The position numbers were made by a program, and so were the translations under genes. From Tubiluchus corallicola (lineage: Eukaryota; Animalia; Priapulida), in assembly GCA_030141605.1 (NCBI GenBank), contig JAQGDQ010002387.1:124001-188000 (forward strand): a stretch of 64,000 nucleotides of DNA, written 5' to 3'. Positions 1 through 64,000 of this stretch are shown here, in pieces; the first letter of the stretch is position 1; each line of letters starts with the position of its first letter. The notes below the pieces were generated by a model. That model searched no databases. It was not told the origin of the DNA and was given only the letters and a program-made list of their open reading frames with translations.

Positions 1-3000
1 GAGGGTAATGATAGATGTTTAGTAAAATAACACAATTCACAGTTCTTTCTAACAGAGTTCCTCCTCAAAAGAGTACAAGATGGTATTGCTAAATGCTGTA
101 GTGAATGCATGAATGCCAAACGAAACACTTTGTTTTGCAAAAACTGAACTTTGCGAATATTTTAAAGCAGAAATTAGCGGAAATTAAAAAAATGAAATTA
201 TAAGTTTACTTTTATATTCTTTGAAGCCCTTGAACTTGCAAATTTTATTCCTGGGAAGTGTTACTAAAGATGATAATGACTACGTGACAGTGACAGTGTG
301 ACACTTTTAGATTCTATTTTAAGTTTGTCATTATGTGCAGTTTGAAGAAAATTGAGAAATTTCTTACTTGGTAAACAGTCTTCAGGTGATACGTATCAGC
401 CATAATGATCACCTTCTGATGAGTATTCAAAATATATGTCAGAATGAGAACTACCTACTGTCAGGTTAAAATATTCAAATTTTTCACATCAGTTAAAATT
501 AACCTTCACTGGTTAACTTGTGGGTGGGGTATTAGAAACAAGAAAGCATCCTTAGATTCCTGATTCATAGAAAGTAAAGAAAGGTGATTTCTGAAGGAAG
601 ATTCTTTTAGAGGTTGGTACATTATAACAACATGTGTAGGGCAGACTTATGAGAGTGTCAAAAATATTATACACAGACTTTGAGGCCTTAGCCTTCAGCC
701 AGTCTAGCTTGTAGGTGAATTTACCCCTAGACGAAAACCTCAAACTGCTCGGTTAGCTGAAGAACTTAGGCCTCGTTTAAATGCAAGAAATAGTTTTATT
801 ATGTGTTACTGGATAAAGACTTGAAAGGGGTTATGACATGTGGCGACTTCAGTAATGAATGTTATATTAATTATAAAAAAACAGAATCTTGATGTATGAA
901 CAGAATTGAAAGATGTTTATGAAATTTTAGCAAGATCTAGAAAGTTTTATTAAATTGTAAGGGCTTTTTATAGTTATTAAGTAATTTGCAGCTAATAAAT
1001 TTGTGTCTAACAGTGGTAATTTTTGTTAGGAGTTGGACATACCAATCAGTAAAGCCAGTTTCTTGAAAAGTAATAGACATACTAACATAGCCACTCGCTT
1101 CTAAAACTATATATTATGTGTAAAGCTTCAATAGATATTATCACACCACTTTCAATTTCGGCTCTCTAAATGTACTTGGAGATAAAATTTTTTATCTCTA
1201 CCACGCGCTACCAAAATCTCAGCTTTTGCCAAAAAAAAAAACAAACACTGCTGTGCCAAGTAGATACTGTAACTGTGGCTGAAAAGTTTTTGATTAAATT
1301 TCTGATTAAAAAATAGGCACCCAGCTTGTGAAGCAATACGTATGCGTATATATATATATATTGTAACAAATTTTGTGTATATATACTGCTGTTGCTATTG
1401 CCGCTGCTGCCACCACTACTATTAGCATGACAACGTATGTATTACACATACAGTATGTATGCAATATATCTTTGAGTTGTGAAGATTTCACAAATTTATT
1501 TGTTTTCATTTGAAATTAACCAAAGTTCTCAAGAGGTCTTTATTAATTTTATCATTAAGTTTTTTGGAGAAAACCTGGGATGAAAACATGACAAAAACGA
1601 TGAATTTAAATAAATTGAAAAAATGACTAATACCTTTCTGCTGGTTGATTGGCATTGTATTACTTGCTTCTTATTTTGATCATTCTACTTGGTTTGTTGG
1701 TAATCATTTGAGGTCTGTCATATTCTAATAATAATTCTACCATCATACTGTTTAGGATGCTTTCTTGTGTACTTGATGAAACTGATAAGAATTTCCACAG
1801 GTGTTTAACTAGATGATTGATTTACACATAACAACAGCTTTGAGCCAAATTACAAAATTACCTTGTGAATAGTGGGTTTGGAAACATCTCCATGTCTATT
1901 AGGTTTTGCTATTTATGTCAGTTGTAGAATAGCTCTGCGTATCACTGGCTAGCCAAAAGGACTGTTGCTTCCTGGGTCGAAATGAAGTATTGCTTGTGAG
2001 TACCATTTATGTTAGTAAGAATTTGTTGTCTGAAACAGCATCCACAGCAGTCGCAGATCTATTCAATAACCTGCCTCGACATTGCACAATTTGATTGATA
2101 AGCACTTAGCAAGTATGAAGTACACACTTTTTGATTGTATTTTTTCTTTTTTGTCTTAAAATTGAATGTATTTTAAGTGAGTTCAAACTGGTAATGGTCT
2201 AATATACTGTTTGCTCTATAAAAACACATCTATAGCCACAATGTTTACTCATATTGTGTATGAAAAAACTATATGTGCAAACCCAAAATTATTCACCGAG
2301 CTTTCAGTTTTCATTATTCTGCTTAGTGATAGTGAAATTCTAGTGGATTCTCTATATTCCTTTTAGACTTTCAATTCCCTTATGAGGGATATTAAATGAG
2401 GGTGTTAAACCGTAAGATTTGTTTCATAATTTATTGCATGATTAAACAAAGCTTGATTGTTGTTTTTCTTCATTATTAGCAATAGATAATACAAAACTCG
2501 GTTAAGAGTTAATCTGGATTTAGTGCTCAATCGCTCGTAATAAATGTTATATTTATTGTCAGATGTGATCAAAAGTTGGTAATATAATTTTCAACTGTAG
2601 CTCAGGTTGCTAAGCCTTTCTTACATTTCCTAGTTGTGTAGCTATATAACCTAGTTTCGTTGTTGTCCGGTCATTGATTTTTTATATACAAGCATCAATA
2701 AAACTAACCTAGTCTGATCACTATCGATGTATCAATTATGGCCGTTCATAAATGCTGTAAAGGGCAATATCCTTTGTGCACGGGAGACATGATTGGGGGG
2801 TAATTACGCTCGTAGAAACAGCTGACATGGTGTTAGTGATCCCATAATTACCCGTTTGCATTCTTCACTGGGTAAAACATTGATAAGTTTAGGTGAACCT
2901 TGTTATTTTCGCCTTCCAATCTTAAGCTTGGACAAGCGGCGACATTTTGCAAAAAGTCTAAATTTGTTGTGTTAGAAGGCCATCAAAAACAAGAAATTTT

Positions 3001-3949
3001 GATGATCATATCTATATCTGCGCGTGAGATAGATTTCAGAATTTTGTTGTTTACTTACAAAGATTTCAAGTCCTCCTACAGTTACTTGTACAGTAGTTTG
3101 CGCTATATTGTGTTCATGTTACCGTTAATTTTGATTAACATTGGTTAAGTACTAAGTACAGATTTACCAAAACGCAGATGAGTGTCTCGGGGAGAGAGAA
3201 AAGATAGGTAATGAGCATGATAAAGGTGGGAGGGAGAGAGTGGGGACGGGTGATTTTGTAAAAATGTGCAGTTATTTCGTCGTAGTAGTTCAATGTCTAA
3301 TTGTTTTAATTAATTAAGGATCTTTCGTGTTTTTCTTCAGACGTTTTTCACATAAAATACAGTCCTTTATTAATCCTAGTACTAACCTTGTTGTTTCGGG
3401 CAGTTTATGTAAAAAATGGACATCTAGCTGGAGGCTTTGTTAATTATTTTCTCTTTTGTCTTGTTTATTCTGACAGTTAGTTTATAATTATTAGTCGCTT
3501 TTAACTGCTCTGTAATTAGTAATGTTGGGGATTGTATTTTAACTCAATATTGTTTACAAGTGGAGCTGTGTGTCCAATGCAAAACTGATGCGACTCATGT
3601 GGTACCTATCTGAGAGTACCACGACTTGCTGGAATTGGAGGTACTTTTGTTGGTTGGGTTGTTGAAACGTGCATTTCATTGCTTTTTTGGTCTAAGTTTC
3701 ACGTTTTGCATACATCTGCTAAACTTGTAAGTACCAAAAGTGTGATAGACTTTTTAATAGAGTAATGTTGGTGACTTTTAATGGTGTATCGAGGTCAAAG
3801 GTCATTTGTGAATTTAAAACTGTGGGGTATTAGGCCACCAAAAGTTGAGTAGCTTTAGTGCTACAGAGAAGACAGATTATACTGTATACTTTATGATCTT
3901 GAATAGCTTGTTTGAGTTAAGTCAGTTAAATGCCGAATGAACACAAATC

Positions 3950-4540
3950 AGACTTTTTCATCCACAGGATCAGCCAAAGCCACAGTACTAGGGTTAGGTC
4001 CGCTGTGTGGTGTGATTCAAGACCATCTTGCTTTTGTGCGATATCTATCTATGAAAATACCTCGGCATTACCTTTCATTTGATGTATTACAAGCTACTAT
4101 TCAACAGAATGTGTGAGCATTTTGTCTGTTTGGCTCCTCAATTTCACTCCTAGCGATGTTCTGTGTCAACCAATCTGGTCGCAGCTCATATTATTGAATC
4201 CATGGCATGATTGTCATTGAGGCCTTTCATTTGATACATTACGACCTACTGTTTTCCCGCACTCAGCCGTTCACTAGATTTCAACCTCCTAGCCACATAA
4301 CCAAAAATTGTAAGAGGAGACCCAGCCTAAAGAGATTATAGGAAACCCACTGCGTGACCTTTGACCCAGGTGACTGGTCATATACAGACATAAATCCCCC
4401 TGTCTGGCGATTGCGCTCTGAGAGCTTCGTGAGCCTTGCCCTCTATGTTTGCGAGTTATTAAAAGAAACACAAAGGCCGAAGAGTAAATAAGCAAAAAAC
4501 GTGGTAGGCCGAAGAGTAGATAAGCAAAAAAACGGGGTAA
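3950..4540 (+). repeat. Interspersed non-autonomous repeat (TGACCTTTGACC family) ending in a 32-bp tandem duplication
   Basis: Shares tttcatttgat..ta and tgacctttgacccag..ggtca with 11340-12145; 2 x 32 bp (aggccgaagagtaRataagcaaaaaacgKggt) at 4474-4537. Boundaries approximate. Confidence 0.5.
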
Positions 4541-5046
4541 GTCAACAAATTAAAGTACTTTAAGTAATGCATGATATCACAAGCTGAAGTGTTTCACCTG
4601 AGATTCCTGCAATATCCCTTTCATCATGCCGTCTAACTAATTGCAGCTTTAATTATTAACATTGCAATGGGAAACTCATTAATTAGTAATCAAGGTTTGT
4701 TAACTGAACAACGCCTAATTGATGTGCAATTGCTAAACAATTGTTGTGTTGCTCACACCTACGAGGGTTATTAATTACGTGACAGGCTTTAGGTTGAGAG
4801 AGAGGCTATGTATCTAGCCCTGAGAAACCATAATAGATTATTAGCTCAACGTTCGGCGCGAGGTAGGCTTTTATAGTGGTTATCTTTGATTAATATTTCT
4901 GGCTTAGTACTAGCGGTTTACTGTGTTTTCACTTCGCGTTGATTTATTTTCAGTGAATAAAATTCCAGACCATCCAGCTGATTAGTTATTGCCGGTTTTA
5001 ATAATGTTTAAACCTTCTAATGACTACCACATAAATTAAAACTTAA

Positions 5047-5623
5047 AGGAAAGCCAGAACTCATCTTAAACTATAGCTCAAAACAATCTACCCTATAATA
5101 ATAATATTGAAAGGAAACATACTATTTCTTTCAATACTGATTTACGCAAAAGAATTATTACTACAGAAACGTAATTTCGCATTCGCGCTGTTAGTTCTTC
5201 GTTGTTACTGCTGTTACATGCATTTCGCAATTCGCTAATTACATCGGAAGAGCGCCTCTCAGTTCAAATGTGTTCAATTTTGACGTAGTGCAGACGTCCG
5301 AGAGCTACTGGCAAACTAGAAATTTGAATTTAAAACTTAAAATTTGCTGAGTTTTTGTGTATCACGCTGAATGTTGTACAGTAACACTGTACTTCAATTT
5401 TCGCTTTCGCAAACAGGTGCACCACGCTCGTGAAATGTTTTTGTGCTGTTGAAAATTATGTTCAGTTGTGATGTCATCACTAGTTAGGCTCGCTTGTCGT
5501 TAATTAGGTTATAGTCTATTATTTAAGTACCAGAAATACTTTGGTAGTGCTATAGGTCTTAAAATGTGTACTTTTACCGTACCTCAAAATGGGGTAGGAT
5601 ATATAAATTCACACAGTTTTTCT
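5047..5623. mobile_element. Non-autonomous TTAA-flanked element (Kolobok-like), with partial copies downstream of RAB23
   Basis: ttaa-AGGAAAGCC...GTTTTTCT-ttaa; the right half (from ~5373) aligns by eye with 27570-27824 (ttatgttca.ttgtgatgtcatcactagtt.ggctcg) and more weakly with 27933-28215. Confidence 0.6.
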
Positions 5624-8600
5624 TTAAATGTAAACTTTTGTGGACCATTTGTGGTATTGGACTCTGGTTTTTTTATTTATCTATGCGTTTTCAAATCATG
5701 CAGTAATTTTTCTCAAATCGAGTTGTACCGATTTTGAACTCATTGCCTGCATATGTTGATCGTAACTGCACAAAATATTAAGTTATTTAAAAGCCGCTTA
5801 TATAAATTTAAATAAATAAAGTTACCTTACATAAATTCCTTGTCCTCAATAGACACATGCTAGCAGTTAATCTCTTTGTGTCTTTACCACACTCTTGTAA
5901 ATATTTTATTTGTATGTTTTTCCAACGTGTTTTATATATATTGTTTTTATTATAGACTGTATTTTACTATTGGGTGTGAATAAAATAAAATAAATAAATA
6001 AGATACCAAACGCAGAGGTCGGTTAGCTGTCTGTAGGTTCTGAGCTACGTCTCTTTATTTTGATACTTTCTAAATCTGTGTATTCAATATGCTTGCGGCT
6101 ACAACGTTTTGCTACAAGTATGCATTCACCCGCTTTATGTTCTGCCGTTTCTACTCGTCCTTGTACGGAAACGGTTGTTCACATTGAAATAGAATCACCA
6201 AAGTTGTATATGAAATTAAGCTTCTCTTGTACATTAAAAACTGAAATTTTTCTACAGCACTATCTTCTTGTGACTTTGCATGATTTTCTGCGTTTTGGAT
6301 CGACCTCTTTTACGATGTCCTTTGCATTATTTGTAGGCGCGCTACGTCAGTAGAAGTTTGAGGAAAGTAGTTGAGAACCGTGATTATTTAGAATGTATAG
6401 TAACCACACATGTTACACTGACACACAGCCGTAGTTCATTGTATTGTTTTCTCAGTAGCAGTTGCTCAAATTTTCATGTTAAACCAGGAGTCTCACCTGC
6501 ATGGTTTTAGGAACGTAATGATCTTAAGTGTGTAAGATTTTCTTATTAATTGTAAATATTTACTTGAAATTTTATTTGTTTCTTCCTCTGAGTAGATGAG
6601 TGAATTGCAATAAATTTATTTAATTTATTGTGTGTAGATGTTTGGTTTATAGGTCCTAGATATTTTAGTGTTTTGCCGTAACCGTAATATAGGCCGCTTA
6701 GCGGTGAAGGCCTACACTAACAGGTGTGAATTGTCGTTATTATAAACAAAGGATTCGCCACTGTCAACGAGACGTAAATATTGTCTTGTTTACCACATTG
6801 CTCACGTATCTACAAAGTACAAATACTAGCGAAAGAGCGCTTGATTTGTTGTTTCTAATTTACCTGCGTCCTGCAGCAAAGACTGGCTCACAGGTTTGAG
6901 AATGTTTATTCAGATTATTTCCTTAGCTTATTGGCTGATATGTATTATCAAGCTCAAAATTGAATGGTATACATAATAAGCTTATAAATTTAATTGCAAT
7001 CGTCCATTTATAATAATTAATAGGTTGCTTGATGAGTGAAACTCAATGGTAAATGAAAAGCAACAGACCTGCGCTTTTTTACTGTACAATCACCGTCTTC
7101 TTTTAAGTGAGAATTTCGCCAGTTTCCGCTTGATTTCTTCAGTTTTGTTTTCATCTTTAAGCCATTCGGTTTACTTTTGAACAAAATAAAGGGGTTAACC
7201 CTGCGTTTGTTTGCTTTTCCCATGTTTACATTATTGTGCAGTGTTTACTTTTCGCTCATCTCATTACCGCTATCTCTGTAAAACTTTTTCAATTTTTCAT
7301 ATCGTCCGTACAGTCATTGTAACCATGTGAAGTGAATTAAACTTGAACGTGTACAATGAAACTGAAAATTTCTGAACATTTGAACCGTCCCTTGAGTTTA
7401 TTCTGTGCTGCTGTGAAGCATATTCTGTTGATGATGGCAGAAGGTGCCTAGAAACAACAAGATTTTTTTAAAAAAATTAAACATTGGCAATGGTTTATCC
7501 TGATACTTCATTAATCCGGCGTTACATTTTTAATCCCGCCTGATTGTTTCATATTATGTTCTGTTCGAATAATTGCTCTTTGGAGAACTTGTGTCATATG
7601 GGGACAGTCGACTTGCTGTGTCAGCGTAAAACCGAAAGTAACAAAATATTTTCCATGAACCAATCATTTCAAACAAAAACAAGTTTTATGACTTATCACC
7701 AAAACGCCAACACATTTGTTAACGTGCTCACTTGGATGATTCCTTGCTCAGTCTGATCCAGTGTTTGTTCCTCTTAATCTTAGCAATTTGTAAGCATCCA
7801 TTCTGCTAAAAATTCTAACTGAGGTTCGAACAAACTGAGGGGTAATCTCCGGTAATTTCAAGTCTGTAAGTTGTCGCAGCCGGTATATGTTGTTATAAAA
7901 ATTGAATGATATTAGAGACAGGTTAAGAGAAAAGAATTCACGAGCTCTTCTAATACTTTGGTTCTCCTCAAGCATCAAAGAATTTTCTTTAGTTTTGAGC
8001 AAAAACTAAAACCATGGCCAATTTTATCAATACTTTACATCGCATGCGTGAGCATTTTTGATAAGTTAGTGATTAGAAACCAGTGGCAGTTGTGCGCAGT
8101 TTTTGTATTCATTTACTCAAAGCATATCGGAGCGCTTGAAGCGCCATTATTAATGAATATTGATGCTGTAAGTTAACATGATTGTTTCGTATGAAAGGTC
8201 CAGGTGCTACTTGGAGTAAGCCAAGGTCATTTTTCTTACAATCTTGACAAGATCATAAGATGGGCACATTTACTTTGACGCCTAATAAAACTCATTCTAT
8301 ATTTGTCTGAGAAATTTTACTATCCTTTCATTCTTTTCGCTTTTCATTCCTGGTCTAGGCCTTGGATAAACTTATTGTGAAAATGCAGTTAAACTCTTGC
8401 TAAAAGATTAAAAAATTCTTTTGCAAAACGTCTCTTGTATCTATTGCACATCAGAAACGATTCTGTTAAACTCAAACCATGTCGAATTGACGATGTTTAA
8501 TATTTTATTCTGTGGTATTTGTAAAGTTTTCGAATGCTCCTTTATGATGGCTGCTAGCTTGCATTTTGCTGAAAAGTGTTTTAATTTGACATAAATTTTC

Positions 8601-11339
8601 ACGGACATGAGTCTTGTGTGTGAGTCTTTGAGCCAGTGAATAACTCGGTGAGTCAGTCGGCAAGTGAACATAAAACTGCAAGGGCTCACATTAACAGCAA
8701 ACACTAGGTCCTTATGGTCCAGCATCACCTTATCTGTGTGTCTCAAAAGTAATGTGTACAAGTGAGTAATTAGCACCGATTAACTCACTGAGCATTAATC
8801 TAAAAAGTGAGTAACTCAGTGAGTCAATCAGTTAGTGGACACAAAACTTCAAGAGGCTCACTACACTAATGTAAACGGGTGAGTGGCTCAGTGAGTCAGT
8901 TTCTTTGTGGCATCATAAAAGCCATGAAATTCATTCTAAATTGAATGTTCAGCAAGAGGTTCACAACACGTCTCCTTTATCGAGCGGTCGTTTCTTGTAA
9001 ATAATGGACTTTACATATACTGATTAACAATGAAGGTTTTTACAAGATTTAGTGTTGGCTTTACTAAGTAAGTTCTAGCAGGAGACTGGTTTATTGTTTC
9101 AAACCCTGTTCATTACCGTGTTGGCCAACATGCTGCTGTTGAAAAGATGAAAACGGTCAACCTTTCAACCGAATCAAGTTAGGGAATTCTCTTTGATGAT
9201 CTGCAATGCAACAGTTGACCTCGTGGTACAGTGAAATTATTACGAAGAGAAACATAAGGCAAAGCGTAAATATTTTAATATTCTTCATGTGATCTTTTTG
9301 ACTTTTCTCTCATTTTTCTGCACCTGTAATCACTCCACACCTGTCTATAGGTAACACTAGCTGAAAGACATCAACCAAGAACAAATTGAATTGCTTTATC
9401 AAATACTTGTTGAAAGTCAAGAGGTGTTTGATTCAAAGATTTTCTATAGACGTTAAAGAATGAGTTTTCCTTGAGACGGTATTACAGTTCATTCAAAGTA
9501 AAATCCACAGTTGAACATTACTAGGTGTTATTCAAAGTTTAATTGATCGATAACTCTAGATTCTAAAGATTCTTACAGCTTGTAAACGCCTATTGCTTAT
9601 AATCATATGTAAAACAAGGTGTGGCACAAAAACTAATCACACCCCTCCAATCATATCCACCCTTGTTTTGCGGGTGCACAGATGTGCCACCAGCTGTGGT
9701 CGATAATGAAGATGGACTGATAAATCTGGTGCTCAAAAATAGATGATTTGATGGATAAGAGAATGTCAAACTAGATTAAATTGGACACGCAACAAGTCAG
9801 AGTTTTTAGATTTGTGCACTTGCAGTATATAAAAACTGAGCAACTGGTGTTTCTTTCAACAAGTTATGTTTTGCTATATTACAGAATTATGTTTATTTTA
9901 TTCTTAGCGTTTATTGATCTGATATGTTTATTTTGCAGATGCTAAAACTGTGCACAGCATTACTAAGTTTTAACTGCTAGGTGGATTTATTTGTTATTTT
10001 CTTTCCGTAATTGCAAAATATTTTTCGAATTTTTGATGTTATTTTATTCTGCAGTATAAAAATAAGATAAACTGCTATTTCTTTGATGTTTTCTACCAGT
10101 CTGGCTTGTCGGAATTAAGAAAAAGTTATGTAATATGGCAAAATAAGACGTGATTTATTTCGTAATATTCCAGTTTTTCTAAAAAAAAAGTTAATTATAA
10201 CAATGTGGTTGAATTATCCGAGCAATTTTTATAGAATTCAGCATTAGCATACACGTTTTACATCTTTTTATGGCAGAAAGCTGGTGTATGTTACCTGATT
10301 TTAACATTCTCTTATGTAATATCTATGCGCATCTATGAAATACGTTGTTATTTTTGTACGTTTAATGGAAACTTTGGCATTATACGTAAATACCAGTTAT
10401 AAAATAAAGTTTACGTGTTTCCAGGGCGAGCACGATCTTTGTTTTGAACATGTTTTTCCAAAGTTTGTTTCGGGTCGTCCAATGACTACATTTACAAGAT
10501 TTAGAACACGAATTTTTTAATGAGTTATTCTTTGTCCCTTTGTATCAACGTGGCTACAAAGCTGCATATGTTCTTTGGTTTCCACATGTCATTAGAATAA
10601 TGTGCTCTTCGCCCTTGCCACGTATTGGGCTGAATTTCGTCAATTGCTGTCAACATTTTTATCTTCGCCATCTGACTTTTTTCTCCTAACTTTAGAGTTG
10701 TAGAGTTATTTTCACATCTGATTGAAACTGTATAGTAAGAGTTGCTGTGATTCGTCTAAACGTTTTTATAAACGACTGCACAGTCAAAGCATCACATCAT
10801 TTTTGTATACAGTTATTTTTTTGCTAACTTTTCATCTTATCATGCGTGCTACTGCATGTCTACTCGTGTGCATTACCTGTGAAAGCTTTTCATTTTACTC
10901 CTTGATAATGTACAGATAGCCATGCACCTGGTTACACACCTGTCCCACAGGATTTTGAATGGCAGACCACCTCTGTCTGGTTTGACTATAAGAATAATGT
11001 GCCACTCTGACACTATTGCAAGCTTTTGAGTATTTAGGTTCAAGACTTTCTTATGCTGATATTCAGAATGTTTTTTACACAGTATTAAATTGAGGTTATT
11101 CTAAATCGTATGTGTTTTACATTGTTAGATTATTAAATCTATATATTTATAATCATAAAATTTAGATTTCAAACTAGTTGACAATGTTTCTGATGTGGTC
11201 AGAAACTGAAGATTTTGCAAACAATACAGTCAGTAGTTACAGAATTGGGCATTGAAAAGACACCAGCCTCTTCTTTTAAAGTTCTAACATTATTTTATTG
11301 AATTCAGTTTGCTTGAATGCATAGGAACTGCACTTCATA

Positions 11340-12145
11340 ATGAAATGGCAACTTGTAACATTTTAACCTGTGACCCAGGAGTCAGAGGTCCACCAATTTT
11401 GGCATAACTGATACCATTCAGTTTATCTCTTTGAGACATTTCATTTGATATACTACATCATACTATTCCTAGACACCCAATGTATTCCTGTTCCTGACCC
11501 CCATTTTTCAGTTTTTGCCTCCTAGCGGAAAATTTCCCATCCCTCTAAGTGCCCCATATTCTGCCATACCCAGGAACTTGGCAACACCTAACCATATACC
11601 AGATATTATGGCCCCAGCTCAAAAACTGTCGGAGAAGATAGATCCTAAAGAAAAATAAATGAAGACCCACCCGCTCCATGACCTTTGACCCAGCAACTCC
11701 GGTCACATGTATACATAGTTCCCTTTGCCCAGAGAGTGTACCCTGTGAATTTGGTGTTCCTGCCCCTAAGCATGTAAAAGGACACCAAATGGCAGCCCCA
11801 AATTTTGCATTGTGGCCCTTCCCTCGGGCGTTTATAGCTTGTCAGCTTTTTGAAACCCCAGTTCCATATCTACCCCACAGTACCCAAATACTTGTGAAAA
11901 AGAATTGCAAAAAACCGAAAGCCCTAAGAGGAATTATGTCTTAAAGGAAAAACTGACCGATGCCTACTGCCCTTTCCCCTTGACCAAAGGTCAGTGGTTC
12001 CCTGCCCAGAGCTACCAAACCTGTGAGTTTGGTGACCCTATCTAACAAAGGTTTAAGAGTTGTTAAGCATTTAAGTTGCAGAGAATAAATAAGAATAAAT
12101 AACTCAATGAAAATCAGTAAGATTTTGCTATAGCTAAATCTTAAT
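11340..12145 (+). repeat. Interspersed non-autonomous repeat with 3' hairpin (Helitron/Helentron-associated type)
   Basis: GC-richer island with tgacctttgacc motifs, a gaataaataa repeat and terminal hairpin taagattttgc-tata-gctaaatctta (12118-12143). Classification is inferred. Confidence 0.5.
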
Positions 12146-12364
12146 AATTATCAGGAACCAATAAAAGCTCAAAATTGATTACAAAAAATAATTAGTTATT
12201 TTTTAAATTATTTATTATTATTTATATAATTTAAAAATAACTAGTCCAGCAAAACTAATACTTACGAAAGTTGGATTGACTGGTGAGCTATTAACAAGTT
12301 TAAGGCGCACCTTGATCACAAGTTAATCATCTTGATCACAAGTTGATCACCTTAATCACAAGTC

Positions 12365-12430
12365 TAGATGTTCTAATGGTCACTGCATTCGACTTATAAT
12401 CTGAAGGTCCCTGTTTCAATCCTGACTATT
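12365..12430 (+). repeat. Degenerate tRNA-derived SINE head, after a short ~21-bp tandem repeat (12308-12362)
   Basis: A-box-like tgttctaatgg and B-box-like gtttcaatcc at tRNA spacing; stems do not pair well. Confidence 0.4.
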
Positions 12431-14484
12431 TTGCATTACCTTTCGGATAAGTTTGTTTTCAAAAATGTAATAAAGCTGTATAGGTTCATTTTATCATTGT
12501 GGATTCTCGTATACTGACACAGTTTGCAGTTTTATGTGCATAGTGTGCGCTAAACATTTTACATAGACGCTCAAATAAATTTGATTTATCCACCTATTAA
12601 AGAAAATTAACGAACTAAGTAACAGCACTGTCTCTTAGTTTCTTTAAAGTTTTTAAATCATTGATTTCTATGTAGTGCAATAGTTCAGTTACAAAGCATC
12701 TTTCCCTGACTGACTATATTTTTTATTACCACTTTTACTCCAATTTGTCTGTTTCTGTACTTCTTTACAGAACAGGAACGTCTTTGTTAATTTTTCTTCT
12801 CCAGTTTTCTTATTGGTTTTTCTTCCGTCTGAAATCGAGTTTGTGTATTTGTCTATTCATTGCCTTCCTCGGGCGGATGAATACAATCACTGTCCATCTC
12901 ATAACAACCGAACTTATTGTCTAGGGAAGACTTATCTGGTCTTAATAAAACTTGATCATTTTTGTAAACATTCGATGTGTTTAGACTTGTAGAACACACA
13001 ATCTTTACCAGAACCTAAGAACTGCACTTAGCTGTGCGCTATTAATTATTGTTTCTGTGAAGTAGCTGATATATTTGAAATACCATGGTACTACTAATAG
13101 ACCTGTTAACATAAAAGTACATCAATAATCACTCTGCTATGGAGCCTGTAAAAGGTCGATCAGGAAAATGTGTTAATAATAATTGCCATTATTGTACATA
13201 ATTGTTGTAGATATTACAGGTTTATTGTTAAAAGAGTGAGTCTTCTGGTATCTCCAATGAGAAAACTTAAACAGATAATTAAGGTATCTGGTTCAATGAT
13301 AATTAGATAAACATTGCTCTGCTATGAGAATAAATCCAATTTGTTGAAGTATAATAAGAAACTGTCAAGTGTTATTAATGGTGTGACTAGTCAGTTGAAG
13401 TAGGACTTTTCTTGTACGAATCAACGTTAAAAACTTTTAAAAGGGATTGTGCGTAGTCATATAAGAGAATCTCAGACCTTTTGCTTACTTTTTAAAAATA
13501 TAGCTTCCTTACTATTTTCCAGGAAATTGCAGTCTGGTGAAGCAAAAAGCTCCGCTTTTGATTGTCGATCTTGATTGGCACCACGCACTTGAAAAATCAT
13601 CATTCAATTTAAGACAGCCACCCACATTGTTAAAACGGGTCACTAAACATGAAGGGTACAAGAGTTTATTTTTACTTTTAATCACCTGTTTTCCAGTTTG
13701 TAATAAGCACTACACTGAAACCTGCAATAGAATTAAAACGTTTATTAGGTGACAGTGCAGAAAAAAATTCATGGAAGGTTAGTATTTATCTACAAAACAA
13801 TTTACCTGGTAGCTGTATATCCTGATTAAACCCGCGTTTACAGTTAATTCGTCGTGTGAGAATTCCTTAAAGCTAAAATTTATATTTGTATCGTCTATAT
13901 GTAGCTTTATATCCAGAAATAAAAAGTAATGGAATGAGGAATTTTACACAAATACTTGTATCTAGAATGCTAGAGGGTTTCATTATCTACTCAAATAAAA
14001 TATTAATTAAATTTATAGCGTTTCATCATAGAGGATTATCCTCGATAATGAACTGTGTTACAGTCCTTCCACAACCATCTTTTAAATAGGTCTTTCCTTT
14101 AATTCTGGATCCCGGCATGCATAAAAAGGTACACTTAACTGTTTGCCATTGTACAAATTAGTAAATTACAGTCACATTAGAATTAAATTGACAATGTTAA
14201 GAGACTTGGGAAGTCTTCCCTATTGCATTACATTGCCGTTAGCGCGTTTAGATTGACACTGGATAAGTGCACGTTTAATGAGTTCACATTCTTTGACCAG
14301 TTTCTAAAGGAGGACCACCTTGCATGAAAACCCACTCCGTCATCATCTTTGCGTCTCCTGCCGCCCACAGTTCTACATTCCTGCATGAAACGTGTGATAA
14401 TAAATTACCTCTCAGCACATCACGTATAGTTGTTGCAGTAAAGATATAAATTTTATAGTTTTAATAACAATGACAACATCATGT

Positions 14485-14735
14485 TACATCAGCAACAACA
14501 ACAACAATCTTTATGCATTTATTTCAACAGATAACATGTCTGTTACACTTAAGGCTTTTATCACTCACACACAGAAAATAAAACCTTATTAACCCTTACT
14601 AATCCTTTTATGCTTATTAACATACACTAGACAGGGCAACAGCAAGTATAACTTTTAAAATTCGTTGATTTGATTAGCTGCAGTATCGAACCCACAACCT
14701 TCCAGCTGGAAAACATGCACATTTCTACTAGATTT
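14485..14735 (-). repeat. Probable tRNA-derived SINE
   Basis: Minus strand has B box gggttcgatac near 14683-14693 and ends aataaatgcataaagat(tgt)n. Confidence 0.45.
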
Positions 14736-17436
14736 AACTTTTACCTAACCAACATTTCAGCTTCCTCCTTGATTATCCAACTTGTTGGTGCCAGAACTTA
14801 GTCCACTCACCGCAGGTGTGGGCCATTTGAAGTCATATACCCAGGCCCTGAATAACGCTTTTGATTAAATACATTTTAGCCACAAGTACAACACGTAACA
14901 AACCTTTTTATTATTATGTAGAACGTATTTCAGACTACAGTAATCATGTTCTGCTGGTTTGACACTTTACTGGTTACAAATAGTATTGAAATTTTAGTTG
15001 CAACTGCAAGTACATCGAGGTTACCAGTCTTGGGCACTCATGTGATGATTTTTAAATGATTGATTTTTTAATAACACGAGTATTATATTGTTTTGCTATG
15101 TGATACAGAGCTATATATTTTATATAAAATGATAAACAAAGTCGGTGCCACCAGTCACTTCAAAGAAGTTCAATAAACGTCTGTAAAACTGCTTAATGTT
15201 TAAATACTACTTATTTTAAGTTTTTCCATGAAGTAGCTGTAATCGAAAGCAGTTTTGTGATACCTGGCGACACCTGGCTCAAATCCAGGCAGTATCAAAC
15301 TTTTTATGTATTTCGAAAATTTGTCAATGTGTCTGTTTAATTACTTTAAATTGCTTTAATCATAAAAGTCTTAATGATAATGCGGCGCACCATAATTATC
15401 GGTAGTAATTGTAATATATATTTTGTATTTTTTCTAAAACACGATTACAAGAGTTTTAGTGCTTGAAGCAAGTTTTTCGTAGTTACTGTGGAAAATCCGC
15501 TTTTTAGACTAGTTTTTCTCCCGGGTTGTTTTTTTCCATTTTGTTTGGGTAAAGCTGGTCCGCGTTACCATAATACAGGTTTGTATAACTTTTACGCCTG
15601 CAGTCAGATGTGATGTGTTTTTATGTACGAGGTTTATGTAAATGACAAAAGCCAGGTTTTAGACGCCTCTAATCTCGAATAGAGGGTAGCTGCTGTGTGT
15701 GAACCCAACGTTAGACTTGTTAAGAGGCAAGTTTACTGTCTGCCGAATCATGACTGATTGCATAGGAAATTCCACGGGTATTGAAAAATTAACTACAGTA
15801 TTGTCAGTTTAAAGGAACGAAAATTGTCAAGCTGTCAGAGTTATGAAAACAGTTTCGGTCTCGTCTAGAAGACTTTGTCCTGTGCTCATATAACGACCGC
15901 TATCGTGTACAGTCCAGTCAACTTGGCTAAACAAAGCTACTTAGTGGGGTGGACAGGTGAAAATGTTGAATATAAATCCAGAAATATTGCTTTCTTGTAA
16001 CTCGTTTAGTGATAGGAGTACTAGTTCTTTACAAACGTGTAAGGCTCTAGTTAAAAAAGAAATTTTCTGGTAGAGAATGCCGAAGATAAAAGGCCCGAGT
16101 GAAATACTGGATTTATAAATGCAGTTATTCTCTATTTAGGAATGTCCAGTGTAAAAGTACAAGAAACAGCAAAAAATGACTACTGTGAGCAAATTGTTCC
16201 TTTTAAGAACAAATCACGAGACATCCTGAGACAATCTTCCCTTAAATTGTAATTTAATTATTTTTTAGACAATTTTATCCGACTTGTGCCCATACGTAAT
16301 GTATTTGTATCAATAGAAAACGTTTCTGAATAAGTCTATTTAATTTATGCTTACTTTGTTTAGTCTGTACATGTGAAGTTTAAATAATAACTTGGCTGAA
16401 GTAGTTTTGCTAAATAAAATACATTTTTTGGAGAGCTTTTACTGGTTGAAAGCTGTTCAAGCAAAGTTTTGATTGGTTTACACGAATAATAGGATGAATA
16501 CATTAGTGCTGGGAGCATTGTACCTAAACCTTTGATTGTACACGATAAGAGTTTTAAACTCTCTTGTCCAGTCGCACTTATAACTAACAAAGCCAGACAG
16601 GTAGTCCATTAAGCACCGTCCACACACCTACAACACCTAAGCTTACCTCACCTGACGACTAATTAGTAATATTGGTCATGACAGGTAAGGTGAATGAGTT
16701 CCTAATACGTAGCTAATTGTTGATCACTTGCAGAATAGGATATTAGATAGTGTTTGTTTTTCATAATTATTCCTGTTGAATCATTGTTTTCAGTTGTCTT
16801 GCGTTGTTTGATTTAGATCAAGTAGGAATTTCAGTGTAGGCAATTAGGTAAATTATAATTATGTACATCATTGTTAATTAACCCACCAAATGATGTTGAT
16901 TTTTTCATATCGCGTGCGTTTCGGCAACTAGCACTACTGTGTATTTGAGTTTATCTTACAAAACTTACACAATATTTATAGGCCTATAATTTATAGAATA
17001 ACATTATACTTTTGCGATATTGAGTTATTCGAACTCAAGCAGCGCTGAGACAGCGAACTATTTAATTTCACTATTAACGCATATATAGTGAATAAATTTG
17101 ACCTTTGATTTGTAAATTCTATAATTGTAATGATTTTGTTACTGAGATAAAAGTTTAGCAACACTAAATAATTGTAGTTACAGCAGTTTTGTTTACTGTA
17201 TGTATGTTACAATTTAATAAAATAAGTCAAGCATTTATTATGTCAAAAATATTTACAACTTCTTTGTTAGTACTGCTATATTGCCTGAAGTCATTTTCTC
17301 AGCAACTGATTTCATGTGTGATAGTAGAAAGTGTTGTGGTGTTTTATTTAATCATTTACTCTTCATTGCGTTTACATAAACACTGCTGAGTCAGTTGTGG
17401 ACAGTAATGCCATAAAGTATGTTGATCTGTTTTCAT

Positions 17437-17660
17437 GTTTCTCTCCGTCTCTCCCCTTTCCCTCCCTCCCCCCCCTCTCTCTCTCTTTCCTCCCCTATTT
17501 TCATTTACAAAGTGCATATATCAAATAGCGCTATTTGATATCAGACGTCAATCTGCCTCTAGTAAACAAACACCTTTTTCTGTTGACTTGCTCTGTTGGG
17601 AAGTTTGCTTACTTCGTTTCCATGGCAACTAATAGCGCGGTTAGTGATAGGAAAAGGTTT
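17437..17660 (+). promoter_or_regulatory. Candidate RAB23 promoter or enhancer with RFX X-box
   Basis: X-box GTTTCCATGGCAAC 17616-17629, forkhead-type GTAAACAAA 17562-17570, GACGTCA 17544-17550, perfect 24-bp palindrome 17518-17541, upstream pyrimidine tract; ~1.4 kb before the acceptor (19004) of the ATG-bearing exon. Confidence 0.55.
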
Positions 17661-19145
17661 CATTATTTACTGGATCGATTGTTCATGCATCTGTATTATT
17701 GCTTCTGATCAATACAATTCAATTAATAACTGTTCCTGCTGCAGTTCTTATAATCAATCAGCTCAAAACTAAGCAAGAATTATTGGGCGATTAATCCACA
17801 TTCAATTATGTACCCATTTGGTATGTCCAAAGTTTCTAGAGATTGTCAGGTTTACCTTGTCAAGGAAAAAAGCAAGAAAAATAACTTTCTCATAATAAAA
17901 GGCAATAATAATATGACTCATTTATAGTTTATGAATGTTAAGTGATTTTTAGAATTCAAAAAGATAATTTAAACAGTGCAACTGTGCATTTAAGTTCTGC
18001 TTTTTTCTGAACAAAAATAAATTAATATTTTTAATAAATAATTTCATATAGTCACTAAAACAAGTGGCATCGTAACTATGTACTTTTTTATCAAAGGTAC
18101 CTACATCAAAGGTGCTATACACATTTTGTTTGTCACTTGTAGGCTTACATGTGTGCAATTTCCTAATAAAATGTAGCTTAGGTCTGTTTGGTTTATTAGC
18201 TCTCATGCATTTTTAAGTGCACATGTTGATTGCTTTCCATTCTGCTATAGAGGTATAAAGTCTATAATAGACTTTTTTATATTTCTTTAATTCTACAGAC
18301 CTTGGTGCAAGCTAGCTGGGAACTTGGGGCCCATCATAATTGTTCTCAGTTGGGCCCCACATCTCCTAAGCCCGGCCTTGTTTATTATATCATTATTGCT
18401 TTCATATATCTGCAACTTTTTCTTTTTTCTAAATACAGCATTTCAGTTTTTACTGTAACTATGTTGCTCCTTACACTGACCGTGGGCTATTTATCAACCA
18501 AAACACACTAGACCTTTATATTAAATTTCTGTTACTCTGTGGTTATATCACAATTTGGCCCTTTCTTTTTCTCATTACAGAAAAAAGGGAGTTGATAAAT
18601 TTGAAGGCCACTTTGGGCCTATCAGTATTCACCAGATGTTACATTCACAATCAGAAGTGTGAACTTCTGTTGAATTTTCTGTTTTTCCTTACCCATCTTT
18701 GAAATAAGTTTTCAACTAGCCATAATTTATGGGCTGTAGGGATTGTTGAATTAAATCAATTATTTATTTCAGGTTTCCAACAGGTTATATAAATAGAATT
18801 AGCAAAACACTCCTATATCTTCACCTGCCAGAGATGCAGTGTAGTTCTTCAGTTGGCCATGCTACCACGTGGAGCCTGTCATATCCTGTTTATACACAGA
18901 ATCCAGAAAATAATGAAAAGTGACACAAACTTTAGGTACTAACGGGAGTGGTCTTAGCAGACCTCCTTGAAGGACCTCGACTCATCATTTTTGTTTTTTC
19001 GCAGGTTGGCGAAGATGACTGCAGACAGGATTTACAATTGAATTTTGTGCTTGAACTTTTACCGGGCCTCGGGGCAAGGCCGGTCAGCCACTTTCTGCAA
19101 TCTCACACTTGAGTTTAAGCATTGAAACTCAATGCGGTAAAAGTG

Positions 19146-22100
19146 ATGAGGGAGGAAGAGATAGAGACTGCCATTAAGGTTTGGTTCACTTAACAGACAA
19201 TCTTTTTTTTCTGTTTAATGCTTATTCCCCCTTGCCTCCTTGGGGCAGTCTTATCATTGCAGATATATTCTTTTTTAATTTTATAGTTTTCCTTTTTCTG
19301 CACCTGTTATGATGGCACTGTAAAACATTAACACTGTTAAAAAACTTTGCTTTCCAGCCTTAAAATTTTATATGAATCCCTATAGCCAAGGATGCTACCA
19401 TGTGCATATCTCATTAATAACTGGCAAAAAGTTTATGATTTTCAGCAAGGTTATAATTTTCAACAGCATTGAACTAAACTTTTCTCCTCAATTTCTCTTT
19501 TGGCCTGTTAGAGGTGTAGTGAATTATAATGAATTCTGTCGTAAATTTCAGCTATGATTATCATAAAACAGTTGATGGAGAGCCAAGCATTACTTTTATC
19601 CTTCATTGGCCATTATTGACACAATTTTAGAACTGTGTAAGAGGATCCATTCTAAACACATCATTGACACAAAATAAAATTACTAATGTGATCTGAATTT
19701 GTTAGCGCTACAGCCTACAGGAAATAGGGGCCATTTGCCATTTCCATACAATGTGCTATATTTACTAGCTGAATAACCATGAAGTGCAGTGGACAATAGG
19801 GGAGTAAAATCATAAATGTGTTATTCATGCTTCTTGTTCATGCTCAAAAGTAATGTTGTTACAGTTAATGTAGAAGTGCATAGATTTTACTAATGCTGCA
19901 ATTTATTATTTAAAGTGCTATAATGGCATTATTAACTGCGGAATTGATTAAGTTTGATAATCACTGAGTTGCCAAAAGCTGTGACCAGCCATTGAATGCT
20001 TGTGCTATTCTCATAAATTAAAAATGTTAATGTGCAGATTGCATGTGTGCTATTGAAATAGAAGTATGAGTTCAAAGTGAATAAAAACTCTTTGTATTTG
20101 CAATAATTTGTGTTGCTCAATAAAAAGTGAATGACTCATTTTTATCCATATGAGTAATTTGTTTGTCTTCCACTAGGTGGTAATAGTAGGCAACGGTGCT
20201 GTAGGAAAATCATCTATGATACAGAGGTACTGCAAAGGCATTTTCACCAAGGAGTACAAGAAGACTATAGGTGTTGACTTTTTGGAAAAACAATTTCAGT
20301 AAGTGCTTTGTTTAACTGAGGTAACTCAGTTACTACAAGACCTATTGCAGAGTCTTTGTTGATAAAAAGTGTGCTTTAAAGTTTCTTTTAGGTCAACCAT
20401 CCGTCTAACTCACATACTTCTAGTTGCAACAACTTGTAACAATATACCAGAATATCCAACAGTTGATCATGTTTTATTAAGTAGTTTTCTTGTAATTAAA
20501 GTCTTCTTGAAAAAGTGGACATCTGTCAGCTTGATGACTGTTGCAGAATTAACGGGGAAGATGTGCGGCTAATGTTATGGGATACAGCCGGTCAAGAAGA
20601 ATTTGATGCAATAACAAAGGCATATTACAGAGGCAAGTACCTTTCAAAGTTGCAAGCTTCTTGACTGCTTCACAGTTTTTATCACTATATGGCAATTGGG
20701 TGTGTATGGAAATCACAAACATATCATAAACTAAATTTGCAAGCATGGTTAAAGCACCTTGCTTTAGTATGTAAACTTTAGGTATAATGCACATTATAAA
20801 TGTGCAAGAAGAAAGTTTTTAACATTTTTATACAGTTTGGCACTCTGAAGCTGGAGTTCTAATGATTGTGGTAGGATTGGGACCTTGGTGTATCAGTCAC
20901 ATGCGGATATGAATACCACGTAAACAGCCATAAACAAACTCCTCAACAGTATAAACAGCCATAATTAAGCCGGCAGTAGCAAGTATCAAACCCTAGTGGT
21001 TACCTATCCATTTTCTGATTAAGCTTGACATTACTTAATTTCAGTTACTAAGTATGCACTGTTAACTCACTCAAAATTTTGGCTGTTGTCTGGATAGGTC
21101 TTAGCTTGTGTTTGTGTTCAAATTTGTAGTTTTCTACAAAGATTTAATTTCTTTTAGAAACTAAAGTTATTTGTTTAAATCAATTTTAAATCTGTACAGT
21201 AATGTGCCTGCAGTCTCGCATTTTGTTTTATAAAACTGACAGGCAAATAAGTATATTGTGTTTTTACTTTGCACTAAGCTAATTTCCATTTGTTTTGTGT
21301 TGGTCTTCGATGTTGATTATCTACATGCAAGAAAACAGTTTGTTACCTTATTTGTGGGACACGTATGTCCAGCCTTCCGCGCTTCACGGTCGTCCTCTTT
21401 TCTTCCCTAAATTGCATTTATCTGCCGTGTTGTAATTTGCATATATTTTCCTTGACAAGCAAAATGACAGGTTAGACAAATTCATTCATTGTTCTGTAAT
21501 AAAAGTTACTAGTTTTTCTAATTATTGGTTAGAAATTTCATCATGCCAGTTTGTTAGTGAAGTGAAACTATGTTACAGATAAACAAGTACGTGATATGGG
21601 GGGAAATTCTACTGTGAGTTGATCGGGGTGGGCAAATAAAATTTGTGTCTCTGCTGCTATGTAATTGATATTTCTTGAATGACATTGCCTGATTGAAACA
21701 TAATTAATGATCTTCTATTAAACCTTGAATTAATATACTTCGTTGTACCATAATTAATCCATCGTTTGTTGAAGAATGGGGCATAGAAATAATTATGACT
21801 CCTATCTCAACTGCTTTCTACTCCTATCTTTAGTCACATTGTTGTTGTTATACCATTTCAGGTGCTCAAGCTTGTGTTCTAGCTTTCTCTACTGTAGACA
21901 GAAGTTCTTTTGATGCAATAGAAAAATGGAAAAAGAAAGTGAGCATTTTAGAATAATTAGATAAATATACATAAAGCAAATTACTGATCGTAAGTGATTC
22001 GCTTAGATACTACTTCTTTTTTGCTGTTCCTCCATATTTGTTAAACATTGAATGTTGACAAAGTGTTGGATACAAAACATTGTAGAGGAGCTTCAGAGGA

Positions 22101-25100
22101 GCTAAATGCACAATACTTGTTGTGATGACAAAAAGTATAACAGTAGAATAGAAAACTTTAAATATTTATTGATGTAAAAGATTAAACAAAAATATCGGTA
22201 AAAATATAGGCATATAAGGTCTTGTAACAGCCAACTAGTGAGAACAGAATGTAACAAAATTGGAGCAAACTGTTCACTATTGGGCTAAACCTGTTTTTAG
22301 AACAGGGTAACAGATAGGTAGAAGCCATCTACTACATCAGTAGTGATTTTACAGATTACTGAGCTAATTACAATTTAAATGTAATTTTTGTAATTTTCTG
22401 GTCATTCACAATGTCAATACTTAAGATTAGGTTTAAGTGAACAAGCGGTGACCAAGAAATTTTGTCTAGTGAAATTCCTGGGTTGTTCATATCCATGGCC
22501 ATATCTAATGTTTAAGGCTGGAGGTAGATCCACGAATCAACTGTAGTTACCTGTGTACTTTCTTACATCCAGCCTGCCTCTGGGTCTGTACAATTTACAA
22601 GAATGATCTCTAATATTAGCTGCATTCCTCAAGGATGGCTCATCTTGAATGTTAGTTTTATTGATAATCTGAAAAACCTGAATCATGAAATTTTGCATAT
22701 AAAATTTAGAGAATAGGCAATTCATGTTTTCTGAAAAGCTTCCTATTAATTTGTTTGCTTTGAGGAAAACTAGGTCATCTGTTAAAACAAGGTATCACTA
22801 GCAAAGACTTACAAAGCTCAGTGAATTAACCAAGTGCCAAATAAATTAATCCACATTATTTAGGTTGCTATGGCAATGCGGTAATGATGATAGTTTAACT
22901 AGAAGTAGCACACCATTAATTATGTGCTGATTGTGCAATGGCTCTTACTAGCTTAGATTTTTGTAACAGCGAGGATCTTGTGATATCTGAGCTTACACAA
23001 ACATTTTTGATTTTTAGTTAAATATGTTTTGAAACATCTATATTCATTTGTTTTAATGATAAATATACGTATTACATATATTCAGCATAGCAGTTTTATG
23101 AAGGTGATTAAAAAAATGTTTCTTTTATTTTTCTGCTGTTATCATCACAAATGTACTTTTCAGATGTCTGTTGCCTTCATATATAATTAAAGCAACATTT
23201 CTGACTTATTAACTTGGTTTACTCTATTAGCTTCTCAAACTCAGCTGTAGGCTTCGATCATCCATGATGTATAATCAATAGATTTAATTAGCTTCGTTTA
23301 GACTAAGCTTGCATGTAATTTATGCTGGTTCTTAATCATGTTGGTTTGTTTTGGCAGGTGGAAAGTGAATGCTCTTACATACCTACTGTATTGGTGCAGA
23401 ATAAGATGGACCTAATTGATCAGTCAGTGGTCCCCAAGTAAGTGTTGATAAGTACTGTCTCCTATGCATGTATGGCAATGTAACGAAAGAGGGTGAAAGG
23501 TGCAAAGGAAGAATGATGTACGACAGGAAGGAAGGAGCAAAGGAAAGCCATTAGTGTAATTACTAACTTGGAGTATAGTGACATTTGGAATTTAAGGCTG
23601 TAGTTGTCTATCATGTAATAACATGTTATTGACATAAAATACAAATTGTTTGTGTTTTATATTACGCAGTAGTTTGCATTAATGGTTCTAACATAGAAGC
23701 TGTTCATATGTTTTCATCTCTAAAGTTTGAGCATTGAACAAACATGATATTGGATTGCCACGTTGCATTATTTTTTTAATATCCTCGTGTAGATTTTGCT
23801 GCTTATAGTAAAGTTGTAGGTGCGAAAGTGTAATCAGCAAAAGAAAATTGGTAACAATAGTAGTGTTATTTTTGATTAAAAAGCATTAACCATAAAATGG
23901 ATTAATGTATTTTACTGCATAAATCTTGACACATTTGGATAAGTACAGTAGACACATACACACGTGCACAGATTAATGAAATTATTATAGTCTATCTAAG
24001 AATCACCAAAAGTGCACATAGTGCACACAGTTATTATAGATAAAACTAAAATCATAATATGTATGTTTGATGCATACTTATATATGTATATGTATACAGA
24101 TTACTTTTGCATTTGTTTTAGGGAAGATGCTGAAGGGTTAGCTAAACGACTAAAACTACGGTTGTATCGAACGTCCGTGAAAGAAAATTTACACATAGAT
24201 GATGGTAATTAAATAGTACATGTTTTACATGTATCATTGGCATAATAAACTGTAAAGAATGTAAGAACCTGGTTCTGTAATGCAAAAAGAACTTTTAAAT
24301 TATGTCATTAGTTTAGAAGTGACAAGTAACAAGCTGTGCGCCATTTTGTATCACCAAAGTGTCTTGTTCTTTTTACAAAGTAATATATTGTATCACCATC
24401 CCAATGTACACCACTGGCTCACCAAAAAAACATTAATCTTTTTGACAGTATAAAGTAATTAATACTTTTCTTTAGTTAGTGAAGAGTTTGCTACTGCAAA
24501 TGCTCTGATTATTTTTTCAAACTTTACGCATTGTTATTTTTTATCTAAAGTTGTTTCAAACATCTGACTGTTCAAATGGCCATGCTTAATGGTCATTTCA
24601 AGGCAAACTTTTGAATTTTATTTATGAAAAGTGTTTTCTTGTCCTTAATGTCTTTTTTAATATTTTATCATTGTCATATTCCTTATTTAATATAATTTTT
24701 AAAATTCTTTCCATGTCATTTTGTCAGAAATGAAAATTTGACAAAGTTCTTGAAGAAATGAATCATGACATCATTCCCATTGAGAAACAACATGAATCAT
24801 ACTTTTGTCATCTTATAACCCTCAGAACTATTCCACTAGAGTCCTTCAAAGCTGTGAATAACTGCAGTGCTAGATATTAAGATACTATTATTATTTATTT
24901 GTACATCAATGTACATTAATACCACATGGTCATGCAGTACATTAGTAATTTTACAAATGTAATCAGTTACTGATTTATAATACATTAATCACAAAATTAT
25001 ACAATGGAAAAAACAAAGCAATAAAGAGACAAAAATGACAATAATTAACTTTAAAAGTTATACTTTAAAATACTATGAAATTATTTGCATGTGGTTAATC

Positions 25101-26614
25101 CTGCATAATAAACATTAAAATTTCATTTAATTCAGTCAAGATAAGAAAAGAGAATTCTGCTGCTTCTATTGTATTTAAAATATCCATGGCCAGAGATGCA
25201 CTAGAAGTTTGATCATCAGTTAGTCTGCATTCCTCTATAAATACATATGATTGGACAAGCTTCGGCTTAGATATCATCAATGCATAATCTATATTGTAAT
25301 TTTGGCAGATGTACTTCACATTATTTCCCATATGTGATAGAACTGAATAACAACTTTGTCGAGCAACTTTGTTCTTTCCTGAAAATTAAATCCTGCTAAC
25401 CGTTTCGTTAATTTTCATCTATTTATTATTCTGTCCAGGGGAGGAGGCAGTCATTTCCTGACACCCTTACTCTTTATACATGTTTTTATAGAAAGACGTA
25501 GAGACGAGAATTGAGAATGTACGTCCTTCATTAACTTTTTGCAATAAGTTACATAAATTTGTTTGCAGTTTTCAGGTATTTAGCAGAAAAATATTTACAG
25601 CAGATGAACAGTTCAGTAGATGACTGTCAGATGCATCGTATTGGCGGGCACAGTAAGTAGAAGTTTCTCTGTCTTTAGTTCTGCACTTCTAGTGATTTTT
25701 TTTGCAAAGTACATGTGCTTATCTGGCAGTCAAGAGTAATAAATACGAAAGATATTACATAAGATACCTGTGTTTCATAATGTGAATTGTGCTTCAGAAG
25801 TAATACATTTTTCTGATTGAGTATCCAGTAATTAAATTTATGAAACTACTGCAAAGTAATACATAAAGTTAAGATGCGATGCAAGTGGACTGTACAGTTG
25901 TCTAATCATGCTGCTGTTTAAATAATATTTGAAAATAATAACTTTACTTAATGAATTAAAAGCTTACAAGTTAATCGTTGTTAAACCTAATTAGTAATTT
26001 GTTTGGAGACACACTGAATATTTCATTCATTGAGTGTTGCTTTCTTGAATGAAGATACTTCAGGAAAGCAGTTGAAAGCCTTGGAGCCTTGAAAATTAAC
26101 TAGTGTTGCTTTCAAGTAATGCATATGCCTTTGAATGTATGATAAATGGTAAGATATTTTGAAGAAAATTATTGTGAAAATGTCTAGCAGATTGTTTTTA
26201 ATCTTCACTAGCAGAAATTGCAGGTTTGCCTGTTGTAGCATAATGCTCATTAAATTTTGTTGATAGAAGACAAGTCATGTCACTTTGCAAGAATGAGTGT
26301 GCAACAGGAAGTGTTGCCAGAAGAAACTTTCTGTAATTCAGTGCATTTTTATAGAGGCATATCTTGCTAGTAACATAGTATTTTTACTTTAGACATTGGT
26401 CTTGCTTGTGGCAATTTGTATAAAAAATTGTGCAATCAAAGCACTGAAGTTCCTATATATGCTTGTTGTGCTAATTTGACATATTATTAATGCAGATGCG
26501 TTTGCAACTGGGAACGGGGTGCCCGGAAAAGGACGTGAGACGATCCAGCTTCATCCGAGCAAGAGGAGAACACAGGGAAAGAAATCTCCCCTTGGAAGGT
26601 GTAAGCTATTATGA
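19146..26614 (+). CDS. RAB23: Rab23 small GTPase, 8 coding exons, 227 aa
   Basis: Hand-assembled exons 19146-19178, 20177-20298, 20547-20632, 21862-21938, 23358-23437, 24122-24204, 25569-25652, 26496-26614 total 684 nt with compatible phases. Protein: [49 protein letters not shown]...[23 protein letters not shown]...VQNKMDL...RTSVKEN...[22 protein letters not shown] and [13 protein letters not shown] are Rab23 signatures; C-terminal CaaX. All introns GT-AG except intron 3 (GC-AG). Confidence 0.96.
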
Positions 26615-27569
26615 ACTATCCAGCTCCAGTCCTCGGCACTGCCTATACTAATCAAACGATGGGGAATCTTTAGTGCAGTTTACTTCTGTGATTACATGCA
26701 ACACATTATGTCTCGTACATCTTGTAATATCCTGTGTAGCTGAACGTCGTGTTCTAAGATGTGGTGCGTTCTCTAACATTGCGTAGAACATTATGTTATT
26801 TTGAAAAACTCGTAACACAGGTTTAAAGCAAAATGTAGATAGCTGACAATAGGTTCGTTAAGCGTATTTGAACATGTCCACTGTCTAGCAGTGCTAATGG
26901 CAACTGGTGCATTGTGGTTACAGATTACTGCTCACAGTGATAAACTAAAAGGTGTGCATTGTAGCCATATTTGCCCTAATTCGGTACATCTTGCATATCG
27001 TAACGGAAAAAAGACGTATTTTTGAACTCTGATGTAAAACTATTTGAGGTATTAAATATTGAAAGACAGAATGTTTTTCAAGAAAGATATGCTTCAAAGA
27101 AATATTACGGGGAGTCTAATTTTGTTAGTTAATTGTTGTCTAACATACTTCCAGCTATTCAGGTGGGTGACAGTGCAGGCTTGGATTTTGAAAACACATG
27201 CACAATAACAGTTTGTGCCTGATCAGAATGCAACTTAAAAAACCTGGCTGAAATCTTGAATTATAGCTTAAAACAATTTACGTTATAAAATATTGAAAAG
27301 GAATGTATAATTTTTCAAAAATAACTTACATGAAGGAATTATTACCACAGAAATGCAATTTCCTATTCGCATGGCTAGTTCTTTGCTGTTACATGAGCAC
27401 TACCGCTTGGAACATTTCGTTAAAAACAGGTGTTGTACCTCTCAGTTCAGAGGTGTTCAGTGGTGATGTAGTATGCACGTTTGAGAGCACTTGCGTGAGC
27501 ACAGCAATAAGCTTGAAATATAAATTCTAGACTTATAATTTGCCAAGTTTTTATATATCACACTGTATA

Positions 27570-28215
27570 TTGTACAGTAGCACTGGACTTCAATTTTTGT
27601 TTTTGCAGACATATACAACACACACGTGCAATGTTTGAACTATTGAAACTTATGTTCAATTGTGATGTCATCACTAGTTGGGCTCGTTTGCTCTTCATTA
27701 AGTTTTTAATCTATTATTTAATTATCAGAAACACACTGTGACATCATTACCGATGTTAAAATGTATTCTTTTTCTGCAGTTCAAAACGGGGTGTGTTATG
27801 AAAAATCATCCTGTTTTTCTTTAATCATGTCATGATGGCAGCATTGTTAGATTATTCATTAATCCAGTGATGAGCTTAAAATGTGAAATTGTCAATTTAA
27901 ATTTGCGATGTTTTGTATTTAATTGTCAGTCTTATACAGTAGTGCCAAGCTTCAATTTTTGCTTTTGAAAATGTGTGAAACTCTCATGATGGTTTCTACA
28001 TTTAGAAAAATTTTCTCACTTGTAAACTCACCGTTACCTATGCTTACCTGCTGTTAATGAATTTTTTCATATAATTTCCGTAGTGCTCCCGTAGGTATAA
28101 TATCACAGTCTCAATGTAAATCAGAAACTTTTGGTAATTATTGTAGTTAATAAAATGTATGTCTGAGACCAGGTCAAAAGAGTTTGGTCTGAGAAATCAT
28201 ACTATTTTCCTTTAA
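27570..28215. repeat. Two diverged partial copies of the 5047-5623 repeat family
   Basis: Both start tacagtag..c...cttcaatttt and end ttttc(c)tttaa; shared internal motifs with 5373-5627. Confidence 0.6.
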
Positions 28216-31200
28216 ATAAATTATCATCTAAAGACATAGTTTTAATATAATGACGAGTTTTGCACTGTGTTGCTGCGATTAGCGATGACCACTAATTTAT
28301 ATTAACAATGGACAAAAATTGTTTCAGATGAGCGGTCCAGTTCTTCCCACTAAATGACATTATGCTTATTTATGCTATTGCTGTCTGCCAGCGCTTTCAT
28401 TAATTCATGGTTGTGCTAGAAAAATTGTGAACAGGGTAACTAACAGACGGAACATTATGCAATGTACTGTATTTTAGTACAAATGCCAATTACCAAATGC
28501 AGCATGCCCAGTGTCTAATTCATCCACATGTGTTACAGTATTGTGTTCTATAATTCTCCTCTTTAAGACAAGTCATCTTACCATTATACTTCTACATTGT
28601 TTAACTGACAAAAAGAAACTCTAACATATGTTTATTGTTTAACTTTGCATTTTGGTTATCACCAAGATCGTTTAATGTACTAACATACAATTTTATTGAC
28701 TATATCTTACTGTGACATTTTTACTTTTTTATGTTTCTTTATTTTAGAAATGTTTTAAATAATGCCAACATTGATTTCTTGAACGTGTAACTTTACTTAT
28801 ATTTTATAATCTTTAATTTATTCAGGGTTCTTATTAGGGTCACCATAATTATTATTTTTGTACATAGCTTATTAACGTACATTTATTATTTTATGTAAAA
28901 ATGATGTGCTTATTCTATTGCTTATGTTAGGACAATTTTAAAAAAATCCCTTAGGTCATTTATTAGCGTTTGATTTTGTTCATGTTAGATAAATGTCAGC
29001 AATACTTTTATTGCATACTTTATCAAAAATTGAATTTTTCATTTTTTGCCATAATTAGATTGTAATTCTAACCAAATAGAATAAACTGATAGTTTCAACG
29101 TCGAGATTAAATAAAAAGTACAGAGAATTTTGTGATTTCAATAATTAAATTGTTTTTCGCTTCGCTTAATATCTTTTACAAACTTATTTTTCAACTTTAC
29201 GAATTTGTAGTTCGATTTCTGATGAAGGACATTTTTGTATAACTGTGACTAAACAAAAACTTACGTTTGCTTACACTTACTGTTAAAGGGCAGTAAAATT
29301 CAATGACATATCTTGAAGATTTCTTGAAAAGTAAAATTAATTGCATAATAAATATTTTTATGGCTACTATTTGCTGTATTTGAGAACATTTGAGTCCAAA
29401 TTTTTGGTTTTGTCATAAAAAAACGTGAATTGTACTGAGGCAAATTTATTTTGCTGTTAACATAAATACTGAACACATTACATTTATTTCAGGTGATAGT
29501 GCTATATTTCATTCATTTTCAGCACTAACTCACTAGTGGATTTCAGCAAGCCAGCCACTCAGTCAATTTCCCTCTTAAAACGAGAAATTTTTAGTACATG
29601 TGCACTTAAGTAATGATCTGATTTACTATTTTGCATTTAATGACTTTGTTTCAAAACAGAAAATGGACTAGTAACATCTCCATAGTTATACATAAAAACT
29701 TAGTACATTATAAATTTACGAGTATCTTTTTATTTTTCACAGACGTATTACAGTACTGGTGTTACCATAACAACAATCATTAATCACACTACATGGTGGC
29801 ACAAATGTTTTTAGACATATAATTACAATATAAATAGGAATATCTAGCATAAATGCTATTACTAAACATATACATTATATAAATATACATCTGTTTTGTA
29901 CGTACGTGCAACATGACATCATCACATACTATAATGACTACACCAAATGGTGGTAACATTTACGTACTTCTTGAACATCACGAAGGGTAAAATTGAATTA
30001 AGTATAACCAAGGCAAATGAAGTCTGAAATTGCCAGTAGAGAAATTTCCTTTTTTTTACTGTGACTATAACCCAGTATTGTGAGGTCAGAAAATCGTTCA
30101 AACCATCTGCAACTATTCAACACTTAGCAAGCACTTTCTAAGAAAAGAACCTAGCTAGGACCACTAATGGAAGTAAACTGTGGAGCCTGTATAATATTGT
30201 TAATGAAACTGATTTAAACAAGTACACAAACTTACTTCACTAGTAGAAAAAAAAGGTACAAGTAACGCAGAAATTCGAAATTCTGTAAATCCAGTCTAGC
30301 TTAGTCATTCAGGACTAGTGCAATAAATAATTCAGAAACTTGTAATCATAACATAATAATGTAGCATTCAGAGTCGAGAGTTTTCTCTCAAAGAAACTTG
30401 CAAGTTTTATATCAAGAAATGTGCAAGTGTCTTCACACTAGAAAGCAGTGTCTGCTGTGACTACTCTAAGACAGTAATCATAAGCAAAACCTTATGACGG
30501 ATAATGTAGCGACATTGAGGTTAAAAGAAATTTACTCTTAGCAAATTGATTGTCTTTGCAACAGCTAGGAACTGTCAAGAGGTTTCACAATGAAAACAGG
30601 TCGTGTCTCTATTCAAAGCGAGAAGTGTAGAAAAGATGCAGATAGTAAACTCGCAGCAGGGGCATTTACACTAAACAGTAATCAACTCGTAGCTCTTGTC
30701 TGCGACTTCGCAATTTCTTGAAACAAAAAAGTCACAAAGCAGTTATACAAACAAATTTGCTGTAAAATAGAAAATTCTGCCGTTGGCCCAAGTGCAGAAA
30801 ATATATAAATCATGTGCAAACGAAAAAGCATTGTTTACAAAAAATTGCAAACTAAACCAAACTATAGGTATGGAATAACGGCTTGCTCATAAAACGGTAA
30901 GTTGTTTGAACCCCGCAACCAACACTTACATAAATTAGATATTGAAAAATCTGTAAAATACAAGGAAGAAATTGTAAGAACCTGCTTTATGTTACGGCAC
31001 ATTGGTAGACATTAACATCATCAAAATTCTATAAGTTATTTACACCTTGGTAATTTATAAGTTATATACACAAGGAATCACAAAATTAAATGACTGATCA
31101 ACTGAGTCGATGATACATGAACACAGTAATTAATAAACATCAGTTGTGCTGAAGGACAAATTGTGAAAAATAATAGTTCGGCGCTGAAATGCTTAACATT

Positions 31201-31982
31201 AGAATCCATTCGTGAAAAATTAACTTTAAGGCTATAAGAGTGAAAATTGTTCATAATAAAGCTGGGTGTGCAAAATTGTGTGTCAAAATAACAACCTAAC
31301 ACTTTTGCAAATCCAATGTTCATCCTGCATGATCGACATTGTGCACAAGAGCAACTCCACAAAATCATATTTAGAAAAACGTGAAAGAAAATAAATCCAA
31401 AAATCAAACTACTTGTTGTTACTAAAATCTCTTAGGAATTCTAAAAATGCAATTATTCGATTTGTGTGCAGCTAAGAATAAAGGAAAATTAATATAATGG
31501 ATTGAACTTCTAATAAAACAGAAATTTCAAGTATTAATAAGTTTCTTAACGTAAGAGCACTGGCTAGAAACTAATAATGAGATAATAATAATAATAAAAC
31601 TATAACTATATTTTTACTGTTAACAATGTTCATAGACTGATAACAAAAACATTAATAGTAGCTAGTTTGGCAAAACTTATAATGCAATACTTCAACATTT
31701 GCAAAAAGGAATCAGTGCACATTCAGCCTGTTTTTGTATCCTCTAAATCCATATTTAAGAATCACTAGAAAACCAGAAAAACAAGAAAATGGTAGTTATG
31801 TATTATGAATGGACGAATTACTTGGTAGATGAACATGTTCCAAAAGAAAGTGAAATCAAAATTAAAGTCACGTATCCATTCTTAACTCCTGGCTCCGATC
31901 CTATGACTAAAAATAATGCATTACATACAATGGCTGATTATATGGAAGCTCACTATCAAATAGTAGACGCACAGTGAAAAAA

Positions 31983-34900
31983 TCACACTTTGTCATCTGA
32001 AATGTAACAACAAATGTTTTACGTTTAATGCAAACTATGAAATGGCAAAGAAAATATTTGTCATTGATTAAGATATTTCATGCCATAGTAGATTTCAGGA
32101 ATTAAAAGAAAATCAGCGTAATTAAATATCAAATAGTGCTGTCGAAAGTTTGTTGGATACACCCAAGTTGAACACCAAATAATGGCACTTCAACATAAAT
32201 AATTAACTATAGTAAAAGTTAATATAGTTACAAGTCATAATAGTACCAATTGCATACAAGATAATGATACATCAGCATACAATAATAGTCGGGATATTGA
32301 TGAAAAACTTACCGTGGTACCACCACCTAGTCTTCTTTGGATTTTTGTTGCATGTGCGTACATAAAATGTGTTATCAGGTGGTCGTTTCTGCAACAAATG
32401 AAGGATAAATTATGACATTTTACTCGCATTGGAGGATCTGACAAAGCTAAACCATATCTAGAAGTACCTGTTCAATTATTTTTTATATTCTTGCATTTTT
32501 CATCAGAAGACATTTTTACGAAAAGTCACATATAAGTCAAAAGCTTCATAATGTTGATCATTAACAAGGTTTACCCGCTAAGCAGATTCTCCCACCCCTG
32601 GCCCGTCAGAAGTGCCTTAGTCAAGTTTGAATCTACGAGATAAATAGCCAAACTCAGTATGGTGAATGAAACCCACTCAAAGTAAACGATGGCAGTTACA
32701 CATCCATGAGTTGGCCAACCTTGGTGTTGCTTAACTTTTATTGCAAAGCACAGGCGCATGACCACTAGCCTATTTCCCTGAAATTTCACGTGTATTTTTC
32801 TCAATGTAGCTGACCAATGTATTTACAACTTCATTTACTGATTACTAATTACTGATTTTTTTACAAACCTTTTCCTTGCAGCTGCTTAGCATACTGACTA
32901 TACTTAAACAGATAGATTGTACAGAAAGCGCTGGTGACCAATCCTCTGTCAAGATGGATAGACAAATGTGGCCATTACTGTAGACATGTGGATGCACAGG
33001 AATGTGATTACCAGTGAAAACTACCTGTGGTAAAAATGCAGAAGTTCACTAAAATTCAGGAAAACGAAGACGTTTGTGGCTTCCTAGTTTGTCTACAAAC
33101 AAAGAAACCCAGTGTTCCTGGTTTAAAAATCCTCCGAGGAATTTTCCAGCACAATTATAGAGCTTACAAATCAATTTCGTCCTACTAAGCACAAAAAGTA
33201 GTGCCCAGCAGCAGAAGAAAAACTTCTGGCACTCCAACCATTTAATGTTTTCATTTTTGTTTCGTGGGTGAAGACACAAATTGTGCATGTTTTTTGCGTC
33301 CCTGAGACCGACTTTCCCTTTTCAACAAGAGGGGATAAAGATAAATGATTTTTTTCTAAAAATCACCCGGAGTTTGATTTGCAGTACTGACCAGAGTAAC
33401 TTTTCTATGTATGAGTTGTGCATAACACGACAGTCCTAAAACATTCAGCTCCAGCATTAAAAATTGCAAAGATTATAAAAGACATAGAACACTGTCACAA
33501 TAATACAATCGGCATTTAGAGAAACGCTACTGTTTCTCCCAAAATTTTCGATCTACTAAGCCACACGATACAATACACATGCCGGTAAGTAACAACATTT
33601 GCTTTTTTTCTAGATTGTATGTAGTAATTAGGACAGCTACGATGATTTCTGACTAGGCAATTTTGCTGCATTTTGAAAACTTTTGTTAATGTCGGATTAG
33701 TAATTAATAATTAACAGTAACTGAACTTTAGACGAATCTTGCACCCTTTCACCCTTACGCCCGGGGGCAATTGCTCCCTCTCGCCCCTACCTTGCTATGC
33801 CCCTGGCTACAGCAAAAGGTTGCAGGCAAAATTCCTTCACGCAAAATCAGGTGCAAATACACGACAATAAATCTCGCTTGATACAAAGAGCTACAAAGAC
33901 CATTTAGTAATCTGCCGGGAAGCAAAAACATACATAATAATTATGCTGTTTTATATTATCAGTGAGTTTTTAGGACATAATAATGCAATATGTACTGCTT
34001 TAATGCTTAAAATTAAATAAGAAAGTTGTTGATGAAATAAAAATGGTTTTGAGCAAAGTAAAAAAAATTGTCGTTAAAACGAAACATGAGTTAAGTGAGA
34101 AAAAGTGTCAAATGTTCAGCATTGTTACGTCACAAAAACAGGAGTTATTAAACGAGGTCTTACTGTATATGACTTTCAAAATTTAATTTACATAATACTT
34201 TATTTCATCTTTTGGATCTTAATGCTCTTTAAGAAGATGGAAGAAACTGTTTAAGGGAAATAAAGCTCTGGAGTAATTACCTCGGGTGAATCAAATGGAT
34301 ACCTATTACTAAATTTGAATAGTAGTTGAAAGCGTTCTCCCTCATACAGAGTACCTGTAGCACCTTCCATTTCTATTGTCCACCTATAATCATACATAAG
34401 TAACTATGTAAAATAATGAAGGCAGGGCCAACCATGCAAAATTTCATCTGCAGACCATACAACAAAATACCCTTGAATTTCTATTCCAAATCTTAACTTT
34501 ATAGATACACAGATCCAGTTATGAAAAACCAGGTCAATAAAGTGCAATTCATAATAAGTTTACATATAGCCGTATTTATACTCATCAACATGCAATTACA
34601 AGTTAGATCCCAGATGAAACCTTTACACGGATATCTAGGTTTCTGCACACTTAATGCCCACACAACTATAAACTCGCAATGATTTGCACAAAACACTAAA
34701 AACTTTTCAGTGTAGAACATTTTTACTAAAATAAAGTTTTGAAGACAATGTCAGTACATACGTGTGTAGACTGTGGTCTGCATTAACTTTTATCCCAGGA
34801 GGCGGATCTCGTACAAGTGTTGACAGCTCCTTCTGTAGTCGTTTCTGTTAAATTATTATTGTTATATTAGCTTAATATGTTACAACTGTTGTACGATATT

Positions 34901-37900
34901 ACATTGGACACAATAATTCACGAATTCTTATTAAAAAAGTTTAGACGACAATGGTGGTTACAGCCTATACTAGTAAAATAGTGACCGTGACTAGTAGCTA
35001 CTAACTATTTAAAAGCTTAATGCATTTGAAACAATATTTGATCATAATTTCGACAACTGTGACCTTCTATAACATTCTAATTTAAACAAGTACAGACAGC
35101 AATAAGCCTTTTATGCTATAAAGTGATGCCAGGACTCTCTTAATTCTTTTTAGGCAGTTTCACGCTTTTAATAATTTAGACCACTTGTGCACCTACTAAT
35201 GATTAATGATGACATACGGGCTCGTTTTTGTGCCTTGTAAATCCACTAATGGTCACCTGCCTGCAGATTGAGCCAAGTAAAACAAGGGTAGTAAAATATT
35301 CCCTTGGGTCAAATAAGGGACCAACTTGGAAACAAACATTTAGTTAGGAAAAATATGAGACTACTCGCTGGAGACATCATCTTTAATGATAAGAATAAAA
35401 AGTCCATGAGCTTTATTAGAATCAGAAGCAGATATTCTTTATTGCCAAAAGATTTTTTAAAAATCTGCTTTAAAAACTAATAAAGGGCATTCAACTTTTT
35501 ATTCATGATAATAAACATTTAGATCCTTTAGGTAAATATTATCCCTGGTCTATACCCAAAACAAGCTTTTTACAGTAAGTTGCTAACCCAACCAAGTATA
35601 CTTCAACTGTGGTTTCTTTACTGCCACAGAGCTACTACTGGCTTTCAGTACTATCATGTTTACTCTCAAATAAGGATAAGTTCGACGAAAGACGCAAGAT
35701 ACTTGAATTTTCTGAAACTACCTTCTCACATGGTAATGGAAAAACCAGGGCTGTCTCTCTCTCCTAGTCAATGCAACTGTGCTTTTCCTGTGTTTCATTT
35801 GTTGTGCCTCTGCAACTTTAATACGTGATTGTATGCTTTTATGTGTGATGTTTTTATTTGTAAATAATATAAAGAAACCAAAAAATTGGTTTTAGAATCT
35901 TTATGTGTTTCCCCCTTTTTATTTCAAGTCTTGTGTCTTTTTATTGTATTAATTGTGGGATTTTTTAATAATCAGCAAGGTGTGCAACTGGCTAATAACC
36001 ACTAAAAAGAATTTCAACTAATTAAATAAATTCTTTCCTAGGATTAGGAAATTAGGTGTTTCACAAATCTAACTCAGCCAGCACATGCATGGATATCACT
36101 GACAAACTGTATGTCTGTTCTCCATCACATAAATATGACAAACCAGTTATTAAAATTTAATGCAGAATTGAAAATATTACGGTTAACCTGTTTTTTACTC
36201 AAATACAGCCAAAGTTATACAACACACTTACATAAACTAACACTAGCTCAACAGTACCATATCAAGGCCTTGCTCAAACGAATATCAAGTACCTGGCATA
36301 AAAGAGTTTTTCAACAACCATGAACAACAGCAAGTACATTTGTACATGAGTACATCTATGGAATATTTGGCAAAATCCATATGGGCTGACAAAATCCTTA
36401 CTTCAAAAGTTGAAAGAGTGCTAGCATACAAAAGATGTTTTTAGAGCACTCGGTGCTTGTTTAAAAGACTTGACATTGGGGGCATTAACAATACCACTGC
36501 TTAAACTGTTCCATTCCTGCACAACACGGTAGGAGAAAAATGCTTGCTGATATGTGTGCATGAATGCTGAATATATAGTTTTTGCTAATGACATCAATGT
36601 AACTCTCTATGAGGATTCTCAAAGAACTCACTCCGATCCAAATTTGTGGCCGGATTCACTATCTTGAACATGCAGACAATTGTGTCATGGCTCTAATCTA
36701 GGGTAGGAACTGATATCGTTGGCAAGACGAAGACATCTTCTTTGGACTTTTTTATCTTCTCTTTAAAAGATACAGATTGCAGTGCCCTAATAACAACAGC
36801 ATATTCCAACAAAGGACTAATCAAAAGGTTTGTATATAGGTACAGCAACTGACGGCTCAGGGCATACGACTCTCTAATGATACCAATTCTTTGTTTAGCA
36901 GTCTTACATGAGTAATATAATTGTTGCTACCATATGCAGAATATCAATTGGAAGGTGCTGCATAGGAAGAGCAAGAAAGATGGTGGAATGCTTTTGCCCC
37001 CTAGTAAGGCCTACAAAAAGGTTAAGAAGATGCATTATGAGCATTTTGTGAATTCTTACAACATCATTGAATCATGACTAACACACATTAGGGAAACAAA
37101 GGCTGTTAAAGGGCAAGAAGAATTAATGAATTTTGCAGATGACTCGAGAATGGCCCCAGAAATACTGAATCATTGACCAGTATTAACAAAATAGAAGAAA
37201 TAAATAATCAGACAAATCTTTTGTGTATATTAGAGAAACTCCCAATGTACCTTTAACCAAGACAGAAAACAGAAGCATATAAAATTAGAATAAGTCAAAA
37301 ATGAAGTCCAACAGTTGACAATGTAGTGCATTTTGTTTAAGCTGCAGCTTTAGAAGCAACTGATCCAGTTTTCGGTAATTTAGGGTATGCCCAGACCAAG
37401 AAAGAAGGCCCCCAGATAGTGTTTACACGGGCAGCAAAAATTAGACTCTGGTACCCTTTTCCTTATACTCGTGGGGTACGCAATTGTTAAGATTCAGTAG
37501 CAGTGAAGAGATGGTCTTTATTCGTACATAAGAACAACGACTGGCGCATTTCACCTAACCACAGCTGTTAGGCCTGTGTCACACAGAAAAAGCCACAAAA
37601 AGCAAGCCATAATCCGTAAGGTATAAAGCGTCTTCCATCTTCCGTAAGGTGCATGTCATAATTCGCAGTATGCGCCTTGCTTTGTATAACTATGCGGGAG
37701 ACACAAAACTACTATATTTTAATATAATAGGTACTATAGTTTAATAGTTAAAATAATTTTACTCATTACAGAATAACAGATTGTCAGTCGCATACGTTGT
37801 ATATGCATAACATGATTGACTGGCATGCTGCCTCCTGCATGTAGTATACATTTATTATATGTATTGTAGTAATATGGCAGTAGTAATTAAGTGCTGTGGG

Positions 37901-40900
37901 TTAAATATGCCTTTTAATGTTTATAGTACATCGATGTTATGAATTGTTTTATACGTAATTCTTATGAAATGAATTTTGCATAGAAAAGCTTAATTATGCA
38001 AATTTTCACATTAGTGATAAGCAAAAATTCCTTATGGCAAATGAAATTAATGGCCAAAGGCTCAAAACGGCTTGCAAAGCTCCACTAGAGACCTTGATAA
38101 CATAGTTGCCCAATTCTGGCAGGTGGAAGTGTGTGAAGATGAAACCACTATTCTGAAGAAGATATCAAGATGATTATATATATATACTAATACTAATCTG
38201 TAATAAAACATACAGAGAATGTACAGTAATAAAATGTTGTAGGAGGATTCAGTAATTCTACCTAAGGATAATCACTACCAATTGCCAACACTATTGACAA
38301 TTGATAGTGATTATGCTTAGATAAACCCAATACCATTCTGAAGCAAGTATCCTGAGCTCCCAAAAACTTACCTGTGCTCCCTGTGGCACAGTCTAGATTG
38401 CAGGGTCGTAAAAACAAGCTACAAAATGACTGTGGAAATCTTAAATTTGCTAAATATGGCATATGCCGAGGAAATAAATGCCAAAAGTATTAATGGCAGC
38501 CCTAGAAAGATTTGGTATTAGCCTCACTTTGCAGTTAGTAAAACAAACAAGCCAGATAAAAACAAGAATTGTGTTTAATTGTGCTGTTCAATTTGAAGGT
38601 ACTACTCTCAACAGGAATGTTACGCAGGGCCCTGCTTCAGGAGTTGTGCTTAAATTTAGAAAAAACCAAATAGATTTCATGGCTGATCATGAATGCATGT
38701 TTCACCAAGCAAAGGTACTGCAGAGGATAGTGATATACAAAGATTTTTATGATGGGAAAATGGTTGTTTAAACGCATAACCAAAAGTCTACAGAATGGCC
38801 GTACACACATTCTGTGGAATGTGGTGACCAAGTGCAGCAGCTTTTGCACTCCAGAGTACTGCAAGGGATAACAGGCATTTGTATGATGAAAATGTATTGG
38901 AAGGCCATTAACTCCGATTTCCGATGATCCCGAGGATGCAGAACCATTGAGGCCAAATCGTCTGCTTTTGGCTCACAATCACGCTTTGCTGCCACAAGGT
39001 ATTTTTTGAGACTGATCGATACAAACACAAGTGACAACGCATTCAGCTCTTAGCGACAACAACAACAACAACAAAAAATAGACTATGCCAAAGAGAAATC
39101 TCAAAGTTAATGATGTGGTGCTTGTGAAGGAGATCAGATATCTGTAGCCACTGTGAAATATGTAACAAGCTCATGATGGCCTGAAGGAGTGAAGGATAGA
39201 TTTTTGGAGCAACCCATACAGAAGCTTTGTCTTCTGAAGGGTGCTGACAAATTGCTTGTTGAACATGTTTGTCAAAATGCTCTGGTCAAGTTTGCATTAG
39301 AGAGGGGGAGTGTTGCTGCCATATGTAGAATAGGAAGTTGGAAAGTGCTGGCCTAGTTATGAATGGACTTTGTATTTGAAAGAGACCTTTACAATGGGTA
39401 GAATAATCTTCTTACACACTGCATACCTTTCAATGTAACCATTTTGGGCTGTACTCTTGCCACTAGCATCTCTTCCTCTCACATTTCTATCTTCATCATC
39501 CTGCCTTCCCTTGCACATTTTTACTCAGCTTCACTGACAGACATTGCATCTCTTGCTCTGATGGCACATATAGCTGTTACAGCTGGGCTTTAAGCATTTG
39601 AAGCAAAGTCTTTTCTTTCTGGACAGCTCCAATCTGTCTTCTGGCTTCATGGCAGCCAAGTTTGCACATTCAGTTACGAAGTGTTCACCTATGCAGATGC
39701 TGCATGTACTAGGTCTCTTTGACTCACCTGATATTTTGAATAAAAAATTTGTTAGGCAACTTGCTTTAGCATCTTTTCTCGCCGTGAGTTTCTGGCATCT
39801 GTTCTTTTTCGGTCTGTATATTCTAAACTGATTTAGTAATCATTAAATTTCAGTGATCACATGGAAACCCGAGCCAAGATATCAGATCTTACCACCATAA
39901 GGCATCATGTGATTAAGTAAAAACATAGAAGGTATCAATAGTGACTTGTATAATTCTGAGAAAAGCACACTCAACAGTTTCAGCTGAAGAAGCCCACTGG
40001 TCAGACTGAGACTCAATACTGTCGAGATCTATTGTGGTCGTAAACATGTCAGAATCAAATTGTGATTTGATTTTAGCATATAATTTTAACAAAGCAGGGC
40101 TCCAATAGAAAGATGCATCCTTTATCTACACACTAATATAAAGAAAAGTTGAAACATACCTCCTATTCATAAAAAAATTACTGTTAGCGTCACGAGAACA
40201 GACTAAGACCGAGCGATTTCCTGAAATGTTTTCATTTGGGAGTTAGCAGATAGCAATATTTTTATCTACTGCTGTGTGCCACAGCCTAGGTGTTTTGGAT
40301 ATAAGCACGTGGTGCCTCCTGGTGTTTGTTTTTCCTAGTTTAGACAGGTGAGCTAGGTCAGGAAATAGGCCATTGGCCTCATTTCACAGTTAGCATATGA
40401 AAGAAGTGAGTCACCGGTATGCGGCAAAGATGTAAGTTTCATTTCTTCACATTTCGTCATGTCATATTATTATTAATTATCATTATACCAGTTACTTAAT
40501 GTTTTGACGTTGGTTTAGCAGAAAGAATTTTTAATTTTTCTTCAGCTAAAACGAAGTCGAACGCATGTCGCGTACAGTTTTATATCTCAGTCTGTGTACC
40601 TAGAAGAGACGGCCATATTGCTTTCGAGAACAGAACACCTGGACAAGGGTAGTACAGCATGGCTTCCGGGCAAGGACGAGATTTGTTGAGACTAAATGAA
40701 GAACAGCTTCAGCAAAAAACCGTACAAGAGTTAAGAAAGTTGCTACGGGATAAGGGATTACAAGTCGCTGGAAGCAAAGCAGAATTAGTCCAACGAGTAC
40801 TGGACAGCGAGATTACTGCAGAGGTAACCACGCCTACTTCAAAGAGTGAGAGTGTTAAAACGGCTCGTGACCAATCAGGCGAGGTGGGAGTGATGCAAAC

Positions 40901-43900
40901 GGACAACACCACGTCCAGCAGTGTGAAAACTTCTGCAACAAACTTAAGCAGGTTTGATTTGCATGCCTTGAAAATTAAAGAACAGAAACTAAAATTACAA
41001 GCCATGGAAATCAAACATTTGAGCCTGCAAAAGGCTAGTCAGGGTTCTGCTAGTTCAGATGTGGCTTCGCCTGTAGCCAAAGAAATATCAAGTGCAGAAA
41101 AGGTCAATGAGTGGATTGAAAAGTCACACAAAGATGTCACAGAAGTCTCGTCACCTGAAGGGCTCATCAAACCCGAAGCTTACGTTACTATGGCTACCAA
41201 TGATAAATACGCCATAGGTGCTCTAGTACTGGCTTCTTCGCTATGTAATGTTGGTATTACACTTAGTTTAGCGATATTAATTACAACTGGAATTTCTAAA
41301 CCCATAATGACGCAGATAAGCGCCACCTTTGATCACGTGGAGCTTGTGGAAGCTATTGACAGTTCACATGTAAAAAGTCTACAATTACTAGGACGGCCCG
41401 AATTAAAGGTGACTTTTACAAAACTGCATTGTTGGAGGCTAACTCAGTTCTCAAAATTTGATTTTTGGATTCTGATGTAATTGTCCTGCAAAACATAGAT
41501 GATTTATTTAGCTGGAACGAACTGTCAGCAGTTGCAGATATTGGCTGGCCTGATTGTTTTAATAGCGGACTTTTCGTTTTTGAACCTAATCTTAGCACGT
41601 ACAGTGAATTGAGGTCATTCGCTCAGTCAGATTCAAGCACATTCGACGGTGGAGAGCAAGGTCTACTAAACCAGTATTTTAAAGCCTGGAATACAGCTTT
41701 TGATAAACGATTGCCATACAGGTATAATGTAGCAGTAAAGCAGTTTCGAGAAAGTGTCAAGGTTGCTCATTTCATGGGTCCTAGTAAGCCCTGGGACAGT
41801 ATACGCAGCATTTATCACAAGCAAGTGGCGCCAGCTACAGGTAAAACAGACTTTGAATCTGAAATGTTAAATATTTGGTGGTCACTTTACATTCATGAGG
41901 TCGAACCAAACTGGCCTCATGAATTAGAACTAATAAATAAAGCTAATGTTCAGCAGCACATTCCTACCCGAACAAAACTCAGTCCTGATGCACCTGAATT
42001 TGCCACTCGCTTACATGACAGGAGCAGTGTTCATAGAAAATTATACACATGATGACGGGGCGAGATATACCAGGCTTTTACAATTTTGCACGGGCGAAGC
42101 AAAACGGGTTGTCGAAAGTTGCAGTTATATGGACCCGCAGATCGCATACAGTCATGCTAAGCAAATGCTTATTGAACGTTTCGGGTCACCCTTTATTGTA
42201 ACACAAGCGTGGTTGGCTAAAATAAATGAGTTTGCAGTCATAAAAATAATGAAAAGGAAAAACTCAGGGAATTTTCTGACTTGATGATTGGTTGTGTAGA
42301 GACATTAAAGGCCATGGACAATTTAGCCGAAATAAATACACAAACAAGTTTGCTTCAAGTCATTAAGAAACTCCCATTCCGTTTGCAAGACAAATGGAGA
42401 GACGTTGTTACCAAGTTAAATAAACATGATGGCAGAAATCCTACAATTTACGACGTGGTGGGATTTGTCAAAGAGGCGACTGAAAAAATAAACCATCCCG
42501 TGTTTGGTGACCTTGCAACCGGTGGTCAAATGAACATTACAAAACGCAAGAATAAATTAGCAACTAGGAATTTCGCATGCACTACCTTTCGAACAAGAAG
42601 TTCATCCAGAGAAGAAAAATCGAGTCAAACAGGCGGAACGCCAAAGGATAGAAAATTAAGCAGTAGAGATGTCAGAAAATGTGTTCTGCAACTCAGCCGA
42701 GCATGTTTCTCTAAAAAACTGTGAACAGTTTAAAGACAAGTCGGAAGAAGAGAGACTACAGTTTGCTCGGAAAAGTCGCTTATGTTTTAACTGCTTACAG
42801 AAAGGGAACCAAAGAGCTGGAAGCTGTTACAAACCAGGCTGTACAAGACAGGGATGCAGAAGAAAACATTCTGCTCTGCTTCATGACGCTCTGGAGAAGT
42901 GGGCTCCTTCCAATGGCGAGAGGTCAACAAATGTTGAAGCAACAAGTTGCGCTGTCACTACAACCAAACTGTCAACAAGGGCTGTGCTCCCCATCACTCC
43001 TGTAAAGGTACAGGTGCAAGGCGGACGTCCAATTCAGACAATGGCTTTGTTGGACCCAGGATCAACTAATACGTTCTGTTCCAAGGCCATATATGATGAG
43101 CTGGGAGCTGTTGGCAAGAAACAAGTCGTGTCACTGACTACAATTGAAAAGAAGCATTCAAAAATACATACTTCTGTGACCAAGATGTACGTCAGTAAGT
43201 TGGATGGATCAAACAAAATGAAACTTCCCTTTGTCTTTGTCAGGCCATCTTTGATGTTGGATGTGACTGACTATTTGGTAGACGAACAAGACATTAGTAA
43301 CTGGCCTCATCTCAAAGATGTTCCTTTGACGCTAGCTGATTCACGTGAACTGCAGCTCGGGTTAATTATAGGACAAGACGTCTCTGATGCATTAATGCCT
43401 TTAGAAACACGCTGTGGGCCAAGAGGAGTTCCGTATGCAACAAGGACTAGACTTGGATGGACATTAAATGGCCTGATAGGAGGCGGCAATGAGGACACTA
43501 AAAAGCTGTCAAACAACCTTCTTCAGGCAGAACAGGTTACCAGCCAGCGACAAGTCGAAAAATTTTGGAAAATGGACGCTGTTGACGATAGCATACAGTA
43601 CTCCCATGACGATAAGTTGGCGCTGAGCATTTGGGAGAAGTCCATCACCAAAAGAAATGGTCACTACGAATTGGAGATACCTTTTAAGTCTAATGATGAC
43701 AACATTCCTGACAGTTTTCAAATGGCTTCAAAGAGGTTGGCAAGCCTTCGCTGTAGACTCAGCAAGAATAAGTTGTTGCATGAAAAATACTCCCAAGCCA
43801 TGGCTGATCTGCTCCAAAAGGGATACGCAGAAGAAGTTGTTGAACATGATACGAATGTTGCAACATGGTACTTGTCACATTTTCCAGTTTTTAATGAGAA

Positions 43901-46900
43901 CAAACCCGAAAAAACTAGGATCGTATTTGATTGTTCGGCAACAGAAGACGCAGTCTCTCTCAACATGTTGGCACTACAAGGTCCAGATCTGACTAATAAA
44001 TTGCTTGGTGTCCTGCTATGCTTTAGAAAGTATCCAGTAGTAATCATGGCTGATGTTCGTGAGATGTTTCACCAGGTGTACGTAGCACCGAAGAATAGGG
44101 ACATGTTGAGATTTCTCTGGTGGAATGATGGAAACCTAGATGCGCCACCCTCCATATTTCGAATGACAGTCCACCTTTTTGGCGGTGTGTGGTCGCCCAG
44201 CGTAGCTTCATTTGCTCTCCAACAGACAGCTAGAGATAACGTCAACTGTTTTGATGAGCATGCATTAAATACGGTGGTACATAGCTTCTATGTCGACGAC
44301 CCCTTTAAATCTGTGGAAACTGCAAAAGAACCAATCGATTTGATGTCAAAATTAATACAGATTCTAGACACTGGAGGTTTCCACTTGACCAAATGGATGA
44401 GTAACGACAGAGACGTATTAGCATGTGTGCCAATTGAAGAACGAGGAAAGAACATTAAGAATCTTGATCTAACCCAGGACGATCTACCAAATGAACGAGC
44501 CTTAGGGGTTAAATGGGATGTCAAAAGCGATATACTTGGCATTCAGGTTAAGCTGCGAGAAAAGCCAAGCACCAAGCGGGGACTACTTAGGTCATTAGCA
44601 AGCACCTATGATCCCCTAGGCATGGTCTCGCCTTTCATTTTACAAGCGAAAAGACTGTTTCAGAACGAATGCCGGATCCAGGAAAAATCATGGGATGATA
44701 GACTGGAAGAAGAGACTGAGAAAAGTTGGGATAAATGGAAATCTGATTGTCCTGCACTAGAATACTTTACGCTAGACAGATGCCTGAAGCCAAGAGATTT
44801 TGGAAGAATTGCTGACTTGCAGCTGCATCACTTCAGCGATGCATCCCAGTATGCTTACGGCACTGTAACTTATGCACGGATGGAAAATGCTGATGGAGTT
44901 GTACACACAGCATTTGTAATGGCAAAGTCTAGGCTAGCACCTATGAAAAGCCTAACCATACCACGCCTTGAGTTGTGCACAGCAGTATTAGCCTCAACTG
45001 TCGACAAACAACTGAGAAGAGAATTGTCCATACCCATCAGCGAGTTCGTGTTTTGGTGTGACAGCACTATAGTGCTTCAATACATACGCAACACCACAAG
45101 ACGTTTCCATACTTTCGTGCAAAATAGAGTGACTACCATACTAGAAACTTCGTCGCCAGTTCAGTGGCATTATATCAGTACCGCAGATAATCCAGCTGAT
45201 GACGTATCCCGAGGAATGGACGCCAATGCCTTAGTAAAATCTCAGCGTTGGAAATATGGTCCTAGTTTTCTGCGAAAAGCCCAACATGAATGGCCGCAGC
45301 ATGATCCGAGCAAAGAAAATGATGAACTTAACGACGATAAAGAAGTCAAGCAGACGACATGTTCCACTACTGTAAAACACATACAGGATAGAAACGACAC
45401 AATTAGCAAGCACATTGAACATTTTTCGTCATTTTACAACCTCAAGAAAGCAGCAGCTTGGATTCTTCGTCTGAAGGACATTTTGCAAAAGAAGATCAGA
45501 GGAGAAAAACCTGAAGTACCTCCAAAGTTAACAGTGCAAGAGCTGACAAGAGCTCAAGATGCATTAGTAAAATTCGTTCGGACTCAGAACTTTGGCATGG
45601 AATATAAGGCGCTTACACAAAAATCTGCTAAATTGATGCGCATCCCTAAATCAAGCAGGCTACGAAAACTTGATCCGTTCATTTGCGAGAAGGGTTTGCT
45701 ACGTGTTGGTGGACGACTGAAGGCGCCAGGCACCCTATGATATTACCGAGAAAGCATAAGCTGTCAGAGCTAATCATTCGTCATTACCACGAAACGAACG
45801 GCCACATTGGCAGGGAACATGTCATAGCTTTAGTAAGAAATGAATTTCGGATAATTCATGCAAGAGCCTTGGCACGCAAAGTCCTGTACGAATGCCGACA
45901 TTGCAGGCTTCGCAAGCCATCTTTCCTTGATCAAAAGATGGCAGATTTGCCTATTGACAGACTACAGCCATCAGACGCTTTTACCACTATTGGCATTGAT
46001 TGTTTTGGCCCGATACAGACCAAGAGAGGTCGCTCACACATTAAACGCTATGGAGTCATCTTTACATGCCTAGCTACACGCAGTATTCACTTGGAAGTCC
46101 TATTTGACATGTCCACTGATTCGGTTATAAAGGCGATTAACAGATTTTGCTGCCGCCGAAGGAAGCCAGACAAAATCAGGTCAGATTGTGGGACTAATTT
46201 TGTAGGAGCAAGCAGAGAGCTGAGAAAGTCTATAGCCGAGTGGAACAATGACGTCATACATTCAGAGCTTCTTCAGCGGCAAATAGAATGGCAATTCAAC
46301 CCACCAAGAGCCCCACACATGGAAGGTGTTTGGGAGTCTCTCATTAAGAGTGTGAAGAAGATTCTCTTTCCAACGAACAAACCTTGGATGATGAAGGCTT
46401 GGCAACCCTGTTTTGTATAGTTGAAAATATAGTTAATAGCAGACCGCTAACTACAGTTTCTGACGATGTTGACGACTTCAATCCGTTGACTCCGAATCAC
46501 TTTCTTCAGATCAGCGCAGTTCCAAACCTGCCTTTGGGAAAGTTTTGTCAGGCAGATCTCTTTCGACGAAAGTGGAGACAAATACAGTATCTCTCGGATA
46601 TCTTTTGGCGCAGATGGTTGACTGAATATTTGCCCACTCTACAGACTCGAAGCAAATGGAACAAGGAGCAGAAGAATGTTGAAATAGGAGACATCGTATT
46701 AGTTCTGGATGAGACACCAAGGAATCACTGGATGCTAGGACGGATCATTGAAGCACGGAAAAGCAGTGATGGACTAGTGAGAAGTGTGATGTTGAAGACT
46801 AGAGATGGGACTCTAAAACGACCAATTCATAAAATAAGTTTAATCGAATGTAACAATTAGTTGATTTTGTTAAGCATTCATAAACTGTATGTTTAAGTTA

Positions 46901-49900
46901 AACTTTGAAGTAGATGTATGTCAATTTAGTCAGTCATGATATGTTATTACACTGTTGGTTTCCTTTAATTTTGTAAATGCTGCAGGAGAGCATTTAAGGA
47001 GGCAGTGTTTTGGATATAAGCACGTGGTGCCTCCTGGTGTTTGTTTTTCCTAGTTTAGACAGGTGAGCTAGGTCAGGAAATAGGCCATTGGCCTCATTTC
47101 ACAGTTAGCATATGAAATAAGTGAGTCACCGGTATGCGGCAAAGATGTAAGTTTCATTTCTTCACATTTCGTCATGTCATATTATTATTAATTATCATTA
47201 TACCAGTTACTTAATGTTTTGACGTTGGTTTAGCAGAAAGAATTTTTAATTTTTCTTCAGATAAAACGAAGTCGAACGCATGTCGTGTACACTAGGTAAT
47301 AGGAATGCTTCAGAAAAAAGAACCAAACTGTAAACACTGAAAAGTTAAAAAGAGCTTCAGATGAATTTTTTCAATGTGCGCCATTTTACAGTGTCTGTGT
47401 GGGCCAGTAAGTGGCGTACTCTACCGGCGTTGTTTTGTAACTTTTGATTTTCTTTCGAAACGCGGCACAAATAGCAAAGAAGGGTTGCAGTTTATACAAT
47501 GAAAATTGGAACATACGATACTTTGAGGCTTCATACTGTACAAAAAATATGACTGTATGAAGAAGAAAGCCAATGTTCTAGCACATTAAGTGCTTGTTAA
47601 GAACAATAATTTTCTTGCTTGTAGTCCTTCGTTGTTTTGAATACATGACTTTTTGTATCATGCAACTTTGAAGGTTTTTGACTTTCCAGCAGATTTCACT
47701 TTAAAGATGTTTTCACGTGTCAGCTCCAAGATGCGTAAAGATTAGGAAACTTGAAACTTTGAAGCCCTGTACATTTCCTTGAGTACTGTTTCTTTCAGTT
47801 GCTCAGCACATATATACACTCACATACTGACTGACCTTACTGACTAACCAGCTAACTAGCTATGATTTACTTAGTGTCGGTTAGTTATTTAATTAGTTAG
47901 TGTTGGTCTAGCTAAGCTAATCAGAGAGTCAATCAATTAGTTTTGGCAATTTTGTGGTATGGCAGGTTTGGTGGTATGGCAGGTTTGGCGATATGGCACA
48001 TTTAGCACTATGGCGGTATAGCAGGTTTGGCAATGTGGCATTTGGCGGGTGGTGTTGGTATGGGAAGGAGGTAGAGTGTCGACAATGGGACTGATATAGG
48101 AAGGTAGAAGGGTGTTAGGGTGTGAGGAAAACCACCTAAACTGCAAGTGCGCCACAATGGCCCGAAATAAAGACCACCGAGCATTCCCTTTGGAATGCCG
48201 CTATGAACATTAATCCACTCATAGATAATACATTTAAAACTCCTGACAAAGACAATTTGTTACCTAGAGTCTTAATTGATACAAAGGATCACATTTCAGC
48301 CCCTTTAGCACATGTTATAAACTTATCCCTCGAAAATGGATGTATTCCTAATAAGCTAAAGGAGTCGGTAATTGTTCCTTTGTTTAAAGCTAAGAACCCT
48401 ATGGACTTGAGGAATTATAGACCCATCTCCCTCCTACCATTTTTTCTAAAATTTTTGAAAACTTTTTGAGTTCAGTTGTCAGATTACCTAAACAAAAAAA
48501 AATATTATTAATACAGAACAGTTTGGGTTCAGGAAAGGTTGTTCAACTGAAATAGCTTTAGTTAAAATTGTAGAAAACAAAATAATTAAATACAGAAGGT
48601 AAAAAAGGTCACTTGGTATTTTTTGCTACCTGTCAAAAGCTTTTGACTCGGTCGATCATGATATACTACTATCAAAACTATTTTACTATGGAATCAGGGA
48701 CAAGGCTCATCAGCGGTTAGAAAATTACCTTAAAGAGCATACACAAGTAGTTAAATATAATGGTTGTTTCTCTTCAGAAAAAATATAACTCATGGTGTGC
48801 CGCAAGGGTCAATTTTGAGACCACTTTTGTTCTAAATATATATAAATGATTTATTACATTTCCTAATTAGTTCTGTGGAAGTTGTAACTGTATATTTTTA
48901 GGTGCTGCCATCTATTAACTAATCACTTTACATTTTACCAGCTAAACTCACCCATAATATAATTGTTCGGTCCAGTGAATATGCATACTCACTGGATCTC
49001 TCCCTATTTTACTGTAATGGTATTTGTGAAGCCAAGTTTGCATAATTACCTATACCTATATATACTGACTGGATTCTACTTCTAGTCACTCTCTGTCTCA
49101 CTCTCAATGCAGTGCAGAAGTCATGCTAGTCGTGCTACACAACTGTCTAACTCACACTCTGTGCAGTGCAGCAGTCGTGATCCTCATTTTACTTACTGTC
49201 TAACTCTCAGTGATCAGTGCAGGACATTCTTGTCCTCAGTGTGCAGTGTAGCAGTCATTCTACATATGTGTATGTAGTCTAATAAATGTTTCAGTTTTGT
49301 GCAGATATGTGGTATAGTGTTTTATTCTTTTTCTACAAAGTGTTCAACTACAACTTCATACAAGACTTTCACAAGTTCCAAAATGATTCAATATGCTGAC
49401 GACACTAGCCTCCTTTTTAATATTAATCAGTTCAATGCGCAAAACACAGACAAGATAAATGATGAACTCGAACAAATTCCTATGTGATTCAAAATTAATA
49501 AGCTTTCCCCAAATCCGTCAAAAACTAAATACATTGTTTTTAGGTCGCGTTATAAAAATATTCTAAGTAATATTGACATCAACATAGCTCAGGTGCCCAT
49601 AACATGAGTAAATGAAATGAAATTTTTAGGTGTAATCATTAATGAATTTTTAGATTGGCAAGCACACATTAATAAGCTATGAGTTAAAATGTCTAAAAAC
49701 ATAGGAATTATTTAACATATAAAACAATATACTTCCAAAAAAACATATGATTTCACTATACAGTAGTCTTGTTTTGCCATATCTGACCTACTGTGCAATC
49801 CTGTGGGGTACAACGTATGCCAGTGTGTTAAACAGTATGACAACGCAAATGCAACCGTCAGATGTATAACTTACGGAAAAGATTCCAGATAGGCAACAAT

Positions 49901-50737
49901 TATTTCAATGAAAACAGAATTTTATTATTTGATAATTTAGACAAATGATTAAAAATAGCCCTTCCGTTAAAAAATTTGAAGAAACATTTAAACTACAAAA
50001 CTTCAACTTGTATAGTACTTCATAGTTTTTTCCCTTCCTCTTAACCCAGTAAAGTTCATCCTCTGCAATATAATCATTATTTGTTATTTCAGTTCTAGGT
50101 TAATATACCATTGGCAGTCACAGCATGATGCTAGCCATGGCGTATTCGTATAACGTACGCAATTATTATTAATTATCATTTACTGAATTCATTATTACAT
50201 ATGATTGCACGTCGGCACTATCATAATAACTATAATTCTCACATCTTTTTCTGTTCTTTTCTCGTTTTAACCATAACATTTTTTACTTATTCCTGTTCTA
50301 CATGCTTTTGTATATAAATTCTCCTCCTTATTTCTATTTCACATTCAGCCATTCTTACATTTACAAGCTATTAGTATTAATAAGCTTCTTGCTGCAGTGG
50401 TGTTATCATGAATTGATACTAATATTTATAACTATATCCGTTAATTTCAACTAAATCACACAATGATGTACATTATATGTACGTAAAATGTATGTTACTA
50501 GTATGGTAATTACTATTTATGTGAAATAAATAAGTAAAATTGAAAAAATAAATAAAATTGAAACTCTACGTTACCTCCTGCAAGAAAAGAACTAAACCAA
50601 GAAGATTAAATCTCAAAAAGCTAAATAAATAACAGTAAACATCAAGCAAAAAAATAAACTCAATAGAAAGACGCGAGTTCATTAAAAAATGTATTAAAGA
50701 AATGTATCTATTGTTCACTGACCTGCATTGACGCCAT
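31983..50737 (-). CDS. UBE2W: Ubiquitin-conjugating enzyme E2 W, 6 coding exons, 148 aa
   Basis: Minus-strand exons 50737-50723 (MASMQ), 34844-34762, 34383-34281, 33024-32869, 32388-32313, 31996-31983 total 447 nt, all GT-AG and phase-compatible. Protein: [22 protein letters not shown]...[62 protein letters not shown]...[41 protein letters not shown] (catalytic Cys) and the WWYHDD end are diagnostic. Confidence 0.95.
36380..36921 (-). mobile_element. CR1/L2-like LINE 3' fragment, degenerate
   Basis: Minus strand reads [18 protein letters not shown] and later [13 protein letters not shown], typical of post-RT C-termini of this group; ends at the old BEL LTR. Confidence 0.65.
36922..39350 (+). 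mobile_element. Old, internally deleted BEL/Pao element
   Basis: Diverged LTR 5' ends tgttgctaccatatgcagaat (36922) and tgttgctgccatatgtagaat (39311), the second preceded by a purine tract agagagggggag. Degenerate gag ~37000-37390 (LEKLP...ATDPVFG), RT ~38500-38850 (KTRIVFNCA...QGP...ADHECMFHQ) and an integrase tail near 39080-39240. Confidence 0.75.
39360..39900 (-). mobile_element. Separate BEL/Pao gag-protease remnant on the minus strand
   Basis: Minus-strand translation [57 protein letters not shown] (Zn knuckles), then IILPIVKV resembling the protease start. Boundaries approximate. Confidence 0.75.
40291..40576 (+). repeat. 5' LTR of BEL/Pao element (286 bp)
   Basis: tgttttggatataagcacgt...atgtcgcgtaca; differs from the 3' copy at 3 positions by manual comparison. 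Confidence 0.97.
40659..41174 (+). CDS. Gag N-terminal region with SAP domain (~40707-40808) and linker
   Basis: ORF begins 82 nt after the 5' LTR; [32 protein letters not shown] matches the SAP pattern (L...TV.EL+..L+..GL...G.K..L+.R+). Confidence 0.85.
41175..41910 (+). pseudogene. GYG1: Glycogenin-like GT8 glycosyltransferase domain inside gag; intronless, one 1-nt frameshift at ~41460
   Basis: [23 protein letters not shown]...[40 protein letters not shown]...[23 protein letters not shown]...[13 protein letters not shown]...LPYRYN...[12 protein letters not shown]...IWWSLY is colinear with glycogenin ([22 protein letters not shown]...[28 protein letters not shown]...[12 protein letters not shown]...FDGGDQG...HFLGRVKPW...LWW). 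Spans ORFs 40659-41480 and 41465-42052. The symbol marks the family; this is not the host locus. Confidence 0.95.
41911..42900 (+). CDS. BEL/Pao Gag core (DUF1759-like) and triple Zn-knuckle region, frameshifted
   Basis: [11 protein letters not shown]...[12 protein letters not shown]...[13 protein letters not shown]...INHPVFG, then C-x-FCNSAEH..C, RLCFNCL..G....C, C....C.RKHSALLH. Frame breaks near 42020, 42245 and 42682. Confidence 0.88.
42669..45740 (+). CDS. BEL/Pao pol: aspartic protease, reverse transcriptase, RNase H
   Basis: 1023-aa ORF; protease [11 protein letters not shown] (Asp at 43053), RT ADVREMF and YVDD (44289-44300), RNase H FSDAS / PRLEL / WCDS / NPADD. Confidence 0.96.
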   Translation: MSENVFCNSAEHVSLKNCEQFKDKSEEERLQFARKSRLCFNCLQKGNQRAGSCYKPGCTRQGCRRKHSALLHDALEKWAPSNGERSTNVEATSCAVTTTKLSTRAVLPITPVKVQVQGGRPIQTMALLDPGSTNTFCSKAIYDELGAVGKKQVVSLTTIEKKHSKIHTSVTKMYVSKLDGSNKMKLPFVFVRPSLMLDVTDYLVDEQDISNWPHLKDVPLTLADSRELQLGLIIGQDVSDALMPLETRCGPRGVPYATRTRLGWTLNGLIGGGNEDTKKLSNNLLQAEQVTSQRQVEKFWKMDAVDDSIQYSHDDKLALSIWEKSITKRNGHYELEIPFKSNDDNIPDSFQMASKRLASLRCRLSKNKLLHEKYSQAMADLLQKGYAEEVVEHDTNVATWYLSHFPVFNENKPEKTRIVFDCSATEDAVSLNMLALQGPDLTNKLLGVLLCFRKYPVVIMADVREMFHQVYVAPKNRDMLRFLWWNDGNLDAPPSIFRMTVHLFGGVWSPSVASFALQQTARDNVNCFDEHALNTVVHSFYVDDPFKSVETAKEPIDLMSKLIQILDTGGFHLTKWMSNDRDVLACVPIEERGKNIKNLDLTQDDLPNERALGVKWDVKSDILGIQVKLREKPSTKRGLLRSLASTYDPLGMVSPFILQAKRLFQNECRIQEKSWDDRLEEETEKSWDKWKSDCPALEYFTLDRCLKPRDFGRIADLQLHHFSDASQYAYGTVTYARMENADGVVHTAFVMAKSRLAPMKSLTIPRLELCTAVLASTVDKQLRRELSIPISEFVFWCDSTIVLQYIRNTTRRFHTFVQNRVTTILETSSPVQWHYISTADNPADDVSRGMDANALVKSQRWKYGPSFLRKAQHEWPQHDPSKENDELNDDKEVKQTTCSTTVKHIQDRNDTISKHIEHFSSFYNLKKAAAWILRLKDILQKKIRGEKPEVPPKLTVQELTRAQDALVKFVRTQNFGMEYKALTQKSAKLMRIPKSSRLRKLDPFICEKGLLRVGGRLKAPGTL
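45728..46860 (+). CDS. BEL/Pao integrase and C-terminal DUF5641-like domain, frameshifted
   Basis: HHCC finger (YHETNGH...CRHC), D-D-E core (GIDCFGP, SDCGTNF, GVWESL), then NSRPLT...LTPNHFL...[11 protein letters not shown]...DGLVRSV...RPIHKI*. Frame breaks at ~45728 and ~46370. Confidence 0.93.
46996..47005 (+). other. Polypurine tract of BEL/Pao element
   Basis: aaggaggcag immediately 5' of the 3' LTR. Confidence 0.75.
47006..47291 (+). repeat. 3' LTR of BEL/Pao element (286 bp)
   Basis: tgttttggatataagcacgt...atgtcgtgtaca, followed by TSD ctagg. Confidence 0.97.
47700..48200. repeat. Non-autonomous repeat with minisatellite and terminal hairpin (HINE/DINE-like)
   Basis: aggaaacttgaaacttt motif, actg/ctaa microsatellite-like run, ~17-bp gtggtatggcaggtttg repeats at 47954-48050, hairpin gcattccc-ttt-ggaatgc at 48181-48198. 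Confidence 0.4.
48203..49990 (+). mobile_element. Degenerate L2/CR1-group LINE reverse transcriptase, split by a solo LTR
   Basis: [15 protein letters not shown]...IVPLFK...[45 protein letters not shown], then after the insert YADDTSL and KFLGVII; many stops and frameshifts. Confidence 0.88.
48874..49373 (+). mobile_element. Solo LTR (500 bp) inserted in the LINE RT
   Basis: Termini TGTGGAAGT...ACTTTCACA (imperfect inverted ends); 5-bp TSD AGTTC at 48869-48873 and 49374-49378; AATAAA at 49281; lies between the YINDL and YADDT motifs. Confidence 0.85.
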
Positions 50738-51059
50738 ACTTTTTTGCTGTCAGCAGTGTGAATTTCGTCAACGCACCGCGTCGACAATCGTAACTCACAA
50801 TTCCTTTATTCATTTAAAAACATAGAGGTATATACAATTATTTATGGCCGTTATAAACGAAATATTGATTTCCAAGAAAACTGTTACTCCGGGAATTATT
50901 TATTAATGAAGTTTTTAAATTTAGCTTAAAAACAAGATAGTGCTTTTTTGTTACGTGCATTGGTCATAATCGTGAAGAAGTCAAAGTCTCGAAAAATTGA
51001 TGTGAAAAAAACTTTTTGAGACTTAGTGGGCACTTTGACTTCTTTGCGATTATGTTTTC

Positions 51060-52740
51060 AAATTTATTAACAATGCAAAATATATAATTATGCTGACAAT
51101 AGGCCGTTATAAGCAGGACAGAATGTGCTCCAAACATTAAACAAACTAGATTCTAATTGTAGCAAAGTGTTGAACTGGTTTGAAGATAATAGCATGAAAG
51201 CAAATTCAGAAAAATTCCACGTTGTTGCCATTGGAAATAAATCACAAGCACTAAATCTAAACTTCGACATTGACGCAAAAAATCAAAATTAATGTGACAA
51301 TCAAATAAAAATCTTGGGTACATGTTTGCAAAATCCAATATAAAAACAAGTAGAAGTCCTTCCTAACTGTAAGTAGAAGAATTGCAGCATAATTTATTAT
51401 TTATATCATTCTTTCACCCTGTTAAAGGAAAAGCGGATAATTGTGTAAACATTAGTTCAGAATAAAGAATGCTCTAAAGTGATGAAAACTACAAAAGCTT
51501 TTTTTAAATCAAAGCTTAGATTAAATAATAATTACCTCGCATACTCAAATTTCGTTAAACTTTCAAAGCCACGCGCGGCTCAGTGATTCTTCTAAGATTG
51601 GCAGCGGCGCGTTTTTGTCACGTTAGCGTGGTCGATAAATAGAAGGCGGTACCATGGTAACAATGATCATGAACTACAGTGTTAGTTTCTCACGTCATAT
51701 GGATGTAGAGCCCATTTTCGTGACATCATACGTTTAAGCAGTAACACTTACGCAAACGTGCTTAACGCGCAAGGGAGATGTCTGCCATTGCACAAACTGT
51801 ATTAGTTTCTGACGTAAGCAATAGCTGCGTTCGGTTGCCGTTAATTAACTTTCTAAGCTAATTATTCAAATATAAGAAACATTTGCTAACTTTGTAGGCA
51901 AGAAAATGTGTATTTTGGACAGTAAATTAAAATGAGATTGAGTCTAAACAATCGTCCAGCCTTCCTTTAAAGTTTAATTACTGTCTGCCTGTATGGCATT
52001 TTAGTAGTTACGCAGTAACGAACAAACGTGAAAAAATTTAAGAAAGGGCACTGAGATTTACCTACAGTGATTATGCCTTAAGTTATGAAACATGCTAAAC
52101 AAATTTAAAAATTCGTTAATTCTTTGCGTATAAGAACTTTAGCCTTAGAAATATTTAAAATTCTAAACAAAGAAGGAGCTAGCTACTTATACGACCTGAT
52201 GGCAATTAAAGAATCTAAGTATTCATTCCGATATATTAAAATTACAAATGTACCACGCATCAAATGCACTAAATACGGCTAAACTCTGCGACATTCTGCC
52301 GCAGTTCGCGGAATCAATTGCCAAACGATAAGCGAAATGCTTAATGTAGTTATGAACTTATGGTATGTTTCAAAATATAAATTCGTGGAAAGATGACGAA
52401 TATAAATGTACTGCATGTCGCAGAAATTGAAAATTTTATGGTTCTGATTAAGCTGTACTTCCAAACTATGAACTGTTTTCGAATGTGATTTTAACTCGAT
52501 TAATTAAAGGCGTTGATTTTAGCATCTAAGTTAGCATTTATGATTTTAAAGTCTGCTAGGATCCAAAGTGTTTTATTGTAGCAGTATAATTGTAAAATCT
52601 TTTTATCGCCTAAGCACTATTTTTACTAGTAGACTGGCTTTGTAATATATGTCGGCTTAAAAGTTATTAGGAGTTAGTGTTTTTTGTGTTTATGTAAAAC
52701 CCGACTTTAAATAAAATTTGATTTATTTTGATTGATTTGA
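51060..52740 (+). mobile_element. Degenerate LINE 3' portion with (TTGA)-like tail, interrupted by a TTAA element
   Basis: YADN..., NWFEDNSMKANSEKFH (~51170-51220), RTLALEIFKILN...YLYDL...NQLPN (~52130-52330), tail aataaaatttgatttattttgattgatttga. Confidence 0.7.
51426..51966. mobile_element. Non-autonomous TTAA-flanked DNA transposon (Kolobok-like), 541 bp
   Basis: TTAA at 51422-51425 and 51967-51970; imperfect TIRs AGGAAAAGCGGATAATTG and CAATCGTCCAGCCTTCCT; interrupts a LINE fragment. Confidence 0.7.
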
Positions 52741-54296
52741 GAACGTACGTATTATCACGTCCGGTATTAACTTAGCGCTAGGCCGTTCGACTGCTAATAC
52801 ACAGTGTGCACACTCATGTGTCATCATAAATATAATAGCAGCAAATAAATGCGGTGAAATGTTTTTTTTCGCACTCCGCAACAATGTGAGGTTATATCTA
52901 TTAGGAAGCCCTTGCATCTCAGCAATGTACTTAGGCACGGAACTTAACGACTTGGGTTACCAGTATAAAAGCACTACGCTGTTTGGTGCAATTAGTCTGT
53001 ATGTATAATTAGTCTGTACGGAAAAATAGTCTAGCATAGACTAATTTTAAAGGGGACAGGTCATTTTGGCGCGGCCGTTTGGGCGCCCGCCCACTTGGGC
53101 GCGAGACATTTCGGCACAAGAATCGACGCACACTACGCTTGAATAATTTCTGTGTCGCACTACAACACGTGATGCTTATAGCTGGCCTATTAGGTGAAAC
53201 CTCTTTGTTTCTTTAGTCGCAGACTAATTTTTTCAATGTACCTAAAGTTTTTGTAAACGAATAAACAATTATTTTCGTGAATACGATCATGTAATTGACA
53301 TTAGAAATAATTAAAACACTCACCATGTGCAAAAACCTGCTGTTTTTAAAGCTTATTAAAAACTCTTACAACTCGAAAGTTAAATTACATTACATTAAGA
53401 TGCACTGAAGTTTAAAATTACAATTAAATTATATTACATTAAAACGACTTTACAAAACATTAATTAAGAAAGACTGAAGTTTAAATTACATTACATTTAA
53501 AAGACAATAATTTACGTGAATATTAACCTCATTAAAATCCATTATTATAATAATCTCGTGTCACAGTGTATACAGTAATAATGAAGTTACTGATAATTAA
53601 AAAGTGCAGAGGTATAAAACTTAGACTGTGAAGAGGCTTAATCTTGAAAGTGATAATTATGTATATTTGCGTTATAACGATGCGTTATAACGTTATGTCA
53701 GCGTTCAGATTACAACTGTCCTGCTACGTTCTGTTAACTTTATCAATGTATGATACTGTGTAAATAATTATCGGAGTTAACAAGATAGGAAAATTTCAAA
53801 TTGACAAGAACGTGTGGAAGGCAAAGTTGAACACCAGTTAAACCATAAGTATACCACAGGTTAAGACTCAGCATTAGTTGACTTAAATTTCAAAAGCTTT
53901 TCAATACAATATAGGCGATACACCCTAAAACATATTATGAAAGAAATCTACTTAGATCTTTTCGTATAAGCATTAAACACCTGAATGTGTCAATTTTGTA
54001 TGATATTGTTTAAAACCTACTTCGTAAGCAATGTGCAAAAGCACACCTGTTTCATACAGCCAGTGAGTATTAAAAATTGTTCATGTTGCTGTTGGCATTA
54101 AACAACTAGCCTACTGTATTGTCTTACGTAAAGATTTAGTTCATTTTATTCTTTGTAATCGTTAAACATATCGACAGACTGTATTTAGTCAGTTTTCTTC
54201 TATTAAATTTCTTAGACGTTTATTGAGTAAAGGTCTAAAATAGAAAACTCATTTTTTTCTTCTCCTGCAGGACACACCATTTTCTGTAGGGAGGGT

Positions 54297-54785
54297 GTGC
54301 ACTGTAACAATACCATAGATATGGTTTGTTTAGATAAAAGATCTTGGTGATTGCTTAGGAGGGTTCTGCATTCGAGACTGTCATGCTGCTCTGATCTTCT
54401 TTTTTCACTTCTTCAGTTTTGTCACTAAGTGCAGGTTGCATATACAAGCTAAATTCTTCACGCCATTTTTTCCATGCTTGTGACAGATTGCGTGATTCGA
54501 AGTTTAGTGCGTTAGGTGGTTTTAGCTGATTCATAGTTCTCTACAAATTTGCCGTCCGAATAAATACTCAAAACAACTAGTTCACTTCTGACACCATGTT
54601 ACACGCTACAATAATATTAGCAACCAGACAAATGCGTGCATAATAAAGTAGTATTTATTAAACTAATTAGGAACTTAAACAAAGAAGATCAGAGCAGCAT
54701 GGCAGTCTCGAATGCAGAACACTCCTAAGCAATCACCAAGATCTTTTATCTACACAAACCATATCTATGGTATTGTTACATGCAC
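54297..54785. repeat. Long inverted repeat (~105-bp arms, 278-bp spacer)
   Basis: 54297-54402 is the reverse complement of 54681-54785 with 3 mismatches and 1 indel. Confidence 0.9.
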
Positions 54786-56379
54786 TAGCCATTGTACTAG
54801 CATGGAATGGCTTTATTAGTTCAGTAGCAGTTCGGCCCATAGAATGGCCACTATGAGAGATGCAAGACACGTCGGCTAGTTTTGTTTCTCTCTAAATTTA
54901 TTTTTTAATCTTTGCATTTTCTATTCTGTTCTTGAACAATTTCTACAATTCTACAACAACAACTCTACTACAAATAGACGATAAAAAGTTAACAGCACTG
55001 GAGAAACCAGTGCAAAGCAAGAGTTGGAGCCGGATTCGCGAAAAATTGATTGGATCTCGATTATATTAAAAACAGGATGTCATGCGTAAATGATCTGATA
55101 AGCTCATTTTAAAATACCAAAATTTTTCAGTGTTGCGGGACTAGGTTTCGCTCTGTTTGCGTTCAAACTTTCACTTACTCAAGGACACAGAATATACGCT
55201 CTGAATGTTATTTTGAAGTCACTTTAAAGCAGACACCTCTGTAAATCAAAACGTAATTTTACCTGCATGAAATTCACAAATCCTACTTTCTGAGTGACTT
55301 AAATTTAAATACTTATCTGTTTTACCTGCGCAATATAATACAAGTGATGCATTCTGAATCCCCTCTTGAGTTCAGTGGTTGCTGCGATAGTTTAAGCACC
55401 ATACAGGACAAGACTGCTTCTATCCTCCCAAGACTTGTCATCCGACTGTTTCAGGCGCCAATGTGAAGGTTTGATAACACCTCAACGATAGATTGCTCTC
55501 TATGTTTTGTGTCTAATCTAGTCAGCTATTCAGTTTAATCATAAAGGTTTACTCACATGCAAAACGTTAACAGTTTGTAGATTTCAAATCTTACCCATTT
55601 TAATTTGGCAATAATTAGTAACTGAGTCAATCATTTTAGTTGGCGTGGGTAGCTCTTTTAAAGCTGGTTTAATGTGTCCCAGTTGTTTGGTCTGCATGGT
55701 AGTTTATCTTCAGGATGAGGTATTCGGACCGAGATCTCTCATCAACCAATAATTCTGGTTCAATCCGTTTACTCATTACTGCATACCAGTTCTAACACTA
55801 GTGTTGCGAAGGTGGCCACGAGGTCCAGAGTTCAAATCATATCATTCAAACAATGTTGAGTTGTAGTTGAGAAATCAACTCAAATTCAAAAAAGTTAAAC
55901 AGAAAATTAAAATGAGAGCTAGCCAGAACCTTTTCCTGCGTTTCTCATGCTGATCATAATTACAGAGCAGGTGCTTTGATGGTACATGCTCCCACACACA
56001 TATCCATTTGTGCACTAAACCGTATTCCATACCATGTAGCTACTATTATAGCTGCTATGTAGTGCTGATATGGAATGGTTTCCCAATAAGTTGAATCATC
56101 AGAATGTGAGGTTGGGGTGAAAATAAATGACCTTTCGTTCAGCAGTAACAATGTAACAACGTTGTAAATATCCTCAAATTGTATGAACATCGTGTGTATG
56201 ATACCTGCTGACTGTCTTAATGAATGTATAGGCCTAGTATACTGATTTGGAATTGCATGTGGTGAAAAGAAGATTACAAGTAGAGGTCGTGAGTCTGGGA
56301 CAGAGCCAGGATTCTAACACGATTGTCCGATTTTAGTAAAAAGTACAAATTTGAGGATTCATTGACGATGCGCACTTTG

Positions 56380-56645
56380 GAATTCCATAATCCGCTCTGG
56401 CAAATCACAACGTTTGCAGTGCGCCAGGCTGGTGAAGAGTTTAAATGCGAAAAAGAAACTTCCGTGTTTTTCAAGATGGTGGCAGTTTCGCGGATCAAAA
56501 GTTGCTAAAGTTTGTTTGCGACTTCGTGTATTATTGATTATCGGCTCTGCAGCTACTAAAATAGAATTGGTTTTAAGAACATTGAATGCTTTGATTATCT
56601 GCGATTGTACTGAACACGGTTTAGAGTTTTAGAAAAAGGTGTGTA
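56380..56645 (+). promoter_or_regulatory. Candidate LRRFIP promoter and non-coding first exon
   Basis: CpG-richer patch with ETS-like ACTTCCG and YY1-like AAGATGGTGGC; possible donors at 56639 and 56643. The ATG exon at 58295 starts at an acceptor, so an upstream exon must exist. Confidence 0.4.
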
Positions 56646-57298
56646 AGACTAACAGTCTAGATAAGTTGACTCACTGTTGGAAGTTTGATGGGTCCACGAT
56701 GGCATGCCATTAGCAGTGCTTTAGTGCAGATTTGCAAACCAGAATTATTTTTAAGATAGCAGATACATTTAGATAGTACTCGCACGACAATGATTAGTTA
56801 GGCCGTCAATAAAATCTCTTGTTTCATTGATGTATTGAGAACATATCACCCCAAGTTACATTGGCACTGTATAAAACAACGAACTTCACACGATCGTAGA
56901 CTCTGCTATTTTTTCTCTTGTGTCAGGTTCTAGTAGGAGACAGCACACAATAAACAACAATGCAACGAAATTGTAAGGCAAAACTTTCTTTGTTAGAACT
57001 GTATTGCTTTTGATTTTTGTTGGTGCATTGCAGTAAAAATGTAATTATAATTAAATTTTGGTAATGGTTTTGTGCAATTGTATCGTGCTCTCTTAGAAAC
57101 AAGACCAAAACTCATGAATTATAATGTAGGATAGATGTGGAATGTACAGATACAGTCTTAACTGGTGTTAGTGTTGAAATTTGCAAAACACCGAGTGTGT
57201 GTAATTGACATTTACAAACAATGTATTGTCATTAGCATTAATTAATGTCAATTTTTACATTTGTACCACATTTAATTGAATTTTGATATTGATCCTTA

Positions 57299-57496
57299 GT
57301 GCTAGATGCTGTTGTTTGTTCGGAAGTTTAAGTTTCTTAAATTCTTAATAATGCTTTAAGTGTCTTAACAAAGTGTAGGCTATTCTGTCTGCTATTTGGT
57401 GCTAGATGCTATTGTTTGTTTGGAAGTTTGAGTTTCTTAAATTCTTAATAATTCTTATGTGTCTTAACAAAGTGTAGCTATTCTGTCTGCTATTTG
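57299..57496. repeat. Tandem duplication, 2 x ~100 bp
   Basis: gtgctagatgct.ttgtttgtt.ggaagttt.agtttcttaaattcttaata...ctattctgtctgctatttg starts at 57299 and again at 57399. Confidence 0.9.
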
Positions 57497-58295
57497 GGTG
57501 TTGATTTATTCTCCTTTGTAATGAGAGTAGTATAGACCAGGTTTCCCCGTCAAGGAGCCTTTGTAGTTGCTGCTTAATAACTGATGTTGTGTACGTATTT
57601 TTTCTTACTATTGCACAGTTGTGAAATTAGCTATTAGTGGGTATTAATAGCTAATTTTTGGGGAGCCATGTAGCTGCCATGAGTTAGATGCATTTTCTAA
57701 TTTCGTGCACATCAGCTTTGTTTAGCAAGTATTATTTCCTCACTCGGCGATGAGGCTTTGTGGAAGAGCATGCGCTCATGGCAGGTCAGCCATGATTAGT
57801 GAAATTATATTGTTAAATAAATGTTCTGTATACTTTTCCCACTAGTTTTTGCATTTTTTTGACCACCAGTGAATGCCTATTTACTACCTCAATGAGTCAG
57901 TGAATTGCCATTGCAGTTAAACTGTTTATAGTGATTTCTATTAGTAGTAATATTTAAGTGCATATGTATGTTTTTAGGTAAATATGTTTGAAGTTGCTAT
58001 CACAACTGTTATTGATTACCAAATATCAACTGTTTGCTCAGAGTATCCATTCTGTTACTGCTAATCCCTGGACATTCCTAGATGCACATTAGGTGCTCAT
58101 AAATGCAGTTTTTCCCTCAGGGGTCTTTTTATCTGTACATGGAAATCTCTACCAAAAAAATTTCCCCTTACATTGAATACTGAAATACTAAATGGCATGT
58201 ATAACTATTTTCATTTATTTATTACAGAATGTTTTGAAAGCTATGTAATGCCTCGGAATACATTACAAAACTGGTTGCATTAATTTTTTTTCAGA

Positions 58296-58400
58296 ATGTC
58301 GAATTCTTCACCATCTAGTTCTACGCCTGGCAGTGGCAGACGAAGAGGGGACCGCCAGTACGCAGCAGAAGATGATGCACTTAGCAAAATAACTAAAGAG
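58296..58400 (+). CDS. LRRFIP2: First coding exon of LRRFIP1/2 orthologue; gene continues beyond window
   Basis: Acceptor ttttcag ending at 58294, ATG at 58296, MSNSSPSSSTPGSGRRRGDRQYAAEDDALSKITKE, phase-0 donor gtaaga at 58401. Resembles the LRRFIP2 N-terminus (TPASGRKR...FSAEDEALSNIARE). The next expected segment (AEARLAAKR...) was not found in the window. Confidence 0.8.
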
Positions 58401-61400
58401 GTAAGAACGTCTTCTTTCTTGAGATAAACTGATTCAAATTAGATTTGCTACTGTTGTTGGTCTGCTTACAGTTAAATTCACTCATAATGCCCTATGCACA
58501 CCATTACGTAACATGGAACACAGTTTTAAATAATTAAGAAATCAAGCTAGAATAATGTGTGGGACATTCAGAATTTTTTTCTGATTAAATGCATTGGCAT
58601 TACATTACTCACAGAATTAGGCTTAGAAGACTATAGAGGCATGCTTATCCAGGCCTGGCTTAGTTTTATCCATCAGTTGGAACTTTATTAGTTGATAAAG
58701 TTTGACCTGCATCAAGTATTATTTGCATTTTACCGTTTACTTACTGAACTGCAGCAAAAAAATTGGTTAAACTTGCATATCAACAGCTGGGATTGAAGTG
58801 ATAGTGACAGTTGATAATTTTCTGGTGGTTGGATGACTTGTGAAATTTGAAGTTTGACAATCAAACTAAAATCGTGTGCTTGTGCCATCTCTAACAACTC
58901 TTGCAGTTGTGGATTAGCCTCTTATCAGCGTCAGCTAAGGATGCTTGGTGATTGCTCATTCGATGGTTTGGTTAGCTATATCAGTCCTATATACATATAT
59001 AAAGTAAACCTAGTTTTAATCAGAATACGTTTCATTGTATATTACTTACATATTATTTTTAGTAATATTATAAATTTGTTAATTGGCTTTAGTAGGCGAC
59101 TAGTATTTTCATAATTTGTATTGTTTAGCAGATCTATAACATAGTTGTTTCTGTCTTAGAAGTTGTGAGTTCAATAAAAATGTCATCTGTCATTATCCTA
59201 CTGGTGTGTGACATTAAAGATAAAATTGGAGTAATAATAATCACTGTCATGTAGTTGTAATTCCTTATTTACACTCAACGGTTACAAGTAATGTCATATT
59301 TTTCTAGTATGCTTTCGCAATGGAATGAACTTAACGAATTTTTTTTATAAAAGATAGCCTACGAAAATGAAGTAAGTTTAAAAAAATTTTAATCAAACCT
59401 TTGTAGCACATTTTATAGTATTTAAAACATGTGTACTTATTGTCTGATTAGGTAGAATTTGTAAAATTATGCTAATTTAGTTACTCATACGAGAATAACT
59501 GCTTTCCAGTTAGATGATTTGTACTGTAAATAATTTTCGACCCAAAGTTATCAAGGTTTAAATAAGCCGTTTTACAGTTCCATGATGATGATTGATGATG
59601 ATTGTGAAAACGTCAAAGGTTAAGCATACCAGACAAAGCATTTGTGTATACTTTACAACACCTCGCAGCCTAAGCTAATGTAATAAGTACTAAGAGTTTT
59701 AACAGATAGCTAGATCCGTACCTAGTTCATTTTTTGTAATGTATAATTAAGCAAAGTCCATGTAAAATAACTGAAGTTACTGAACTGATGCAGCAGAGCT
59801 TTGCTTTACCCACAGGTCATGTGACCATTATAATTAAGACGCGTTGCTGTGGTACACTTAACTTTTGACCTGCAGTAACTGTGTGTGCACACAACGTAGC
59901 TGTGAAAAGGCTTATTAATAAAGCACACTTTTCAAAATTGTCAACTGTGTCATTTTTTGCATCAATTTTCAAACTATATTATTTAACTGTTTAAGTGGAT
60001 GCAAATTAATGCTTGTTTTGAGCATGTAGGTTGGATGTTTCTATATTTGAGCTAAAAGATTTGGGTGGAACGTTAATAAAATAAAACACTCAAGTTAGCA
60101 AATTTGTAGGTATTTTTGAATACATATATTAAGCATACAAACCGATGAAGGTTAGTAGATTATTTTACTGTTTACTGAGGGAAGTGCTGAAGTGTCTGTA
60201 GATTTATATTGTATTTGCTTTAGATTTTCGCTTAAAGGCCTTTTCTTTTGTTTTTACTAAGATACAGTAAAACATGAGCATTTGTATAATGTTGCATTGT
60301 TATTGACCTGTTGTTTGCTTTCTATGCCAGCAGCTTTGCTTTCTATAAATTTTAATAATGGTCTGGCCATAAAGTTATTCCTGGGTAGCTGTAGTTTATT
60401 TGATAAGATTTGAGTCTTGTTACTGAAACTTTGTTGTAAGATTGTTGTATGAGACAAATAAATTCCGTTCCGTTCAAGTTCAGTTCTGCCCTTTGGTTTC
60501 GGTATTGTTTATTTTACTTTCAGTTTCTTGCATAAACGCATGTAATATAAAATTGCCGGCCAACTTTTGAATTATTATGTTGTTTTTCTTCACATGGTAA
60601 AAACACCATTTTCACCAATAGATTGTCATGTATTAGTAGAAATGTAGTTGTAATCAAATTCATTCTCTGCACCTGGGTTACATATGCATCCATTTTAAAA
60701 TGCTGACCCCTCTATGGGTTTAGTTGTGTCACTCGTCTAGCCGTCCTCTTGTATTCAGACAGTGTTACAAGCATCTAGGTTGCACAGCGATCAGATTTGC
60801 AAAAGATTTGGTAATCGTTCAACCGCCTGCACCTACCTACCTTTGTGAGTGCTTGGTTCTGCGCATTAGCTACCAATACCTGTATTTTAATCTATACCTT
60901 ATCGTAGCGCTTATCTTAGCTGTTTACATTGACCTGTTTTCGGTGTTCACAGTAGCATTTGCTCTCGGAGGCTAGTCAGTTGACATCACATCCTGCGATA
61001 CCGGATGGGAGCTTTCTTCCTTACTTTCCAGTAAATTAACAGAGTTAAAAGTGGTTTGTGCGGTTTAGCAATTGACGCGTGAGTCTGTTTAATAGATTTC
61101 TAACTTTGCATTGGAGATGACCAAGTTCTGAAAGCGGAACCAAGTAAAAAATGTGCCTCAGGCAAACGGGTTAATTGCAATGTGTACATAATATCCCAGT
61201 GTAAGCAAGTTATGCCTCACAGATCAGGTCACATGTGTATGAGTTTAAGCTCTCAATGTACACGTCAATGCGCTGACGATTAAACTCTTCTCGTTGTTGG
61301 GATTGTCTTGCATAATTGTTGTTTATGAAGTAAAGATCATGACATTTTGGTAAAAATTGTGGTTATTTTCAATTGGGTGTGTTCCGTGTTTCGCAGCGGA

Positions 61401-61879
61401 CTTTAGACTGCACACGTATTCGTGTCTGCAAGTGAAAACACACACAGTGCTCTGTACTTGAGACCAAGCTGTTTCGTTTACCTGTTCTTATATAGCAAGT
61501 CATATTGCCTGAACGCTATTTGATGTATTCTTCACTAATCCGCAACATTACCATAAATACGTAACGATCAATAAATCAACTGCTTTATCAGGGTGTAACA
61601 TAGACCTTGTATGTGTTTGCCTGGCATTAAATACCCACATGATTTTAAACAACGCAGTGTGGTTTATTTATTCTTTAATGTAGCTTGATCATTGCCTAGC
61701 TAGAACAAAAGAATTCAGTGTGTTGGTTATCCTCGTACTACAGCAGTGCATTTGGATTGTATAAAGTGTATAAAGGTACATTGTGTAAAGTTGGCTGTAA
61801 CTTCATAGGAATTTGCAACGAATATGGAAACTGTGATGGTTTGCCGTTGTTATACGATTTTGACCTAGGGACAACAAAA

Positions 61880-64000
61880 ATGTCTGGATTTTTTTCTAAA
61901 ATTTTCTCAAAAAGACATTCATCTTCTGACGTGGACGAAGAGACAACAGAAAAGGTAGAATCACCCAGAAAAGGAGAGAAACCAAAGCGAACTAAATCTG
62001 AGAAGAAAAGTAAGAAGAAGGGGGGAAGCTTCTTGGTTGAAGAAGTGAGTAGTACTAGAGAAGAATTAACAGAAGATGCAAAAGAACATCTGGAGGCAAG
62101 TAATGACCCAACAGAAAACTTTGGCAGTAGACATGCAGGCAAAGATTCTAAGCCAGATGATACAGTATGCATTCAAGACATTGATATAAATATTGTTGAA
62201 AACACAGATGATTTGGATGCAAATGAAAGCAGCATTGGCTTTGAATGGGGTGAAGAAGAGGAAAGTTTACTTGAAGAAGGTGATGATGTAGAAGTAGCTG
62301 GGTCTTCCATTTTGTCCAATGAGGAATTATTTCTTGAAAAGGAAGGCAAAAAGGAAACTGATTCCGGAAAAACAGATCTACAGAAAGATGATCCGGGTGT
62401 TCTTATAAAAGATGAAGTCAAAGGAAGCAGTTTCTTGGAAGGTGTTTTAATTGCCCTAGAGCAAGATAAGCAAGTGATAAATATTCACGAAGAACAGGAA
62501 TGTTTGTTAAAGACTGCACAAACAATGAGTGTACAGAAAGATCATTTTATGGAAATAAAGCAAAGTGATGAACATGTTTTGAGTGATGACACAGCAATAT
62601 ATTTACTGCAAGATAAGCAGATTTCTCTTGAATTTCAGCCAGTGAATTCTTTTCCAGAAGTTGTTAAAATGGAAAATCAAAATTCAGTTTCCGAAGTTAC
62701 TGATAACAGAGAGGACAATGAATCATTTGAAGGGGATGCTAGTCATTTGGAAGAAAAAGCTATACAGCACATCAGGGTTAATGACATAACTGATGTAAGA
62801 GCCAAAATCCAAGAGGAAGTAAAAAGTAGTACTATCATTGACTCGAATTTTATTTCGCAATCATTCATCGATCAGAGTGGTGATGACATTAAGAAAGATC
62901 TGTTTATTGAAAACAATGTTTATGTTGAGCCTGTTGGTAGCTGCGATGAGGAAAATGGTAAACTAGAAAATTCACCAGACAGAGCTTTTACTTCAAAAAA
63001 TACGAGCGAGCATGCAGATACTAAGGAGGAACTTTGTATAAAAAAAGAAACTGCAGTAGAAAGTGGAATAGTGAATACTGATGATTCTGGAAAAGTTGAC
63101 CTAAGTCCTGTTGATAGTGATAATAAAATTGGTGTATTTGGCACTCCCGGCATCCTTCATTCGAGTGGTATTTCTTTTGGTGAAAATGACAGATCAAAAC
63201 TACCAGCTGAGGTTAACCTTGAAGACATTTCAATCCTAAAAAGTGAAAATCACCTTTCTAATGATGATACTCAACAAGAACATTCCAGTCAAATCTCTGG
63301 CTCTAGTTTAGTTCTTGAATGCTCGATTCAAGGTGCAAACAAAACAGGAGGCAATTCACAACATTCCAGTCAAGACATAGATGTGAGCTCAAGTCAAGAA
63401 CACTTCCCTCGGGAAATAGACAGTACCTCACGCCAAGAACATTCCTTTCAAAAAAACAATATTAACTCGAATTCAGAATCTTTTACAAAAGAAGTAGTCA
63501 GCAGTGAAGACAATTCAGAATGTTTTACTAATGAAGCAGACTATAGCTTAAGTTTTGCAAGCAAAGTCAACATAAGTGCTGGGAAAGTAAAAATTGCAAT
63601 TAACAATGGTAATAATTATCCTCAAGAAATTCTGCTCGATAATCAAGATGAGAAGAAACACGTTTGTGTAACGTCATTTGTGTCTGATAAACTTCTTTAC
63701 CCTGATGGTCAACCTTGTGATGACAATACTGGTAAAACAATAGAAAAGAATGAGTTACCAGGAGGAAGCAATGAAACTGCAGATATGAAACTAAATATAG
63801 TACATGCCAGTCTTGGTACAGGTCCTTGGGCTGCTGTCATTGAAAGTGATGACAGAAACCTTGTGTGCAGCAACACCATTAAGCAAACAGGAGTAGTGGA
63901 AAATTCATCAATAACTATTGTAGAACAAGACGTAGGAAAAAGAAATGATGCTGTCTTAAAAGGAAATGAAGAAAAAGGTAGCAGCTTTGGTGATGAAGTG
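61880..64000 (+). CDS. Large acidic, probably disordered coding exon (at least 707 aa, open to window end); possible alternative first exon of LRRFIP or a nested gene
   Basis: ATG in aaaaATG context; I read all 707 codons to 64000 without a stop (MSGFFSKIFSKRHSSSDVDEETTEK...SSFGDEV). In-frame upstream stop TAG at 61697-61699. E/D/S/K rich with no recognisable domain. Absent from the ORF track, presumably because it has no stop in the window. Confidence 0.8.
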   Translation, partial: MSGFFSKIFSKRHSSSDVDEETTEKVESPRKGEKPKRTKSEKKSKKKGGSFLVEEVSSTREELTEDAKEHLEASNDPTENFGSRHAGKDSKPDDTVCIQDIDINIVENTDDLDANESSIGFEWGEEEESLLEEGDDVEVAGSSILSNEELFLEKEGKKETDSGKTDLQKDDPGVLIKDEVKGSSFLEGVLIALEQDKQVINIHEEQECLLKTAQTMSVQKDHFMEIKQSDEHVLSDDTAIYLLQDKQISLEFQPVNSFPEVVKMENQNSVSEVTDNREDNESFEGDASHLEEKAIQHIRVNDITDVRAKIQEEVKSSTIIDSNFISQSFIDQSGDDIKKDLFIENNVYVEPVGSCDEENGKLENSPDRAFTSKNTSEHADTKEELCIKKETAVESGIVNTDDSGKVDLSPVDSDNKIGVFGTPGILHSSGISFGENDRSKLPAEVNLEDISILKSENHLSNDDTQQEHSSQISGSSLVLECSIQGANKTGGNSQHSSQDIDVSSSQEHFPREIDSTSRQEHSFQKNNINSNSESFTKEVVSSEDNSECFTNEADYSLSFASKVNISAGKVKIAINNGNNYPQEILLDNQDEKKHVCVTSFVSDKLLYPDGQPCDDNTGKTIEKNELPGGSNETADMKLNIVHASLGTGPWAAVIESDDRNLVCSNTIKQTGVVENSSITIVEQDVGKRNDAVLKGNEEKGSSFGDEV

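Follow-up and report, generated by a model that had tools for sequence, protein, structure and literature searches.

Glycogenin is the enzyme that starts glycogen, and it normally glucosylates a loop on itself. Gat1, a cytoplasmic glycogenin-like GT8 protein of Toxoplasma and Pythium (PDB 6mw5), performs no self-glucosylation and modifies the glycan of another protein with galactose as donor, according to the excerpted account (10.1101/764241); this precedent shows that a glycogenin fold can work in trans without glucosylating itself. GT8 folds are likewise present in virus-like agents, namely baculovirus p13 (excerpt of PMC4133818) and the p13-like proteins of giant viruses, where they are stand-alone genes of large DNA viruses.

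LTR retrotransposons can also carry additional domains. An orchid Gypsy element holds a host-derived AlkB domain (PMC9289625), and planarian Burro and rotifer elements hold others, those of Burro being in frame within the polyprotein (PMC6431247). In the accessible sections of these two papers, the elements are Gypsy-type and present in many copies, their extra domains act on RNA, nucleotides, apoptosis or ubiquitin, and no glycosyltransferase is named among the extra domains of LTR elements. LTR-mediated retrocopies, in which an intronless host coding sequence lies in sense and in frame between LTR-element sequences, are common in animals and frequently in frame (Tan et al., PMC5131818, in its excerpted part). 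For BEL/Pao elements (Belpaoviridae), LTRs of 0.2–1.2 kb and a total length of 4.2–10 kb are described (PMC8742986).

A glycogenin domain in the Gag of a BEL/Pao element

The window analysed, a 64,000-nucleotide stretch of a contig from the priapulid Tubiluchus corallicola, contains a BEL/Pao element of 7001 nt at 40291..47291 (+), with all features of the element on the same strand. The near-identical LTRs and the target site duplication of the initial annotation are confirmed: the two LTRs, of 286 nt each with TG...CA ends (5', 40291..40576; 3', 47006..47291), differ by 3 mismatches and are flanked on both sides by CTAGG (40286..40290 and 47292..47296). Judged by LTRs only ~1% apart, the insertion is recent. 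A polypurine-rich tract (46996..47005) directly precedes the 3' LTR. SAP (E 8e-9), Peptidase_A17, RVT_1, integrase and DUF5641 were detected in the proposed order, which is of the BEL/Pao type: zinc knuckles, protease, reverse transcriptase and RNase H occupy 1026 stop-free codons (42660..45737), and the integrase with its DUF5641 tail is spread over two further frames (45719..46860). LTR size, total length, polypurine tract, Gag-PR-RT-RH-IN order, Peptidase_A17 and DUF5641 are all shared with described BEL/Pao elements (PMC8742986). The element differs from them by a glycogenin domain of ~245 residues within its Gag linker and by the lack of a recognised tRNA primer site, no canonical one (tRNA-Arg/Gly) being apparent by eye 3' of the 5' LTR. 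Among the matches listed, its Pol is 41–46% identical to elements of echinoderms, nemerteans, molluscs, cnidarians and crustaceans, and PF05380 is present in 120 of 120 Pol relatives (best 120 of 4025).

Gag opens at an ATG at 40659 with a segment (40659..41174) comprising a SAP domain (~40707–40805), a helix-former-rich stretch and a low-complexity linker; SAP at the Gag head also occurs in 4/120 Pol relatives among the matches listed. The N half of the glycogenin catalytic domain (41175..41459, host residues ~4–99) follows in the frame of this ATG, and the C half (41462..41911) lies in another frame past a break near 41460. Both halves match glycogenin-1 from the PDB (E 1e-21 and 1e-36, respectively), and the domain was correctly described as intronless, in frame with the Gag start and stop-free apart from this one frame break. 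It begins at host residue 3–5 and finishes where the catalytic domain ends. Its site is the variable Gag linker (83–255 residues across 24 relatives), between the SAP/coiled-coil head and a PAM2-like motif (41978..42001), which the C half reaches in an uninterrupted frame; its continuation in frame into the Gag linker had also been noted. Of 86 relative Gags, 30 have this motif, and none of 276 glycogenin tails does by a pattern written with knowledge of the element's motif, so that an origin as a host glycogenin tail is unlikely; its profile score was reached by 8 of 1449 glycogenin tail windows.

The copy itself is dead. Six frame breaks (~41460, 42035, 42245, 42683, 45725 and 46366) interrupt the polyprotein that had been proposed to read through from Gag to integrase. 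The break at ~42035 deletes ~40–100 codons of the linker and the capsid start, leaving a capsid remnant in two frames (42030..42680); two landmarks flanking it stand 31 codons apart, as against 70–137 in 20 relatives.

The claim that no glycogenin-Gag fusion is known held up in searches of proteins, Pol relatives and literature. None was found in the best 150 of 1940 protein matches, the best 120 of 576, the best 120 of 4025 Pol relatives or a set of 16 protein matches of 479–2000 aa, although a blank among such long proteins is weak evidence, and the glycogenin profile was absent from 119/119 Pol relatives among the matches listed. The closest protein matches reach at most 46% (full-length Pol) and 60% (glycogenin half), and the element's own family is not sampled among them. 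With the glycogenin half as query, 0 of 80 candidate JGI metagenome contigs contained a fusion, nor did IMG/VR contigs or phages; a Pol scan of contigs gave 2 loci at 41%, neither with glycogenin. The ESM Atlas returned no match for ORF1 and GT8 clusters only for ORF2. No paper in the literature listings searched describes such a fusion, although Repbase, Dfam, GyDB or supplements could contain the family, and the string 'glyco' occurs in the main text of neither PMC3118150 nor PMC6238403.

Residues, divergence and constraint of the glycogenin domain

With glycogenin-1 (GYG1, CAZy GT8; PDB 1ll2 and 3t7n), the domain shares sequence, metal and donor residues and the predicted fold of its C half. 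It differs in lying inside Gag and in three features of its own sequence, and is not the whole catalytic domain initially reported. An in-frame loss of 10 residues at 41729..41734 removes the acceptor arm with Tyr195 and Tyr197, leaving a spacer of 13 residues where 262 of 263 scored glycogenins have 23. Glu replaces human Asp163 (rabbit Asp162) at 41654..41656, a position occupied by Asp in 263/263 motif-scored matches and 120/121 aligned cores; this D163E change may reduce activity. The glycogen-synthase-binding motif of the glycogenin C-terminus, which we take to be WE.G..D[YF], is absent in all three frames from the 390 nt downstream of the domain and present in 192 of 280 glycogenin matches. 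The listed glycogenin motifs are all present, and T11, Y15, R77, T83, K86, D102, D104, D125, W128, N133, D160, Q164, H212, K218 and W220 are kept, including the full set of metal and donor residues. Structure prediction for the arm-less C half returns the glycogenin fold (pLDDT 79; TM 0.78–0.82 against glycogenin-1). A literature search gave no paper on galactinol synthases carrying Glu in place of D163, and this idea was set aside.

Gat1 is much more distant from the element domain (E 1.5e-15 versus 1e-36 for glycogenin-1). In the element, Gln164 is present as in glycogenin and residue 214 is hydrophobic; these positions would correspond to Thr180 and Ser233 of Gat1. Viral GT8 proteins of the p13 type are ruled out as donors (15–17% identical; E 2e-3 by fold). 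No polyA marks the insert end (longest A run 4) and no repeat flanks the junctions, the longest shared word (7 nt) lying away from the boundaries; with neither tail nor flanking duplication, a LINE-made retrocopy inserted into the element was rejected. The absence of introns, polyA and flanking repeats, together with ends at the domain borders, is consistent with the capture from mRNA put forward initially.

The domain is strongly diverged: its identity to 121 host glycogenin cores is 55% at best (median 47%), and only 5/121 hosts are more divergent. For comparison, a neighbouring host exon is identical to human UBE2W at 49/54 positions, and the element's own LTRs are only ~1% apart. A quick tree gives the domain a branch length of 1.49 against a median of 0.41 and places it, with no sister resolved, within an animal-rich group of 46 rows (SH-aLRT 91), so by sequence it groups by descent with animal glycogenins. 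Its match at 109 conserved columns is 0.83, compared with 0.67 ± 0.06 under neutral decay (reached by 1 of 400 runs), and the mean BLOSUM score of its changes is +0.53 compared with -0.68 (0/400 runs); the neutral-decay runs acquired 4.4 stops on average. Because this pattern exceeds neutral decay, the domain diverged under purifying selection over the branch taken as a whole, likely within the element lineage. Carriage under selection is supported to that extent, in a test on one copy that covers an element phase and a possible host-paralogue phase inseparably. GC3 is 0.34 in the domain and 0.42 in pol (p 0.02), so its composition is not fully element-like. Elsewhere in the window, a glycogenin-profile match at ~11178–11474 (-) with 1.4 bits and 5 stops is probably a chance hit.

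Readings of the fusion

The reading that we prefer, and advance tentatively, is that of a Gag-tethered glucosyltransferase, captured from mRNA and maintained by selection on the element's lineage, that has lost its self-acceptor and would act on other molecules. A host glycogenin mRNA would have entered the Gag linker in frame long ago, presumably by template switch, leaving the glycogen-synthase-binding tail behind. Selection in the element lineage would have kept the catalytic domain within Gag, and the acceptor arm with Tyr195/Tyr197 would have been dropped, ending self-priming. As the self-acceptor tyrosine is lost, glucose would go to other molecules: the tethered domain would add it in trans, with cytoplasmic glucan ends, or some glycan or protein close to where particles assemble, as candidate acceptors. 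We count in favour of this reading that both junctions are in frame, at the domain's own ends and within a length-variable linker. Against it counts that the fusion is known from one copy, whereas the extra domains of Gypsy-type elements occur in many. Selection acted more probably in the element than in a host paralogue, it is slightly more probable still that the arm loss marks the whole family and not just one copy, and the role would be catalysis rather than binding only.

The initial annotation is thus partly confirmed in its observation and partly supported in its interpretation. Its 'active lineage' fits the recent insertion but not the defective copy. The functions it suggested need revision. 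Since the self-glucosylation site, the synthase-binding tail and Tyr197, a cross-dimer contact in glycogenin (excerpt of PMC12267440), are missing from this copy, priming is unlikely for the arm-less form, and so is tethering through a glucan bound covalently to it.

Several other readings must be weighed. The domain could be a passenger, a recent LTR-mediated retrocopy of a divergent host glycogenin paralogue that earned its selection signature in the host gene and is useless to the element. The abundance of such retrocopies, the lack of a second copy among the best protein matches or in the contigs scanned, and a GC3 between those of pol and one host ORF would all fit. We nevertheless consider it rather unlikely: gag-pol is nearly all kept and the insert deeply diverged with a selection signature, whereas retrocopies are flanked by discontinuous elements (PMC5131818, as excerpted); the in-frame junctions at the domain ends include no UTR, polyA or synthase-binding tail, and an arm-less host-type protein is absent among the 263 scored. 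A lower probability attaches to a selected but non-catalytic module that binds glucan or UDP-sugar, or oligomerises, and places Gag on glycogen-rich cytoplasm. D163E, the acceptor loss and the retained acceptor-side residues D125, W128 and D160 agree with it, but the full metal and donor set is not obviously needed for binding alone, and Tyr197, the cross-dimer contact, is lost.

The arm loss could also be a lesion of this dead copy, in a family with a complete self-glucosylating glycogenin whose Gag would grow a short glucan on itself. With three frameshifting multi-base deletions in the copy, decay should also have produced one in-frame deletion of 30 nt at some place, and only its location speaks against decay: the loss is in frame, takes only the arm and spares the catalytic motifs, for which a post hoc estimate gives a random lesion ~1% chance. 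The arm's 9 remaining positions are retained (ratio 0.73) like the rest of the domain (0.72–0.78), but retention is lowest (0.47) in the C-loop region, which positions the tyrosine. Taken together, we regard a self-glucosylating family as quite improbable. An assembly chimera joining a host transcript-like sequence to the element is far less credible than any of these: of the six breaks, three resemble sequencing errors in being small and near homopolymer runs, but the junctions are in frame, the LTRs match, the target site is duplicated, and an intronless, long-branched domain in an intron-containing genome is unlike a mis-join.

Implications for BEL/Pao elements and glycogenin

In the accessible parts of the sources, the extra domains fixed in LTR elements target RNA, nucleotides, lipids, apoptosis or ubiquitin. 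If true, a carbohydrate-active enzyme in Gag would bring sugar metabolism into the host-transposon interface. Even if the domain is only a passenger, it is a clean case of LTR-mediated gene capture. With more reserve than for the tethered transferase itself, we suggest that the element lineage, through arm loss, might have made the host glycogen primer a glucosyltransferase that is borne on Gag and acts in trans, which would tie particle assembly to glycogen or to glycosylation in the cytoplasm. The arm-less domain would be a natural test of how glycogenin switches between self-priming and trans-acting transferase, in the reverse direction of the Gat1-to-glycogenin path proposed in the excerpted account (10.1101/764241). 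For the BEL/Pao family, whose particle biology is called poorly understood in the ICTV profile (PMC8742986), the fusion, if true, would offer a handle on that biology.

Element anatomy and its genomic surroundings

The element at 40291-47291 (+ strand) is a BEL/Pao retrotransposon by its LTRs, size, PPT and domain order (criteria in PMC8742986). Its LTRs, 286 nt each with TG at the start and CA at the end, differ at 3 positions, and CTAGG is present on each flank, which bears out the LTR element with flanking duplication proposed in the initial annotation. Pfam places SAP, GT8, Pao peptidase, RT, integrase and DUF5641 along the element, the order typical of BEL/Pao. The proposed polyprotein order stands, but the coding sequence contains six frame breaks. 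One break leaves 31 codons where 20 related proteins have 70–137, and two further breaks drop a few codons each; judged from its reading frames, this copy is dead. Pol retains 1026 stop-free codons with gaps of only 2–3 columns at variable places, as would be expected if function was lost recently.

The element sits among a small nest of BEL/Pao remains, comprising an older, heavily deleted relic at 36988-39126 (+) in which pieces of Gag, RT and the tail remain (best E 4e-27) and a Gag zinc-knuckle fragment at 39369-39734 (−; E 7e-16). At the nucleotide level the relic does not resemble the young element, and the glycogenin profile matched nothing nearby. The nest lies 5' of two exons of the host gene UBE2W, at 32848-33045 (−; 49/54 identical to human) and 34710-34847 (−). 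Elsewhere in the window, an acidic, low-complexity open frame of 767 codons (61700-64000, +) continues past the window end and gave no credible Pfam match. A short frame at 48140-48466 (+), for which the Pfam search was empty, looks like the opening part of a LINE reverse transcriptase. Repeats include a MITE-like inverted repeat (54303-54780; 103-nt arms, 96% complementary) and a 71-nt dispersed repeat at 5440-5510, 27634-27704 and 51781-51851 (61-83% identical). A weak colinear glycogenin-profile match at ~11178-11474 (−) contains 5 stops and scores 1.4 bits, against at most 0.1 bits among 20 shorter shuffles; it is probably a chance match, though it may be an ancient relic.

The glycogenin domain within Gag

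Compared with solved glycogenin-1 structures, the two halves of the insert (41175-41459 and 41462-41911) score E 1e-21 and 1e-36, respectively, and the match spans host residue 3-5 to the end of the catalytic domain. The first half shares its frame with the Gag ATG at 40659; the second, after a frame break near 41460, is stop-free as far as 42050. Gag-type sequence flanks the insert on each side, with both junctions in frame. The insert and its surroundings were examined for intron, polyA and duplication and contained none, whereas the UBE2W exons show intron-containing genes in the same genome; the intronless, in-frame domain first described is thus upheld.

In long relatives, Gag comprises an optional SAP, a helical segment, a variable linker, a PAM2-like motif and capsid. 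SAP heads Gag in 4/120 listed relatives (proteins P0187, P0217, P0231 and P0246). A pattern composed with the element's own PAM2-like motif already known was found in 30/86 long relatives versus 0/276 glycogenin tails, and the score of a profile version was reached in 8/1449 glycogenin tail windows. Both features are native to the element's BEL/Pao group. Because the distance between two landmarks varies from 83 to 255 residues (24 relatives), the insert occupies the Gag segment that best tolerates changes in length.

The domain is less complete than initially annotated. More specifically, 13 residues separate the YN motif from the HF motif, compared to 23 in 262 and 30 in one of the 263 glycogenins (of 280 matches) in which the pattern could be scored. 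The ten absent residues are the acceptor arm including Tyr195, where self-glucosylation takes place, and Tyr197, which in the dimer touches D160 and W128 on the other subunit (PMC12267440). Furthermore, the Asp163 position is Glu; Asp occupies it in 263/263 pattern-scored matches and 120/121 aligned host cores. A glycogen-synthase-binding tail, sought after the domain by its motif, is absent. Every other catalytic or donor-binding position checked is retained. By descent the domain is a glycogenin, but two of the features that define a functional primer are missing from it. The arm-less C half has a predicted glycogenin-like fold (mean pLDDT 79, TM 0.78-0.82), in a model of half a domain built on a glycogenin alignment that shows compatibility only.

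Divergence, selection and the search for further copies

The domain is at best 55% (median 47%) identical to 121 host cores, and a lower median is seen in only 5/121 hosts. In a quick 67-row tree it groups with animal glycogenins, with no firm sister, and its branch length is 1.49 (median 0.41). Since the LTRs are only 1% different, this divergence was not gained by decay since insertion. At 109 conserved columns the domain agrees with the majority residue in a fraction of 0.83, and at 135 variable columns in 0.26. Host cores neutrally mutated to equal overall distance (400 runs) reached 0.67 ± 0.06 at conserved columns, attaining 0.83 in 1/400; the mean BLOSUM of changes was +0.53 for the domain, a value attained in 0/400, versus −0.68 in the neutral runs, which averaged 4.4 stops, with 2.75% stop-free. 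These residue patterns show that purifying selection acted along the domain's branch, a signal that fits an element phase or a host-paralogue phase alike. With a GC3 of 0.34, the domain is intermediate: pol is higher (0.42; p 0.02) and a single host frame of biased composition is lower (0.25; p 0.01), so this value does not discriminate between the two origins. The neighbouring UBE2W exon evolves slowly, which speaks weakly against a host that is fast-evolving overall.

Among 5462 candidate proteins of 479-2000 aa, 16 matched, all plain glycogenins without fusion. These 16 and the best 150 of 1940 glycogenin matches (163 proteins) had no similarity to the element's Gag or Pol, and the 23 odd-looking ones among them had no retroelement Pfam family. 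Pol searches found 4025 relatives among 8000 scored; in the best 120, PF01501 occurred in none and full-length identity reached 46%, and the glycogenin profile matched none of 119 (one partial relative left out). Another protein search (576 matches, best 51% identical) gave no fusion in the best 120, and contig scans of JGI metagenomes, IMG/VR and phages with a glycogenin half or Pol as query gave no second copy. The suggested hunt for GT8–retroelement fusion proteins thus yielded none among the matches listed. Because the element's family is absent from the searched collections, as probably is the host species, these blank searches neither support nor refute family-level carriage.

Possible origin and role of the domain

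The residues compared show a Gag-embedded GT8 domain with its metal and donor site intact, without self-acceptor and synthase tail. A glycogenin Tyr-to-Phe mutant still transfers to added maltosides. The reading that we tentatively favour is that a glycogenin coding sequence was captured by template switching (PMC5131818) and would then have been kept as a Gag-tethered transferase acting in trans; Gat1, a glycogenin-like GT8 of Toxoplasma and Pythium, is such a trans-acting enzyme with a glycogenin fold (10.1101/764241). A passenger recently captured from an already divergent host paralogue would yield the same conservation pattern, and we consider it possible if rather unlikely. Less probable again is a domain under selection yet binding-only. 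That the family keeps a complete self-priming domain and the arm was lost just in this copy is somewhat more doubtful still: given the other deletions, one in-frame loss would be unsurprising, but its confinement to the dispensable arm is, by a post hoc estimate, a ~1% event. Retention is also lowest in the C-loop region (ratio 0.47 versus 0.72-0.78 elsewhere), though hosts vary most there too. Mis-assembly is very improbable.

LTR elements with fixed extra domains are already known, including orchid Gypsy with AlkB (PMC9289625) and Burro with several in-frame domains (PMC6431247). Glycogenin as such was not found: the literature listings searched, which lie outside Repbase, Dfam and GyDB, contained no glycogenin or GT8 case in LTR elements, and neither did a term search of the main text of two BEL/Pao surveys, in agreement with the initial annotation, which knew of no described glycogenin-Gag fusion. 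The glycogenin-in-Gag observation is real and more specific than first described. Resting on one broken copy, a selected, acceptor-less glycogenin inside Gag would surprise a specialist.
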